This document shows positions 1 through 64,000 of a stretch of 64,000 nucleotides of DNA, one piece after another. Origin of the DNA: Luminiphilus sp. (lineage in GTDB: Bacteria > Pseudomonadota > Gammaproteobacteria > Pseudomonadales > Halieaceae). The DNA is taken from NCBI GenBank assembly GCA_965660865.1, contig CBFIBL010000029.1, forward strand, positions 10,233 through 74,232. The letters run 5' to 3'. A program made the position numbers and the translations under genes. The stretch's first letter is position 1, and every line of letters begins with the position of its first letter. The notes under the pieces are model-generated. The model saw nothing but the letters and a program-made list of their open reading frames with translations. It was not told where the DNA came from and searched no databases.

Positions 1-705
1 ACCCTCGCCAAGCTTATGGATGACCCTGAGAGCATCTCCAACAAGGCTTTCCCATTCGCGACAACCAAGGAAATCACGGTCTGCGGTATCAAGGTGTGGG
101 CCTTCCGCATTAGCTATGTCGGCGAGCAGGGCTGGGAGCTTTACTTCCCGTTTTCTGACGGCCTCGCTATCTGGGATGCGTTGTTCGAACTGGGTGTCAC
201 ACCCGTCGGCATTGAGACCTACGCCAACAGCCGGCGTCTTGAGAAGAGCTTACGGCTACAAAATGCCGACCTCGAGACCGATTACAACCTCTACGAGGCT
301 GCCCTCGCACGACCCAAGGTCAAAGCCGCTGATTTCCACGGTAAAGAGGCGTATGTGCAGCAGCGGGAACTCGACGAGCAAGCGGCCTATCTCTGCACAT
401 TGGTCCTCAAAGACACGACGGATAGCAACGGTGTTGTGCGCTACCCCATCGGTAACTGGCCAATCCTCGATCGGGAGTCGAAAGAAGTCCTCATCGATTC
501 GTACGGCCGGCGTTCGTACACCACAAGCATGTCCTTTGGACCCAGTCTTGGGGTAAACATCGCCATGGGTTACCTACCTGCCGACAAAGCGAATGAGGGT
601 GACATTGTGCTTATCGAGTACTTCGGCGAGAACTACGAGGCTGAGGTGATGAAGGTTGGCTATGGTGCACTTTTAGACCCAACAAACGAGCGACCAAAGA
701 GCTAA
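1..705 (+). CDS. 3' part of a GcvT/aminomethyltransferase-fold (tetrahydrofolate-binding) protein, most likely the C-terminal domain of a dimethylglycine/sarcosine-type FAD dehydrogenase; 5' end lies outside the window
   Basis: Frame is open from nt 1 (first ATG at 16). Translation has T-protein-like segments (RISYVGEQGWELYFP, GIETYANSRRLEKSLRL). TAA stop at 703-705, followed by a GC hairpin. Confidence 0.7.
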   Translation, partial: TLAKLMDDPESISNKAFPFATTKEITVCGIKVWAFRISYVGEQGWELYFPFSDGLAIWDALFELGVTPVGIETYANSRRLEKSLRLQNADLETDYNLYEAALARPKVKAADFHGKEAYVQQRELDEQAAYLCTLVLKDTTDSNGVVRYPIGNWPILDRESKEVLIDSYGRRSYTTSMSFGPSLGVNIAMGYLPADKANEGDIVLIEYFGENYEAEVMKVGYGALLDPTNERPKS

Positions 706-726
706 CAACGCGTTGGTGAGTTAGAT

Positions 727-750
727 AAAAAAGGGGCCTCGGGCCCCTTT
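727..750. terminator. Bidirectional intrinsic terminator hairpin
   Basis: GGGGCC-tcg-GGCCCC stem-loop (733-747) flanked by an A-run (727-732) and TTT (748-750). Read on the minus strand it is followed by TTTTTT, so it can terminate both convergent units. Confidence 0.6.
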
Positions 751-974
751 CCTTCTCCTACGTTTCTTGAGCCTTTTTTCTGCTTTTTGCTTTCTTCTTA
801 AGTCCTATCATTGCACTAACGCCGTTGCTCTCCGCTTTGACCCCTTCTAACTATCGCACTCGCGGCTCTGGTCTACTTAGACCGCGGGCCCTGCTTTTTT
901 TTCGACCCTGCGTGCGTTGTAACGATATCTATCTAACCCCTGCTGCCCACGTATTCGCCACTGCGTAACCGGAA

Positions 975-2078
975 TTAGAATGAAGCCACTTCATTGGCGA
1001 ACACACCCTCGTCTGGCACCACACCCAAGCCAGGACCCGCAGGCACATCAATGTGACCATCGCGAATCACAATGCCATTTTTAGAATCGTAATGGCCTTC
1101 AATGTACGGCTGTGCCAACCAAACGCCCTGTAGGCGATTGGGAGCCACTGTTGCTCCCAGTTGAACACAAGCCGCTGCGATAATGTCTCCTCCCCATGAG
1201 TCATCGGAAGTGTGAGGCAAATTTCGCGCCTCACAGATATCCCTGAAAACAGACATTGGCTGTAAGCCACCAATTCGAGTCACTTTCATGCTGAAGCCGT
1301 CAGCAACACCTGAGCCTGCGACGCGCAACACTGTCGCCATATCAACAGCCGACTCATCGACAAACACCGGGTGATTGAGCATCGGCTTTACACTGGTTAT
1401 CTCCTCGAGCGAATCGCAAGGCTGTTCCAATACAAAGGGAATATCGGAACAGGCCTGACTCAACGTAATCGCATCGGCGGTTGTTAGCCCTCGGTTGCCA
1501 TCGACAGCGAGTCGCATACGGCCACCGACGGTCTCCCAAACTTTTCGAACAACAGCAATATCCTCAGCAACGGGCCTGCCGCCGATCTTTATCTGCATTC
1601 TGGGGTAACCCTCTGCGACCTTCTCCGCGGCAATTTTTGCAATATCGTCAGGCGTCCCAACGCCGCTTGCGTAATACGAGGGAACACGATTGACGGCGGC
1701 GCCGCCAAGCAGCGAGGCAACAGATCTTCCGGTCTTCTTACCGAGCGCATCAAATGCTGCGATATCGATTGCGGCCTTCGCATAGCGGTGCCCATTGAGT
1801 AGCGAGTTCATTTGGCGATGAAGTGTTAATGGTTCATCAAGCCTTGCGCCAATGAGGGACGGCGCCATCTCGATCAACGCCGCTCTGGCGCCCGATGCAT
1901 GACTCGGTGCATAAGTGGGTCCAACCGGACAGGTCTCTCCCCATCCAATGGTACCGCACTCGCTTTCCAACCTTACCAGCGTTGTATCGAGTTCATAGAC
2001 GGAGGCATTTGCCATCCGATAAGGGCCATTCTTTACCGGTAAATCGTGTTGGTAGATGCTGATCTTCTTAAGCTTCAT
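975..2078 (-). CDS. Enolase-superfamily enzyme (mandelate racemase/muconate lactonizing enzyme family, MLE-like; candidate amino-acid/betaine epimerase or hydroxyproline-type dehydratase)
   Basis: ATG at 2078 is Met47 of the 413-aa track ORF; the 46 upstream codons overlap the preceding SDR gene. Motifs: QIKIGG (strand-2 Lys), metal ligands [22 protein letters not shown] (strand-6 Lys). Confidence 0.8.
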
Positions 2079-2085
2079 AAGTGTC

Positions 2086-2838
2086 CTACTGCGCGACGTA
2101 CCCGCCGTCAACGGAGAGCACAGTGCCCGTGATGTGGCGTTGCTCAGACAGGAAAACAATCGCTGCCGCAACCTCCTCCGGCTCGGCGACACGCCCCATG
2201 GGAATACTCGACTCATTGCGTGTCACAACCGACGCTTCCATAGAGGGGTCATCATGCTCGGAGAAAAGCATGGGAGAATTAATTGCCCCCGGCGCTACCG
2301 CATTCACAGTGATGTCTCTCGAAGCCAATTCGAGAGCCATTGTTCGAGTCAGTTGATCGACAGCGCCTTTGCTCGCGCAATAAGCCGCTAAACCCGCAGC
2401 GCCTACCTGACCACACGTTGAGGAGACACTAACGATTGAGCTACCCGGAGGTGCCACCTTGACTGCAGCGCGGCTCAGATAAAAAACACCATCAACGTTC
2501 GTTGTCATTACGCGTTGCCACTCATCATCGGTGGTCGACTCTGCGGTTCTTCTGACGATGACACCCGCGGAATTCACGAGATCGATAGGCGCTACACCCA
2601 ATTGCTTTATGACTCGGGACAAAGCGTCGTCAGAAAAAGCTGACTCCGTGATATCACCCGCGCAAATGAGTATTTCGGCACCGTCATCGCGTGCAAGCTT
2701 TGACGCCGTAGCCTTTAACTTTTGCCTGTCGCGCCCAATCAACACACAGTGCGACCCGCGCGCTGCAAACGCCTTTGTGCAAGCGGCTCCAACACCACTT
2801 CCCGCACCGCTAATAATTGCTATCCGCCGTTGGCTCAT
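2086..2838 (-). CDS. Classical short-chain dehydrogenase/reductase (SDR)
   Basis: GAGSGVG dinucleotide-binding motif, NSAG, YCASK catalytic motif. 250 aa. 7-nt gap to the downstream gene. Confidence 0.85.
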
Positions 2839-2876
2839 TCTCGCGCCTCCTTGGACGCTTACCTCTAATGCCTAAT

Positions 2877-3629
2877 CTATAGGTTGGGGAGTGGTAGCTT
2901 GGCAAGTCGCCCACCGTCTACGACGAACTCCTGTCCAGTGACAAACCCCGACTCGCTGCTCGCCAACCAGAACACGGTATTTGCGACATCTTCAGGAAGA
3001 CCGAGGCGACCCACCGGATGAAGCGCTTCAATCGCCTCATCAACCGCCTGGCGATCTGGATAGGCCGCCAGTAGCTGCTCGTTAAATGGTGTATTAATCC
3101 AACCGGGAGCGACACTATTGCACCGAATACCCAAAGGCCCGTACTCGAGCGCGGTATTGTGAGTGAAGGCGGCAACCGCTGCCTTTGATGCGGCATAAAC
3201 GCTGTGCAATGGGTTTGCGCCCAGCCCTTCAATCGAACTGATGTTTACGATGGCCGGCGCAGTAGCGGCTGGGTTCGAGAGGAGTTTGCGTGCGTGCTTA
3301 GTCGTCAGGAATGTGCTCTTTACGTTGACCGCCATCACACGATCCCAGTCTTGCTCAGCAAGCTCATGGATTGGCGTCTCAACGCAAATCCCCGCGTTAT
3401 TCACGAGAACATCCAGGTGTCCAAGTTTCGCTTCAACCTGCGCCATCAAGGCAGAAACACTCGTCTCATCAGCAACATTGGTTTCGATGAAGGCAACGTT
3501 CGGATTTTCGGGCGCATTCAAATCAGCACAAATGACAGTATCACCTGCCTTCAGGAAGCGCTCCGCAATCGCCGCACCGATGTTTTGCGCGGCACCTGTG
3601 ACTAAGACAATCCGGGACGACGTGCTCAT
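2877..3629 (-). CDS. Classical short-chain dehydrogenase/reductase (SDR)
   Basis: TGAAQNIG, NNAG, YAASK motifs. 250 aa. 4-nt overlap with the upstream FAH gene. Confidence 0.85.
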   Translation of the reverse strand: MSTSSRIVLVTGAAQNIGAAIAERFLKAGDTVICADLNAPENPNVAFIETNVADETSVSALMAQVEAKLGHLDVLVNNAGICVETPIHELAEQDWDRVMAVNVKSTFLTTKHARKLLSNPAATAPAIVNISSIEGLGANPLHSVYAASKAAVAAFTHNTALEYGPLGIRCNSVAPGWINTPFNEQLLAAYPDRQAVDEAIEALHPVGRLGLPEDVANTVFWLASSESGFVTGQEFVVDGGRLAKLPLPNL

Positions 3630-4501
3630 ACGAAGGGAACAGGCGCTGAGTAATTGTTTTGTGGGCTAGTGACTACGCTGCGCTGACTTCCGAGTTTGTC
3701 GATCACAACCTCGACCACATCGCCCGGCTGCAGATACTGCTGTGGCCTCATGCCATATCCGACACCGGGGGGCGTACCGGTCATCAACACGTCGCCCGGC
3801 TGCCAGCTCACATAGTTGGATAAAATCGATACGAGTTCCGCAATGCTATACATCATGTCCGAGGTATTACTGGACTGCATCGTCTCACCGTTTACCTGAC
3901 AACTAATATCCAGCTGATTGGGATCACCTACCTCGTCTTTCGTGACTAGCCATGGACCAAGCGGCTTCAGCGTGTCAGCGCTTTTACCCTTGGTCCACTG
4001 AGAGCCACGCTCAAGCTGGAACACGCGCTCAGAAACATCATTACTCGTGCAAAAACCGGCAACGTAATTCATTGCGTCAGCAGCAGGAATGTTCTTGCCC
4101 GCTTGACAGAAAACCACAGCCAATTCAGCTTCCCAATCGAGCTGCGTGCCACCTTCGGGGATCACTATCGAATCAGTAGGTCCCGTAATTGCGCTCGCTG
4201 CGGTCAACATAAACATAGGCTCGGCGGGCGGCTCCATACCAGCTTCCGCCGCGTGCTTGCCGTAGGTCAGCGCGCAGCCGACTATTTTTCCAGGGCGGGA
4301 GATAGGCGCGCCTAATCGAGTATCCGCATCAAGCGCAGGAAGCGTGCTCAGGTCAACCGATCGGACTTGCTCAATTACCGAGGGCACTAGACTTCGGTAG
4401 TCCCAATCAGAAATTAACTCGCTGAGATCACGAATAACACCCGTGTCATCTATGACTCCTGGCTTCTCACTTCCTAATTCGCCGGCTCTTACCAATTTCA
4501 T
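3626..4501 (-). CDS. Fumarylacetoacetate hydrolase (FAH) family protein (2-keto-acid hydratase/hydrolase/decarboxylase type)
   Basis: Typical FAH-family layout (MKLVR... N-terminus, EAELAVV, TGTPPGVG). 4-nt overlaps at both ends. Confidence 0.8.
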   Translation of the reverse strand: MKLVRAGELGSEKPGVIDDTGVIRDLSELISDWDYRSLVPSVIEQVRSVDLSTLPALDADTRLGAPISRPGKIVGCALTYGKHAAEAGMEPPAEPMFMLTAASAITGPTDSIVIPEGGTQLDWEAELAVVFCQAGKNIPAADAMNYVAGFCTSNDVSERVFQLERGSQWTKGKSADTLKPLGPWLVTKDEVGDPNQLDISCQVNGETMQSSNTSDMMYSIAELVSILSNYVSWQPGDVLMTGTPPGVGYGMRPQQYLQPGDVVEVVIDKLGSQRSVVTSPQNNYSAPVPFV

Positions 4502-5472
4502 GCGTGCTTCTCCATTATTTGAGTAAATAGTGCGTCCAGTGAAATACCACGCGAACGCGCCGCCTCGAAAGTCGCCATTGTGTCCTCAACACCGCGCTTA
4601 ATGGAGCGGTACGGCTTGATCTGTAGCAAGGTATCTAAAGCCCCATCATCGTTATTGGCAGGAAATGGCATAGCGTCACCCGAAGCAGTCAACGCGACAT
4701 GAGGTGCATGTGCCCTGACAAGATCCAAGATCTGATCGACAGAGGCGGGTGTACCATTCATATCAAAGACGTGAGCACCCTCATAGTTCTTTGCTGCTGC
4801 TGCAATAAACCGCTGGGCTGCGTCCTCAACATGGACAAAAGCGACGTCGCCGGTGAAGGGCGTTTCGTAATCTCGCCCTGCTGACGCGGCGAGCATCGCT
4901 ATCGTCGGTGCCGAACTCATCCCTTGGTCGCGACCAGGCCCGTAGATAATGCCGGGACGAATGCCGACACTGGGAACCCCCCAGTCCTGCCAATAAACAG
5001 CTGCCATTTGCTCACCGCAGACTTTATGCGCACCATAGAGCGTCGATAAGGCGTTAGCAGACGTCATCGCTGGCGCAGCAATCGAACTCGCATAACTCAG
5101 CCGAGAAATGGACTGTTGCCTCGCCACTTCGAGAATATTGATACTGCCCATAACATTTATCTGGGTGCTACCAACCGGATCTGCCTTACAAAAAGGCACC
5201 TGCAACGCCGCAAGATGAATCACAGCTTCAACGCGATACTGTGCGCATACTGATCGCAGGCGCGCGTAGTCTGCAATATCACCGCACTCCCACGCCACAT
5301 CATCAGCGCCATCCATGATTAGGTTTAGCCGCTGACGATTTTCAACGATGTCAAAAACGACAGGATGCGCGCCAGACTCAGACAAAATCTTCACGACCCA
5401 CGCGCCGATACAGCCAGCAGCGCCAGTAACTAAGACCGATTTTCCCGTCAATACATGGGCGTGACTCATCAC
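4498..5472 (-). CDS. NAD-dependent epimerase/dehydratase family protein (extended SDR)
   Basis: TGAAGCIG Rossmann motif, YGAHK catalytic motif. 324 aa. Confidence 0.8.
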   Translation of the reverse strand: MMSHAHVLTGKSVLVTGAAGCIGAWVVKILSESGAHPVVFDIVENRQRLNLIMDGADDVAWECGDIADYARLRSVCAQYRVEAVIHLAALQVPFCKADPVGSTQINVMGSINILEVARQQSISRLSYASSIAAPAMTSANALSTLYGAHKVCGEQMAAVYWQDWGVPSVGIRPGIIYGPGRDQGMSSAPTIAMLAASAGRDYETPFTGDVAFVHVEDAAQRFIAAAAKNYEGAHVFDMNGTPASVDQILDLVRAHAPHVALTASGDAMPFPANNDDGALDTLLQIKPYRSIKRGVEDTMATFEAARSRGISLDALFTQIMEKHA

Positions 5473-6467
5473 GACTGCCTCCGTAATTTTTCGCTGAAGG
5501 CATTCAAACTTGCGACTGCCTCAGCCATTCTCTCCCCCAGTGCCTCGGGGTCATCCGACAGCCGGATATCATTCAATAGCGCGTCCAAACGAGCCGACGT
5601 CCGCCAAAGCTCGTGGCGCGCCAATTCAGGCCGAATCGCAGGGTCCTCCCAGTCGGCCATATTGAGCGTATTCGTCGAATCGTGCGCGGAAGCTGGCAAC
5701 ACTTCAAACGAGGGGATCATGGTGATGCGACTTGCGCGTTCGAGCAAACGACAGGCGCGATGGAAGATCATCGTTCCCTGTTGTAAAAAGCCATAACCGG
5801 CGTCAGGAAACGGAATCGTCGTTACCCGCTCTGACGGCAGTTGGGCGTCACGACCCTCCTCTCCCTCAATACCGAGTAATGCCTGTCCTTCTTGCTTAGT
5901 CCCTTGGAAGACTTGGAATTCGCCGCCTTTAAGGACATGCGGGTCGGTGACCATCATGACGATATCGAAGCCCACCGAATCCACATGCCAGGTATCGACG
6001 GCGCGCGTGATGTCCTCGGGTGCATAGTTTATGCCGCAGGCAACCGCAGGCACGGAATGTCTCCCAAGTCGCGTGCCTGCAATCTCTGACAGATGGGCTG
6101 CTAGTTCAGGGGAGTCACAAAAATTGCGGATGAACGTCGAGCGATAGCCCGCACCTCGCGCGTAGCTACCCAAGCGGTTTGCACCCGTACCCGCGCTTGC
6201 ATTACGGTTATCGTAAATTTGCTCACAGACGTGCCGCATTGCCTCAACACCTTCATCAGACAAGATACGGAAGGCTGAGCTGTAGGCAAAATCTGAGGCA
6301 AACCCCTCTAACTCGCTCTCTTGATAGCCCAATTCACCTAATTTAAATGTTTCACTAGGTAACCCCAGAGCAAGATGTTTGTTCGGATCGAAGGTGGGTT
6401 CGTCGACAAGCTGCTTGTAGGGATCCGGACGACCGGCTGGAAAAGGAAGTGCGTGGTCTTTATTCAT
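5469..6467 (-). CDS. Uncharacterised protein with a Fe(II)/2-oxoglutarate-oxygenase-like motif pattern
   Basis: H161-V-D163 (TWHVDS), GGEFQVF, distal H236 (MIFHRA) and R247-I-T 11 residues later. This matches the HxD...H...RxS spacing of double-stranded beta-helix oxygenases. No family recognised by name. Confidence 0.4.
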   Translation of the reverse strand: MNKDHALPFPAGRPDPYKQLVDEPTFDPNKHLALGLPSETFKLGELGYQESELEGFASDFAYSSAFRILSDEGVEAMRHVCEQIYDNRNASAGTGANRLGSYARGAGYRSTFIRNFCDSPELAAHLSEIAGTRLGRHSVPAVACGINYAPEDITRAVDTWHVDSVGFDIVMMVTDPHVLKGGEFQVFQGTKQEGQALLGIEGEEGRDAQLPSERVTTIPFPDAGYGFLQQGTMIFHRACRLLERASRITMIPSFEVLPASAHDSTNTLNMADWEDPAIRPELARHELWRTSARLDALLNDIRLSDDPEALGERMAEAVASLNAFSEKLRRQS

Positions 6468-6496
6468 ACAGCCTAGTCCTCTCTGAGAAGGTTTAG

Positions 6497-8515
6497 CTAG
6501 CCGCGACGGCGTCGTCTGCGAGGCGCTTCAAGCGCATCAGACGCCTTCTGTGCCGGCCGCTCGATAACGGAGAATAGATGCGAGAACGGATCTGACTTAT
6601 GGGGAAACGCCATGGCGGCGACGAAATAATCCTGAAAATCTGTCTCCGTTGCCGTCTCGATACGCTCAGCCTTGTTGACAGTGCGCTGGATACTCTCGCG
6701 TGCACCATGATCCAAAAGAGCGATTCGCGCCCCAACACCTGCGGCATTTCCGGCGGACGAGACATGATGGAGCGAGCAATCCGGTATCAATCCAAGCACC
6801 ATGGCGTGCTCAACGCTGATATGACTCCCAAAGGCACCAGCAAGGCGGATACGATCCACCGCGGAGACCTCCATCTTGTCCATGAGTAATTTAATACCAG
6901 CGTAGAGTGCAGCTTTTGCGAGCTGGATCTGACGTACGTCGTTTTGCGTCACGACGATATCGCGCTGAGACTCATCCTCGGCAAAATGCAACACATAAGA
7001 CCAGGTGCGGCCATGGGCGCGAACGCGTGACGTGCGCTTGGCGAGCGCTCCGTCAACAATGCCGTCCTCTGAAATAATGCCTGCAAGAAACATTTCGGCG
7101 ATTACCTCGATAATGCCAGAGCCGCAGATACCCGTAATACTTAGATCGCGGGTCGACTCACTGAAATCGGCATCGGTAGACCAAAGCTCCGATCCAATCA
7201 CTCTGAATTTAGGCTCGAGGGTTTCACGATCGATTCGCACTCGTTCAATTGCCCCAGCAGTGGCCCGCTGCCCTGCGCTGATCTCACCTCCCTCGAAAGC
7301 GGGCCCTGTCGGACTTGAGCAAACCAATAGTCGGTCTTTATTGCCCAGAACGATTTCTGCATTAGTGCCCACATCGACAATCAAACTCATGGCATCATCG
7401 GTATCGGGACTCTCAGCTAGAATCACACCTGCGGTGTCCGCACCTACATGACCTGCAATACAGGGCAGTACGAAAAGCCGTGCTTGCTTGTGTGCATCCA
7501 GCCCCAAATCAGTTGCCTTCAGCGTTACCGCCTCGTCGACCGTCAGCGCAAACGGGGCTCCCCCCAAATTGACCGGGTTAATGCCCAGAACCAAATGGTG
7601 CATGATTGGATTGGCGACTAGCGAGATCTCCAATATATTATCGGTGGTCTCGCCCAGCTGATCCGTAAGCTCTACAAACAGTTTGCTAAGCGCAGTCTGA
7701 ATCGCAGCGCTCATCGCCTCAGCACCCTCGGGGTGCATCATGATGTAACTCACGCGACTCATGAGATCTTCGCCAAACGGAATCTGCGGGTTCATCACGC
7801 TCGCTGATGCGAGCACATCGCCTGTGGCAAGGTCACACAGGTGTGCCGCAACTGTGGTGGACCCCACATCAACTGCGACGCCTCGGGGTGATTCAAACAG
7901 GCCCGACCAGATGCCTATTATCTTTCGAGATTCAAAGACGGCAACAGTTACGCCACGATCACCCGACGCAAGAGCAGTTTGGAGATTTACAAGTTCAGAC
8001 GTCTCTATCGCTAAATCAGTAAGCTCCCAATCTTTCGCCAGTGCTTCAAGTAAGAGCTTTGACTCACCCCGCGCATCCTCAAGCGTCGACTCGGGCAGCG
8101 TTACAAAATACAAGCGAGTTGCCGTATTCAGCTGAATATCGCGATGCTCGGCGTCTTTACGGATAATTTGACGATGTACCTGACTTTCGGGAGGCACATC
8201 GATAATCACGTCGTCGAGTAATTCAGCATGGCAACTCAGGCGTCGCCCCTCAGGGAGAGGACCTTTTCGCTCGTTAAATTTAACTTCGGTTGCAACAAGT
8301 GGAGAGAGATGCTCCGGACTCGAGGTCATCTTGTGCTTCTGAAACGTCCCGGACATGCAGGCGATCTGACAACGACCGCACAGACCGCGACCCCCGCAGA
8401 CCGAGTCGATGTCAACGCCGAGTATTCGAGCAGCCTCGAGCAGTCGGGTGTGCTTTGCAAACTCGCCCCGCTTTCCCGATGGCAAAAAGAGTACTTTGAC
8501 CTGCTCGACAGACAC
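6497..8515 (-). CDS. Corrinoid reductive activator (RACo/RamA-like): N-terminal [2Fe-2S] ferredoxin domain fused to an ASKHA ATPase domain
   Basis: CGGRGLCGRC ferredoxin motif near the N-terminus. Long ASKHA-type body (VDVGSTT..., VDVGTNAE..., GICGSG). 672 aa. Sits directly downstream of the methyl-corrinoid:THF methyltransferase. Confidence 0.8.
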   Translation of the reverse strand: MSVEQVKVLFLPSGKRGEFAKHTRLLEAARILGVDIDSVCGGRGLCGRCQIACMSGTFQKHKMTSSPEHLSPLVATEVKFNERKGPLPEGRRLSCHAELLDDVIIDVPPESQVHRQIIRKDAEHRDIQLNTATRLYFVTLPESTLEDARGESKLLLEALAKDWELTDLAIETSELVNLQTALASGDRGVTVAVFESRKIIGIWSGLFESPRGVAVDVGSTTVAAHLCDLATGDVLASASVMNPQIPFGEDLMSRVSYIMMHPEGAEAMSAAIQTALSKLFVELTDQLGETTDNILEISLVANPIMHHLVLGINPVNLGGAPFALTVDEAVTLKATDLGLDAHKQARLFVLPCIAGHVGADTAGVILAESPDTDDAMSLIVDVGTNAEIVLGNKDRLLVCSSPTGPAFEGGEISAGQRATAGAIERVRIDRETLEPKFRVIGSELWSTDADFSESTRDLSITGICGSGIIEVIAEMFLAGIISEDGIVDGALAKRTSRVRAHGRTWSYVLHFAEDESQRDIVVTQNDVRQIQLAKAALYAGIKLLMDKMEVSAVDRIRLAGAFGSHISVEHAMVLGLIPDCSLHHVSSAGNAAGVGARIALLDHGARESIQRTVNKAERIETATETDFQDYFVAAMAFPHKSDPFSHLFSVIERPAQKASDALEAPRRRRRRG

Positions 8516-8524
8516 GTCTGCGCG

Positions 8525-9421
8525 TTAGCCCCTTCGACGACCCGAACGACCGCGACGCGCGCCAGCCCCTTCCGGTGCGGGCTCACGATAAGCTTTGATC
8601 CAGTTAGCACAGTCAGGATCGTGTCCCATCATGACATCGCCACCTCTCACGGCCTGCATCACTTCAGCGTGCAGTGGACTCGTAATCGCAGACGTTATAC
8701 CCGCACCCATCGCCATGGTGAGGAATGCTGCATTGATACCGTTTCGATTAGGGAGACCAAAGCTTACGTTTGACGCGCCACAAGTCGTATTGACCTTGAG
8801 TTCTGTACGAAGGCGACGAACTAACTCCATGACCTGGACACCCGCTTGGTTGATAGCACCAATCGGCATGACAAGTGGATCGACGACAACATCTTGGTGC
8901 GAAATACCGTAGTCGGCTGCGCGCTCGACAATCTTCTTGGCTACGTTGAACCGTTCGTTCGGGTCCTCCGAAATGCCGGTCTCGTCATTTGAGATAGCCA
9001 CAACAGCAGCCCCATACTTAGCCACGAGAGGGAGCACTCGCTCGAGGACTTCGTCCTCACCCGTTACCGAATTCACCAAGGCTTTACCTTGATAGACGGA
9101 AAGCCCTGACTCCAACGCTTCCACAATTGAGGAATCAATACTTAAGGGGACGTCAGTGACCGACTGAACAAGTTGCACAGCCTCCGCGAGAATTCGAGGC
9201 TCATCAGCGAGTGGAATACCTGCGTTCACATCCAGCATATGCGCACCTGCAGCAACCTGCGCAAGCGCATCAGCCTCAACACGGCTGTAATCACCGTTTT
9301 TCATTTCTTCAGCAAGAATCTTGCGTCCAGTGGGGTTAATGCGCTCGCCGATAACCACGAATGGTTGATCAAAACCGATACGAACTTCTTTTGTGGCCGA
9401 GCTAATTATGGTTGTGGTCAT
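8525..9421 (-). CDS. Pterin-binding methyltransferase (methyl-corrinoid:tetrahydrofolate methyltransferase, MtgA/AcsE/MetH-module-like)
   Basis: Pterin_bind-type TIM-barrel sequence (VIGERINPTGRK, LDVNAG, SIDSS, NSV, CGASNVSFGLP). I prefer the ATG at 9421, preceded by GGAGAC; the track ORF extends to ATG 9457. Confidence 0.8.
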   Translation of the reverse strand: MTTTIISSATKEVRIGFDQPFVVIGERINPTGRKILAEEMKNGDYSRVEADALAQVAAGAHMLDVNAGIPLADEPRILAEAVQLVQSVTDVPLSIDSSIVEALESGLSVYQGKALVNSVTGEDEVLERVLPLVAKYGAAVVAISNDETGISEDPNERFNVAKKIVERAADYGISHQDVVVDPLVMPIGAINQAGVQVMELVRRLRTELKVNTTCGASNVSFGLPNRNGINAAFLTMAMGAGITSAITSPLHAEVMQAVRGGDVMMGHDPDCANWIKAYREPAPEGAGARRGRSGRRRG

Positions 9422-9457
9422 GAGTGTCTCCGATGCACTTATTTTCTTGACGTGCAC

Positions 9458-9499
9458 GCCTGTTATTAAATATCTACTGCCTGTTATTAACTATTTACT
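9458..9499. repeat. Tandem 21-bp direct repeat (2 copies, 19/21 identical) in the largest gap inside the cluster
   Basis: gcctgttattaaatatctact / gcctgttattaactatttact. Lies immediately upstream (minus sense) of the pterin-binding methyltransferase start. Confidence 0.9.
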
Positions 9500-9582
9500 G
9501 ATAGTCGGCTAACTACAGCTTGACCGAGTACCGGGCTGCTCTTAAGTCGCGATGTGTAACGTCTCAGAGCCCGAGATGCAAG

Positions 9583-9888
9583 CTAATTCGCGTCTTCAAA
9601 TCCTTTGTTTTTGATCCAGTTGGCGAGCATCTCATCAGTCACCTCGGACTCAATTTTTTTACCTATCTCAACGGCAAGATCTTGCGCACTTAAATCCGAC
9701 TCGATCGAGGTTGTGATCCGTCGCCACTCCTCGAGATAAGCGTCGCTCCCGCCCTTACCCGCGCGCATGGCCGCTCGATCAATAGCCGCCTGAAACCGAT
9801 GCTCTAATAAGTATTTTCCGCGCTCCCTCCCTCTTTTGATCAAAACTTGCGAAGGAATATCCCGCCAATAAACATCAATTCGTTGCAC
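9583..9888 (-). CDS. Small conserved protein (101 aa), function unknown. From memory, homologues beside DUF1638/corrinoid genes are often auto-annotated as 'virulence factor' family.
   Basis: Uninterrupted ORF in operon context between DUF1638 and the pterin-binding methyltransferase. No catalytic motif recognised. Confidence 0.5.
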   Translation of the reverse strand: MQRIDVYWRDIPSQVLIKRGRERGKYLLEHRFQAAIDRAAMRAGKGGSDAYLEEWRRITTSIESDLSAQDLAVEIGKKIESEVTDEMLANWIKNKGFEDAN

Positions 9889-9910
9889 GCGTTACTACCC
9901 CCTCACATAT

Positions 9911-10585
9911 TCAACAAACAGCTATCAGTTGAGCCTCTAGGCTATCGGACAGCGAGCCATAACCGGTGTCGATCACCTCAAGTGGAAGTCCCAATCTTTC
10001 AGCCGCTGCCGTTGCTGCGTCGCGCAATGTAGCGTCAACCGTTTGGGCGAGATATACCACTTTCCGGTAATGCCCAAATAGCATCTCCTCTAGCTCGGGA
10101 TGATCGTCAAGTTTCATATCGTCGATGACTAACCGATCAAAATGACGCGCTAAAAAATCAGTCAGATAAAACGTTCCCGGCTCGGCTTCAGCGAGCCTTC
10201 GAAAAACGTCAGTGGTCGCGTAGAATTCGTAACAATGAGCACCGGGAAGTCGCTCAGCACCAAAACGCCTAGCCACGCGATCGACACCGCCACCTGTGCC
10301 GCATTCAGCATAGGCAATGACAATCTTTTCGTAATTGGAATGAAGCTTTTCCAGCGCCTGCGCAAGCTGCTCTGCAATCCGCTCTGGGCGGTTGTGTAAA
10401 GCGGCGTCCAAACACTGAACGTCGACGCTTGACCAACTGTTGGCCTTTTTAAGTGCGGTAATCTCGGCCGCGAGCGCGCCGCAGCCGATGATCAAGACGC
10501 GCGACAAGTTCGTTAGCCTTGAGCGACGCGACGCTCTTCGACGAGTCGAACCGCCGTGACCGCTGCCTCTGCTGCATCGCGACAA
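9911..10585 (-). CDS. DUF1638 domain protein (accessory protein of corrinoid methyltransferase clusters)
   Basis: LIIGCGALAAE..., AYAECGTGG, PGAHCYEF segments as recalled for DUF1638. The only ATG (10585) gives a 73-nt overlap with the corrinoid-protein gene. TTG at 10507 is an alternative start. Confidence 0.65.
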   Translation of the reverse strand: MSRCSRGSGHGGSTRRRASRRSRLTNLSRVLIIGCGALAAEITALKKANSWSSVDVQCLDAALHNRPERIAEQLAQALEKLHSNYEKIVIAYAECGTGGGVDRVARRFGAERLPGAHCYEFYATTDVFRRLAEAEPGTFYLTDFLARHFDRLVIDDMKLDDHPELEEMLFGHYRKVVYLAQTVDATLRDAATAAAERLGLPLEVIDTGYGSLSDSLEAQLIAVC

Positions 10586-11208
10586 TAAGCGTCAGCACCG
10601 ACCGCATCACCAAACTCCTCGTTAAGCGGTGCTCCACCGACCATCACAATATAATCATCGCGTATGCCCTGCTCTTTCAGCGCGTCAATGACGACCTTCA
10701 TATAAGGCATGGTCGTGGTCAGAAGTGCCGACATACCTAAAATGTCTGGCTTGTGACGCTCTAACGCAGCGACGTAGTCTTCAACCGCGTTATTGATTCC
10801 TATATCAAAGACCTCAAAACCCGCACCTTCCATCATCATCGCAACGAGGTTCTTGCCGATATCGTGGATGTCGCCTTTTACCGTCCCAATCACCATTGTG
10901 CCTACGGGTTTCGCTCCCGTCTCGGCAAGCAGCGGTCGCAAAATAGCCATACCACCTTTCATGGCGTTAGCTGCCAGCAACACCTCTGGTACAAACAAGA
11001 TCCCGTCTCGAAAGTCGATGCCTACGATCGTCATCCCATCGACAAGCGCCTTACTCAACACCTGTTCAGCTGACCAACCGCGCTCGAGCAGGATATTTGT
11101 GCCTTCTTCTATTTCTTCCTTGAGCCCGTCGTACAAATCGTCGTGCATCTGAAGGACGAGATCGTCGTCAGAAAGCTCCGAAAGGATGATATCTTCTTCA
11201 TCGGACAT
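10513..11208 (-). CDS. Cobalamin-binding corrinoid protein (MtgC/MttC-like)
   Basis: B12-binding DxHxxG motif (GDIHDIGKN), SxL (MSALLTT), GG (VMVGGAP). N-terminal helical cap domain. 231 aa. Confidence 0.85.
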   Translation of the reverse strand: MSDEEDIILSELSDDDLVLQMHDDLYDGLKEEIEEGTNILLERGWSAEQVLSKALVDGMTIVGIDFRDGILFVPEVLLAANAMKGGMAILRPLLAETGAKPVGTMVIGTVKGDIHDIGKNLVAMMMEGAGFEVFDIGINNAVEDYVAALERHKPDILGMSALLTTTMPYMKVVIDALKEQGIRDDYIVMVGGAPLNEEFGDAVGADAYCRDAAEAAVTAVRLVEERRVAQG

Positions 11209-11232
11209 TATTGGTATCTCCCCTTTAATCGC

Positions 11233-12774
11233 CTAGTAGTCTCTGTCGGCGAAAGATGCTTTTTCACGCGCCATAAAGTCTAACAGTGCCTCGTCGATCG
11301 CTGGATCTAGTGCGGGGGGCTCGTAATCTCCCAGCATTTTCTTCCAAACGCCATTCGCTCGCTGTGCCGCATCAAGGCTGCCTTCAGCGGACCACTGCTC
11401 AAAGCTGTTGTTATCGGCAATGGTCGACCGATAAAACGCGGATTCAAAATTGCTCAAGGTATGCGCCGACCCCAGGAAGTGCTTACCAGGTCCCACTTCA
11501 TGGAAGGCCTCCATAGCTTGCGCATTCTCTGAGAGATCCATTCCATCAAGGAGGACTGCAAGCATGCTTGCCTGATCACAGTCCATAACAAACTTTTCGT
11601 AGCCCATCGCAAGACCGCCCTCGAGCCAGCCTGCGGTGTGCAACATAAAATTCACCCCAGCAAGTGCCGCTGTCTGCAAGGTGTTGGCGGCTTCATAGGC
11701 CGCCTGTGCATCGGGCAATTTAGAACCAGTGAGACCACCACCACTTCGGTAGGGCACGCCAAGACGGCGCGCCAGTGCGGCAGTCGCGTAAATCACTTGG
11801 CTGGGCTCAGGTGTACCGAAAGTTGGCGCGCCGGTCGCCATGGACACAGCAGCCGCGAAGGTACCAAATACAACCGGGCAGCCCGGACGAATCAACTGTG
11901 TCAGCGCAATACCTGCCATCGCCTCGGCCAGAATTTGCGTACACGTTCCCGCGACGGTGACAGGTGACATAGCTCCCGCCAAGATAAAGGGTGAAACAAC
12001 ACAGGCCTGATTATTGCGTGCATAGACCTTGAGCGATCCCAGCATGGTGCCATCGAACACCATGGGCGAATTTACGTTAATCAGACTCGTAAAAACGCAG
12101 TTCTGATCAACAAACTCTTCACCGAACACTAGCTTCGCCATGTCTACCGAATCCTGAGCACGGCGATAGTGTGTGACCGACCCCATGAGTGGCTTATCAC
12201 TGTATTTAAAGTGGCTATAAACCATGTCGTAGTGGCGTTTGTTTACCGGCAGATCAACAGGCTCACAAACGGTACCACCTGAGTGATGAATGCCCGGCGC
12301 CATGTAGGCCAGCTTCACAAAATTACGGAAATCTTCAATCGTTGAGTAGCGCCGGCCATTGTCTAGGTCATGCGCAAAGGGCGGTCCGTAGGCGGGCACC
12401 AGTACTGTATTTTTACCACCAATGGTCACGCTGCGCTCTGGGTTGCGAGCATGCTGAACGTACTCTGAGGGCGCTGTAGCCTGAATAATTTGACGGCACA
12501 TACCGCTTGGAAAGCGAACGCGAGTGCCGTCTACACTTGCGCCCGCAGCTTTGAAGAGCTCGAGCACTTCTGGGTCATCGAGGAAATCGATACCCACCTC
12601 TTCCAAGAGTTTATCCGCGTTGTCCTCAATGAGTTGAAGCCCCTCTTCACTGAGGATTTCAAGTAAGGGAATCTTTCGCTTGATGTAGGGTGCTGCGACA
12701 GATCCTGAGTTCGCTCTCGCCTCACGTCGGCCGGCGCGGCCGCCGCCTTTTCGTCTTCCTGCTCTCTCAGTCAT
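11233..12774 (-). CDS. Trimethylamine methyltransferase (MttB) superfamily protein, non-pyrrolysine type; substrate:corrinoid methyltransferase for an unassigned quaternary amine
   Basis: 513-aa uninterrupted ORF with no in-frame TAG. MttB-family length and sequence character. Arg/Gly-rich N-terminus (RAGRRKGGGRAGRREAR), which I recall being frequent in proteobacterial members. First gene of the cluster. Confidence 0.8.
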   Translation of the reverse strand: MTERAGRRKGGGRAGRREARANSGSVAAPYIKRKIPLLEILSEEGLQLIEDNADKLLEEVGIDFLDDPEVLELFKAAGASVDGTRVRFPSGMCRQIIQATAPSEYVQHARNPERSVTIGGKNTVLVPAYGPPFAHDLDNGRRYSTIEDFRNFVKLAYMAPGIHHSGGTVCEPVDLPVNKRHYDMVYSHFKYSDKPLMGSVTHYRRAQDSVDMAKLVFGEEFVDQNCVFTSLINVNSPMVFDGTMLGSLKVYARNNQACVVSPFILAGAMSPVTVAGTCTQILAEAMAGIALTQLIRPGCPVVFGTFAAAVSMATGAPTFGTPEPSQVIYATAALARRLGVPYRSGGGLTGSKLPDAQAAYEAANTLQTAALAGVNFMLHTAGWLEGGLAMGYEKFVMDCDQASMLAVLLDGMDLSENAQAMEAFHEVGPGKHFLGSAHTLSNFESAFYRSTIADNNSFEQWSAEGSLDAAQRANGVWKKMLGDYEPPALDPAIDEALLDFMAREKASFADRDY

Positions 12775-13156
12775 GCGATTTTCTCACTCGATTTTTGACG
12801 TCATTTTTTTTTGTCATTTTTAATTCATAAATCGGTGTGACGCCAGAAAAATCGTCGCTAAAAAAGACAATTTTCTAACACTTTTTGGTAGGGACTTTAT
12901 CTGCCGATTTAAACTCAAAAAAACACCCTGAAAAGTAGGTTTAGCCACATTGCTTCTGCTACTCCAAAACATCATCACAAAACTGCAAAACATCTCGATG
13001 TACACTGTGCATCTCGTGAAAGAGAGAGCAACAGAAAGCAGTCAGTGAGGAAGCAGTAAACAAAGAACGGACAGTCCTTCGGCAGGGGTTACTGGCAGTC
13101 AGGGTTTATAAAGGTCAGCTAACTACTGGTTGATTATGGCGCTGGTGACCCGCAAA

Positions 13157-13186
13157 TTGCCGCGTTGCCTAAGCGTTGCCTATATT
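13157..13186 (+). promoter_or_regulatory. Candidate sigma70-type promoter for the FAD oxidoreductase gene, overlapping two 10-bp direct repeats
   Basis: TTGCCG (13157-13162), 18-bp spacer, TATATT (13181-13186). GCGTTGCCTA is repeated at 13162-13171 and 13173-13182 (11-bp phasing). Confidence 0.3.
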
Positions 13187-13232
13187 GTGGTCGCCGGTGT
13201 AATTGTCCAAACTGTTTAAAAGGGGCAACTTA

Positions 13233-14315
13233 GTGTCAAAGCGAATTGCTGTCGTAGGTGCTGGTGTAAATGGGACGTCGATCGCAACAGCCTGTGCAAA
13301 CCGCGGTTTTGAGGTGGCCCTTTTCGACGCTGGCACTCCATTTGCACAGACCAGCAGTAAGTCATCTCGCATGCTTCATGGTGGAATTCGCTATCTAGAG
13401 CAAGGGCATATCAAGCTCGTCAGAGAGGCACTCATCGAGCGCGACGAGTGGCGCCGTCTCGCCCCTGGCGCGACCCGCGTTCAGCGATTCTTTTTTCCCA
13501 TCTACAGTGATTCATCGCGGGGTCGTGCGACATTATTTGCAGGCAGCCTCTTGTATCAGTGGCTTGCAGGAAGGTACTCGCTTGGCGGAAGTCGCCTCCA
13601 CACCAAACACGATCTGCTTGCGCACTTTCCAGACTTGAGGTCGGAGAAATTGAAGGGCGGGGTTAGCTACTGTGATCTTGTGATGGATGATCAGGCCTTA
13701 GCGGATATCTTGATTGACGAGGCTCGCTCATCAGGCGTCATCATCCACCCACATACCCGCGTCTCCGGGCTAACAACCAACGGAAGGCTAACAGTAAATG
13801 GCGACGTATCATCGTTTGATCACGTGATCAACGCAGCGGGACCCTGGGTAAGTGAGGTACTAACCAAAGCAAAAATTGACTCAAAATTCGAAATTGAACA
13901 CGTGCGGGGCTCGCATCTTTTGCTGGAGCTAACCCTCCCCAACGCGCTCGTGTTTCAGGTTCCTAGCGATAACCGTATCGTCTTCTGCATCCCTCAGACA
14001 GCGAATGAGGTGCTCCTTGGTACTACCGAGCACGCTCATCAGCTGGCTGATCCCATTGAGTGCAGCGAGGCTGAGATAGACTACCTATTGGCGTTGCTAA
14101 ACAACCATATTGAGACTCCCGTGACTCGAGATCACGTCACAGCCACATTGTCTGGCGTTCGTCCGATCGCCAAAGTAAAGCACTCGCAGCTCTCCAATAT
14201 GAGTACCGCAAGCCGGGATTCGGAGATCGAAATCATTGGTTCGCTTATCAACATATTTGGGGGTAAGTGGACGTCAGCGCGGCGCCTTGGGCAAAGGGTA
14301 GCTGCCTTGATTTGA
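13233..14315 (+). CDS. FAD-dependent oxidoreductase, GlpD (glycerol-3-phosphate dehydrogenase)-like but lacking the C-terminal domain
   Basis: GTG at 13233 preceded by AAAAGGGG. VVGAGVNG FAD motif, SSKSSRMLHGGIRYLE as in GlpD. Ends just after GGKWTSAR. Confidence 0.7.
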   Translation: MSKRIAVVGAGVNGTSIATACANRGFEVALFDAGTPFAQTSSKSSRMLHGGIRYLEQGHIKLVREALIERDEWRRLAPGATRVQRFFFPIYSDSSRGRATLFAGSLLYQWLAGRYSLGGSRLHTKHDLLAHFPDLRSEKLKGGVSYCDLVMDDQALADILIDEARSSGVIIHPHTRVSGLTTNGRLTVNGDVSSFDHVINAAGPWVSEVLTKAKIDSKFEIEHVRGSHLLLELTLPNALVFQVPSDNRIVFCIPQTANEVLLGTTEHAHQLADPIECSEAEIDYLLALLNNHIETPVTRDHVTATLSGVRPIAKVKHSQLSNMSTASRDSEIEIIGSLINIFGGKWTSARRLGQRVAALI

Positions 14316-14404
14316 AAATGCGGCATGGCTAGCTTTAATCGGTTAGTGTCTCAACATCTCAACCCTGCAAATTGCCACTCGCCGCAAAAAGGAGATTAAA
14401 AAAG

Positions 14405-14785
14405 ATGATCACAGCACTCTATGCCAGCCTACTAGCGCTTTGGCTCGTGTTTCTATCGTTCCGAGTAATTGCCCTTCGTGGTAGTCCCGTGTTCGCCTTT
14501 CTGAACATCAACACCGACGACGAAGAGATGCTGCAGCGCGCGGTTCGAGCACACGGGAACCTAACCGAATACGCTCCGATGATGGTGATCCTTCTCTACC
14601 TGCTCGAGCAAAGCAGTGCAAATCCCAGCACACTGCATGCGTTGGGGCTCAGCTTTCTCGCGGGGCGATTGATGCACGGGATTTGCTTTGGATTTTTGCG
14701 CTCGAGCATGCCGCTCAGAATTGGAGGTACCGTGCTTACGCTTACTCCACTTCTCAGCGCCGCAGCACTGCTGCTCTTGCAATAG
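14405..14785 (+). CDS. MAPEG-family small membrane protein
   Basis: ATG at 14405 preceded by AAAGGAG. About 126 aa with hydrophobic helices. RAHGN..EY segment typical of the MAPEG family. Confidence 0.55.
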   Translation: MITALYASLLALWLVFLSFRVIALRGSPVFAFLNINTDDEEMLQRAVRAHGNLTEYAPMMVILLYLLEQSSANPSTLHALGLSFLAGRLMHGICFGFLRSSMPLRIGGTVLTLTPLLSAAALLLLQ

Positions 14786-14834
14786 CCGGGAAAATTCAAG
14801 GTAAAGGAATACCCCGAGTTGCACAGCGCAAAAC

Positions 14835-14880
14835 GAGGGGGTCAGCCATTCATCGAAATCCATCGATGACTGCCCCCCTC
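14835..14880. terminator. Two-tier GC-rich hairpin between convergent genes (no U-tract)
   Basis: Outer arms GAGGGGGTCA / TGACTGCCCCCCTC (9/10 pairs). Inner arms TCATCGA / TCGATGA (7/7). Confidence 0.3.
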
Positions 14881-14890
14881 ACTTAGAAAG

Positions 14891-14923
14891 CACTCACAAG
14901 TCACTCACAACTCATTCACAACG
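14891..14923. repeat. Imperfect 11-bp tandem repeat x3 overlapping the LPMO stop codon
   Basis: cactcacaagt / cactcacaact / cattcacaacg. Confidence 0.7.
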
Positions 14924-16528
14924 CGATTTTTCGCCCACATACCGCCAAGGGTCAGTCCCGGGCGCACTGCCTCGGGTCCACCACTCAGCCTCGTATACCC
15001 CATCATCATATAAGGCGCGGTCTCCAGCCTCGTAGACTCGGAAGCGGTCGTAACTCAGCAGTACGTCTGAGATCAAGTCAAAGGCCTGAGATTCAGAAGG
15101 AATCGTTCCGCGCGTCCACCACTTAGCGCGGTACACCAAACCATTGAAACTTATCGTCTCTCCTCCAAGGTAGGTGGTTTGCAGCGAGAACGGCGGGAAA
15201 TTGCCCGCTGCCGGGTCTGAGGCCTCACAGGATTGCTCTGGTGTCTCTTCCGGAGTCTCCTCCGGTGCGGTAACACTCGGCACCACGCTGAACGGCACCG
15301 TCTCTTGTGCAAGTCTCTGTCCGTCGACCGATGTGGCAATAACGACTAAGTTATGCGCACCAGCCCCAATGTTATGAAGGTGCAACGCCATATCGAACGC
15401 ACCATCCGCAATCCGACTGTTTGTTGTTATGAGCTGACCGGTACTGGAGTAAACCGATGCGGACACTGCCGATTCATCGGAGACATGGATGCGGAAGGAA
15501 ATGTCACTCATATTCTGCTCATCAAGAGTGACTTCCGAAGGCAGACTTAATACCTCAACCTGCAAGGCCTCGACGGGAGTAAATGTCGCTCGTGTCTCTA
15601 CTCTCAGTATGGGTGAAGCTGCATAGATACGGTTTACCCCGAGTTCGGGAGTCACGTCCTCGCCATCCCTCCGACCAGCCGCGTAGTCACCAAACTCATT
15701 GATTGCCGTGGCCAGCAGAAGTGACGCTTCAGGACCACTCAAGTCTCGATCCGCGATGAGGCGCACATTAAACTCAGGCCTCTCGCCTAATTCATCAAAA
15801 ACCACAGTCTCCAGACTATCTCCGGCACGCAAGGCTATAGCACCCGATATAACACCAACTTCATCGAGAGTGGCCTCCTCAGATTCTGTGGGCTCCAGAG
15901 CAATATCGTCGCCACCAAACTGCACATCAATGGCGTTGTAAAAGGACGCCGCGGTATCGCCGACATCCCACACCGCTAAAATAACGTGGTACCCGAATCT
16001 CTCAGGGACAACACAGGCGTGACTCACCTGAAGTGGAGGGCGCACCATACCGCCGTCATATGCGCAAAAAGGTTCTGCCTCAAATGCACGTCGCGCTAAA
16101 GGCTCAGACGCATTCCAGCCAGCCTTGGTAATAAAATATCGCCAGTCTTTTGCAACGTGGTTGGCAGTAAACGTCCACTCAAACGTCTGCAGACCAGCAG
16201 CGATACGGTGTTTGTACCAACGGCTAGGTGTCTGTGCGTTTAGTTCTGACCAGGCAGGCGAACCTGCTGCGGCGATAGTTCCATCGGAAGGTCCACCGAT
16301 CGGATAGCGCGGAGAACCATCAGGCCCCTCAACCGATTGCGGCTCCCACTGTATTGCACCACAACCCTCATTCAACCCCTGCTTGCAAAGCAGTGATCGG
16401 CTCTCTGGCACGGAAACATAACCATGCGCGTGTGCACCCGCCGAGGCAACAAAAAAAGAACAAAGAACAAGCAAGGCCGGCCAGGTTTTGGCGACTTGCA
16501 CAACAAAGAACCGAGAGATTCGATACAT
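14912..16528 (-). CDS. Secreted lytic polysaccharide monooxygenase (AA10, GbpA/CBP21-like) with two C-terminal CBM5/12-type chitin-binding modules
   Basis: Signal peptide ending ...AGAHA, then HGYVS (N-terminal His of the histidine brace). PEETPEETPE linker. Two YxAxWWTRG modules (YRAKWWTRG, YEAEWWTRG). Confidence 0.85.
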   Translation of the reverse strand: MYRISRFFVVQVAKTWPALLVLCSFFVASAGAHAHGYVSVPESRSLLCKQGLNEGCGAIQWEPQSVEGPDGSPRYPIGGPSDGTIAAAGSPAWSELNAQTPSRWYKHRIAAGLQTFEWTFTANHVAKDWRYFITKAGWNASEPLARRAFEAEPFCAYDGGMVRPPLQVSHACVVPERFGYHVILAVWDVGDTAASFYNAIDVQFGGDDIALEPTESEEATLDEVGVISGAIALRAGDSLETVVFDELGERPEFNVRLIADRDLSGPEASLLLATAINEFGDYAAGRRDGEDVTPELGVNRIYAASPILRVETRATFTPVEALQVEVLSLPSEVTLDEQNMSDISFRIHVSDESAVSASVYSSTGQLITTNSRIADGAFDMALHLHNIGAGAHNLVVIATSVDGQRLAQETVPFSVVPSVTAPEETPEETPEQSCEASDPAAGNFPPFSLQTTYLGGETISFNGLVYRAKWWTRGTIPSESQAFDLISDVLLSYDRFRVYEAGDRALYDDGVYEAEWWTRGSAPGTDPWRYVGEKSRCE

Positions 16529-16759
16529 AAAAAGACCCCTTTTAACGAGTAGTCAGTTGCTCGGTAACCGTTCGACCCATGTCTATGGGCACTGGCTTTG
16601 CGTCCCCGCGTTACCACGGGTTTGCCTTTTAGACCTTCAGAATAGGACGTTGCTCCCAACTTGTAAAATAATAATGAGGAAAATAACGATCACCGGAGTG
16701 TAGGTAGGCAACACTAAGCTGAATGTGAGACACGCTGAATAACAGACAAGGTGTTGCTA

Positions 16760-17395
16760 TTAGGCCGCCATAACAACACCGAGGGACTCAACTCCCCGGA
16801 GAATTTCTTCGAGAGCAATCGTTGCCAACACGGTTCCCATGACCCGACTGACAACGCTGGCTCCGGTGTTGCCAATCACCCGATGGATGCGCCCTGCAAT
16901 CAGTAATAATAGAAGGGTGATCAATAGGACGACATATAACAATCCGCCAATCAATGCCTGCTCGCCGATTGTAACCACCCGATAGTCGGTTAGCACGACG
17001 ACGGCGAGTATCGCGCCGGGACTGGCGATTGAAGGCATCGCCAGTGGGAAGGCAGCGGCACTCAAATATTCGTCGTCCTCAAGACGACTCTCGGCAATTT
17101 CAGCCTGGGGCTTAGAAGGGCCAAACATCATTTGCATGGCGAATAGAAACAGAATAATGCCGCCGGCAATTTCAAACGCCGCCAACCTTAAACCTAGTGC
17201 TTCAATCAATAACTGGCCAAGCAGCAGGAAGCCTGTCAGCACTGAGGCTGCAATAAGCACGGCCCGGATCGCAATAGCGAGGTGCAACCGCTTGGGGACT
17301 TGGTGCACTGCATGGATGAACACGGGAATGGTACCGATCGGATCAATCACCACTAAAAGTGTGATGAAAGGCCTTAACAATTCACTCATTTCCAT
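16760..17395 (-). CDS. MarC-family (UPF0056) integral membrane protein
   Basis: N-terminus FITLLVVIDPIGTIPVF is typical of the MarC family. About 6 hydrophobic helices. 211 aa. Confidence 0.75.
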   Translation of the reverse strand: MEMSELLRPFITLLVVIDPIGTIPVFIHAVHQVPKRLHLAIAIRAVLIAASVLTGFLLLGQLLIEALGLRLAAFEIAGGIILFLFAMQMMFGPSKPQAEIAESRLEDDEYLSAAAFPLAMPSIASPGAILAVVVLTDYRVVTIGEQALIGGLLYVVLLITLLLLLIAGRIHRVIGNTGASVVSRVMGTVLATIALEEILRGVESLGVVMAA

Positions 17396-17563
17396 GCATC
17401 ACCCCATAAAGCGGAGCAAATTACGCCCGCAGATTTCTTTTTTGTTCTCGTTTTTGCTCTCGCCGTCCGCGAGCAGACGTTCCAGCCACCCGCTAAGTAT
17501 AAGATATCGTTTCGGGAAAATATGTAACTAACGAATCTCAAGCATTATCATTTGAGCATCTCA

Positions 17564-19066
17564 ATGCGTGAAGTTCTATTAATGACAAAATTGATTCCCC
17601 TAACATCAACAGTCTTACTCTTTAGCACACTCTTTATCGCGAGCTTCATGGTGGGCTGCAGTTCGGATAATTCATCCGCGGATTCTTCGACCCCGGGCGA
17701 TAGCGACGAGAGTGCAGAAGCGCCCACGCGCACACAATTTTTATACACACAAACCAACGATGCGCGCGGGAATCACGCGGTTGGCTTTTCAGTTAGCGAG
17801 GATGGCAGCCTGGTGGAACTCGGCGCCTACGCAACTGGCTCGGTCGGAGACGCCGATGAGGGTGACTTTGACAGCCAAAGCTCGGTCAGAATTTACGAGA
17901 ACTTCTTGATTGTCGCGAATCCGGGCGACGCCATTGGCGAGTCAGGTATCGCCGATGGAAACAGCGCAATTAGCGTTTTCGCCATTAATGAAGACGGGAG
18001 TCTTGAGCGGGTCGATCAGGACCCTGAGACTAACGGCACTCAGAATGCAGATAGCCAAGGTACTCGAGCCGTTAGTGTCGACTTTTACTCAGAGGGTAAT
18101 ATGACCTGGGTCGCCGTGGCTAACCAAGGAACAAATCGCGTATGCGTCAGTCCAGAGGTGAATGGCTCCCTGGCTACCTGTAGCGATCAATTCGGCAATG
18201 CTTTGGGTGATTTGTTGGTGGATGAATCACCGGCGGCCGATATTCAGTTATTCACGTTAAGTGAAAACGGCATCCTCACCCACCAGCGAGAACTTGCTAC
18301 GTTTGCTGCAAATCGCGGTGGTCCCTCGCAGGTAGCGTTCAGCCCCGATGGCAGCAAATTATCCGCAACACTCTTGGGCATCCCACACCTGTCGTTTCCC
18401 GCTGACCCCGCCAATCAACAGCCGAGCCGAACCTATCTTTGGGACTTTGATGAAGCAGCCGGAACGGTGAGCAACGAACGCTTTTTTGAGCACCCAGGTA
18501 TCGCCGCGAGCATTGGCTTCGGGTGGAGCCCCAATTCTGATTTTGTATATGTTTCGAGTGCCACTCTCTATGCAGGCGCTCTTGAGGCCAATGTTGTTGC
18601 ACTAGACAGCGACAATACAGAGTCCGTTTTCACCAGCGACGGCAATTCGCTTTGGTCGGGCGCAGGGGCTGTGCCCACGACGGTTCGACCTGCGGCGTGC
18701 TGGGTCTGGGTTAACGAGGCTGCTGATCGCGTATACACCGTTGGCTTTCTCACCAACACCATTTCAACCTTTGAGGCGAATGGCACTGACATGACACATC
18801 TGCAAACTGTGTACCGCCAAGATATCGACCTGGAAGACGCCAAAGATATTGTGTTCAGCGCTGACGGCAGGTACGCCTACGTGCTGGGTGCGTTTTTTAG
18901 CCACACCATTTCCATTTTCGATGTCGAGGCTGATGGAACGCTTTCTGAGCGCTCAACCTCGCCGCTTGCAATCAGTGCCTCGCGTGTTAACGGTGTCCCA
19001 CTAGACCCTGATTTAATCGCTTACCAGGGTTTAGATGCTTACCCGTCAGTTTATGTGGGCTACTAA
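17564..19066 (+). CDS. Lipoprotein, probably beta-propeller (lactonase-like) fold
   Basis: Lipobox FMVGC|SS after a hydrophobic signal. Repeated ...DGS..../VAN.G blade-like segments. Start is uncertain (TTG 17552, ATG 17564 or ATG 17582). Confidence 0.5.
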   Translation: MREVLLMTKLIPLTSTVLLFSTLFIASFMVGCSSDNSSADSSTPGDSDESAEAPTRTQFLYTQTNDARGNHAVGFSVSEDGSLVELGAYATGSVGDADEGDFDSQSSVRIYENFLIVANPGDAIGESGIADGNSAISVFAINEDGSLERVDQDPETNGTQNADSQGTRAVSVDFYSEGNMTWVAVANQGTNRVCVSPEVNGSLATCSDQFGNALGDLLVDESPAADIQLFTLSENGILTHQRELATFAANRGGPSQVAFSPDGSKLSATLLGIPHLSFPADPANQQPSRTYLWDFDEAAGTVSNERFFEHPGIAASIGFGWSPNSDFVYVSSATLYAGALEANVVALDSDNTESVFTSDGNSLWSGAGAVPTTVRPAACWVWVNEAADRVYTVGFLTNTISTFEANGTDMTHLQTVYRQDIDLEDAKDIVFSADGRYAYVLGAFFSHTISIFDVEADGTLSERSTSPLAISASRVNGVPLDPDLIAYQGLDAYPSVYVGY

Positions 19067-19190
19067 ACATAGTCAGTGACATAGGCGGCCGTGAAATCTC
19101 GTAAGCCATGTTTTCTGACACGGCGCAGCGCTTGATGAGCGCGCGAGAAAGCAATTCATTTCATTAAACCTAGATGTTGGTAGTTGAACT

Positions 19191-19637
19191 ATGTCGTTAT
19201 CGCTTCAGGAAATATCGGATCGGCTCGAACTGCAAGATCTCGTCACAGAGTACGCTGACATCATCGACAGAAAGGCGTTTTTAGAGCTAAGCAGCCTCTT
19301 TATTGAAGAGGCCGAAATTGACTATCAGGCAACGGGAGCACCCAAATGTTCGGTCGCCGACATGATCGTATTTTTGACTGACGCAATGGCATTATTTCCA
19401 AACCACCAACATATGGTTGGCAACGCACAATTTGTGATTGATGGTAATGCGGCGTCTGGGCGTGTTATGTGTTTCAACCCCATGGAAATGACCGTGGAGG
19501 GTGGAACTCAGACCTTTATTTTGGGTATTTGGTATGTCGATAAATTCGTAAAAATCGACGATCGATGGCTCTTCGCCTCAAGAAAACAGGAGGCCAGCTG
19601 GAACTTAAATTTTCCTGATCACCTGCCCCCTCTATAA
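19191..19637 (+). CDS. SnoaL-like / NTF2-family protein
   Basis: 148 aa. N-terminal ISDRLELQDLVTEYADIIDRK and C-terminal Y.D.F.K.DD.W.F pattern are typical of SnoaL_4-type proteins. Confidence 0.65.
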   Translation: MSLSLQEISDRLELQDLVTEYADIIDRKAFLELSSLFIEEAEIDYQATGAPKCSVADMIVFLTDAMALFPNHQHMVGNAQFVIDGNAASGRVMCFNPMEMTVEGGTQTFILGIWYVDKFVKIDDRWLFASRKQEASWNLNFPDHLPPL

Positions 19638-19696
19638 ACATTAGATACTGAGGCCAGTAAAACCAAAAGTAGTAAATACCAGGGGATTCTCTGACG

Positions 19697-19744
19697 ATGC
19701 AGCCATCTATGCAGCCATCTATGCAGCCATCTATGCAGCCATCA
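19697..19744. repeat. 12-bp tandem repeat x4 (atgcagccatct)
   Basis: Three exact copies; the fourth has one change (…atca). Confidence 0.95.
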
Positions 19745-19968
19745 ACAATACAGTGCCGCTATCAGTAGCTGACCAACCTATTCAAAGCTGATGGGGTTGC
19801 AATGATCCCTTGCAGCCCATGTACAACCGAACAACTGCGCCAATTCGCTGACCACCCATCGCCAGACGATTAACGCTCACTACAGCCTCGGCAGTGCGCC
19901 AAACCAAGAACACAACCAGAGATACAAATGGATGAGCAATCTCTAGATGATTTGCCCTTGAGCGGTAT

Positions 19969-21597
19969 TCACGCTGAGCTCCACCCAACAGGCTTATCAC
20001 TCGCGTGATAGGTCGGCGCCCCGAGCGCGGTCTGCAACCAGTGCGCGTGATCCGGTAAATTGGCAGCCTGCGAGAGACCTCTCACTACCTGAGGAAGGCG
20101 CTGAGTGGTCGGTCTTTGCGCACCAAACCATTGGTCGGCATATTCATCGAAAAAATGCATGCCGTGAAGAATGCACTCATAGCTCTTATGGTCCCATAAT
20201 CCGCCAGTATCGACGGGCGCACGGCCACCGATTGCCTCCCAGTCAAATAATTGCTCTGTTGATGCCATACCATTAAACCATTGGTCCTCAAAGTCATGGC
20301 TTGATGGAAGCTTGTGTCGCCACATGGCAAGCTTTGCAGCAAGTCTTGGATTAATTCGCTCTGGCTTTTGAACTTCTCGCCAAAACGGCGTATCGGTGCG
20401 CTTGGTTAGGCAATAATGCATATTAATGAAATCTAAAATTTCATAGTAGCGGTTAGCCATCAGCCGATTGTACCTACTAGACAGCTCATGCACCGATGAC
20501 CGGTCTCTTGGCCAATGCTCCGCGAGCAAAACTGTACCCAGATCACTCAAATACAATCCAGTCGATTCAAGCGGTTCGATAAATCCGCCTGCAAGACCGA
20601 TTGCAACGCAGTTATTTACCCAAAGCTGCTTCCTGCGTCCCACCTTAAAGTCCACAAACCTCACCGGTAAATCTTCGGTGCCAGGGCCCTGGTAGCTACG
20701 CAGTTCCTTTTCAGCTTCCTCTTTAGAAATAAAATCACTGGAGTGCACATAACCGATGGAACGCTGATTTTGCATGGGTATATCCCACACCCAGCCACTT
20801 GATAGCGCTGTTGCAGTCGTATACGGGCGGATGGTACCGGGATAAAAACGCTCGTATGGAAGGTGCATTGTGACCGCTCGGTTACACAACAAAAATTGAG
20901 AATAATCCTCAAAACCCACATTGAGCGTCTTCGAGATAAGAAGACCAGTAAATCCAGTGCAATCTACGAACATATCGGCGCTGAGCGTCCCCGCCGTATC
21001 GGTCCGCACGGACTGGATCCAGTCTTGGTCATCCAAGTCAACGCCCTCAAAATTAGCGTACACGTGCTCAACGCCTCTGGCAGTCGAAAAATCTCTGAGC
21101 GTGTCAGCGAATTTTTGAGCGTTCATATGATAGGCATAATTTAGCGAACTCGGCGCTCCGCCCAGCCCAGCAGATATTGGGGCTTTGTTTGCCTCGCAAA
21201 TCGGTGCCTGCACCGTACAGGTATCCATAAAAGGCATAGATTGATCACTTGAAAGCCAAAGCTCTCCCGCACGATCGAGGGGCTGCTCCTTTACTAGCGT
21301 GAAGGGGTGATGATAGAACGACCCATCTTTTTGCACCCAATTCTGATACTTAATCGACTGTTTGAACGTCGCATCAGCTGCGCGCATAAACTCCTCTTCT
21401 TTAATCCCAACAACGGATAGAAGATGACGCATCGATGGGATAGTTGCCTCACCGACGGAGATTCTTGGTATGTCGGGAGACTCCACTAGGGTGATTGCAA
21501 CCCTGGGCCGTTTACCGCGGAGGTTAAGCGCGCCGTTGAGATAGGCGGCTGCCATCCAGCCAGCAGAGCCCCCGCCAACGATTAGTAATTTTTTCAT
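19969..21597 (-). CDS. Flavin-dependent halogenase family protein (tryptophan halogenase PrnA-like)
   Basis: GGGSAGW FAD motif, GEATIPS, FKQSIKYQNW (aligns with the PrnA Lys79 region), GWVWDIP (WxWxIP), FIEPLESTG (PrnA Glu346 region). Confidence 0.85.
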   Translation of the reverse strand: MKKLLIVGGGSAGWMAAAYLNGALNLRGKRPRVAITLVESPDIPRISVGEATIPSMRHLLSVVGIKEEEFMRAADATFKQSIKYQNWVQKDGSFYHHPFTLVKEQPLDRAGELWLSSDQSMPFMDTCTVQAPICEANKAPISAGLGGAPSSLNYAYHMNAQKFADTLRDFSTARGVEHVYANFEGVDLDDQDWIQSVRTDTAGTLSADMFVDCTGFTGLLISKTLNVGFEDYSQFLLCNRAVTMHLPYERFYPGTIRPYTTATALSSGWVWDIPMQNQRSIGYVHSSDFISKEEAEKELRSYQGPGTEDLPVRFVDFKVGRRKQLWVNNCVAIGLAGGFIEPLESTGLYLSDLGTVLLAEHWPRDRSSVHELSSRYNRLMANRYYEILDFINMHYCLTKRTDTPFWREVQKPERINPRLAAKLAMWRHKLPSSHDFEDQWFNGMASTEQLFDWEAIGGRAPVDTGGLWDHKSYECILHGMHFFDEYADQWFGAQRPTTQRLPQVVRGLSQAANLPDHAHWLQTALGAPTYHASDKPVGWSSA

Positions 21598-21659
21598 GTC
21601 TGACTCTGATGATCTCGTTAAAGCACAAGACTAGCGAAGTTTTGAATCACCGCGAAAGA

Positions 21660-22448
21660 CTAGTTATACCCTAAAAATGCGCGCAGCCCCGGAAGCGCAT
21701 AATCCACAATCGCCTTCTGCTTATCAGGCAGAATTTTAGGGACCTCCAACGCAATGTCTTTGAGGTTATCCCGATGCGTTGCGCTGAGTTTTTCATCTGA
21801 CGCGATTTTAATACGCTCGCGCCAATCAGCGGGCAACTCAGCGAGACCCATCGGCGAGAGCAATCCCGCAAAAAATGGCTCTGCGTCATCCGAGTCAATA
21901 TTTTTAACATGGTGCAGCAGCTCCTCAAACTTGAGAATGCGTGCTCGCGTCCCAACCCACGCGCAGGCGTTAAGATCAAAAATATCCCTCATCGGCGGGG
22001 CTTTTTGATAGATGCCAAAAATCATTAGATTCATGATTTCATCAATGGTTAGCTGGCCTGACTTCAGGTTCTCCATGTTGCCTCGGAAATTATCCGAGAG
22101 GAAAAATCGAGTGCGCGCGAGCACCCAATCGTAAGGGTCTCGAACCATAAGAAGGTGGTATGCATCACGCAGCGCAATACCCGAATGATCTGAATACAAC
22201 AAATGCCCCCAGCTCAGCTTAGGGTCATTGGGGTTAAACGCCTTAGCGTGCTGCTGGAGGATGGGGATTTGTATAAAAACATCCTCATAATGCTGTTCGA
22301 GTGGCACGAAAGCTCGCACGATATTTTTTATGAGATGAGTGCCACATTTAGGCACCGAATTTAGAAATGTGGGTACTGTTATCGGTGTTCTGTCGAAGTG
22401 ACCAATGTGTTCTTCAAGTGTTTCAGGCTTTAGGGAAATACGTGGCAT
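21660..22448 (-). CDS. Sulfotransferase-like protein
   Basis: PKCGTH (5'-phosphosulfate-binding loop, PKxGT type) and VRDPYDWVLAR (3'-phosphate-binding RDPxD type). 262 aa. 62 nt upstream of the halogenase gene on the same strand. Confidence 0.55.
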   Translation of the reverse strand: MPRISLKPETLEEHIGHFDRTPITVPTFLNSVPKCGTHLIKNIVRAFVPLEQHYEDVFIQIPILQQHAKAFNPNDPKLSWGHLLYSDHSGIALRDAYHLLMVRDPYDWVLARTRFFLSDNFRGNMENLKSGQLTIDEIMNLMIFGIYQKAPPMRDIFDLNACAWVGTRARILKFEELLHHVKNIDSDDAEPFFAGLLSPMGLAELPADWRERIKIASDEKLSATHRDNLKDIALEVPKILPDKQKAIVDYALPGLRAFLGYN

Positions 22449-22682
22449 AGCATTTATTCAGACCGGTTAGTGTTTAGACAAGTGAGTGACCTGCGACGTA
22501 CATTACGCGGTAAAAAACCGGCGGGTGCAAGTCCAGCGAGCACACGCTGGGCGCCACCTTGTGGCCCACTCCTAGCAACCGATCGGCCGCATACTTCGCG
22601 GAGGATTACGAGCTACCCAAAAGCACCGGTGTAACCGACAATCCCCCATTCTTATCTTATCCCCACCCATTAACACAGGGTG

Positions 22683-22717
22683 GGCGCGTATGGCGCGTAT
22701 GGCGCGTATGGCGCGTA
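22683..22717. repeat. 9-bp tandem repeat x3.8 (ggcgcgtat), immediately after a 7-bp-stem hairpin
   Basis: CCCACCC (22662-22668) / GGGTGGG (22678-22684) hairpin, then ggcgcgtat ggcgcgtat ggcgcgtat ggcgcgta. Confidence 0.95.
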
Positions 22718-23035
22718 AATAGAGTTCGCAATGTTGTTTTAGTCGCCCGGCGCAAGCGCCTTCAAGCCGTTAGTCACCACTTCGTCTAACTTTTTAGGCC
22801 AGTCCATGTAGGTCTCACGCCGTGCTGTGTAGGTCCGAGCTTTTTTGAACTATCTGTAACGCTACGCAACTACCTCCGAGCGATTAATCCATATTTTAAA
22901 AACCATTGTGTCCAATATCTTTTTTCATATACTGCAAAATGGCAATTCTCGAGAGTGGGGGAGGGGGTGCGCATCTGTCACTAAGCGCCTCAGAAATGCC
23001 ACTTAAAAACAGTCTGTTAATAAAGGAGCACAAAG

Positions 23036-26020
23036 ATGCAACACAGACCCCAGAGCCACAAGAGAGTTTTATCACTTGCCGTCTCGGCTGCGCTTGGAGT
23101 GGGCAGCATTAACGCGATGGCACAAGCCATCGAAGAAGAGACACTCGAGGCCGCTGCAACAGCCAGTGAGGCTAGCGAGGACAACAAAGTCATCGAAGAG
23201 GTAATGGTGACCGGATCGCGTATTATTCGCGACGGATATTCGAGCGCGTCGCCGATGGATGTCATCACTGTAGACAGCGCAGACGTGCAAGGTATTGCTG
23301 ATATCGGTACGCTTCTGCAGACGACAACCATTGCTTCAGGCTCCCCGCAGGTCACGACTGCCACTTCCAGTGCTTTTGTCCAAGAGGGTGGTATCGGCAC
23401 ATCGACCATATCACTGCGTGGACTCGGCGCCAGCCGAACGCTGGTTCTGTTGAATGGTCGGCGCATCGGTCCTGCAGGGGTGCGAGGTCAGGTATCGTCA
23501 TTTGACTTGGGGCTTATGCCGATCGTGGCCGTTGAGCGCATTGAAATCTTAAAAGATGGCGCGTCAACCATGTACGGATCGGATGCGGTAGCGGGCGTTG
23601 TTAACGTCATCACGCGAAAGGACGACGGCTTGAGTGTCGACGTTTACGGTGCTGCGCCGAGTAGAAGCGGCGGCGAGCAAAGCAGACTGAGTCTTCGTTG
23701 GGGAACGAGCTCGGACCGCGGTCACTTCAGCATCATGGGTGATTACAATAAGCGAAGCGAGCTTAAGAAGGGCGATCGTAGCTACTTTGACTGCGGCGAG
23801 CAGTATTATTTTGACCCTGAAACAGGTGATCGTAGCGACACCATCGATCCACGTACGGGCCGCCCGCACTGTAACGATTTACTGTGGGGCCACATCTGGG
23901 TGTATGACTACTCTGGTGGACAGCCCGAAGGCGTAAAAGCTCAGTTCGACTACGACGGTGACCTGGGTGACTATGCGGAAGGTTTCGACGAAATTGGCGG
24001 AGACATGGTTGCACCAGAGGGCTGGTACCCCGTTGCCTATGACGAGGCCAGCCTTGGAATCACTAACGCTGACCATCCGTTCCAAGATGGCTCTTCACTT
24101 ATTCCGGATAACGAAACGTATACGCTCTACGCGGACGCGTCCTATAACATCTCGGATACGCTTACCATGTACGCTGAAGTACTGTCCAGCCGGAGAGAGA
24201 CGTATGTGAACGGCTACCGTCAGTTCTGGACTTACGTCTACAACGGCAACTTTGACTTTTATAACTACTTCTACGGATACGAGCCCGTTGGCAGCCCCTT
24301 GTCGGAGGGTTGGGAAGGTAGCCAATGGTTGAGCCCAACACCAATCACCGATCATGCTGACGACTCGGTGGAGGTGTCGTACGGTCGTGCGCTCATTGGC
24401 CTCAAGGGGCAAAATGGCGAATACGGCTGGGATATCTCCGCCCAATATTCCAAGTCGGACGGCGACTACATTTCGGATCAAATTTTCAACGACTCGATTC
24501 AAGATAGCTGGTTTTCCCAAGCGTCATGCGAGGGTTCAGTAACATCGGTTCGCGGCGCTCCCTGTATCGATCCTCGATGGTTGGATCCCGGGTTTAATGC
24601 CGGTGAGCTCACTCCGGAAGAGCGAGCCTTCCTTTTTGGTCGCGAGAAAGGAAACACCGAATACACACAGTGGAGTGTGGAAGGCTTAGCGTCGGGCCCG
24701 CTTTTTGAAATGTCTGCCGGTGAGGTGTTGGGTGCAATCGGCTTCCAGTTCAGGGGAGACGAGATCAAGGATGTACCCGGTGAGATAACGCTCGCCAGTA
24801 ACGCCTGGAGCGCCTCGGCAGCAGGTATTACCGAAGGCTCCGACAACACACGAGCGGTTTTTGCTGAGGTAGAGATGCCGCTGTTGGCCGATAGCCCATT
24901 TGCGGAGCTTTTGATGCTAAACGGATCCGTGCGTTATACGAATGTTGATTCGTATGGCGGTGATACCACATGGAAAATCGGCCTTAACTGGGAAATGACA
25001 CCCACACTGCGCTTGCGGGCCAGTAGCGGTACGTCGTTCCGCACACCGGCGCTCTTTGAGCTGTACTTGGCTGATCAAACCTCCTTTATTGGTCAAAGGA
25101 ATGTCGACCCTTGTATCAGCTGGGGAGACAACCTAGCGGAAGGTAATATTACTCAACGAGTAGCCGATAACTGTGCCGCCGATGGTGTTGCTGAAGATTT
25201 TGCCGGTGCTGCTATTTCAGCCACGGTCATTACTGGAGGCGGTTTGGGTGTTCTTGAGGCTGAGACATCTGAGGCGCAGACACTTGGCCTTGTCTGGCGG
25301 CCTGAATTTACTGATTTGAGTGTTTCGGTGGATTACTTCGATATCCAAATTGATGATGAGGTGTCACAACTGGGCGAAAGCGTCATCGTTAGTCAATGCT
25401 ATGCCTCAGAGTTTTTCCCCAACGAACCACTTTGTGATCAGTTTGATAGGGACCCACTCGATTCAAAAATCACGGATATTCGAGATTCGTACATCAACGT
25501 CGCTACGCAGAAAAACCGCGGTTGGGACTTGCAAGCAACCTGGGCTACCGACATGGATATTGGTCGTTTAGTTTTGGAAACTCAACACACGTTCCAAATC
25601 GAAGACTCGGTATCGCTATTCGCAGAGAACACCCGAGACACGAACGGCGACTTGGGTGATCCGAAGTGGACCGGTCGTGCGTCGGCAACCCTTGATACCG
25701 GTTCTTGGTCGGCGTCTTGGGTGGTCAACATGATCGGTGAGGCTGATAACTATCAGTACGCGTCTCGTGATGCCTCGATTTTTGATCGTGATGTCCGATT
25801 GAAGCTAGACACAGACCGTGTCATGTATCACAACGCTTCTGTGGCGTACAACATGAGCAATGGCCTGACTATCCGGGGCGGTGTACGTAACGTCTTTGAC
25901 GAGACACCACCACGGCTATCACGTTCCGCGGCGGTAAATCGCCAAGGCAATTCTGCGTTCTACTCTCAATATGATTGGGAAGGACGCACGTTCTTTGCCA
26001 ATATCCGCTGGGAGATGTGA
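23036..26020 (+). CDS. TonB-dependent outer-membrane receptor (large, 994 aa)
   Basis: AAGGAG RBS and a signal peptide. Plug-domain segments (VMVTGSRI, ISLRGLG, VLLNGRR, IEILKDGASTMYGSDAVAGVVNVIT). Long beta-barrel ending ...FFANIRWEM. Confidence 0.9.
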   Translation: MQHRPQSHKRVLSLAVSAALGVGSINAMAQAIEEETLEAAATASEASEDNKVIEEVMVTGSRIIRDGYSSASPMDVITVDSADVQGIADIGTLLQTTTIASGSPQVTTATSSAFVQEGGIGTSTISLRGLGASRTLVLLNGRRIGPAGVRGQVSSFDLGLMPIVAVERIEILKDGASTMYGSDAVAGVVNVITRKDDGLSVDVYGAAPSRSGGEQSRLSLRWGTSSDRGHFSIMGDYNKRSELKKGDRSYFDCGEQYYFDPETGDRSDTIDPRTGRPHCNDLLWGHIWVYDYSGGQPEGVKAQFDYDGDLGDYAEGFDEIGGDMVAPEGWYPVAYDEASLGITNADHPFQDGSSLIPDNETYTLYADASYNISDTLTMYAEVLSSRRETYVNGYRQFWTYVYNGNFDFYNYFYGYEPVGSPLSEGWEGSQWLSPTPITDHADDSVEVSYGRALIGLKGQNGEYGWDISAQYSKSDGDYISDQIFNDSIQDSWFSQASCEGSVTSVRGAPCIDPRWLDPGFNAGELTPEERAFLFGREKGNTEYTQWSVEGLASGPLFEMSAGEVLGAIGFQFRGDEIKDVPGEITLASNAWSASAAGITEGSDNTRAVFAEVEMPLLADSPFAELLMLNGSVRYTNVDSYGGDTTWKIGLNWEMTPTLRLRASSGTSFRTPALFELYLADQTSFIGQRNVDPCISWGDNLAEGNITQRVADNCAADGVAEDFAGAAISATVITGGGLGVLEAETSEAQTLGLVWRPEFTDLSVSVDYFDIQIDDEVSQLGESVIVSQCYASEFFPNEPLCDQFDRDPLDSKITDIRDSYINVATQKNRGWDLQATWATDMDIGRLVLETQHTFQIEDSVSLFAENTRDTNGDLGDPKWTGRASATLDTGSWSASWVVNMIGEADNYQYASRDASIFDRDVRLKLDTDRVMYHNASVAYNMSNGLTIRGGVRNVFDETPPRLSRSAAVNRQGNSAFYSQYDWEGRTFFANIRWEM

Positions 26021-26038
26021 CACGAGTCAGGATCAAAG

Positions 26039-26064
26039 AAAGGCCCTTCGGGGCCTTTTTTTTT
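26039..26064 (+). terminator. Intrinsic terminator after the TonB-dependent receptor
   Basis: AAAGGCCC-ttcg-GGGCCTTT stem followed by a 9-T run, 19 nt after the stop. Confidence 0.85.
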
Positions 26065-26277
26065 GCGTGCAACGCGCAGCGTTGATGAAGACTGCAACGC
26101 GAATTTTTTGTGACAAACCGCGCTTCCAGATCAAGCACAACGGGGAATCCAGGTAACCGTAAACCTCCTCTGAGACTCATAGCTTCAGTCACTGATAGCA
26201 CGGGACTGTCGATTTCTGCGTACTTTTCATATCCTATGGGAACTTGGACAAATTATGTTCAATACATGGAGGAAGAC

Positions 26278-28233
26278 ATGAACTCATCATTACGCAAAGT
26301 CGTCATTCTTGGCCTTTCAATTCTTTCCCTGAGTATCAATTATGCGTTAGTAGCTGCACCCGCCTATTCAAATAAAACGCCTTTGGATGTTTTTGCCGCT
26401 CACCCTGAGTACGAGGAGATAAAACTAAGCCCTTCAGGTAAGTATTTAGCCGCAACGTTTTTTAATCCTGAGGATGTCACCGAGTCGAGACTTGTCGTAC
26501 TCGATATTACCAACTTTGACATCACCGCCGTGGCACATGTGCGGGGTAATGAATTCATCGCAAACTTTTTTTGGGCAAATGACGAACGGTTAGTGGGTCA
26601 AATAGCGAAAAAGGTGGGTTGGCAGGATGCGCCGTTTTTGACCGGTGACATGGTTGCCATGAACTGGGATGGTAAAAAAAAGCGATGGATTTTTGGCCAG
26701 CGTAAAACAGGAGGTGGACGATCGGTCAATGGTGCTTCAGTCATTAGTCTACTTCCCGATGAAAAGCGGAAAATACTGATCGCCTCTAACAACTATGCGT
26801 CCAGACGGGGCAGCTACACCGAGGCTATAGTCCTAGACATCTACAATGGCCGAGAACGCTTATTAGCAAGAGCCCCCGCGCGAAATGCGCAGTTACTGAC
26901 AGATGGAGAAGGGAACTTACGCTACGCATTTGCCAGTAATCCTGATGCTGATAACGCTAACGAGATCTACGAGCGCATCGACGATAAATGGAAGTTAACC
27001 AGTTCATCACCCCCGTCAGACGGGTCGATACTACCTATCGGCTTTACATCCAATAATGAATCGATCTACGTAATCGACAATACTGATCACGATCTTGAAA
27101 CCCTCAAAATTGTCGATCCGAAAAGTGGCGCAAAAACGACTGTCTTCCAACATGAATCCGTGGACATAGACTCGCTAGAAATGTCTCGGGGGGGTGCTCT
27201 CGTGGGTGTCTATACCGAGCCCGACTACCCGGTCTTCACAGCCATAGACACAGACAGCAAATATGGTGCAGCGGTAAATCGTATTCACGAAACCTTCAAG
27301 GGGTATCGGGTGAGAATCTCGTCGTCCACGGCCGACGAGTCTATGATTACATTCTCCGTTGAAAGTGATGTGTCACCAAAAGTCTTCTTCTTATATAAGA
27401 CTACAACCAATCAGTTCGTTCCAATCGCTAAAGCGCTGCCTGCTGTTGTTCCAGGTGCTATGGCCAAGATGACGCCATACAACCTAACCGTGAGAGATGG
27501 TGTTCAGGTCCCCGTGTATCTCACTTTACCTAATGCCGGCAATGCCCCCTACCCCATGATTGTAATGCCGCATGGAGGACCTCATGGCGTCAGAGACTAC
27601 TGGCGTTATGACCCTTACGTGCAAATGCTAGCTAGTAGAGGTTACGCCGTCCTTCAGGTTAATTTCAGAGGCTCTGGTGGATACGGACGAGACTTCCTGT
27701 ACTCCGGCTACGGACGTTGGGGCTTGGAGATGCAAGACGACGTAACTGACGCAACACTGTGGGCGATTGATCAGGGGGTAACCGATCCTGATTCGATTTG
27801 TATTTTTGGCGCGTCTTATGGTGGATATGCATCCCTCATGGGTGTTGTTAAAGAACCAGACCTGTATGCCTGCGCTATTGTTTATGTCGGCGTTTACGAT
27901 CTTGAGATGATGCTCACAAAGGGCGATATTCCTGAGAGTAAATCAGGCCAAAATTACCTAGATCAAGCGTTAGGTACTGACCTACAAAGCATCAGGCAGC
28001 GCTCGCCTATTAATAGTGTTGATAAACTCAAAGCTCCACTGCTCATTGTCCACGGGGCTAAAGACCGAAGAGTCCCCATAGATCAGGCCGAGGCATTGCG
28101 ATCACGACTTGATGAGCTGGGTAAAGACTATGAATGGTTGGTCAAGTCGGGTGAGGGGCACGGGTTTTACGACAAAGAAAATCGCGTCGAGCTTTACGAA
28201 ACGATGTTGGATTTCTTAAGTCAAAATCTGTAA
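26278..28233 (+). CDS. Secreted S9-family serine peptidase (prolyl oligopeptidase/dipeptidyl peptidase type) with N-terminal beta-propeller
   Basis: ATG at 26278 after GGAGG, then a signal peptide. Catalytic triad context GASYGGY (Ser), HGAKDRRV (Asp), GEGHGF (His). Confidence 0.85.
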   Translation: MNSSLRKVVILGLSILSLSINYALVAAPAYSNKTPLDVFAAHPEYEEIKLSPSGKYLAATFFNPEDVTESRLVVLDITNFDITAVAHVRGNEFIANFFWANDERLVGQIAKKVGWQDAPFLTGDMVAMNWDGKKKRWIFGQRKTGGGRSVNGASVISLLPDEKRKILIASNNYASRRGSYTEAIVLDIYNGRERLLARAPARNAQLLTDGEGNLRYAFASNPDADNANEIYERIDDKWKLTSSSPPSDGSILPIGFTSNNESIYVIDNTDHDLETLKIVDPKSGAKTTVFQHESVDIDSLEMSRGGALVGVYTEPDYPVFTAIDTDSKYGAAVNRIHETFKGYRVRISSSTADESMITFSVESDVSPKVFFLYKTTTNQFVPIAKALPAVVPGAMAKMTPYNLTVRDGVQVPVYLTLPNAGNAPYPMIVMPHGGPHGVRDYWRYDPYVQMLASRGYAVLQVNFRGSGGYGRDFLYSGYGRWGLEMQDDVTDATLWAIDQGVTDPDSICIFGASYGGYASLMGVVKEPDLYACAIVYVGVYDLEMMLTKGDIPESKSGQNYLDQALGTDLQSIRQRSPINSVDKLKAPLLIVHGAKDRRVPIDQAEALRSRLDELGKDYEWLVKSGEGHGFYDKENRVELYETMLDFLSQNL

Positions 28234-28328
28234 GCCTGACGCCTATACATTTGGCAACGTTCGACGCGCGCCTTTTGAGAACATCCAAGACCTCTGGATC
28301 GCATTAATTGCTTGATACATCTCAACAC

Positions 28329-28356
28329 AAAAAAGCCCCTACCTAGGGGCTTTTTT
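28329..28356. terminator. Bidirectional intrinsic terminator between the S9 peptidase gene and tRNA-Leu
   Basis: AAAAAAGCCCCT-acct-AGGGGCTTTTTT: perfect 7-bp stem with an A-run and a T-run. Confidence 0.85.
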
Positions 28357-28380
28357 CGTCACAATGTCACGTCGTAATAA

Positions 28381-28466
28381 TGGTGCGGAAGGGGGGACTT
28401 GAACCCCCACAGCCAAAGGCCACTACCCCCTCAAGATAGCGTGTCTACCAATTCCACCACTTCCGC
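28381..28466 (-). tRNA. leuU: tRNA-Leu, anticodon GAG, type II (long variable arm), CCA encoded
   Basis: Reverse complement GCGGAAG...CTATC-TTGAGGG-GGTAG...GGTTCAAGTCCCCCCTTCCGCACCA folds as a cloverleaf. Anticodon loop uuGAGgg. Position downstream of secG as in E. coli. Confidence 0.9.
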
Positions 28467-28480
28467 AAGTCGTGTAGCAC

Positions 28481-28849
28481 TCAGTCGATCGGGAGATCGC
28501 TTGTGCCTGGATTTTCGTCTGCATCACCCGCTAGCGGTAGATTGCCAACGGGAGCCAGAGGAGCCGCTTCCACGGCCTCCAGAGGAACATCAAAGCCGAG
28601 ATCATCCGACTCAGCATATTGCTGGTCTGCAATCATTGCCAGCCCAAAACTCGTCGCAAAGAAGATGGCAGACAACCACCCTGTGGCAGACGTCAATACG
28701 TTGCCACCACCCGACGAGCCAAAGACTGTTTGTGATGCGCCACCTCCGAAGGAAGCGCCCACATCTGCGCCCTTGCCTCGCTGTAGCAAGATTAGTCCAA
28801 TAATGGCTAGGGCTACCAAAAGGTGGACAACTAAAATAACCTGATTCAC
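28481..28849 (-). CDS. secG: Preprotein translocase subunit SecG
   Basis: GTG at 28849 preceded by GGAG. LLQRGKGADVGASFGGGASQTVFG signature. Acidic C-terminal extension. Confidence 0.85.
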   Translation of the reverse strand: MNQVILVVHLLVALAIIGLILLQRGKGADVGASFGGGASQTVFGSSGGGNVLTSATGWLSAIFFATSFGLAMIADQQYAESDDLGFDVPLEAVEAAPLAPVGNLPLAGDADENPGTSDLPID

Positions 28850-28943
28850 CGATATCTCCGAGCGCGGTTCTAGACCGTGTTCTATCGCCAACAATAAAGG
28901 AGCGCGAGTCTACCCAAGAGGCGCCCGCGGGGCAAGACTCTTA

Positions 28944-30284
28944 TTACGCCGCTTGACGTATCGCGTCAGCCACCTCATTAGCTAGGGTAGCTATAGCAAC
29001 TGTTTCATGGCCTTCCACCATGACGCGAATCACAGGCTCAGTGCCCGACGGTCGCAGTAACAATCTTCCGCGACCAACAAGCTCACGCTCAACACGCTCA
29101 CAAGCATCGCTGATTTCTTGATGCGCCGATATGTCGAAGCCCTTGCTAATACGTACGTTTACAAGCACCTGAGGTAGCGGTGTGAATCCCGCTGTCAGCT
29201 CCTGAAGTCCGCGCCCCGAGGCCACAACCGCAGCCAACACTTGCAAAGCCGCAATAACTCCATCACCTGTGGTACTGAGATTACTGCAAATAATGTGGCC
29301 GGAAGACTCACCGCCGAGACTCCAACCTTCAGCCACCATAAGCTCTTTCACGTAGCGATCGCCAACCTTAGCCCTGGCGAGTCGCAATCCGTTGTTCTCG
29401 AGCGCCAATTCAAGGCCCATATTCGTCATCAATGTTCCAACAACGCCCGCATCTTCCTCGCCAAGCGCCAAGCGATGCATGGCCAGGATATAAAGCACAT
29501 CGTCGCCCGTCAGGAGTTCGCCCGTCTGATTAACCATCTGCAAGCGATCGCCGTCGCCATCAAAGGCAATCCCGAGGTCAGCCCTCTCCTCGATGACACG
29601 CCGTTGAAGCGCTAACGGCTCAGTGGATCCAACACCGTCATTAATGTTGTAACCGTCGGGAGAGGCGCCCATCAAAATAATATCTGCCCCCAATTCTCCA
29701 AAAACATTAGGCGCAATGTGATAGGTCGCTCCATGCGCACAATCGATCACGATTTTGAGTCCTTTTAGGCTCAGTTCGTCGGGAAAGGTTGACTTGCAAT
29801 ACTCAATATATCGGCCTGCGGCGTCGGTAATTCGGCTCGCCTTACCCAACTGCTCGGAGCTCACCGTCTCAATTGGCGCGTCGATCATTGCCTCAATCTG
29901 AAGCTCTAGCTCATCGGAAAACTTGCTGCCCTGGCCATTAAAAAATTTGATGCCGTTATCGAAGTACGGATTATGAGAGGCGCTGATCACGATGCCCGCG
30001 TCCGCTTTTTGTGTTCGTGTCAGAAGGGCAATTCCCGGAGTCGGCAGTGGGCCCAGCAGTTTTACGTTTGCGCCCGCTGCTACCAAGCCAGCCTGCAATG
30101 CGGACTCCAGCATATACCCCGAAACTCGAGTGTCTTTTCCAATAAGCACGGTCGGTCTTGAGCCGTCCGCAGCCGAAAAGACCTTACCGGTCGCCCAGCC
30201 TAACTTAAGCATGAAATCAGGCGTAACTGGCGTGTCCCCGACTCGCCCTCTTATGCCATCAGTACCAAAATACTTGCGAGACAT
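28944..30284 (-). CDS. glmM: Phosphoglucosamine mutase
   Basis: YFGTDGIRG N-terminus and active-site SASHNP. 446 aa. Confidence 0.95.
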   Translation of the reverse strand: MSRKYFGTDGIRGRVGDTPVTPDFMLKLGWATGKVFSAADGSRPTVLIGKDTRVSGYMLESALQAGLVAAGANVKLLGPLPTPGIALLTRTQKADAGIVISASHNPYFDNGIKFFNGQGSKFSDELELQIEAMIDAPIETVSSEQLGKASRITDAAGRYIEYCKSTFPDELSLKGLKIVIDCAHGATYHIAPNVFGELGADIILMGASPDGYNINDGVGSTEPLALQRRVIEERADLGIAFDGDGDRLQMVNQTGELLTGDDVLYILAMHRLALGEEDAGVVGTLMTNMGLELALENNGLRLARAKVGDRYVKELMVAEGWSLGGESSGHIICSNLSTTGDGVIAALQVLAAVVASGRGLQELTAGFTPLPQVLVNVRISKGFDISAHQEISDACERVERELVGRGRLLLRPSGTEPVIRVMVEGHETVAIATLANEVADAIRQAA

Positions 30285-30306
30285 TTAGCTTCCCCTAACC
30301 AATACC

Positions 30307-31170
30307 TTAAGAAGCGCTGTCCAAAGCACCCCTAGTCGCCACCCACACGGCAAGTGCGTCTGCTGTCTCCACAACATCGTGCACTCGGACAATCGACGCG
30401 CCGTTTTGTGCGGCAATGACTGCCAAAACCGCACTGGGTACAACTCGCTCCTCGGCGGGTCGCCCCGTGACAGCACCGATCATAGACTTACGAGATACGC
30501 CTACCAAGATCGGCAGCTGGAATGCGGCAAAGTCAGCAAGCCGGCGTAACATTTCGTAATTCTGCGCCACCGTTTTACCAAAACCAAATCCGGGATCAAT
30601 GACAATTTGGTCGCGCTGAATGCCCATTTTAATACAGGCCTCGATTCGATCCCGCAGAAACACAGAGACGTCTTCTACAACATCATCGTAGTCCGTATGC
30701 GCCTGCATTCGGTCAGGCTCCTCCGACATGTGCATCACTCCTACAGGCAAGCCACTTGCAGCTGCTGCCGCAAGGGCCCCTTCGCGCCGGAATGCTCGAA
30801 CGTCATTAAGCAATCCTGCCCCTACGCTCGCGCTCGCAGTCATAACTTCGGGATTACTGGTATCAATCGAAAGAACAACATTGAGCCGAGAAGTGATCAG
30901 ATCAACAGCGCCCATCACTCGGTCGAGCTCTTCCTGCGTTGATACCGGTGTTGCGCCTGGTCGTGTTGATTCTCCGCCAATGTCCAGAATCGAGGCACCG
31001 GCTGCGACCATGTTCTCCGCTCGCACAAGTAACCTGTCAGCGTTGATAGTGCCGCCTGAGTAAAGTTCGCCACCGTCTGAAAAAGAATCGGGCGTCACGT
31101 TTAAGACGCCCATAATCTGAGGTGTGGTAAGAGACAGCGTCTTCTGACCACACTGAAGTGATTTGACCAC
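30307..31170 (-). CDS. folP: Dihydropteroate synthase
   Basis: GVLNVTPDSFSDGG, DIGGESTRPG. Conserved position between ftsH and glmM. Confidence 0.9.
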   Translation of the reverse strand: MVKSLQCGQKTLSLTTPQIMGVLNVTPDSFSDGGELYSGGTINADRLLVRAENMVAAGASILDIGGESTRPGATPVSTQEELDRVMGAVDLITSRLNVVLSIDTSNPEVMTASASVGAGLLNDVRAFRREGALAAAAASGLPVGVMHMSEEPDRMQAHTDYDDVVEDVSVFLRDRIEACIKMGIQRDQIVIDPGFGFGKTVAQNYEMLRRLADFAAFQLPILVGVSRKSMIGAVTGRPAEERVVPSAVLAVIAAQNGASIVRVHDVVETADALAVWVATRGALDSAS

Positions 31171-31187
31171 GCTGTGCAGTTGAGTGA

Positions 31188-33098
31188 TCAGTGAGTGACT
31201 GGATCACCCACGGCATCGTCCCCGGAAGATGCTTCAGGGTCCGAGGGCGGCTCGGTTGGACCGTTCGACCAATCAGATGGTGGATTAGGCTTTTTACCCG
31301 CCATGATGGCATCGATCTGCTCTGAGTCGATCGTCTCGTACTGCATCAAAGCCTCTGCCATCATATCCATTTTGCTACGATGCTCTTCTAAGATGCTGCG
31401 CGCTTTGTCGTAGCACTCATCGATGATCGTCCGCACCTCTTTGTCGATTGCGAGAGCAGTCTCATCAGACATAGCCTTAGAGGGCTGCGCCGCACTGCGC
31501 CCCAAAAAGACCTCTTCACCACCTTCGTCGTACATCAAGGGACCCATAGTGTCGGAAAGACCCCATTTGGTTACCATGTTCCGAGCAATTTCAGTGGCGC
31601 GCTGAATATCATTAGAAGCGCCTGTTGTGATGCCCTCCTTGCCAAGCGTCATTTCTTCGGCGACTCGGCCACCAAACAAACTCGTTATCTGGCTCACGAT
31701 GTGTCGACGGCTGTGGCTATAACGATCCTCTTCTGGCAGAAACATCGTGACACCCAACGCGCGACCGCGAGGGATAATCGAGACCTTGTACACTGGATCA
31801 TGCTCCGGCATCAAACGTCCGACAATCGCGTGCCCTGCTTCGTGATAAGCCGTATTCAGCTTTTCCTTTTCGGACATCACCATAGAGCGACGCTCGGCGC
31901 CCATCATGATCTTATCTTTCGCCAATTCAAACTGCTGCATACCCACGGTACGCACACCAGCACGCGCAGCGAAGAGGGCCGCCTCGTTAACAAGGTTGGC
32001 AAGATCCGCACCAGAGAAACCCGGCGTGCCCCTGGCAATTTTCGACGCCTCAACGTTCTCGGCTAACGGCACCTTGCGCATGTGAACCTTCAGAATCTGC
32101 TCTCTACCACGAATATCGGGGAGGCCAACCGTTACCTGACGGTCAAAGCGCCCGGGACGCAAGAGCGCCGGATCGAGTACATCTGGACGGTTTGTGGCTG
32201 CGATGACAATCACACCATCGTTACCGCCAAAGCCATCCATTTCCACCAACAACTGGTTCAGTGTTTGCTCGCGTTCATCATGACCACCGCCAAGCCCAGC
32301 ACCACGATGGCGACCCACGGCATCGATTTCGTCGATAAAGATAATGCAAGGCGACTGCTTCTTCGCCTGATCGAACATGTCTCGGACACGGGAGGCACCA
32401 ACACCCACAAACATCTCAACGAAATCGGATCCGGAAATGGAGAAAAATGGCACTTTGGCCTCGCCGGCAATGGCCTTCGCTAAGAGGGTTTTACCCGTGC
32501 CAGGCTGTCCAACCATCAGTACGCCACGGGGGATACGACCACCCAGCTTTTGGAAACGGCTCGGGTCACGCAGGAACTCGACGAGTTCTTGGACATCTTC
32601 TTTGGCTTCATCAACGCCCGCCACATCAGCGAAGGTTGTTGTGATTTGGTCCTCGCCCAAGAGTTTGGCTTTGCTCTTACCAAAACTCATGGGGCCACCA
32701 CGGCCACCGCCACCGCCTTGCATCTGACGCATAAAAAACATAAATACCGCTAGAATCAGCAGAATCGGGAAGCTCGCAACCAACAATTGCGTCCACACCG
32801 ACTGCTGCTCAGGCTTCTTGCCTTCAACGACCACGTTGTGTGCTAACAGGTCGTCCATTAATTTGGGATCTTCCACCATCGGCCTTACTGTTTCGAAGCT
32901 GGAGCCATCCTTCCGCTCAGCTGAGATGGTGAGGCCATCAACTACCACCTTCGACAGCCGATTGTTCTGTACCTCTTGAATGAAGGCTGAGTAGCCCAGT
33001 TGCTCTTTCTGGCCCTGGGTATTGAAGTTGTTGAAAACCGATAGCAGCACAGCAGCAATCGCTAGCCACAACAACATATTCTTCGCCATATTGTTCAA
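31188..33098 (-). CDS. ftsH: ATP-dependent zinc metalloprotease FtsH
   Basis: Walker [12 protein letters not shown] region, HEAGHA zinc motif, N-terminal TM helices. Confidence 0.97.
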
Positions 33099-33245
33099 AT
33101 CACCATCCTCCGGCTCGACGTAGGTGCTTTACGGCCCTGCAGTATAGCGGGCTATGTGCACAACACGCATCTTTACCACGTGGAGACGCCTCACGAATAT
33201 TTCAAGGGTCTAGCAGAGGTTTACGCACATTTCGCCCCAATGGGT

Positions 33246-33869
33246 CTAAGTACGAAAGCCCTTGGCAACAACATACACCTCCTTTGAGCGCGGTCTAGAG
33301 GCGGCGGGCTTGCGACTATTGACTGTTTTGAAATGACTTCGGACCAATTTAAGCCAATCGTCAAAGCCTTCGCCGTGGAACACTTTTGCAGCAAAAACGC
33401 CATCCGCTGGCAGCATCTGTACAGCCATATCCAAGGCCAATTCGACAAGGTACATCGCCTTCGGCTGATCAACAGAAACAATACCACTCATATTGGGCGC
33501 CATATCCGACAACACAACTGATGGGACCGAATCTCCGATAACTGCCTGTATCTCGTCAAAAACGCATTGCTCAGTGAAATCACCCTGTATGAAGTCCACG
33601 CCGGCAACGGCATCCATGGGGAGAATATCGCTAGCAATAACGCGCCCATTATGGCCAACAAGCTGCGCTGCAACCTGTGACCAGCCACCAGGTGCGCTAC
33701 CGAGATCAACCACCGTCATACCGGGCTTGATGAATCTGTCTTTATCATTCAACTCAAGCAGCTTGTAGCAGGCTCTGGACCGATAACCCTCCGTTTGCGC
33801 GCGCTGAACATACACATCGTCTCGATGCTCTTTCAGCCAGGCCTTACTCGAACCGCGCTTCTTCGCCAT
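33246..33869 (-). CDS. rlmE: 23S rRNA (uridine2552-2'-O)-methyltransferase RlmE/FtsJ
   Basis: SKAWLKEH...[23 protein letters not shown] motif. Upstream of ftsH. Confidence 0.93.
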
Positions 33870-33946
33870 TTATCGGGACTCCTGTTGTAATGAGCGATAG
33901 AATACCACTTGCCACCTAAGACTTTTCATTCAACGAGAGCCCGACC

Positions 33947-34249
33947 TTGAATAACCGACTCCTTAAGCAGTACCGAGCAATCGCACACAAACTCAACCCC
34001 ATCGTAACCGTCGGTGGCCAAGGGTTAACTGAAGGTATTCGAGCCGAGCTTGAGCGCGCCTTGAATGACCACGAGCTTGTAAAAATCAAAGTGAGCGTGG
34101 GTGATCGTGAAGCGCGTGATCAGGTGATCGAAGCCTTGATCGAGGGATGTGGTGCTGAGCTCGTGCAAAAAATAGGACACACAGCGACCCTGCTCCGACA
34201 CACACCCAACGCTGACCCCAGAAAATCCAATCTGCAACGCCCGCTTTGA
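33947..34249 (+). CDS. yhbY: Ribosome assembly RNA-binding protein YhbY (CRM domain)
   Basis: KLNPIVTVGGQGLTEG...ELVKIKV pattern matches YhbY. TTG start. Divergent from rlmE as in other gammaproteobacteria. Confidence 0.85.
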   Translation: MNNRLLKQYRAIAHKLNPIVTVGGQGLTEGIRAELERALNDHELVKIKVSVGDREARDQVIEALIEGCGAELVQKIGHTATLLRHTPNADPRKSNLQRPL

Positions 34250-34587
34250 TGTCCAACGTTCTCGAATTCCCCAGTCGCGAAAAACAAGCCTATCAATTCT
34301 TAACCGAGCAACTCAGCGCACTGCTGATCGAGAAAGGCGCGGATGAGGAATTAATCAGTCACGCAACGCAGTTGCTGAGTAAAGTATACGGGGAACTTGG
34401 GGAAGCTGACTTTTCGTTTTCCGTAGACCTGCCATCTGGCACTGAACTGGAAGATGCCGAACGTCTTCAACAGCAAATTGGGGAAGGTGTAGAGGCCCTA
34501 CGTAGACACCATCACGCGCTGACACTCAAGCTCGCTACAAAGTTATTACTGACCGAACTTCAGCTCTACCAACAATCCAGAGACTAA
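34249..34587 (+). CDS. Hypothetical acidic helical protein (112 aa)
   Basis: ATG at 34249 overlaps the yhbY TGA (TGATG). No recognised motif. Confidence 0.4.
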   Translation: MSNVLEFPSREKQAYQFLTEQLSALLIEKGADEELISHATQLLSKVYGELGEADFSFSVDLPSGTELEDAERLQQQIGEGVEALRRHHHALTLKLATKLLLTELQLYQQSRD

Positions 34588-34609
34588 TCCAGAGACTAGT
34601 CCAGAGCTA
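34575..34609. repeat. 12-bp tandem repeat x3 (atccagagacta) spanning the stop codons of two convergent genes
   Basis: atccagagacta / atccagagacta / gtccagagcta. Contains the TAA of the 112-aa ORF (34585-34587) and the stop of feoB (34607-34609). Confidence 0.9.
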
Positions 34610-36430
34610 AGGCAGTAATAAACTCGCCAGCGAGTAGACCAACCACGCAATAATCCAAGCAAGCACGAGATACCCAAACAGTAACGTCAGTGCAAACCGA
34701 GATGACTTCGCTTCGCGCGCCAATAGTGCAACGGTGGATACGCACTGAAGCGCGATAGTGAAAAAGACAACGAGCGCGAGACCCGATGCAGCTGTGAGCC
34801 CCGATACCGCTATTTGATCTGCCAGCGAGGCTGGATTCTCTTCGGCACTTTCGATGCCAAAAATAGTGCCTAAAGTTCCGACGAACACCTCACGCGCTAG
34901 GAAGGAGGCAATAATCGCAACGCCATACCGCCAATCAAGACCGAGCGGCGAAAAAATTGGTTCAATAAAGCGACCCAGCGCCGCGAGCCAAGAAGATGAC
35001 AAATCCTCTCCGCCATTAGGAAAATAGCCCAGAAACCATACGACGACCGTCACCGCAAAAATGACGCTACCAGCCTTTTTAATAAAATGCATTGCACGGT
35101 TGAACGACTTACTGATGATGGGTCGAAGCTCAGGTAGTCGATACGACGGAAGCTCAAGAATAAAGGCCTGATCTGATGAGCTGTTATCGCCCATCCGACT
35201 GACCACTGCAGCAACAACAAGCGCCATCATGATGCCAAAGAAATAAATGCCCGACATAGCAAGCCCCTGCCAACCAATCAGCCCACCCAACGCGGTTTCA
35301 TCGGGGATCAGAATGGCAATCAACAGCGCATAAACGGGTAGTCTCGCGGAACAGGGCATCAGCGGAATCGCAACATACGTTAGAAGTCGTTCTTGCCTTG
35401 ACGACATAGTTCTTGCCGCGTAGATCGCTGGGATCGCACAGGCAACACCGGAAAGCAATGGCACGAAGCTCTTACCTGAGAGGCCAAAGAGGCTGAGTGG
35501 GCGATGGCAAATCAAGGCTGCACGGGCAAGATAACCCGAGTCTTCCAGGGCCCCCACAATCATGGTGAGAATAAATACCAGCGGTGCAAATACGAGGAAG
35601 GCGCCCAGTCCCCCAAAAATTGCATCGCTTACAAAGTCCGCGACGATACTATCTGGCAGGTTCAGCGCCACCCAACTGCCAATCGCAATAACAACCGACT
35701 CTACGCCATCCATCAACGGTGCGGCCCAGGTAAATATCGCCTGAAAGAACAGCGTCATGATAAGGACGAAGGCAATACCACCGGTAAAAGTCCCGAGCAG
35801 CCAGTGATCAAGTTGCGCCTGTCGACGAACCAGTAGGTCTCCTTTTGGCGCGAATCGATCGGCAATTTGATTGGCAGTACCGATGAGCAGCGCATCCGGC
35901 GTGTCCGCCCACGGGGGAGGCTCGGGACTCGGGCCTCTCAGCACCTCCTCTGCTTCGGATAACCCGGCTCCTGTGCGAGCACTAACCGGAAAAACGAGGA
36001 CACCAAGCGCCTTTGACAATCCCGCCACATCGATATCGAGAGCATCAGTCTCGATGATGTCCATCATATTGAGAAAAACAACAAAAGGTTTCCCGGCTTG
36101 CGCACATTCTCTAGCAACCTGGAGGCAGTACGTTGCGCCCTTCTCCAGTCGGGTCGCGTCCCAGATCATGGCGACAAGCGCGTGATCATCGCCACGAAGC
36201 GCGGTCCTGAGTGTATCAATTGCTACCTGTTCTTCACCCGAAACAGCATTAAGGGAGTAAGTTCCAGGAAAATCCCATACTGTCACACTCGGATCACTTT
36301 TAAGTGCGCCAGTGCCCACATCGACGGTAATCCCAGGGTAGTTGGCAACTTTGTGGCTCAAACCGGTGAGCTGATTAAAAACTGCACTCTTACCCGAGTT
36401 CGGTGCGCCTACCAGTAAAATATTATTCAT
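34607..36430 (-). CDS. feoB: Ferrous iron transporter FeoB
   Basis: N-terminal G domain (GAPNSGKS, NYPGITV, DFPGTYS) followed by a polytopic membrane domain. 4-nt overlap with feoA. Confidence 0.9.
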   Translation of the reverse strand: MNNILLVGAPNSGKSAVFNQLTGLSHKVANYPGITVDVGTGALKSDPSVTVWDFPGTYSLNAVSGEEQVAIDTLRTALRGDDHALVAMIWDATRLEKGATYCLQVARECAQAGKPFVVFLNMMDIIETDALDIDVAGLSKALGVLVFPVSARTGAGLSEAEEVLRGPSPEPPPWADTPDALLIGTANQIADRFAPKGDLLVRRQAQLDHWLLGTFTGGIAFVLIMTLFFQAIFTWAAPLMDGVESVVIAIGSWVALNLPDSIVADFVSDAIFGGLGAFLVFAPLVFILTMIVGALEDSGYLARAALICHRPLSLFGLSGKSFVPLLSGVACAIPAIYAARTMSSRQERLLTYVAIPLMPCSARLPVYALLIAILIPDETALGGLIGWQGLAMSGIYFFGIMMALVVAAVVSRMGDNSSSDQAFILELPSYRLPELRPIISKSFNRAMHFIKKAGSVIFAVTVVVWFLGYFPNGGEDLSSSWLAALGRFIEPIFSPLGLDWRYGVAIIASFLAREVFVGTLGTIFGIESAEENPASLADQIAVSGLTAASGLALVVFFTIALQCVSTVALLAREAKSSRFALTLLFGYLVLAWIIAWLVYSLASLLLP

Positions 36431-36684
36431 GACTCAGGCTCGCGGATTTTAACACGCTCTGCGGCAGCACGATCAAGGCTGTAGGTAGCGCCCCCAACTG
36501 CAAAGACACGAGGCGCGCCGAAACCGGGAATTACCAAACAGGTAGCCCGCTGTCCCTCACGAAAGCCAATATCCCTAAGCCTTTGGCTAGCAGCATCTAC
36601 TTTATCACCCTCAACGCCCTCAACTAGCGCAGATTCGCCAACTGAAAGGTCCCACAGCGACGATAAATTAGGAATATTTGGCAT
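36427..36684 (-). CDS. feoA: FeoA-family protein
   Basis: 85 aa, SH3-like FeoA pattern (L.DL..G..A.V..V...........RL.D.GF..G). Directly upstream of feoB. Confidence 0.8.
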   Translation of the reverse strand: MPNIPNLSSLWDLSVGESALVEGVEGDKVDAASQRLRDIGFREGQRATCLVIPGFGAPRVFAVGGATYSLDRAAAERVKIREPES

Positions 36685-36731
36685 GGTGGTTGCGCGTATG
36701 GTCTTGAGCGAGTCAAGTTCAGGGCAACGCC

Positions 36732-37208
36732 TTAAACGTGACGCACCTTATCAATTTCGTAGTAGATGTCGCCGCCTGGGGCTTTTACTACCACCTCATC
36801 GCCCTCAGACTTACCGATTAGCGCACGTGCGATAGGCGAACTTACCGAAATCATATTCTGCTTAACGTCTGCCTCATCTTCCCCAACAATGCGATAGGAC
36901 ACTTCACTGTCATCATCGCAATTTATTAGGTCGACTGTTGCGCCAAACAAAACACGGCCCGTATGCGCCAACGCTGTAATGTCGATGACCTGTGCATTTG
37001 AGAGCTTAAACTCAAGCTCTTTAATACGTCCTTCTGCAAAGCTTTGCTGTTCACGCGCCGCGTGATATTCCGCATTCTCTTTCAGATCTCCATGTTCACG
37101 CGCCTCGGCAATCGCAGCCACGATTCTGGGCCGATCAACCTTTTTCAGCTGCTCTAGCTCTTCTCTCAACGCCGCCTCACCGGCAACAGTCATTGGAACT
37201 TTATTCAT
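36732..37208 (-). CDS. greA: Transcription elongation factor GreA
   Basis: Near-colinear with E. coli GreA ([33 protein letters not shown]). Start overlaps the carB 3' end by 8 nt. Confidence 0.95.
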
Positions 37209-40200
37209 TTGCCAAACTCACATGCAGATCTTGCAATCTACGAACTTGCCCATCGGGCTCGCGTTCCATCGACATACAGATCGCCTCTGCTGCCGCCAAT
37301 GTTGTAGTGTAAAACACCTGGTGCTGTTCAGCACTTGAGCGAATAGATGCGGAGTCCAGAATAGCTGTTCTCCCTTCTGTCGTATTGATAATCAGAGAAG
37401 CTTCATCGTTCTTGATCAAATCGACGATATGCGGGCGACCCTCAGCAACTTTATTCACTGGGCGTACTTCTAGGCCTGCATCACTGAGCGCCTTGGCGGT
37501 TCCTTTCGTGGCTGCGAGCGAGAAGCCGGAGTCAACCAGTCGCTTGGCGACACCAACAATAGCCTCCTTATCAACATCTCGAACGCTCAGAAGAGCAAGC
37601 CCAGAGGTGGGGGTAACATCCCCTGCACCCAGCTGCGCCTTGGCAAAGGCGTCCGCAAAGGTAGGGCCTGTACCCATCACCTCACCGGTAGATTTCATCT
37701 CTGGCCCCAGAATGGGGTCGATACCGGGGAATTTATTGAACGGGAGCACCGCTTCTTTCACGCTGTAATAGTCGGGCACCACCTCTGATGTGAATCCTTG
37801 CGACGCAAGGGACTGCCCCGCCATACAGCGCGCTGCGATCTTGGCGAGCGACACACCGATGGCTTTCGAGACAAACGGCACTGTGCGCGAAGCACGAGGG
37901 TTTACCTCGATGACATAAATTTGATCATCCTGCCAGGCGAGCTGGACGTTCATCAGACCTTTAACTTCGAGTGCGACCGCCATGGCCTTCACCATCTCGC
38001 GCATTTTGTCCTGAACGTTCGAAGGTAGGCTGTAAGGCGGAAGCGAGCACGCGGAGTCACCTGAGTGAACGCCTGCTTGCTCAATATGCTGCATTATCGA
38101 ACCAATGACGACGTGCTCTCCATCTGAAACAGCATCTATATCGACTTCGATAGCTGCATTGAGAAAGCGGTCCAACAATACGGGCGAGTCATCGGATACC
38201 TGAACGGCATCGCGCATGTAACGAAGCAGATCTTCCTCTCGGTAGACGATCTCCATAGCACGGCCACCCAATACATAGGAAGGACGGACTACCAATGGGT
38301 AGCCAATATTACGTGCTGCTGCTACGGCCTCCTCAACACTGCGTACCGTGGTGTTTGCTGGCTGCAATAGATTAAGTTCCTGAATCATCTTCTGGAACCG
38401 CTCACGATCTTCAGCACGATCGATTTGATCAGGTGTCGTGCCGATAATCGGAACACCCGCGGCCTCAAGCGCTCGAGCGAGCTTCAGTGGTGTCTGACCA
38501 CCGAACTGCACAATGACACCCTTTGGCTTTTCTAGGTCTACGATTTCGAGAACATCTTCGAGCGTCACTGGCTCGAAGAACAAGCGGTCTGACGTATCGT
38601 AATCAGTAGAGACTGTTTCGGGGTTGCAATTAACCATGATGGTCTCATAACCGTCTTCGGCCATCGCTTGCGCTGCATGCACGCAGCAGTAATCGAATTC
38701 AATACCCTGACCGATACGGTTTGGTCCGCCACCAAGGACAACGATCTTGTCACAATCACTTGGCGCTGACTCGCACTCTTCTTCGTACGTTGAGTACATA
38801 TAAGCAGTCGCAGAGGAAAACTCAGCCGCGCAGGTGTCAACCCGTTTGTAGACAGGCCGCAGACCCATCTCTTGGCGATATGCTCTCACTTCTGACTCGG
38901 ACAAAGCCATCACATCAGCAATACGCTTGTCGGAGAAGCCTTTGCGCTTGAGTTTTCGTAGCTCGGCGTAGCTCACGTCATTTATGGAGCGGTTAACCAG
39001 CGACGCCTCGAGCTTAACAATCTCTTCAATTTGAACGAGGAACCAAGGATCAACACCGGAGTAACCATAGATTTCCTCGAGCTCAAAACCTGCTCTGAAT
39101 GCATCCGCGAGATACCAGATACGCTCTGCCCCCGGATGAGTCAGTTGCTTCACTAACTCGGCGCGCGAGTCGCTGTCGGTTACAGGTAATCTGGGTTCGA
39201 AACCAGCAGAGCCGACCTCTAGACCACGAAGTGCCTTCTGCACCGACTCTTGGAAAGTACGGCCTATCGCCATCACCTCGCCCACAGACTTCATCTGTGT
39301 CGTTAACTTTGCGTCTGCCGTTGCGAACTTCTCGAAAGCAAAGCGCGGCACTTTCGTCACGACGTAGTCAATCGAAGGTTCAAACGATGCCGGCGTCACA
39401 CCACCCGTAATGTCATTTGCAAGCTCATCGAGGGTGTAGCCGACCGCAAGTTTCGCTGCCACCTTTGCAATTGGGAAACCCGTCGCTTTAGATGCCAGCG
39501 CTGAAGAACGAGATACGCGTGGATTCATCTCAATGACAACAATGCGTCCCGTGTCGGGGCATTGCCCGAACTGCACGTTTGAGCCACCCGTTTCAACACC
39601 AATTTCGCGGAGTACCGCCAAAGATGCGTTTCGCATCAACTGATACTCTTTATCTGTCAGCGTTTGGGCGGGAGCCACCGTAATGGAGTCACCTGTGTGT
39701 ACACCCATCGCATCCAAATTCTCGATTGAACAAACAATGATGCAGTTATCGTTCTTATCGCGGACAACCTCCATCTCGAACTCTTTCCAACCGATGAGCG
39801 ATTCATCGATCAAGAGCTCGTTGGTGGGTGATAACTCCAGACCACGTTTACAGATCGTCTCAAATTCAACACGGTTATAGGCAATACCGCCACCCGAGCC
39901 GCCCATGGTGAAAGAGGGTCGAATGATGCAAGGGAAACCCATTCTATCGAGAACGTCGAATGCCTCTTCTAACGAGTGTGCTATTTCGGCTCGGGGCGTA
40001 TCGAGTCCGATTTTTTTCATCGCAACGTCGAATTTTTCTCGATCCTCGGCTTTATCGATCGCCTCTTGAGTTGCACCAATCATTTCGACGCCGAATTTCT
40101 CAAGGACACCTTCCGCATCCAGTCTCAGAGCGCAATTAAGTGCTGTTTGGCCCCCCATTGTAGGTAGAAGTGCACTTGGACGCTCTTTCTCGATGATTTT

Positions 40201-40425
40201 CGCGACTGTCTGCCACTCGACAGGCTCGATGTAAGTAGAATCTGCCATCGCGGGGTCAGTCATAATCGTCGCGGGATTAGAGTTTACGAGGATGACCCTG
40301 TAACCCTCTTCTCTTAAGGCTTTACACGCCTGAGCACCGGAGTAGTCAAACTCACAGGCCTGACCAATCACGATGGGGCCCGCACCCAAGATGAGGATAC
40401 TCTCTAAATCGGCTCTTCTTGGCAT
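37201..40425 (-). CDS. carB: Carbamoyl-phosphate synthase large subunit
   Basis: 1074 aa, duplicated ATP-grasp halves, [20 protein letters not shown]-terminus. Confidence 0.97.
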
Positions 40426-41582
40426 CAGGCAGCACCTCCCTGCTCATTGTCTAACAGTGTTTGCCTGCCACGCGCCATCGATTCAATAAAGGCGTCAAAC
40501 AAATACTTGGCGTCATGAGGGCCAGGGCTTGCCTCTGGATGGCCCTGGAAACTGTATGCGGGTGTGTCGATTCTTTTGATGCCCTGTACAGTGCCGTCAA
40601 AAAGCGAGCGATGAGTCACAGTCAGCGTCTCAGGTAAACCATCGTCAGAGACAGTGAATCCGTGATTCTGGCTGGTTACCATGACGGTTTTGTTCCCCAA
40701 ATCTTGGACTGGGTGGTTTGCTCCATGGTGACCGTGACTCATCTTCTCGGTCTTCGCACCACTTGCCAACGCCAAAATTTGATGACCCAAACAAATCCCA
40801 AACAAAGGCGTACCAAAGGTCATGACTTGCTTCGCGAGCTCAATCGCGTAATCACAGGGCTCGGGATCTCCCGGGCCATTTGAGAGAAACACGCCATCGG
40901 GCTGAAGCGCCATAACAGCATCAAAATCGGTCTGCGCTGGCACCACTGACACCCGACACCCTAGATCGACCAGAATTCGGAGTATGTTGCGTTTCACGCC
41001 GAAGTCCACCGCCACAACGTGAAAGCGCGACTCGGGTCGCTCGGGCGCCTCGACGCCAAGCTGCCATGTTGGCTCCTCCCATTCGTATGAGCTAGGAGTT
41101 GTTACCACCTTTGCTAGGTCCATGCCCTTTAGACCGGGAAAAGCATTCGCCGCGGCGATCGCTTCCTCTGCGGCATCACCTGTTAAAATACAGCCCGCCT
41201 GAGCACCCTTTTCTCTAATGATTCGAGTGAGCTTGCGCGTATCAATATCAGAAATACATACCGTGTTATTGGCGACGAGATAATCGCTAAGGTTTTGCTC
41301 AGAGCGAAAATTTGAAGCGACGAGCGGCAGATCGCGGATAATCAGGCCAGCCGCATGAACAGACCCCGATTCAGCGTCGGCGGCATTTGTTCCGGTATTA
41401 CCAATGTGAGGATATGTTAGCGTTACAATTTGTTGTGCGTAGGACGGGTCCGTTAAAATTTCTTGGTAACCGGTCATCGCCGTATTGAAAACAACCTCTC
41501 CCACAGTTCTGCCATCAGCGCCTACCGAACGCCCATGAAAAACTGTGCCGTCTGCAAGCGCCAGAACAGCGGGTTTGTCCAC
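40425..41582 (-). CDS. carA: Carbamoyl-phosphate synthase small (glutaminase) subunit
   Basis: GTG at 41582 preceded by GGAGGA. GICLGHQ catalytic Cys motif. 1-nt overlap (ATGA) with carB. Confidence 0.93.
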
Positions 41583-41853
41583 TCGATATCCTCCAGAGAG
41601 TTGTCGATGCATTCTTCACCCGCGCCTCTGAGGCCTCTCTTTGCCTCTGTCTTCACTCAACGTCGCGACGCCAGATGTGTTATTGTCTCGCGCACACAAA
41701 AAGGCGCCGGAATGACCAAAGAAGCCGCCGACCATTTAAAGAATGCGCTAAGACTCAATTGTACGTTTACGGTCGATTAGTGTCCACGAAAAAGGGCCCG
41801 CGACCAGTCCGTTTCATCGACAAAACATTAGACGACGAGCAGAGACAAAAGAA

Positions 41854-42678
41854 ATGACTCAAAATGTTGCGACAGCAGTGATTACCGGAGCGGGTGATGG
41901 CATCGGTAGAGCCCTCGCCATAAACCTCAACGCACGGGGTATTGATCTTTACATCTGCGATATCAGCTCTGAGCGGCTCGCCGAGACGGAGCAATTGCTG
42001 AATCCTGATCTCGGCTCGGTCTCAACCGCTGTTGTCGACTGTGGTAACCGGAGCGCGATTGAGGCATGGGCTGCAGATATTGGCAAAAAGGTCAACACAG
42101 TTGAGTTTTTGTTTAACAACGCGGGCGTTGCTTACGCCTCAGAGTTCCGCAGCGCAACATTAGATAATTTCGAATGGTTGATGAACATCAATTTTTGGGG
42201 CGTCGTCTGGTCAACGAAAGCGTTTTTACCTCTGCTGGAGGCCTCGCCCAATGGTCACTTGATTAATATCTCGTCAATTTTTGGCATGGTCGGCATCCCA
42301 ACGCAGAGCGCCTACAACAGCGCTAAGTTTGCGGTGCGAGGATTCACCGAGTCGCTACAAGCTGAGTATAGAGGCTCATCACTGACGGTGACCTGTGTGC
42401 ACCCTGGCGGAATCTCAACGAACATTGCATTGCGTGCGCGTACTGACGGCGAGCCAGCCGACACCTCCGCCGAGGAGCGTGACGCCTCATTCCGCCGAGT
42501 TGCAAGAACATCATCGGCCAAAGCTGCAGAGGTCATTCTGAAAGGAACGCTGGCCGGACGCCAACGCGTCTTCATCGGCTGGGACGCTTGGTTTATGCAA
42601 ATTCTGACCAAGTTTTTACCCACGTCTTACCACCTAGTAACTGCCAGACTCGCATCGAGGAACGATGAGTCTAACTGA
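41854..42678 (+). CDS. Short-chain dehydrogenase/reductase
   Basis: TGAGDGIG, NNAG, YNSAK motifs. 274 aa. Confidence 0.8.
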   Translation: MTQNVATAVITGAGDGIGRALAINLNARGIDLYICDISSERLAETEQLLNPDLGSVSTAVVDCGNRSAIEAWAADIGKKVNTVEFLFNNAGVAYASEFRSATLDNFEWLMNINFWGVVWSTKAFLPLLEASPNGHLINISSIFGMVGIPTQSAYNSAKFAVRGFTESLQAEYRGSSLTVTCVHPGGISTNIALRARTDGEPADTSAEERDASFRRVARTSSAKAAEVILKGTLAGRQRVFIGWDAWFMQILTKFLPTSYHLVTARLASRNDESN

Positions 42679-43900
42679 CGCCAATCCATCATCAGGGTCA
42701 AGTAGACTCAGCAGATCCTCTTTTCTCATTTTAATCACGGGCCTGCTTGCCAACACGATAGGCCAGGCCTTTATCTTTGCAATCCTGCCGCCGCTGGGCA
42801 GGGAGGTTGCACTGAGCGAAGTGCAAACGACCTCCATTATTTCAACCTCCGCCCTTGTCTTTACCTTTTATTCAACATGGTGGGGCCGGCGATCGGATCA
42901 GATAGGTCGTAAAATTGTTGTTGTCATTGGCTTGACGGGTTACGCCGTTGGTACGCTAATCTTCGCCGGCATTTTCGCCTTGGGTATGAAGGGCATTCTC
43001 TCCGGCTGGGCGCTTTACTTTACAGCCTTGATCTTTCGATGCCTGCAATCAACGATCATGGCCGCCACTAGCCCGGGTGTTACTGCCTACGCGGCAGACC
43101 ACAGTTCGCGGGCATTCAGAACACAGACGCTAGCACGACTTGGAACCGCCAACAGTTTAGGGGTCATTGTTGGCCCAGTGCTCGCTGGCTTACTCGCCGG
43201 ACTGGGACTCCTTTTCCCACTATACATCGCTGCAGTGTTTACGTTTATCGCGGCGTTTATTGTCTGGAAATACCTACCCGAGGGCGACACGTCTGGCACA
43301 GCACGTAAACGGGTGCCTCGACTTTCCTTTCTGGACGCACGTTTACGGGTTTATTTATTGAGTGCTGTCGGGACTTTTACCGGCTTCTCAGCAATTCAAC
43401 AGACCTTGGGGTTTCGGATTCAAGATAGCCTTTCACTCAACGGGGTCGAAACAGCGCAATACACAGGCGCTGCCCTCATGGCTTCCGCATTCTTCACGTT
43501 GGCACTGCAGCTGTCCGTTGCCCAGCGCTACACAGGGCCTGCGCTGAACCTGGTCCGCATGGGTTTAATTTGCAATTTTATCGCGGCAAGCATTGTCACA
43601 TTGGCTCAGGGTCTCACAGGATTGATGATTGGCATGGCTTTCATGGGCGCTGGGTTAGGACTGATTGGACCCGCCATTGCGGCAGGCGCATCTCTATCAG
43701 TTAGCCGCGATGAGCAAGGTGGAGCAGCGGGGCTTATCACGGCCTGCCCTGCTGCCGGTTTCGTTATTGGTCCGGTTCTTGGTGGTGCCTTGTATCAATC
43801 AGATCCCGCGTATCCGCCGCTTTTTGCAGGGGTCATCACAGTACTTGTTTTGGCCTACGCGCTTAGATCGCGAGCAGTTATGGCTGACACAGAGGAATAA
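42665..43900 (+). CDS. MFS transporter
   Basis: About 12 hydrophobic helices. GRRSDQIGRK loop 2-3 motif. GAGGAA RBS. Confidence 0.8.
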   Translation: MSLTDANPSSGSSRLSRSSFLILITGLLANTIGQAFIFAILPPLGREVALSEVQTTSIISTSALVFTFYSTWWGRRSDQIGRKIVVVIGLTGYAVGTLIFAGIFALGMKGILSGWALYFTALIFRCLQSTIMAATSPGVTAYAADHSSRAFRTQTLARLGTANSLGVIVGPVLAGLLAGLGLLFPLYIAAVFTFIAAFIVWKYLPEGDTSGTARKRVPRLSFLDARLRVYLLSAVGTFTGFSAIQQTLGFRIQDSLSLNGVETAQYTGAALMASAFFTLALQLSVAQRYTGPALNLVRMGLICNFIAASIVTLAQGLTGLMIGMAFMGAGLGLIGPAIAAGASLSVSRDEQGGAAGLITACPAAGFVIGPVLGGALYQSDPAYPPLFAGVITVLVLAYALRSRAVMADTEE

Positions 43901-44030
43901 CGCGGGCCCACGTCGCATATCCAGTTCTGAGAATAACGTGAGGCGATGTCTGCAGGGTCTAACTCCCAGACGGGGGTAAGTATACCAAAGGACAAATTGC
44001 GGCCGCACTCGGCAGGTTTTGGTGGGCCGC

Positions 44031-44474
44031 CTATGAATTGAGTGCGTCTATTGCCTGTCTGATGTTCTTTGGGATGCTAGCTGATTTGTTCGCTGCGCGA
44101 TCGACAAACGCGTGGGTAAACCGACCGGTAACACTACTCAACTCAGCGCCCTGAGCGAACACACCAATCTCCCAGGTCACCGATTTTTCGCCCATACGCG
44201 CAACGCGGAGACCAAGCTCGAGCTCTTGCGGATAGGTCAGCGGGGAGAAATAGTCCGCCGATGAGCTAACGACGAAGCCGACAACATTATCGTGACCGGG
44301 ACGCATACCGCCTTCTTCAATGAGAAAACGATTCACAACGGAGTCAAAGAATGCATAGTAGGCAACATTGTTTATGTGACCATAAATGTCATTGTCGGCC
44401 CAACGTGTATTGAGGGAGTAGAAGATGGCAAAACCATCGCGAGGTGCGGGAACTGCGCGCTCGCTCATGCCCAA
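44031..44474 (-). CDS. Hotdog-fold acyl-CoA thioesterase (4HBT/YbgC-like)
   Basis: 147 aa. RWADNDIYGHINNVAYYAFFD is characteristic of the 4HBT family. Confidence 0.75.
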   Translation of the reverse strand: MGMSERAVPAPRDGFAIFYSLNTRWADNDIYGHINNVAYYAFFDSVVNRFLIEEGGMRPGHDNVVGFVVSSSADYFSPLTYPQELELGLRVARMGEKSVTWEIGVFAQGAELSSVTGRFTHAFVDRAANKSASIPKNIRQAIDALNS

Positions 44475-45613
44475 CCGCTCCAGGCTTCCTTGTAAAGTCG
44501 CAGCGCGGTGGCCTCATCAACCTCGCGCGGATTATTGATCAACAACCGCTGTTGGAACATGGCATCTTTAGCCAACATGGGCAGATCAGTCTCAGGAATC
44601 TTTGCTTGCGCCAAGGTCGCGGGAAGACCACTGTCATCAATCAGTACTTTGAACCATTCGATTAACCCTTCAGCCGATGGTTTAGCACCGGGAATTACTC
44701 GTGACAACTCTGCGTAAAGCTCAGGGCAAGCCTCTGCGTTGAAAGCAAGCACAGCCGGCAGCATCAAGGAATTACTCAATCCGTGTGGGATGTGGTAATG
44801 GCCGCCTACGGGATAGGCCAAGGCATGGACAGCACCCACAGGCGCATTGGCGAAAGCCTGACCCGCAAACATCGAACCAAGCAGCATCGCCTCGCGCGCC
44901 GCAACATCGCCGGGAGACGCCAAAACGCTACGAATATTCTCGGAAAGTGATTTCAGCGCACGCAATGCCAACATGTCTGAAATCGGATTTTTCTTGATTT
45001 TGGACGTGTAGGCCTCTATCGCGTGGACCATGGCATCTATCCCGGTCATCGCAGAGATACTTGCGGGTAGTCCCAGCGTCAACGACGCATCCAAAATCGC
45101 GACGTCGGGCAGCAAAATAGGTGAACTGACACCGGCTTTTGTTGTTTCTCCCGTCGTAATAATCGCAACAGGGGTCACCTCTGAGCCAGTTCCCGCGGTC
45201 GTGGGCGCAAGAAACAAGGGCAGACGGCCACCACTCACCATTCCCACACCGTAGATCTCAGGTAGATCCTGCTTCCCCTTGGCCAACACTGATACCACTT
45301 TCGCCACGTCCATCGAACTGCCACCGCCGACGGCGATGACCGAATCGCAGCTGCCCGTTTTGAAGGCATCCAGACAGGCATAGACGACTCGCTCGGAGGG
45401 GTCTGGCTCGATACCATCGAAAACGATGACATCATCAGCACCTTGTCGAAGAGCTTCTATAGCCGGGGAAACAACACCCAAGTCGATGAGTTGGGCATCG
45501 GTTACAAACAGTGGCTTTGTCAGGCCACGTTCGGCTAATAGCTCGCTAAGTTGCAAGACCGCGCCAGATTGAACCAGCGTGGTCTTAACAGACTGAAAGG
45601 AGTAACCGTCCAT
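44465..45613 (-). CDS. Iron-containing (group III) alcohol dehydrogenase
   Basis: GGGSSMDVAK, metal-binding His segments (HAIEAY, HALAYPVGGHYHIPHG). Confidence 0.85.
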   Translation of the reverse strand: MDGYSFQSVKTTLVQSGAVLQLSELLAERGLTKPLFVTDAQLIDLGVVSPAIEALRQGADDVIVFDGIEPDPSERVVYACLDAFKTGSCDSVIAVGGGSSMDVAKVVSVLAKGKQDLPEIYGVGMVSGGRLPLFLAPTTAGTGSEVTPVAIITTGETTKAGVSSPILLPDVAILDASLTLGLPASISAMTGIDAMVHAIEAYTSKIKKNPISDMLALRALKSLSENIRSVLASPGDVAAREAMLLGSMFAGQAFANAPVGAVHALAYPVGGHYHIPHGLSNSLMLPAVLAFNAEACPELYAELSRVIPGAKPSAEGLIEWFKVLIDDSGLPATLAQAKIPETDLPMLAKDAMFQQRLLINNPREVDEATALRLYKEAWSGWA

Positions 45614-45616
45614 CGC

Positions 45617-46597
45617 TCAGAAAGTGAAAATCACTTTACCTTTGGCGCGACGCTCCATCATAGCGGCGTACCCGGCTTCGTATTCCTGGATGGGGAATAC
45701 ATCTGTCACCACAGGGTTCAACTTACCTTCATTGAATAAGCCCCACAGTTCTTCTACGTTTTTCTGCTGCTCTGCAGGCTCCTCTCCCAGGAAACGACCC
45801 CAGAAGACGCCAACGAGTGCACAACCTTTCAGCAATGTCAGATTAAGTGGGATGCTAGGAATAGGGCCTGACGCGAAGCCGATGACAAGATAGCGGCCGT
45901 TCCATGCCATGCTTCGCACGGCGGGTTCAGCAAAGTCACCACCAACGGGGTCGTAGACAACGTCAACGCCTTTGCCGCCAGTGATTTCCTTGATGCGATC
46001 CTTAATCGACTCAGTGCTGTAATTAATCACCTCATCAGCGCCCAGTTGCTTGCATAGCTCAAGCTTTTCATCCGAGCTTGCCGCAGCAATAACTTTGGCG
46101 CCCATCACCTTGCCGAGCTCAACAGCTGTACTACCTACACCGCCGGCGGCGCCCATGACCAGCATAGTTTCACCGGCTTTGAGTTGGCCGCGCTGCTTTA
46201 GTGCGTAATACGACGTGAAGTAGGTCATACCCACACCCGCAGCTGCCGTAAAGTCGATACCTTCTGGCTTGGGAAGCAGCGCATTTTCGTTGACCACAGC
46301 TTCGCTTGCGAAACCGCCAACACCGCCTAATTGAATGACGCTGTCGCCAACTGACCAACGAGTGACTGCAGAGCCAACTTCGGTCACGATACCTGCAGAC
46401 TCGCCGCCCGGGACGAAGGGCATAGGTGGTTGCATCTGGTATTTCCCCTGAATGATCAGTACATCAGGGAAATTAAGACCCGCAGCCTTAACGTCCATAC
46501 GCACATCGTTAGGACCGAGTTCAGGGGTCTCCCAATCGGTAACAAGATTCAACTTGTCTGGAAGACCGTGCTCACTGCATACAACCGCTTTTGCCAT
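45617..46597 (-). CDS. NADPH:quinone oxidoreductase-type medium-chain dehydrogenase/reductase
   Basis: ATG at 46597, 1 nt after the thiolase stop. MDR fold with GAAGGVGS cofactor motif. No structural-zinc Cys cluster. Confidence 0.8.
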   Translation of the reverse strand: MAKAVVCSEHGLPDKLNLVTDWETPELGPNDVRMDVKAAGLNFPDVLIIQGKYQMQPPMPFVPGGESAGIVTEVGSAVTRWSVGDSVIQLGGVGGFASEAVVNENALLPKPEGIDFTAAAGVGMTYFTSYYALKQRGQLKAGETMLVMGAAGGVGSTAVELGKVMGAKVIAAASSDEKLELCKQLGADEVINYSTESIKDRIKEITGGKGVDVVYDPVGGDFAEPAVRSMAWNGRYLVIGFASGPIPSIPLNLTLLKGCALVGVFWGRFLGEEPAEQQKNVEELWGLFNEGKLNPVVTDVFPIQEYEAGYAAMMERRAKGKVIFTF

Positions 46598-46598
46598 C

Positions 46599-47777
46599 TT
46601 AGAAAACCTCGAATAGTCCTGCTGCGCCCATACCGCCGCCAACACACATAGTAATTACGACGTATTTCACACCGCGACGCTTACCCTCGATTAACGCGTG
46701 ACCAATCATTCGCGACCCGCTCATGCCGTAGGGGTGACCGATCGCAATCGCACCGCCATCGACGTTGAGCTTCTCGTTGTCGATACCTAGCGTGTCTCGG
46801 CAGTAAAGCACCTGAACCGCAAACGCTTCATTAAGTTCCCAAAGGCCAATATCGTTAACGGTTAGACCGTGTTGCTTCAAGAGCTTTGGCACAGCGAAAA
46901 CAGGGCCTATGCCCATTTCATCAGGCTCACAACCTGCTACCGCCATGCCGCGGTAAGCGCCAAGAGGCTCAAGGCCCAAAGAAGTCGCCATCTCGCTGCT
47001 CATAACAACTTGAGCAGAAGCACCATCAGACAACTGCGATGCGTTACCAGCAGTGATAGTTCCACCCTCGATCACAGTCCGAAGACCCTTCACACCCTCC
47101 AGGGTTGATGGGCGGACGCCTTCGTCCGCTGTCACTGTTACCTCAGCCGTAGACTGCTCGCCAGTCTCTTTGTCGTAGACAATACGATCGCAGGTGACAG
47201 GCACAAGCTCAGCGTCATAACGTCCTGCCGCATAGGCCGCCGCAGTGCGTTCTTGAGATTCAAACCCGTACTCGTCCATGGCATCGCGAGAGATACCGTA
47301 GCGAGCCGCAACCACTTCAGCTGTTTGCAGCATAGGCATGTAAATATCCTTGTGCATGCCAACCAATTCATTATCAACAAGGCGATGAGCATTCATGTGT
47401 TCATTCTGAACAAGCGAGATAGAGTCAAGTCCACCACCGACCACAACATCCATACCGTCATACATAACTTGCTTGGCTGCAGTCGCAACCGCCATGAGGC
47501 CCGAGGAGCACTGACGATCGATAGTCATGCCAGAGACGGTGACTGGCAAGCCCGCACGCAGTGCCGCGTTTCGGCCAATGTTCATACCGGAGGTGCCCTG
47601 TGTAAGCGCTGCACCCATGATGCAGTCCTCAACACGATCAGTTTCAATGCCCGCACGCTCAACCGCTGCGCGAATCGCATGAGCTCCCATCGTTGGTGCC
47701 TGCAAGTTATTAAAACCACCGCGGTAAGCTTTACCGATCGGCGTTCGTGCTGTTGATACGATTACTGCTTCTTTCAT
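46599..47777 (-). CDS. Acetyl-CoA C-acyltransferase (thiolase)
   Basis: Catalytic [28 protein letters not shown] motifs. Confidence 0.92.
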
Positions 47778-47872
47778 CTTTTTTCTCCGTGTGCCTTGTT
47801 AAGGCCTCTCAGCGATATTTATCTTTTTGGAAGGGCACTTTGCTCGCGCCCTTCCCGTTTTGAGTGAAATGC

Positions 47873-48790
47873 TTACTCGAGTGAAATTCCTTTTGCCTGC
47901 GCGGCCTTGCCAAGAAATTTGAACGTCTGCTCAAAACCAGCTTGAAGCTGCTTTGGCTCACTGTTGGCGATAGCATCCCAGTTCTCAGCGATAGCCTCGG
48001 GCGTTTGATCCGCATCATCGAGGTAAATACCGTCGGTCTCTACAATTTTTGCCACCGCATAACCGCCGGCACCCGCCGCCAAAATCGTGCGGGTCGGAGC
48101 ATCTTTCGAGACAAGAAATAAAACAGCCGGCGTCACCGTCTCAGGTGTCATCAAGTCGAACGCTTTTTCAGGAATGAGACCTTCAGTCATTCGAGTTCCC
48201 GCTGTCGGTGCCAGCGCGTTGATTTTGACATCATTCTTGGCGCCTTCCTGCGCAAGCGTGTTCATCATACCGATGACACCCATTTTCGCCGCACCATAGT
48301 TGGTCTGGCCAAAGTTACCGTATAAGCCACTGGATGACGTGGTCACAACAATACGCCCATAGTTTTGCTCGCGCATGATGTCCCAAACCGCTTTTGTGCA
48401 GTTCACGCTACCCATTAAGTGCACATCGAGGACGAGTTTAAAGTCCTCAAGCGACCCTTTTCCGAAGCTCTTATCGCGTAAAATACCCGCGTTGTTCACG
48501 AGAATGTCGACTCGGCCCCAGCGCTCCATGGTGTTCGCAACCATGTCCTGTACCTGCTCGAAATCGGCAACATTCGCGCCATGGGCCATTGCCTCACCGC
48601 CAGCCGCCTCGATCTCAGCAACCACTGCTTGTGACGCGGCACTGCCGCCGCCACTTCCGTCGACGGTACCGCCTAAATCATTGACCACTACTTTCGCACC
48701 ACGTGCCGCCAATTGAAGCGCATGACTTCTACCCAAGCCATTTCCCGCACCCGTAACGATCGCTACCTGACCGTCATATCGAATTGTCAT
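47873..48790 (-). CDS. SDR of the MFE-2/HSD17B4 type (probable (3R)-hydroxyacyl-CoA dehydrogenase)
   Basis: TGAGNGLGRSHAL..GAKVVVNDLGG N-terminus is typical of MFE-2 dehydrogenase domains. YGAAK motif. Confidence 0.7.
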   Translation of the reverse strand: MTIRYDGQVAIVTGAGNGLGRSHALQLAARGAKVVVNDLGGTVDGSGGGSAASQAVVAEIEAAGGEAMAHGANVADFEQVQDMVANTMERWGRVDILVNNAGILRDKSFGKGSLEDFKLVLDVHLMGSVNCTKAVWDIMREQNYGRIVVTTSSSGLYGNFGQTNYGAAKMGVIGMMNTLAQEGAKNDVKINALAPTAGTRMTEGLIPEKAFDLMTPETVTPAVLFLVSKDAPTRTILAAGAGGYAVAKIVETDGIYLDDADQTPEAIAENWDAIANSEPKQLQAGFEQTFKFLGKAAQAKGISLE

Positions 48791-48816
48791 TATTTCTATT
48801 TCCTTTCAAAAGTAAC

Positions 48817-49281
48817 TTAGCCAGTGAAGGACATGCCCAACCACTCTGCGTAGAGCGCGGGTGTTTCTTCACCTTCAATTTCTACCGTGACGCCTGTTTT
48901 CACGAGAAAACGATTCGCGTCCTTGCGGTCGACATCCAGAATCTCTGAGTGGGCACGAATTCGCTTTCCTGCTCGCACGGGTGCGATGAACCGGAGCTTG
49001 TCGATTCCGTAATTCACACCCATTACGGTGCCCTTCACACCGATAGAGTTCTCTGAACTCAGCTTGGTGAGCAAAGACAGTGTCAAAAAGCCGTGGGCAA
49101 TGGTGCCACCAAAAGGGGTTTTTGCCGCGGCCTCCTGATCAATATGGATGAATTGATGGTCCTCAGTGCAATCGGCAAACGTGTCGATGCGATCCTGATC
49201 AACCGTCATCCAATCGCTGGCAGGCAACTTCGTGCCTACCATATTCACCATTTCATCGGGTTCGACCCATGTGATCGCCAT
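48817..49281 (-). CDS. MaoC-family (R)-specific enoyl-CoA hydratase (hotdog fold)
   Basis: 154 aa. DHQFIHIDQEAA..TPFGGTIAHG hydratase-2 motif region. Confidence 0.8.
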   Translation of the reverse strand: MAITWVEPDEMVNMVGTKLPASDWMTVDQDRIDTFADCTEDHQFIHIDQEAAAKTPFGGTIAHGFLTLSLLTKLSSENSIGVKGTVMGVNYGIDKLRFIAPVRAGKRIRAHSEILDVDRKDANRFLVKTGVTVEIEGEETPALYAEWLGMSFTG

Positions 49282-49310
49282 GATTAGAGTCCTCTTATTT
49301 TATTTGTCGT

Positions 49311-50558
49311 TTAGCCGTCTCTGAACGTCGCGCCGGTGTCTTCTACCGCGGTGTAACCCTTGAGCTCGTGACGACCAACGACCATGCGATGTACCGCGTC
49401 GGGACCGTCGGCCAGTCGCAGCGTGCGTTGCCCCGCCCACATATTGGCCAGCGGCGTGTCGTTAGAGACACCAATGCCACCGTGCATTTGGATCGCGTCA
49501 TCGATGACCTTCAATGCCATATTCGGCACAACGGTCTTGATCATAGAGATCCAAATACGGGCCTCTTTAGGATCGGTGGTATCCATCATCCAAGCTGTCT
49601 TGAGCGTCAGAAGACGCGCTTGCTCGATGTTCATCCGAGCATCAGCAATGATGTCGATATTGCCGCCTAGCTTTGAGAGTGGACGACCAAACGCAGTCCG
49701 GGTTGTCGCGCGTTTACAGAGCAAATCCAAGGCTTTTTCAGCCGCGCCAATTGAACGCATGCAGTGGTGGATCCGGCCTGGACCCAGGCGACCCTGTGAA
49801 ATTTCAAAACCACGGCCTGCACCCAGAATCATGCAGTCCTTGGGTACGCGAACGTTGTTCAACTTAACGCGCATGTGACCATGCGGCGCATCGACGTTAT
49901 TAAAAACGGTAAGCGGACGAACGATCTCAACCCCGGGGGTATCCATCGGCACAAGAATTTGAGACTGCTGAAGGTGCTTCGGCGCGGTTGGGTCAGTTTT
50001 GACCATGCAGATCATGACCTTACAACGGGGATCGCCGGCGCCACTCGTCCAGTGCTTTTCGCCGTTAATTACCCATTCATCACCCTCGAGCACAGCCGTT
50101 GTACAAATGTTAGTGGCATCAGAAGAGGCCACATCCGGCTCGGTCATACCGAAGCAAGAACGGATTTCCCCGTTCATCAGTGGCTCGAGCCACTGCTTCT
50201 TCTGTGCCTCGGTTCCGTACTTGTGGATGACTTCCATGTTGCCGGTGTCTGGCGCACTGCAGTTAAAAACTTCGGCACCAATGTAAGAGCGGCCCATCTC
50301 TTCCGCGAGGTAGGCGTATTCTACGGTGTTAAGCCCGGTACCGTTTTTATCGGTTAGGAAGAAATTCCACAAACCTTTTGATCGCGCTTTCGACTTTAGG
50401 CTCTCCAAGATCTCGGTTTGCCGCTCGGTGAATTCCCACGGAGATCCGATCTCTATCTGGGCTTTGTATTCCTCTTCGAGTGGGAGCACCTCATCGTTGA
50501 TGAAATTACGTACACTCTCAAGAATGGGCGCAACTTTTTCTGAGACACCTAAGTCCAT
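49311..50558 (-). CDS. Acyl-CoA dehydrogenase family protein
   Basis: 415 aa. FGMTEPDVASSD, WTSGA, QMHGGIGV segments are typical of ACADs (ACAD10/11-like subgroup by recollection). Confidence 0.85.
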   Translation of the reverse strand: MDLGVSEKVAPILESVRNFINDEVLPLEEEYKAQIEIGSPWEFTERQTEILESLKSKARSKGLWNFFLTDKNGTGLNTVEYAYLAEEMGRSYIGAEVFNCSAPDTGNMEVIHKYGTEAQKKQWLEPLMNGEIRSCFGMTEPDVASSDATNICTTAVLEGDEWVINGEKHWTSGAGDPRCKVMICMVKTDPTAPKHLQQSQILVPMDTPGVEIVRPLTVFNNVDAPHGHMRVKLNNVRVPKDCMILGAGRGFEISQGRLGPGRIHHCMRSIGAAEKALDLLCKRATTRTAFGRPLSKLGGNIDIIADARMNIEQARLLTLKTAWMMDTTDPKEARIWISMIKTVVPNMALKVIDDAIQMHGGIGVSNDTPLANMWAGQRTLRLADGPDAVHRMVVGRHELKGYTAVEDTGATFRDG

Positions 50559-50651
50559 AACCTACCCCTTTTATGACGTTATGTGTGGCTTTTGAGTGAG
50601 TGAGCGACGACTGCAAAAGTACTGTAGTCGTCGCCGCTAAATCGTGATTTG

Positions 50652-50666
50652 AACATACAGTATGTT
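50652..50666. promoter_or_regulatory. Perfect 7-1-7 palindrome AACATAC-a-GTATGTT upstream of the acyl-CoA dehydrogenase operon (candidate operator)
   Basis: Seen directly. Lies 94 nt upstream of the ACAD start codon in the divergent intergenic region. No regulator gene is adjacent. Confidence 0.3.
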
Positions 50667-50831
50667 TTTTTGACCGACAAGAATGTTTTCGTCTCAAGGT
50701 GTCGCTATGCGGCTGCGAATATCGAAAAATAAGTGAGGAACAGCATATTCGTCACAGCACCGAGTAGCGGGCTCTCTTGTTAGCGCCAGTAAACTAACAG
50801 GCAACCCAACGACATACACTAAGGATGACTC

Positions 50832-51251
50832 GTGAACACCAGACCTTTCCACCTTGCACTACCCACGGCCCAGCTAAAAGAAACCCAATCTTTTTACTGC
50901 GAAGTCCTTGGCTGTAGCCTAGGAAGAACCAGTGACGAGTGGATCGATCTAAATCTGTATGGCCATCAATTAGTCTTTCACGTTACCGGCGCGGGAACCT
51001 TGCCCGAGTCCTATAATCCCGTCGATGCACACAGCGTACCTATTCCACACTTTGGTGTTGTACTCACGCCGGAACAGCACAGGGAATTATGCGGGCGCAT
51101 CAGCGGCAAGGTAGACATGATTATTGAACCTTCAGTGAGATTCGAAGGCACGTCTGGCGAACAGCGAACGGTATTTTTCCGAGACCCCAATGGCTATGCA
51201 CTAGAATTCAAGAGCTTTGCTGACGATGACGACCTTTTCGCCCCGTTCTAA
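50832..51251 (+). CDS. VOC (glyoxalase/bleomycin resistance/dioxygenase) family protein
   Basis: GTG start after AAGGA. FHLALP...FY.EVLGC..GR....WIDLNLYGHQLVFH pattern. Confidence 0.7.
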   Translation: MNTRPFHLALPTAQLKETQSFYCEVLGCSLGRTSDEWIDLNLYGHQLVFHVTGAGTLPESYNPVDAHSVPIPHFGVVLTPEQHRELCGRISGKVDMIIEPSVRFEGTSGEQRTVFFRDPNGYALEFKSFADDDDLFAPF

Positions 51252-51277
51252 ATCCGCCCGATTCTAAGTCTGTGCTA

Positions 51278-51312
51278 TTCCAAGCCTGCTTTTCCAAGCC
51301 TGCTTTTCCAAG
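51278..51312. repeat. 14-bp tandem repeat x2.5 (ttccaagcctgctt)
   Basis: Two exact copies plus the partial ttccaag, in a convergent intergenic region. Confidence 0.9.
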
Positions 51313-51359
51313 AAAGCTCTCGCCGGCCCTAGACGCGGGTGTTTGGCGTGCGGCCAGGA

Positions 51360-52073
51360 TTAATATTTCGCGTCGTGGTAGATGTTTTGCACATCCTCAC
51401 AGTTATTGAGCAGGTCGAGAAGCTTTTCAAACTGCTCCAGATCTTCTCCGGATATCGGCGTCTCCCCCTTTGGTACGAACTGAATCTCATCGACCTCGAA
51501 GTCTATGTCGGCGAATTCGTCAGTGAGTGCATTTCGAGCCTTCGCAAACTCGGTATTAGGCGCCATGACAGTGACCATACCGTCCTCGCATTCCACTTCG
51601 AGCACGTCAACGTCGGCCATCACCAAGCAGTCTAAGACCGCTTCCTCATCACCCCTGAACACAAACACAGCCGCATGCTCAAACATATGCGCGACCGTGC
51701 CCGGTGAGCCGAATTTTCCTTTACCTTTGGTAAAAGCAGGACGCACCTCACCAATGGTTCGATTGGCATTATCGGTCAAGCAATCAACAAGCAACATCGT
51801 CCCACCGGGTCCAAAACCCTCGTAACGAGCTATTTGAAAGTCCTCACCCACACCGGAACTAGCCTTGTCGATCGCTTTTTCAATTACATGCGACGGCACC
51901 TGATCTTTCTTGGCGCGATCGATCAATGAGCGTAGCGAGAGGTTTGCAGAGGGATCTGTACCTCCAGCTTTGGCCGCCATGTAGATCTCCCGGCTGTACC
52001 GCGAATAAACAGCTGTTTTCATCGCAGCCGTTTTCGCCATCGATTCCTTGCGGTTCTGGTAGGCGCGCCCCAT
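51360..52073 (-). CDS. YebC/PmpR-family transcriptional regulator
   Basis: ATG at 52073 preceded by [25 protein letters not shown]... is the canonical YebC-family N-terminus. The 26 upstream codons of the track ORF were rejected. Confidence 0.88.
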
Positions 52074-52221
52074 GCCTCGCTCCTCTTCATTGAAAGTCCT
52101 TAGTTTAAACCAGAATTTAGTCCAATGCGGAGGCGCTACGGGCTTAAACAAATTTTAAGAAGAGCAGACTTCAGGCTAAACTCTGCTGCAACACCTCATC
52201 TCGATCCAAACCGGACTTCTG

Positions 52222-53430
52222 ATGGCCAACAGATCCAAAGGTTTTGGTCCAGGCGCGATGATCGCCGCGGCATTCATCGGTCCGGGCACTGTGACCACAG
52301 CAACACTTGCTGGAGGCAATTTCGGTTTTACGCTGCTTTGGGCGATCGCCTTTTCTGTTATTGCCACCCTCACGTTGCAAGAAATGACCGCACGCTTGGG
52401 TGCCATTGCTCAAATGGGCTTGGGAGAGGCCATCGCAGAGCGCACAGCGGACACGATCTTCAGATGGCCAGGGGCGTTGCTTGTCATCGCAGCCATTGTT
52501 GTGGGTAACGCAGCCTACGAGGCGGGCAATATTACTGGCGCTAGTGCTGGACTTCCCAGCTGGGCGTTAGGCTCGCTTAATTTATGGCCCGTTATGATTG
52601 GCACCGTTGCATTTTTAGTGCTGGATCGTAAAGGCTCACGATTTCTTGAGCAGACACTGGGCCTATTGGTAGTCGCCATGGCGGTGGTGTTTGTCGGCAC
52701 CGCATTGATTTTAAAGCCCAATGTATCAGACGTATTGTTTGGCCTATTCGTCCCTTCTTTGCCAGATAATGCCAACATTCTCGTACTTGGCATCATTGGT
52801 ACAACCGTAGTCCCTTACAACTTGTACCTACACGCTTCACTGATAAAGCGCTACAGCGAAGCCGGAATGACGCTGGCAGACGCTCGACGAGATATCCAAT
52901 TTTCGGTTATTGGGGGAGGTATCATCACGGTATGTATTGCAGTGACCGCAGCCGTTGCTTTACATGGCACCCCATCAGCCGTCTCATCATTTACCCAGCT
53001 AGCACCGACGCTTGCCCCCCTTCTCGGGCAAGCATCGTTTGGAGTTTTGGGTATAGGCTTTTTCGCTGCCGGTCTTTCATCGGCCCTTACGGCGCCGCTT
53101 GCAGCCGCCTATGCAGTTACCGAGGTGCTGGGTCTCGACGGTAAAAACCGCGATTGTATTTTCCAATGGACCTGGCGTGTCGTTCTCGCCTTTGGTGTGC
53201 TCGTTGCCACCCTCAGTCTTCGACCCATAGAACTCATCGTTTTTGCGCAATTTACTAACGGGTTGCTTCTACCTATCACGGCCGCTTTCATACTGTGGGT
53301 GGCTAACGACAGGGCCTTGCTAGGACAACACACAAACAGTCCTCTCTCTAATGCTCTAGGGCTTTTCGTGCTCGCGTTGACCTGCGTTCTTGGCATGAGA
53401 AGCGTCATGCTTGCGGTCGGATGGCTCTGA
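52222..53430 (+). CDS. NRAMP-family divalent metal transporter (YcsG-like subgroup)
   Basis: GPGAMIAAAFIGPGTVTT N-terminal motif. About 11 TM helices. Directly upstream of pxpA, as in the B. subtilis ycsF-ycsG-ycsI-kipI-kipA arrangement. Confidence 0.8.
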   Translation: MANRSKGFGPGAMIAAAFIGPGTVTTATLAGGNFGFTLLWAIAFSVIATLTLQEMTARLGAIAQMGLGEAIAERTADTIFRWPGALLVIAAIVVGNAAYEAGNITGASAGLPSWALGSLNLWPVMIGTVAFLVLDRKGSRFLEQTLGLLVVAMAVVFVGTALILKPNVSDVLFGLFVPSLPDNANILVLGIIGTTVVPYNLYLHASLIKRYSEAGMTLADARRDIQFSVIGGGIITVCIAVTAAVALHGTPSAVSSFTQLAPTLAPLLGQASFGVLGIGFFAAGLSSALTAPLAAAYAVTEVLGLDGKNRDCIFQWTWRVVLAFGVLVATLSLRPIELIVFAQFTNGLLLPITAAFILWVANDRALLGQHTNSPLSNALGLFVLALTCVLGMRSVMLAVGWL

Positions 53431-54233
53431 TGGAGATGACGCCAAAACCAAATATCGTTGGTACCCAAAGCGTTGACATTAATTGTGACATGGGGGAGTG
53501 GGAAACAGGCCAATCTTCTCGGTCAAGTGCCGAATCAGACCTCGCTTTAATGCCGTTTATCAGCAGTTGCTCCATAGCCTGCGGCGGCCATATTGGTAAT
53601 GAACACTCCATGCGAACCACTGTCTGCAACGCCGCAAAAAACGGACTGCGTGTCGGTGCCCATCCGGCCTACCCAGACAAACGCCACTTCGGCCGACGAA
53701 GTATAGAAATTCGAGCGAGTGATTTAGCCTCAACGCTCAACTCGCAAATCTCTTCTCTGCAGGCATTGGCAAAAATGGAAGGTACTGAACTGTCTTTCGT
53801 AAAGCCTCATGGTGCGCTTTACAACGACATGGTGAGAACGCCATGGCTTGCCGATCTCGTTATTGACACCATCAAGCAAATCGACCCAAACCTCAAGCTT
53901 ATGGGGTTAGCTGGCAGTAATCTTGCCGAACACTGCGAGTCCAAGGGTATCGTATTCATTGCCGAAGCTTTTGCTGATCGTCGATACAACGATAACGGCG
54001 AACTCACTCCCCGAAGTCATCCCAATGCGGTCATCGACAATCCAGAAGCGGCGACCGAGCAAATTTTATCGCTCATCAATAAGGGATCGATCACTTCCAT
54101 CAGCGGAAAAACGATCTCACTTGCTGCTGACACACTCTGCATTCACAGTGATACAGAGGGAGCTCTTGAACAGTTAATGGCAATCACACAGTTGCTTCGC
54201 AAATACGATATCAGCTTAGGCGCCGCGTCATGA
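53421..54233 (+). CDS. pxpA: 5-oxoprolinase subunit A (LamB/YcsF family)
   Basis: DINCDMGE, HPAYPD, KPHGALYN motifs. Start is ambiguous (ATG 53421, 53430 or 53436); 53430 overlaps the NRAMP TGA as TGATG. Confidence 0.85.
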   Translation: MALMEMTPKPNIVGTQSVDINCDMGEWETGQSSRSSAESDLALMPFISSCSIACGGHIGNEHSMRTTVCNAAKNGLRVGAHPAYPDKRHFGRRSIEIRASDLASTLNSQISSLQALAKMEGTELSFVKPHGALYNDMVRTPWLADLVIDTIKQIDPNLKLMGLAGSNLAEHCESKGIVFIAEAFADRRYNDNGELTPRSHPNAVIDNPEAATEQILSLINKGSITSISGKTISLAADTLCIHSDTEGALEQLMAITQLLRKYDISLGAAS

Positions 54234-54985
54234 ATCCGAGTCAAGGCATATCCGGTATGCAAATTCAGCGGTATGGAGAAACCGCACTGCTGCTGCAACT
54301 CGATGAAACACACGATGAGCACGCTGTAAACTCGATAGCAGCGATTAATCGGCGGTTAGCCAACTCTGAACTTAGAGGCGTCAGAAGCACAACACCCAGC
54401 TACGCAAGTCTCCTCGTCATCTTTGATCCACAGATTATTTCGGCTCACACGCTCGCTTCTACTATCCTCGACTTGCTTCATAAACATCGCGAACAGCAGG
54501 CCCCAGAGGAGCAAGACTCACTGCAAACCCGTTGGTCCCTACCAACGCGCTTTGCCGATGATAACGATGAGGATGCGGTAGCACTTCAAAATGAGCTTGA
54601 ACTCTCTTGGCGAGACATCGTCGAGACCTTCTGTGCAGTGTCGTATCGGGTCAACGCTCTGGGGTTTCTTCCCGGCTTTACCTATCTTGGCGGCTTGCCA
54701 GGGCCGCTTCAATGCCGGCGTCTTGTCACACCGAGAGTACGTATACCCTCATCGTCAGTGGCCATTGCCGGTAACCAAGCGGGGATCTACCCAATGGACT
54801 CGCCCGGTGGGTGGCGCATATTGGGCCGCCTTCCGTTTACTATTTTCAACGCCGCACGACCGTCGCCCGCACTTTTCGCGCCCAATGATCAAATAACTTT
54901 TATCCCCGTGTCTCAGTCACATTTTGATGAACTCGCGGTAGATGCCACGCGAGGCGATCTCGATATGCGCCAGTTTCAGCAATGA
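54230..54985 (+). CDS. pxpB: 5-oxoprolinase subunit B (KipI / allophanate hydrolase subunit 1 family)
   Basis: Family-typical GFLPGFTYLGGL and AGIYPMDSPGGW segments. 4-nt overlap with pxpA. Confidence 0.85.
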   Translation: MNPSQGISGMQIQRYGETALLLQLDETHDEHAVNSIAAINRRLANSELRGVRSTTPSYASLLVIFDPQIISAHTLASTILDLLHKHREQQAPEEQDSLQTRWSLPTRFADDNDEDAVALQNELELSWRDIVETFCAVSYRVNALGFLPGFTYLGGLPGPLQCRRLVTPRVRIPSSSVAIAGNQAGIYPMDSPGGWRILGRLPFTIFNAARPSPALFAPNDQITFIPVSQSHFDELAVDATRGDLDMRQFQQ

Positions 54986-55857
54986 TCATCACGTTTGTAA
55001 CGGGTGGGGTACGAACCACCACACAAGACGACGGACGGCACGGATATACGCATCTCGGTATCCCAATTAGCGGTGCGCTCGATATCCCCGCAATGCGGTT
55101 TGCCAATCACTTGGTGGGCAACGCACTCGATACACCTGTTTTAGAACTCACAGCGAATGGTCCGCTTTTGCGCTGTGATCAAGCCGGCTTTATCGCATTA
55201 ACCGGCGCTAATTTTGGTATGTCTATTAACGGCAACAAGGCCCCCTCTGATCAGCGGGTGTTGGTCAATACCGGTGATGAAATAAGTTTCTCATCCCCCT
55301 CCAAGGGCTACCGTGGCTATCTTGCACTTGAGGGGTTATGGCAGGTCCCAAAGTGGCTTGGTAGTGCGAGTGCACTTCGTGTTGGCAGCCATGACCTGTT
55401 GCCAGGTGCTGTTTGGACATCGGGCGAGACGCTGATAACGCTGCCGAGACGGGTAAATCCGTGGCCAACCAATTGTCATGAACCCGGTCCGATTTCGAAG
55501 CTCGTCAACACCTTTCAAGGACCGGAATTTCACTGGCTAACCCCTGAGGCACAGAGCGCTTTATTCGCTAGCCCACTCACGGTCTGCGAGCCATCAAATC
55601 GCGTCGGCTTGAGAACGGATACTGCGCTCACCCTAGAGGAAAGGTATCGGGGACAGGAGCTACGCTCTTCCGGTGTCATGCCCGGCACCGTGCAAGTCAC
55701 ACAGCGTGGACAAGCTATTGTGCTCCTCGCCGATGGCCAAACGATTGGGGGCTATCCACGAATACTTCAATGTAGCCCGTCGAGCATGCGAGCACTTGGG
55801 CAACTCCGCGTGGGTGACGCTTTTGAGCTCAGGCTCTTACCAACACCTACGCTGTAA
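54982..55857 (+). CDS. pxpC: 5-oxoprolinase subunit C (KipA / allophanate hydrolase subunit 2 family)
   Basis: TTQDDGRHGYTHLGIPISGALD N-terminus and GTVQVTQRGQAIVLLADGQTIGGYP. 4-nt overlap with pxpB. Confidence 0.85.
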   Translation: MIITFVTGGVRTTTQDDGRHGYTHLGIPISGALDIPAMRFANHLVGNALDTPVLELTANGPLLRCDQAGFIALTGANFGMSINGNKAPSDQRVLVNTGDEISFSSPSKGYRGYLALEGLWQVPKWLGSASALRVGSHDLLPGAVWTSGETLITLPRRVNPWPTNCHEPGPISKLVNTFQGPEFHWLTPEAQSALFASPLTVCEPSNRVGLRTDTALTLEERYRGQELRSSGVMPGTVQVTQRGQAIVLLADGQTIGGYPRILQCSPSSMRALGQLRVGDAFELRLLPTPTL

Positions 55858-55886
55858 CGAACACTGTAAGTTGCGAAGAAACGCCT

Positions 55887-56273
55887 TTAGTTTTCGCTTT
55901 TTTTCGCTCTAGCGCGTTCATAAGGCTTCTTGCTCGCAGCACCCGACAACGGTTTAAAACTTAAACCGGAGGAGGCGCTCCTCTGCGTTGAACCTTCACT
56001 GTGTTCAGTAGCGTCTCGATCCTGATCACTCTTATCCGGATCTGAGACAACTGTAGAGTTTGCCCGAATCTTGTAGCAGGCTGTCATGGCTGCCATACCT
56101 GCCATTTTCTCAACATCGGCGGACCACCAAGAGGCAGCGCCAATACGTAACTCATCCACGGTCTGATCGACGACAGCCCCGCAATCAATTCGAGCCTGGG
56201 AGGTCGCCATTGTCGCTGACGAAACGAAAAGAGCACTGGACAACATGCCGAGGTTGAAAGCGGACTTATTCAT
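55887..56273 (-). CDS. Hypothetical small secreted protein
   Basis: 128 aa with a signal-peptide-like N-terminus (LGMLSSALFVSSATMA). No recognised domain. Confidence 0.4.
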   Translation of the reverse strand: MNKSAFNLGMLSSALFVSSATMATSQARIDCGAVVDQTVDELRIGAASWWSADVEKMAGMAAMTACYKIRANSTVVSDPDKSDQDRDATEHSEGSTQRSASSGLSFKPLSGAASKKPYERARAKKSEN

Positions 56274-56596
56274 TAGGCTCTCCGAACCGTTGCTTTATTG
56301 GCTATACGTCGATACTGCAAGCCAGATCAAGCACATCAAGATCGGGTGGCATGAGAAAAACGCCCCAAAACCGACTTAGGACGCACCGCTGTGGTGCGGT
56401 AATCAATTATTTTGATATGCAGACCCTCCTGATCGGATATTAAAAAAAATAAAAATACTTATAAAAACCAACAAAAACAGTAGTTTATGAAAATTGGCCC
56501 GCTTGTTGCTTAGCAGTAAGCCGACCACCGACGCAACACGCCGCAAACGGTCGATGGATGCAATGGTCCCCTTTTTCGTTACTACTAGGAGTAAAT

Positions 56597-57349
56597 ATGA
56601 AGACACTTATTTCCCGCTTTACCAAAACCGCTGTCATTCTTCCCACAGCCCTTGTTTGTGCCATGGCCTCAACAGCTAACGCCGGTGAGTGGTCTGCCAA
56701 CGCATCGGTGACCAACAATTACCTCTGGCGTGGCTTAACTCAGACAACCAATGAAACGGCAACGCAAGGGGGAATCGACTACGCCTCCGACAGCGGTTTT
56801 TACGCTGGCACGTGGGTATCAAACGTAAGTTATATCTCAGATGGCCCGTTTTCATATGAGCACGACATTTACGCGGGCTATGCGTTCGAGGCAGGCGGCG
56901 TCAGCTGGGATGTGGGCTACCTCTACTACAACTACGACAGCGTAGCAGAATTTGACTTTAGTGAAGTGTACGTGGGTATGGGAATTGGGGACTTCAGTGT
57001 CCAATATAACCTACTTGCCAATACAGAAGCGGATGAAGATGAAGGGCAAGACTTCGGTTTTGGCGAAGCCTACTACTTGTCGCTCGACTACGGTTTTGAA
57101 CTCAATAACGGCGTGGCGGTAGGTTTGCATTTTGGTCGGCATGATGGCGACTTTGCTGAAGCATTTAACGGTAACGATGGTGCCTACAACGACTACAACA
57201 TTTCGTTCTCCAAAGACGGATTCACATTTATGATTAGCGACACTGATGTTGAGGGCCTCGCAGCCACTGGTTTTGATGCGGACGAAGGAAACCTAGATAA
57301 CGACAGCGTCAAGTTTGTCGTTTCATACTCCGTCGATATCTCGATGTAA
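56597..57349 (+). CDS. TorF-family (TIGR02001-type) putative outer-membrane porin
   Basis: ATG at 56597 after AGGAG, then a signal peptide. SVTNNYLWRGLTQT...GGIDY....GFYAGTWVSNV is the family signature as I recall it. Confidence 0.7.
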   Translation: MKTLISRFTKTAVILPTALVCAMASTANAGEWSANASVTNNYLWRGLTQTTNETATQGGIDYASDSGFYAGTWVSNVSYISDGPFSYEHDIYAGYAFEAGGVSWDVGYLYYNYDSVAEFDFSEVYVGMGIGDFSVQYNLLANTEADEDEGQDFGFGEAYYLSLDYGFELNNGVAVGLHFGRHDGDFAEAFNGNDGAYNDYNISFSKDGFTFMISDTDVEGLAATGFDADEGNLDNDSVKFVVSYSVDISM

Positions 57350-57392
57350 TTGAAGCCCCGTCGGATCAATGCTGCGATTTGCAGTGCACACG

Positions 57393-57421
57393 AAAAGCGC
57401 TCAAATGAGCGCTTTTTTTTT
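57393..57421. terminator. Bidirectional intrinsic terminator
   Basis: AAAAGCGCTCA-aa-TGAGCGCTTTTTTTTT between the convergent porin and DUF3604 genes. Confidence 0.85.
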
Positions 57422-57469
57422 GCTTGCCACTCAATTGAAAGACACGTGACCCAGTGCCATCGAAGAAGA

Positions 57470-59665
57470 TTAGCCGTCAGCAGGTATGACATTAATCGGT
57501 GAAGACCAAGCGCGCTCTTGAAGTGTTTTGGCTAAGTCAGGTCGAGGATCTACACCTGCTCGGATAGCGTCCCAGGTTGACCAACGGCAGGTTGGATTTT
57601 CAATCACGCGCGCGTAATAAAAGGCGCGAACGTTTGGATCAAACTCCGGATCTGACCAAAGCGCAGAGAGCTGAGCAGCGCCAGTCTCCGGGTTGATTAC
57701 GCAAGTCGTTATGTCTACTCGAGCACCATTGTCAGGACAGCGATTTGTCTCGGGATTAACAGCCGCACCGCCAGCACAAGCGACATCGATGACGTCTTCG
57801 TGCTTCTCGCCGTCCGCATCCACCCAGCCTTTAATCACCTGTAAGCGCTGCAAAGGAGCGCTCGATGGATCGGCAGAAGCCATGACGAGGAAATTCGGCG
57901 CACGCGAATCGGCAGCAGAGAGGGTTATGTCCCCACCCATAGTGATTCCTCGCTCGTAAGCTTGATCAATGCCATCTGCCGCATCCAGCATACTTGCGTC
58001 GAGGTCAGCGCCACCGAAGAAACGTACTTTTATGCGTGGCCCCGATGTTGCAAACACCTCTTTTCGTCTAAACGCTTCGTAAAGTGAGTCTCGGGTATTT
58101 TCTTCAGCCCACGCTGCAGCAAGGCCGGAAGCACCATAGGTCGGTGTTGCGCCGTTTATGTACACCTCACCATTTACCTTGGAATATGCGGCGCCACCTC
58201 GTGGTGACGGATTGGTAATCGAAAGAACGCGACTACCCCAATAAAAGGTTTGTGCGTCCAAGCCTGTGTAAGGAACCGAACCTCGCTGAACCGCCTCACT
58301 GGACAACAGCCCTAATTTGGAAACGTAGTTATCCTCTTCGATGGCTGCTGCGCCCGAGTGCGTATCGCTGGACCCAATAAAGCCAAACTTATACGGGTTG
58401 GTAATACCTGACCGCTCAAGGCTAAGTCCATTGAGCAACGCTTCACGAACGTAAGAGCCATTCACTGCGCTCAGTGCGTTTGTAGCAACCCGGTAGGGCA
58501 TGATCTCAAACCCTGCAAATTCATCTCGATTGGAGAGTAATGGATGGGTTTCTGATGTGCCCTTTACCTGTGTGATTTCAACCACAGGTTCATTCCGCAT
58601 CCGCTGCTCAGCATAGGCATCATCGAGCGGGTTTCCTGCCCAGTCCTCAAGCTTGAACATCTGACCGTTCGAGCCATTCGAGTTGTGAGGGATCGACATG
58701 CTCTCGACACCCATCTCCCGGAGCTCATCCATCCAATCCCATAAGTCTTCAGGATTCACCGAATGGAATCGAGAGAAAGGCTCACGCGGTAGTTTGACGC
58801 TGCCCTTAAAAATGACATTGCGATGCAAGTTACCCATGTCAAGCGTGGATGCTGTGTACTCGTAAGCAACGAAGGTCGTGAAGTTTCCGGGATCGTTAAA
58901 CTCATCGGCCGCATCGATAATGTCCTCCCATGCCGAGCGTATAACGCCCAAGACCTCGTCACGATCGATCTGACCCGATCGAACACCGGCTACAGCACTT
59001 GGCAGAAAACCCGCAAAGGTACTAAGACGACGCATCATGCTTACGAAATCAGTGTCGTAATTATCAGCATCGTTTAAACCGTGATAGGGCATGGCGAAAT
59101 CATTTTTGGAAAACTCTGTCATCGTCTCAGCAGAAGCTTTTGCGAGACCTAGGAACATCGCATGGTCAGTAACCGCGTAGAAGTCAAGCGGACGCGACAA
59201 CTGCATATCAAAACCACCCGGATTGGAGATAGCTTCCCCCTTAGCGAACCGATATGCATCGTAGGGAGTTGCCTGAGTTCCCATCGCATAGCCGTCAAAT
59301 GAATATTCCGTGTGAACATGAAGATCTCCGTAATAGGGAGAGCGATCGCCCGGAGAGTGAACGCTCGGTGTCTCCGCTTTACCGTTTTCGGAATTTTCAG
59401 AACCGTCGCGCTCTAGCAAAGCGGTATCGGACTCAAATACCTGAGCTGACCAATTACCATCGGGGTCTTGCTCGACCAGTAATCTGTCGATTTCTGCGGT
59501 GCTCTCTATGACACTCGGATCATTGTGCACGTCAGCCATCGCACTGAACGCCTCGCTCGATTGCTCGACAGGCTCGCCGCTACAAGCATTCAGCAAACCC
59601 AAAAAACCGCATGCAAATACAAGGGCACCAACGGCGCTAAATTTCGATTCACTACTCGATAACAT
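57470..59665 (-). CDS. DUF3604-domain protein (PHP-like metal-dependent hydrolase fold), probable lipoprotein
   Basis: Lipobox LLNAC. YYGDLHVHTEYSFDGY metal-binding motif typical of DUF3604. 731 aa. Confidence 0.7.
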   Translation of the reverse strand: MLSSSESKFSAVGALVFACGFLGLLNACSGEPVEQSSEAFSAMADVHNDPSVIESTAEIDRLLVEQDPDGNWSAQVFESDTALLERDGSENSENGKAETPSVHSPGDRSPYYGDLHVHTEYSFDGYAMGTQATPYDAYRFAKGEAISNPGGFDMQLSRPLDFYAVTDHAMFLGLAKASAETMTEFSKNDFAMPYHGLNDADNYDTDFVSMMRRLSTFAGFLPSAVAGVRSGQIDRDEVLGVIRSAWEDIIDAADEFNDPGNFTTFVAYEYTASTLDMGNLHRNVIFKGSVKLPREPFSRFHSVNPEDLWDWMDELREMGVESMSIPHNSNGSNGQMFKLEDWAGNPLDDAYAEQRMRNEPVVEITQVKGTSETHPLLSNRDEFAGFEIMPYRVATNALSAVNGSYVREALLNGLSLERSGITNPYKFGFIGSSDTHSGAAAIEEDNYVSKLGLLSSEAVQRGSVPYTGLDAQTFYWGSRVLSITNPSPRGGAAYSKVNGEVYINGATPTYGASGLAAAWAEENTRDSLYEAFRRKEVFATSGPRIKVRFFGGADLDASMLDAADGIDQAYERGITMGGDITLSAADSRAPNFLVMASADPSSAPLQRLQVIKGWVDADGEKHEDVIDVACAGGAAVNPETNRCPDNGARVDITTCVINPETGAAQLSALWSDPEFDPNVRAFYYARVIENPTCRWSTWDAIRAGVDPRPDLAKTLQERAWSSPINVIPADG

Positions 59666-59776
59666 GAGGGAAACCTTTTAAGTGTCATTATTGTTGCGGA
59701 TAGCATAAAGCAAATGCGAGGACACGCCACCTTGACTCCCGTAAAAGCGGCTAGCCTCTAACAGCAAAGCTCGGGG

Positions 59777-59804
59777 ACAGTCAGCCAAAAACAGTCAGCT
59801 AAAA
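59777..59804. repeat. 14-bp tandem repeat x2 (acagtcagcYaaaa)
   Basis: acagtcagccaaaa / acagtcagctaaaa, in the gap between the DUF3604 gene start and the PNPOx-like gene stop (same-strand genes). Confidence 0.85.
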
Positions 59805-59836
59805 AAGAACCTATCAAACAGAAGCAAGTCATCACC

Positions 59837-60388
59837 TCAGGGGTTGAGCGCCTTTTCCGACCAACCGCCTCCATCATGCATACTCAGTGTTCTGGTTTGC
59901 GTTTTTGCGAGAATAAGGTGGTCGACTGAAAAGGGCTCAAATCGGACCACCGCAAAGGTATCTGGTGGTGTTTCCGTTAGCGCAGGGGCCTCACCCGACC
60001 CCTCAGACATACCCGGTGACTTCCAAAAGAATTGTGCTCTCGCAGCATCGGAGAGTGATGTCCAAATACGCTCGCGCACGTCCAACCCATCGTCAGAAGC
60101 CGTACAAAGCTGAGTTTCACAACGCAACCGATACTGCTCTCGCGTATGTGTGAAATACCAGCCGATCTCTACGCGAGAGCTCAAGGCCAGCTCACTCACC
60201 TTCTGACTTCGCGTATCCGTGATAATAAAAAATGAGCGTTCATCCTCTGAAAATCCGCGGAACACAACCATGCGAACCCTCGGACTACCATCATCTGCAA
60301 GGGTCGCTAATTGAATATACCGGTTGTGCGCATCACGCCTATTTTTAGCAATCGATTTTTTAAGTCTCTCTAACCACGCGGGCTTCAT
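59837..60388 (-). CDS. Pyridoxamine 5'-phosphate oxidase-like FMN-binding family protein
   Basis: 183 aa. YIQLATL..DG.PRVRMVVFRGF....FFIITDTRS.K pattern of the Pyridox_oxase_2-type family. Confidence 0.6.
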   Translation of the reverse strand: MKPAWLERLKKSIAKNRRDAHNRYIQLATLADDGSPRVRMVVFRGFSEDERSFFIITDTRSQKVSELALSSRVEIGWYFTHTREQYRLRCETQLCTASDDGLDVRERIWTSLSDAARAQFFWKSPGMSEGSGEAPALTETPPDTFAVVRFEPFSVDHLILAKTQTRTLSMHDGGGWSEKALNP

Positions 60389-60525
60389 GCTTTTACACCT
60401 TGCACCTGTTTTGTTGAGACTTTAATCCGAAAACTCAGAAAGCCTAACCACTTATTGGCATTCAATGTGCTGACGAATGACTGTAAAGCCAAAGAATCAA
60501 ACCCCTCCCCTCTGCTCAGTGCTCT

Positions 60526-61911
60526 TCAGCTTTGCATGAACCCTAGGTCGGCTTCATTAAAGTTCGCAAGCGCTGGGAACGTCTCGGCTATCTGACTAGG
60601 CGTTAGGCCATACCACCGTGCGAGCGTTGCTGCGTACTGATCGACCGATGTCGTAGGAATAATCCTGCCCTCGCCAATATCATCATTACTCCCTATGGCA
60701 AGGTCCGGCATGGTGCCAAAGATACGCCCGCCCATAACAGCATCGCCTATGACCATTTGATGGCTACCCCAACCATGATCGGTCCCGTCACCATTACTGG
60801 TTAAGGTTCGACCAAAATCGCTGGCTGTAAAAGTGGTCACTCGGTCAGAGACGCCCAACTCAACCGTGGCGTCATAAAATGAGGTGAGCGCATGATTGAG
60901 TTCTCTCATCAAGACGGGATAACGATTGACCTGGTCACCGTGAGTATCGTAGTCCCCAATTCCTACGAAGAAAATTTGGCGGCTCATTCCAAGGGTTTCT
61001 CGCGCCGCAATAAGGTGTGCAATCATGCGAAGCATACCTGCCAGACGACTTCCCTGTTGGAATGCCGTCGCCGGCGCACTCGTGCTTTCAAGCGCAGCGC
61101 GCAACTTGACGCCAAGATCTATCGATCGCCGTTGTGTTCGCGCAAACTCAGTGGCAAAGAGATGGTTTTGTGACTGAGCAAGAATCGCATCATAGGCGCG
61201 ATTACGGTTAACAGACCACGCATCCGGGTTCCCGGGCTGCAACGACCAGTAATCAGTGACCCCCCCGGCACCGATTGCATAAGGCGCACTCAGCCCCCCC
61301 GACTGCAATGTATTGGACCCGCTCAAGGTGATGTTCATCGAGAGGTCTTGATTGGCGTTAGCGTCCATCATCATATCGGCGATACGACTTGCCCACCCTT
61401 GGCGATCCTGCCTTGACTGCAAACTCATCACAAAGTTTTGCTGATCGTTATGTGAGAACAGCTGCGGCGGTAATTCGACACGCTTATTGAGGTAATCTGA
61501 CTGTAACGTCGGCTCTATCAGAGTTCCGACATTACCGATCAACGATAACTTACCGGAATCAAAAAGCGACTTGAGGTTACTCAACTCCGGGTGAAGTCCG
61601 TAGTCAGCAGGTAAGCTATTGATCGCGTTAAGAGCCAGTAATTCATCGCGAGGCGTTGCTAAATTTCTTCGAGCGTCCGCGTATACGCTGTACTCGGCTT
61701 GTGATCGCGGTACGAGCATATTGAAGGCGTCATTACCGCCGTAAAGAAAAACGCATACCAGTGCCCGATAGTCATCTGTGCCCCCAACCTGAGCGTGTGC
61801 AAGATTAAACTGGGTTGATAAGGCTGAAAAACTTGAACACCCCAAAGCGGCCAAGGCCGACTGTTTAATGAAAGTGCGTCGATGTAGCGCAGTGCCTTTA
61901 AAACGTGCCAT
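60526..61911 (-). CDS. DUF1501-domain protein (sulfatase/alkaline-phosphatase-like fold) with Tat signal
   Basis: RRTFIKQSALAAL twin-arginine signal, FLYGGND.FN, DYDTHG, DHGWG segments. Confidence 0.75.
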   Translation of the reverse strand: MARFKGTALHRRTFIKQSALAALGCSSFSALSTQFNLAHAQVGGTDDYRALVCVFLYGGNDAFNMLVPRSQAEYSVYADARRNLATPRDELLALNAINSLPADYGLHPELSNLKSLFDSGKLSLIGNVGTLIEPTLQSDYLNKRVELPPQLFSHNDQQNFVMSLQSRQDRQGWASRIADMMMDANANQDLSMNITLSGSNTLQSGGLSAPYAIGAGGVTDYWSLQPGNPDAWSVNRNRAYDAILAQSQNHLFATEFARTQRRSIDLGVKLRAALESTSAPATAFQQGSRLAGMLRMIAHLIAARETLGMSRQIFFVGIGDYDTHGDQVNRYPVLMRELNHALTSFYDATVELGVSDRVTTFTASDFGRTLTSNGDGTDHGWGSHQMVIGDAVMGGRIFGTMPDLAIGSNDDIGEGRIIPTTSVDQYAATLARWYGLTPSQIAETFPALANFNEADLGFMQS

Positions 61912-61922
61912 ACCCTCTCTCC

Positions 61923-63752
61923 CTAGCGCTGTACCGCAAACTCTGGCGACATCCAGATGAGATAAGTCGCTTCTGCGACACGATACAAACGCTCCTGCTC
62001 GTTTTCTGCGTCAAATGGCTCGATATGCTCCAATAGAATATCGCGCACTTCGCGACTCATCTGGCCGCCCAACATCAGCACATCGAGGTGATTGATCAAC
62101 TCGTCAGCATCACGCGCGAGTTCAACTTCGTCCTCAAAGCGCGCAAACAAGCACCCAACCCCGGACTCGAAATTGAGCTCCTCTTCACAACCCTCACGCA
62201 GGAATTGGTAAGAATTAAAAATAATGGAACCTCCCCAATTTGAGGCGGCAGTAATATTTTTTTCTGTCAAAATTTGAAACTCTGGCGCGGCAATGTCGAC
62301 GCCACCGAATGCATTGGCCGGAGAAAAATCAGGGCGATAAAAATTAAAGACCGACGGTGAACCATAAGCACGTTGGCCGTAATCGTAACCAGGCCAGAAA
62401 AATCTCACCGTCTCCTCAAAAACATCGCCATCTTCGGTTAGGGGCTGATCAGCGCGGACATCAAATGCGCGCATAAGTGACGTAAATTTAAGGATGGGCT
62501 CTTTTAGCTTCCCGAATTGTATGTCGGCAAGGATATCGCTATCGCGGGCCTCTGCGTCGAGCAAAATGGCGCGGACAACAGCCTCCAGATCACCTTTAAC
62601 CCCATTCCCGTTATCATTGAAGACAGCGCTAATTCGGTCTATGTACTGGGGCGACGGGTTGCTTGTGACCAACCGCTGAATTAACTGCTTACTGACAAAA
62701 GGTGCGACATTGTCATGCGCGAAAATGTTATCGAGCGCCGCATCAAGATCCTGCTCGGCGGTCATCCCCGCCGGCAACACCACGTTATTCAGTACTGTTT
62801 TTGATTGCGTGTCATGGTAAGCCTCAAATGCTTTCATCGGTCCAATAGTATCCGCCTCATTCCAACCACCCCAATACCAGTTGGGCGCGTTGGCGTACAT
62901 CCAACCGGTGAAGACACTTGCAAAGCCTTTGATTATTTCCTGGTTGTAAGTCGGGATTGCATTACCATCACCGTCGAGCTTTCGGGAACCGTCAGCGTTT
63001 AACTCCACCAGGCCAATAGTAAATAACTGCATGAGCTCCCGGGCGTAATTTTCATCGGGGCGAATATTGCGTGCGACATCAGTTTTTTCATTCCTGATCA
63101 TGCTGAGATATTCACCCATCATCGGGTTCAAGGTCACAGCTTTCATCAAATCACGATAGTTTCCAAAAGCATGCTCCGCGAGTAAATCGTGGTAGTTCAT
63201 GATGCCGCGAGCGTCGTTAAACAAGGCATCGGATAAGTCTGAAATGACAAAAATTTGGCTCAGCGCAAAAGCGACTCTCTGTCGCAATTGGTCTTCGCCG
63301 CGAACAAAGGTATCCCACAGCACGTCACTAACAAGCATCCGCTTTTGCCACTCGACATCGAGATCACTCTTATCGAGTGGATCAAGTCCCGAATTCCGCA
63401 TGTGCGCATCGAGCCGCGTTAACAGCCGCGATTGTGGCACTGCCACTTGCTCATCAATCCAAGCTAAAAAATTCGCATCCTCCTCGAGGAGCGCCAACAG
63501 ACCGGCTTCGGTCGGTCCAAACGTGGCTTGCGTCAGGAACCGATGGACATCGAATGCCACGAGGTCTCCCGTCAAATCGCGTAGTTCGGGCGAGTCAAGC
63601 GTTGGCGGCGGTGTCGGAGTGCCGCCCGATAAGTCATTGCCATCCGCAGGGCTTATCTGCTCAGGGCTAGAGGATGCGCCCGATCCCCCACCCCCGCAGG
63701 CTACTAAGGTGGCTAACGCTGATGCTATTAAGGCACGCGGTAACTGCAACAT
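61923..63752 (-). CDS. DUF1800-domain protein, probable lipoprotein
   Basis: LVAC lipobox. YARELMQLFTIG segment is typical of DUF1800. Canonical DUF1800-DUF1501 gene pair (11-nt gap). Confidence 0.7.
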   Translation of the reverse strand: MLQLPRALIASALATLVACGGGGSGASSSPEQISPADGNDLSGGTPTPPPTLDSPELRDLTGDLVAFDVHRFLTQATFGPTEAGLLALLEEDANFLAWIDEQVAVPQSRLLTRLDAHMRNSGLDPLDKSDLDVEWQKRMLVSDVLWDTFVRGEDQLRQRVAFALSQIFVISDLSDALFNDARGIMNYHDLLAEHAFGNYRDLMKAVTLNPMMGEYLSMIRNEKTDVARNIRPDENYARELMQLFTIGLVELNADGSRKLDGDGNAIPTYNQEIIKGFASVFTGWMYANAPNWYWGGWNEADTIGPMKAFEAYHDTQSKTVLNNVVLPAGMTAEQDLDAALDNIFAHDNVAPFVSKQLIQRLVTSNPSPQYIDRISAVFNDNGNGVKGDLEAVVRAILLDAEARDSDILADIQFGKLKEPILKFTSLMRAFDVRADQPLTEDGDVFEETVRFFWPGYDYGQRAYGSPSVFNFYRPDFSPANAFGGVDIAAPEFQILTEKNITAASNWGGSIIFNSYQFLREGCEEELNFESGVGCLFARFEDEVELARDADELINHLDVLMLGGQMSREVRDILLEHIEPFDAENEQERLYRVAEATYLIWMSPEFAVQR

Positions 63753-63931
63753 AACTCCCCCGATAAACCCTCGTAATATAACCCTACGGATATTCGGATT
63801 CTTCGCAAGATTTTTCGCCTGAATCGGATACCAGACAGTCCAACTAGCGTTCAGGTTTAGCGCACAGCAATCATTCTAATGCATGAAAAACTCGAGCACG
63901 CTCTACCTCTTTTCATCGCTTGGAGGATTCG

Positions 63932-64000
63932 ATGCCTCGCCGCACCTATGAACGTGATGGACTGCACATTGAACGGGCCGAGGACGTCGATGAGCTGGTC
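63932..64000 (+). CDS. 5' end of an unidentified CDS running out of the window
   Basis: ATG at 63932 preceded by GGAGGA. Open through nt 64000 (MPRRTYERDGLHIERAEDVDELV...). Confidence 0.35.
   Translation, partial: MPRRTYERDGLHIERAEDVDELV

Follow-up and report, generated by a model that had tools for sequence, protein, structure and literature searches.

Does a cluster that places a corrinoid-dependent methyltransferase system next to an oxygenase-dehydrogenase-hydrolase block encode one pathway or two? The cluster lies at positions 975-12774 of the window, a 64,000-nucleotide stretch of Luminiphilus DNA, in which the ORF map shows twelve ORFs, every one of them on the minus strand (Table 1). 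The initial annotation read these genes as a single route that first demethylates a quaternary amine and then processes the carbon skeleton. Our comparison shows that the two halves are separable modules. With moderate confidence, we interpret the cluster as a composite betaine-catabolism island, in which the downstream block would act on (hydroxy)proline betaine and MtgBCD on glycine betaine.

Table 1. Features of the cluster and its surroundings in the window
Feature	Coordinates	Strand	Basis or remark
C-terminal part of DAO-FAO_M-GCV_T protein, dimethylglycine/sarcosine-dehydrogenase-like	1..705	+	GCV_T + GCV_T_C; convergent
Likely terminator for all twelve genes	730..750	-	hairpin, 9-bp GC-rich stem, 3-nt loop, then T-run; also serves convergent gene
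HpbD orthologue (4-hydroxyproline betaine 2-epimerase / proline betaine racemase), 367 aa	975..2078	-	MR_MLE N- and C-terminal domains
Classical SDR, SDR_b	2086..2838	-	adh_short_C2 1e-51; SGAGSGVG, YCASK motifs
Classical SDR, SDR_a	2877..3629	-	adh_short_C2 1e-62; NNAG, YAASK motifs
FAH-family hydrolase, nearest L-2,4-diketo-3-deoxyrhamnonate hydrolase (LRA6)	3626..4501	-	PF01557 (FAA_hydrolase) 1e-65
Extended SDR (NAD-dependent epimerase/dehydratase family)	4498..5472	-	PF01370 9e-30; GAAGCIG, YGAHK motifs
Fe(II)/2-oxoglutarate oxygenase-like protein (Oxy), small marine family, 332 aa	5469..6467	-	weak PF23169 HalD match
Junction of the two modules	6468..6496	.	29 nt; Shine-Dalgarno-like GAGAGGA; no hairpin; no terminator-like site in scan
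RACo/RamA-type reductive activator ([2Fe-2S] + ASKHA), 672 aa	6497..8515	-	Fer2, RACo_linker, Raco_middle, RACo_C_ter
Pterin-binding methyl-corrinoid:tetrahydrofolate methyltransferase, MtgD-type, 298 aa	8525..9421	-	PF00809 (Pterin_bind) 5e-30
Intergenic gap	9422..9582	.	161 nt; most other Luminiphilus have DUF5981 + MTHFR (metF2-like) here (gene-order maps)
PF13769 ('Virulence_fact') protein, 101 aa	9583..9888	-	PF13769 1e-14
DUF1638 protein, putative corrinoid reactivation partner, 198 aa	9911..10507	-	PF07796 2e-29; TTG start 10507
Corrinoid (B12-binding) protein, MtgC-type, 231 aa	10513..11208	-	PF02607 + PF02310 (B12-binding_2 + B12-binding); DIHDIG at residue 113
MttB-superfamily substrate:corrinoid methyltransferase, non-pyrrolysine, MtgB-type, 513 aa	11233..12774	-	PF06253 (MTTB) 9e-229
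GlpD-like DAO flavoprotein	13203..14315	+	Pfam, NCBIfam; divergent
MAPEG protein	14372..14785	+	Pfam, NCBIfam; divergent

Cluster layout and transcription signals

The ORF map agrees with the co-directional layout and tight junctions given in the initial annotation, and profile searches agree with its domain assignments for the twelve genes. Overlaps within the downstream block are 4, 4 and 1-4 nt, SDR_a and SDR_b are separated by 38 nt, and the other junctions in the cluster measure 9, 22, 5 and 24 nt. Taken at its longest (975-2216), the enolase ORF runs into SDR_b; ATG 2078 is almost certainly the true start and leaves 7 nt between the two genes. The pterin gene starts at ATG 9421 with a conserved GGAG ribosome-binding site ahead of it. 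The alternative DUF1638 start once proposed as ATG 10585 is actually a TTG codon, and the public gene call (L001) uses the same DUF1638 start as Table 1.

The two modules are probably co-transcribed here, because their short junction contains a sequence resembling a ribosome-binding site and, as had been noted earlier and was confirmed by sequence reading and a terminator scan, no hairpin, and because a strong hairpin followed by a T-run is found only past the last gene. The scan for promoter- and terminator-like sites gave a count not above that of shuffled sequence. The intergenic gap at 9422-9582 is kept in two relatives (L007 and L083), and its copy in the window carries a tandem duplication of ~20 nt. 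Public metagenome contigs (L001-L006) encode an identical oxygenase-like protein in the same arrangement, and a Luminiphilus MAG (L007) has this arrangement at about 95% identity; the arrangement is thus found in independent assemblies and is therefore not an assembly artefact.

Upstream methyltransferase module

The domain set of the upstream half bears out the view that it encodes a complete corrinoid methyl-transfer system. Among solved structures, the MttB protein matched 4yyc best (6e-223), followed by Desulfitobacterium hafniense MtgB (2qne/9yce, ~1e-127), and TMA MttB only at 3e-34. The glycine-betaine contacts Y97, R312 and H348 of D. hafniense MtgB are conserved, and F356, one of the four experimentally defined contacts, is replaced by Gly (motif AGWLEGGL), a substitution shared by every proteobacterial orthologue examined. 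With more room in the pocket, a bulkier betaine could fit. The corrinoid protein has MtgC_2 as its best NCBIfam match (2e-59, under its cut-off), the pterin-binding protein exceeds the cut-off of PRK07535 (366 versus 259 bits), and the Cys cluster of RACo comprises residues 40, 46, 49 and 53. The PF13769 protein is a constant member of the MttB module (L008-L027, L081, L082 and L083).

In gene content, this module matches the genetically characterized MtgBCD system of the aerobe Ruegeria pomeroyi, which comprises MtgB/C/D, RamA and DUF1638, the last as corrinoid reactivation partner; the same set, often with metF2 and dimethylglycine/sarcosine genes and with operonic forms, is present in marine Alpha-, Gamma- and Deltaproteobacteria (PMC12478193). 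By this likeness, we equate the upstream half with the MtgBCD-type system reported in 2025 from aerobic marine bacteria, and the earlier statement that MttB-family systems come from anaerobes is outdated. Since the system operates in an aerobe, an O2-dependent enzyme next to Co(I) chemistry is no anomaly, contrary to the initial annotation; moreover, the MttB module of Halioglobus is followed by a TmpA-like 2OG dioxygenase. MttB orthologues with 77-85% identity and without the downstream block are found beside FTHFS (L081) and beside carnitine BKACE/3HCDH genes with GcvT/DMGDH/GFA/SoxB (L082). These FTHFS, carnitine and DMGDH/Sox contexts suggest that the MttB of the window is most probably a glycine-betaine-type enzyme.

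Of the flanking genes, the GcvT-fold and GlpD-like assignments stand, and the flavoprotein gene spans 13203-14315. The fragment at 1-705 is 95% identical to an 862-aa ORF of L007 and 93% to an 856-aa gene of L083, and its full-length counterpart is ~860 aa. The DAO flavoprotein and MAPEG pair is also located upstream of MttB in the block-free L083; judging from gene order, this flank travels with the MttB module.

Downstream block

Oxy scored 24.5 bits against PF23169, under the gathering score of 26, and this match is precomputed for many of its homologues. Its invariant residues are H161-x-D163, H236 and R247, a HxD...H motif of the hydroxylase type. The AlphaFold2 model (pLDDT 79.8) resembled most closely BesD/HalD-family amino-acid hydroxylases and halogenases (E 1e-5, with modest TM of 0.38-0.55), and no sequence relative was found in PDB. 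The extended SDR has weak PDB relatives, UDP-glucose 4-epimerase and L-threonine 3-dehydrogenase (1e-14), and no specific characterized relative was found for either SDR_a or SDR_b. The FAH hydrolase matched PDB 8gsr at 1.9e-79 and NCBIfam NF053535 with 331 bits, short of the cut-off of 500; LRA6, its nearest relative, cleaves a 2,4-diketo acid into pyruvate and a carboxylate. The earlier proposal of an HpbD-type betaine epimerase proved right: the enolase matched Paracoccus denitrificans HpbD (4e8g/4izg/4j1o) at 2e-159 and 4h2h/2pmq at 3e-133, with ~68% identity to the characterized enzyme as estimated from the alignment, and in the alignment K164, D193, E218, D241, K265, D292 and W320 fall on the residues reported to serve catalysis, metal binding and betaine binding (PMC3950512).

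Distribution and separability of the modules

The comparative set was built by our own ORF calling and clustering, and many of its contigs are incomplete. The first five genes of the block occur as a fixed unit in some 70 species-level loci of Gammaproteobacteria, Alphaproteobacteria and Bacteroidota, including Halieaceae, Porticoccaceae/SAR92, Arenicella, sponge symbionts, Hellea/Litorimonas, Paracoccaceae and Polaribacter. The order OXY>eSDR>FAH>SDR>SDR is complete in 42 of the 49 loci with enough downstream sequence; the FAH gene is missing at L031, L055 and L068. HpbD is directly 3' of the block in 19/41 loci, adjoins it upstream in three more, and is absent from roughly half of the block loci.

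The junction of the two halves recurs in three arrangements, in Luminiphilus, in Halioglobus with a spacer, and in one Hellea MAG (L053), where an MttB paralogue and an OYE-type flavoprotein, presumably built of the same domains as the N-methylproline demethylase StcD, directly follow the block. On the other hand, among the 51 species-level loci whose sequence extends 3 kb or more upstream of the oxygenase gene, RACo is directly adjacent to the block in only 12, all Luminiphilus/Halieaceae, and occurs anywhere in the locus in 14. A close relative (L083) has RACo, pterin and flanking genes with 93%, 96% and 93% identity but no block. Its flanks are as in the window (MAPEG-DAO-MttB...RACo and the convergent DMGDH-like gene, 93-96% protein identity), and DNA synteny breaks from about 6587 down to 704, bracketing the block. 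Because L083 has module 1 and the flanks without the block, the two halves are separable.

The surroundings of the block point to betaines: its usual neighbours are BCCT or OpuAC betaine transporters and dimethylglycine/sarcosine genes, and often an HpbD orthologue. A BCCT transporter is present in 22/69 block loci, OpuAC-type ABC transporters lie beside the block in sponge symbionts, and DMGDH, SoxBDAG, a GbcA-like Rieske protein and LysR regulators are recurrent neighbours. Three block loci (L036, L056 and L053) have TmpA/TmpB-like genes, characterized members of which produce glycine betaine (PMC10574752).

A possible route through the island

From these sequence comparisons we infer substrates, step order and products as follows. 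In module 1 (6497-12774), the MttB-family enzyme would methylate the Co(I) corrinoid protein with glycine betaine as the most probable donor, the pterin-binding enzyme would pass the methyl group to tetrahydrofolate, oxidized cofactor would be re-reduced by RACo and DUF1638, and dimethylglycine would be left as product. Module 2 (975-6467) would take an imported quaternary amine as its direct substrate, the likeliest being proline betaine and/or 4-hydroxyproline betaine. HpbD may interconvert the C2 epimers, the Fe/2OG oxygenase may hydroxylate the ring at C4 of proline betaine or at a carbon next to N+, and the SDRs may oxidize the hydroxyl groups. Beta-elimination of the ammonium group could then open a 4-oxo betaine, or a betaine hydroxylated at C2 could collapse to the 2-oxo acid, both giving 5-(dimethylamino)-2,4-dioxopentanoate, which the LRA6-like enzyme would cleave to pyruvate and N,N-dimethylglycine. 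Dimethylglycine from both modules would be passed to the flanking dimethylglycine-dehydrogenase-like enzyme. The simplest scheme strictly requires one SDR, and the block has two SDRs and an extended SDR.

In the searchable literature we found neither the downstream module nor its joining to an MttB system described, in line with the novelty claimed earlier for both. The real novelty lies in the first five block genes (Fe/2OG oxygenase, extended SDR, LRA6-like FAH and two SDRs). If our reading is true, (hydroxy)proline betaine is broken down by a route not yet described.

Weighing other explanations

A sequential route, in which an MtpB-like MttB transfers one methyl group from (hydroxy)proline betaine to tetrahydrofolate and the block then breaks down the resulting N-methyl imino acid, with sarcosine and pyruvate as one conceivable outcome, is a minor but real possibility. 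It agrees with the direct, probably co-transcribed junction, with the recurrence of this junction including the MttB paralogue and flavoprotein of Hellea, and with the enlarged pocket; MtgB itself barely uses proline betaine, hence such a route needs a dedicated enzyme. However, the same pocket signature is present in block-free orthologues of carnitine and glycine-betaine contexts, L083 keeps the MttB module between identical flanks without the block, and Porticoccaceae/SAR92 carry the block without any demethylase nearby. Moreover, HpbD binds the quaternary betaine and in most taxa shares an operon with the block rather than with MttB, suggesting that the block receives the betaine itself. 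The recurrent junction speaks for the original demethylate-first proposal, but separability and the glycine-betaine-type context of MttB leave it short of the best-supported order, and a hub-and-feeder arrangement converging on dimethylglycine or glycine betaine fits better.

A feeder of another kind is unlikely: the block would process another trimethylammonium compound (a hydroxylated C5-C7 betaine such as delta-valerobetaine, or a trimethyl-lysine/-ornithine derivative), FAH would free glycine betaine or another betaine with pyruvate, and MtgBCD would act downstream. The block does take the position of glycine-betaine feeders (BKACE carnitine genes in L082; the TmpA/TmpB-like genes), the enzymes whose folds resemble Oxy use free lysine and ornithine as substrates, and GbcA-like Rieske or MtgB-type enzymes recur nearby. 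But the most frequent accessory gene is the HpbD orthologue with its full betaine cage, which would have no role without an alpha-betaine centre, and no gene of the block encodes an aminotransferase or deaminase that would remove an alpha-amino group. A non-phosphorylative deoxy-sugar-acid pathway of the L-rhamnose/L-fucose type, unrelated to betaines and only incidentally adjacent to MttB, is very improbable. The relation of FAH to LRA6, which SDRs accompany in sugar pathways, would suit it, but the enolase-superfamily member is an HpbD orthologue and not a sugar-acid dehydratase. No sugar transporter, lactonase or sugar dehydrogenase appears among the annotated recurrent neighbour families, the annotation covering a minority of the singleton ORFs, and BCCT/OpuAC transporters and dimethylglycine/sarcosine genes are neighbours of the block in three bacterial classes.

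Organization of the cluster

Twelve consecutive ORFs, all on the minus strand, occupy positions 975-12774 of the window, and every domain that the initial annotation had named in them was borne out by Pfam and NCBIfam. The junctions between the ORFs also match their earlier description. An alternative start of the DUF1638 gene at 10585 had been given as ATG, and the codon there is TTG. The enolase gene most probably starts at ATG 2078.

Genes of the cluster, listed from its upstream end (window coordinates)
Gene product	Position	Strand	Evidence
MttB-family methyltransferase	11233-12774	-	PF06253, 9e-229
Corrinoid protein with DIHDIG	10513-11208	-	Pfam/NCBIfam
DUF1638 protein	9911-10507	-	Pfam
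PF13769 protein, 101 aa	9583-9888	-	Pfam
Pterin-binding methyltransferase	8525-9421	-	Pfam/NCBIfam
RACo-type activator, [2Fe-2S] and ASKHA	6497-8515	-	Pfam
Oxy, weakly HalD-like protein	5469-6467	-	Pfam
Extended SDR	4498-5472	-	Pfam
FAH-family protein	3626-4501	-	Pfam/NCBIfam
Classical SDR (SDR_a)	2877-3629	-	Pfam
Classical SDR (SDR_b)	2086-2838	-	Pfam
MLE-type enolase-superfamily protein	975-2078	-	Pfam

The 29-nt junction between the upstream MttB module and the six-gene downstream part has no hairpin, as had been claimed, and carries a Shine-Dalgarno-like GAGAGGA. Scanning for promoter and terminator consensus sequences inside the cluster gave counts not above those of shuffled sequence. 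The sole strong hairpin that we found lies past the last gene, at 730-750 (9-bp, GC-rich, with a T-run), 225 nt beyond the enolase stop and 25 nt beyond a convergent gene for a dimethylglycine-dehydrogenase-like (DMGDH-like) protein. The consensus scan for terminators missed this hairpin, which probably acts as a terminator in both directions. Public metagenome contigs of independent origin have the same twelve-gene arrangement, as does a Luminiphilus MAG that is ~95% identical. The Halieaceae (OM60/NOR5) are an aerobic marine group.

Separability of the two halves

For comparison, one genome per species was scanned with an alignment of homologues of Oxy, the Fe(II)/2-oxoglutarate (2OG) oxygenase-like protein, and the resulting 72 loci were compared by a tblastn matrix and simple ORF calling and clustering, many of the contigs being incomplete. 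It is evident that Oxy, the extended SDR, FAH and the two classical SDRs form, in this order, a fixed block, which is complete in 42 of the 49 loci with enough downstream sequence. The block is found in Halieaceae, Porticoccaceae/SAR92, Arenicella, sponge-symbiont Gammaproteobacteria, Hellea/Litorimonas, Paracoccaceae and Polaribacter. An HpbD-like enolase gene directly follows it in 19 of 41 loci and adjoins it upstream in three more. On the other hand, the gene for RACo, the reductive activator of corrinoid proteins, lies directly upstream of the block in just 12 of 51 loci, each of which belongs to Luminiphilus/Halieaceae; counting any position in the locus raises the number to 14.

A close relative (L083), 93-96% identical to the window at the protein level, settles the matter. 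It has the gene order MAPEG<, DAO<, MttB>...RACo> with the convergent DMGDH-like gene and none of the six downstream genes, and the two DNAs cease to be syntenic between ~704 and ~6587. Thus, the two halves of the cluster are separable. The initial annotation had joined the MttB module to the six downstream genes; their adjacency holds in the window, but an obligate link does not, in view of the 12 of 51 loci and this relative, and the junction is a lineage-specific variant.

The MttB module and the aerobic MtgBCD system

The upstream half is a system of an already known kind. Mausz et al. (2025; PMC12478193) describe an MtgBCD/split methionine synthase system in Ruegeria pomeroyi and Phaeobacter inhibens. 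There, glycine betaine catabolism in aerobic R. pomeroyi requires the pfam06253 protein MtgB together with MtgC, MtgD, RamA and DUF1638, on the basis of genetics for mtgC and mtgD and of proteomics for the remaining components. According to the same paper, the set also occurs in marine Alpha-, Gamma- and Deltaproteobacteria, where metF2 and dimethylglycine/sarcosine genes often share its operon. All five components (MtgB, a pfam02310 MtgC, a pterin-binding MtgD, a RamA-like activator and DUF1638) are contiguous at 6497-12774. Since the set serves an aerobic bacterium and is found in marine Proteobacteria (PMC12478193), the earlier premise that MttB systems come only from anaerobes is outdated, and likewise the surprise expressed at Co(I) chemistry beside an oxygenase.

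The window's module shares with that of R. pomeroyi its component set and its operonic arrangement (PMC12478193), and sister Luminiphilus loci also have a metF2-like MTHFR gene. Dimethylglycine/sarcosine genes go with the known system, and in the window a DMGDH-like gene flanks the cluster. The window differs from the known system in that metF2-like MTHFR is absent and a 161-nt gap stands instead, that MtgE (the homocysteine-binding module) was not found among the annotated genes of its first 28 kb, that a constant PF13769 protein belongs to the module, and that a six-gene part follows which the available part of PMC12478193 does not mention. In most other Luminiphilus loci, a pair of DUF5981 and MTHFR (metF2-like) genes lies between the PF13769 and pterin genes, which is exactly the position of the gap at 9422-9582.

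This gap is kept in relatives that are also without metF2, namely the ~95% identical Luminiphilus MAG (L007) and L083. The window's copy contains a ~20-nt tandem duplication, with TTAATAACAGGC present twice. It may be the scar of a deletion or serve as an internal regulatory site. The 101-aa PF13769 ('Virulence_fact') protein was constant in proteobacterial MtgBCD modules (all MttB modules examined), its gene lying between DUF1638 and either metF2 or the pterin gene; the available part of PMC12478193 does not name it as a component. An Rfam scan detected no cobalamin or other riboswitch upstream of MttB.

Judged from its sequence, the window MttB is a member of the non-pyrrolysine branch of the MttB superfamily: PF06253 spans residues 10-508 of an uninterrupted ORF of 513 aa, with no in-frame UAG. 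In the PDB it matched a Sinorhizobium homologue (4yyc, 6e-223), MtgB (2qne/9yce, ~1e-127) and trimethylamine MttB (3e-34), and in this sequence comparison it is far closer to the glycine-betaine enzyme MtgB than to trimethylamine MttB. Glycine betaine is contacted in D. hafniense MtgB by Y97 and F356 (cation-pi) and by R312 and H348 (carboxylate), and the F356L variant has a Km raised several hundred-fold (PMC13080624). The window protein resembles this MtgB over its full length and keeps three of the four contacts (Y97, R312 and H348), whereas F356 is replaced by Gly (AGWLEGGL vs AGILQYFM), a Trp stands four residues upstream of that position, and the host is aerobic. Because of this Gly, we describe the protein as working like MtgB without counting it as proven to belong to the biochemically defined MtgB family.

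The Gly signature is common to every proteobacterial orthologue examined, including those of two loci without the block (L081 and L082). In L082, MttB lies between carnitine genes (BKACE, 3HCDH, BCCT) and GcvT/DMGDH/GFA/SoxB, and in L081 FTHFS is the next gene downstream; these surroundings favour glycine betaine as the probable substrate of the window MttB. The MtgB binding-site residues were also tried as a means of telling a glycine betaine enzyme from a proline betaine one and were abandoned, the signature being identical in orthologues from every context.

The MttB of L083 (10001-11542) is just 83% identical to that of the window, though the relative is otherwise 93-96% identical, and has an aberrant stretch near the Y97 position (VARIPCW----CQ), which may reflect a frameshift, an assembly error or a decaying gene. 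In addition, Rfam PYLIS_3 ('pyrrolysine insertion sequence mttB') matched 11634-11733 (-) inside the window's MttB ORF at 44.6 bits (gathering threshold 38). As the ORF has no in-frame stop, the match reflects coding-sequence homology, a likely source of false PYLIS annotations.

Enzymes of the downstream part

The enolase-superfamily protein is ~68% identical to Paracoccus denitrificans HpbD (estimated from the alignment; 2e-159). Its K164, K265, D193, E218 and D241 align with K164, K266, D194, E219 and D242 of pdHpbD, which points to an MLE-subgroup fold with the Lys-Lys acid/base pair and the Asp/Glu/Asp metal site, and D292 and W320 align with the published betaine-binding Asp293 and the conserved Trp in GVW(V/L)AQPY (PMC3950512). 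HpbD is a 4-hydroxyproline betaine 2-epimerase/proline betaine racemase of Pelagibaca bermudensis, P. denitrificans and Rhodobacter sphaeroides, whose pathway runs from the Rieske demethylases HpbB/C through a second demethylase to the (hydroxy)proline routes (PMC3950512). The window's cluster shares with that pathway an orthologous epimerase with all catalytic, metal and betaine-binding residues, and betaine transporters and LysR regulators lie near related block loci. In contrast, the partners of HpbD here are an Fe/2OG oxygenase, three SDRs and an acylpyruvate-type hydrolase. No Rieske HpbB/C or HpbA demethylases were found in the cluster or among its annotated neighbours in the window's first 28 kb. 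As the enolase is a conserved HpbD orthologue, proline betaine and/or 4-hydroxyproline betaine are most likely the substrates of the block.

FAH is closest to L-2,4-diketo-3-deoxyrhamnonate hydrolase (LRA6; PDB 8gsr, 1.9e-79), and its 331 bits against the NF053535 equivalog, with a cut-off of 500, make it a close relative of LRA6 and not an equivalog. LRA6 converts R-CO-CH2-CO-COO- to pyruvate and R-COO-. An LRA6-like FAH flanked by SDRs recalls the non-phosphorylative LRA5/LRA6 pathways of L-rhamnose/L-fucose and pentose route III, and the proposed oxidation of a 4-hydroxy-2-oxo acid with subsequent hydrolysis to pyruvate and a carboxylate would follow the same logic. Unlike those pathways, the window's cluster has no sugar-handling genes and an FAH below the NCBIfam equivalog cut-off, and the carboxylate released here is proposed to be an N-methylated glycine. 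A sugar-acid (L-rhamnose/L-fucose) pathway was rejected for the block: the enolase is an HpbD orthologue and no sugar-acid dehydratase, the neighbours are betaine genes, and the cluster has no lactonase. Searches of the PDB and NCBIfam with the extended and both classical SDRs gave no specific characterised relative.

The Oxy family is small: clustering at 90% identity gives 377 clusters, most of them unnamed or 'hypothetical'. The window's Oxy scored 24.5 bits with Pfam PF23169, below the gathering threshold of 26, and many homologues carry a precomputed PF23169 match. H161-V-D163, H236 and R247 do not vary among 24 homologues and are candidates for the facial triad and the 2OG-binding Arg. 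The AlphaFold2 model (pLDDT 79.8) gave 51 PDB fold matches at E<=1e-3, the best 50 being almost all Fe/2OG enzymes at TM of just 0.38-0.55; the model thus predicts a double-stranded beta-helix fold. The best fold matches, the weak PF23169 score and the hydroxylase-type HxD motif liken Oxy to the BesD/HalD hydroxylases/halogenases of free amino acids, and the HxD form would imply a hydroxylase. On the other hand, Oxy shares only 13-17% identity with that family at the low TM values of the fold matches, has an extra helical C-terminus of ~60 residues, and stands in a catabolic and not a biosynthetic context. Searches of the PDB with the single sequence and a profile found no true relative, just a chance IMPDH match.

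Betaine genes around the block

The surroundings robustly mark the block as a quaternary-amine module. The most frequent gene beside it encodes a BCCT transporter (22 of 69 loci), replaced in sponge-symbiont loci by an OpuAC-type ABC transporter. In Hellea balneolensis, the block is bordered on one side by BCCT, DAO and GcvT genes together with genes for a LysR regulator and a GbcA-like Rieske protein, and on the other by SoxGADB and a DMGDH-like gene. The order in Halioglobus is MttB module, TmpA-like dioxygenase, HD-domain (TmpB-like) protein and GFA, followed by BCCT and the block. Characterised TmpA/TmpB convert trimethylaminoethylphosphonate (TMAEP) to glycine betaine (PMC10574752). Because carnitine genes, TmpA/TmpB-like genes and the block are all neighbours of MttB modules, we read MtgBCD as a hub, round which these feeders are gathered; the window shows this aerobic hub drawing carnitine, TMAEP and block feeders into single operons.

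A TmpA-like 2OG dioxygenase and an HD-domain protein adjoin MttB modules in L036 (6128-8191), L056 and the Hellea MAG locus L053 (18019-19752), and GFA also adjoins this pair in Halioglobus. The TmpA-like protein combines GBBH-like_N and TauD and reaches 236 bits with the NCBIfam TmpA model (cut-off 400). The arrangement suggests that TMAEP breakdown to glycine betaine may be wired to B12-dependent demethylation. Moreover, a TonB-dependent receptor and TPR/Sulfotransfer_3 pair travels with the block in Hellea, Halioglobus and Polaribacter (L024, L032, L036, L045, L053, L055-L057, L061 and L063), and several Hellea loci have a small SAM-methyltransferase gene between the block and BCCT.

Proposed route and its alternatives

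The downstream block, whose enzymes belong to known superfamilies, is a credible candidate for a new catabolic route. We tentatively propose, as one possibility, that the block and HpbD carry out an undescribed catabolism of cyclic betaines without N-demethylation, in which the new oxygenase family and the dehydrogenases would open the C-N ring of (hydroxy)proline betaine and the acylpyruvate-type hydrolase would release pyruvate and dimethylglycine. The carriers of this route would be abundant marine heterotrophs (OM60/NOR5, SAR92/Porticoccaceae, Hellea, Polaribacter and sponge symbionts), and in Halieaceae the route would have been recruited into the B12-dependent glycine-betaine operon. HpbD would supply the epimer accepted by the next enzyme, and hydroxylation with SDR oxidation would give a 4-oxo betaine or a C2-hydroxylated betaine. 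The former, being a beta-ammonio ketone, should ring-open by elimination, and the latter would collapse to a 2-oxo acid. A further SDR step would lead to 5-(dimethylamino)-2,4-dioxopentanoate, which FAH would cut to pyruvate and dimethylglycine. We infer the whole sequence of steps from the HpbD, FAH and Oxy assignments. Dimethylglycine as the product fits the dimethylglycine/sarcosine genes beside the block and the convergent DMGDH-like gene of the window.

Demethylation might instead come first, with MttB acting on the block's own betaine. The best support for this order comes from the Hellea locus L053, in which the genes directly after the block encode an MttB paralogue and an OYE-type flavoprotein. 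We consider demethylation first rather unlikely. It is quite improbable that the block takes a different trimethylammonium substrate and yields glycine betaine, a reading that leaves HpbD unexplained.

Betaines are major osmolytes and carbon and nitrogen currencies among algae, animals and marine bacteria, and the known routes for proline and hydroxyproline betaines begin with Rieske demethylases. In the open-access literature we found neither a link between MttB and HpbD or hydroxyproline betaine nor a description of a 2OG/SDR/FAH route for proline betaines. If the proposed ring-opening route is true, a conserved and horizontally mobile module would be a third solution, which processes the carbon skeleton first and supplies the C1 network with dimethylglycine. 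Functions would also follow for a new Fe/2OG oxygenase family and for about five genes labelled 'hypothetical' or 'SDR' in abundant marine taxa. Cultured strains exist for direct tests of the pathway.

Other features of the window

A c-di-GMP-I riboswitch (16560-16636, -; 58 bits) lies directly upstream of a gene (14912-16528, -) for a secreted LPMO10/GbpA_D3/CBM5_12 protein, a layout that resembles the GbpA arrangement of Vibrio. A tryptophan-halogenase-family gene (19969-21597, -) is located near a TonB-dependent receptor gene (23036-26020, +), a pairing common in marine Gammaproteobacteria and unrelated to the cluster, and a prolyl-oligopeptidase-family gene (26110-28233) lies downstream of the receptor.
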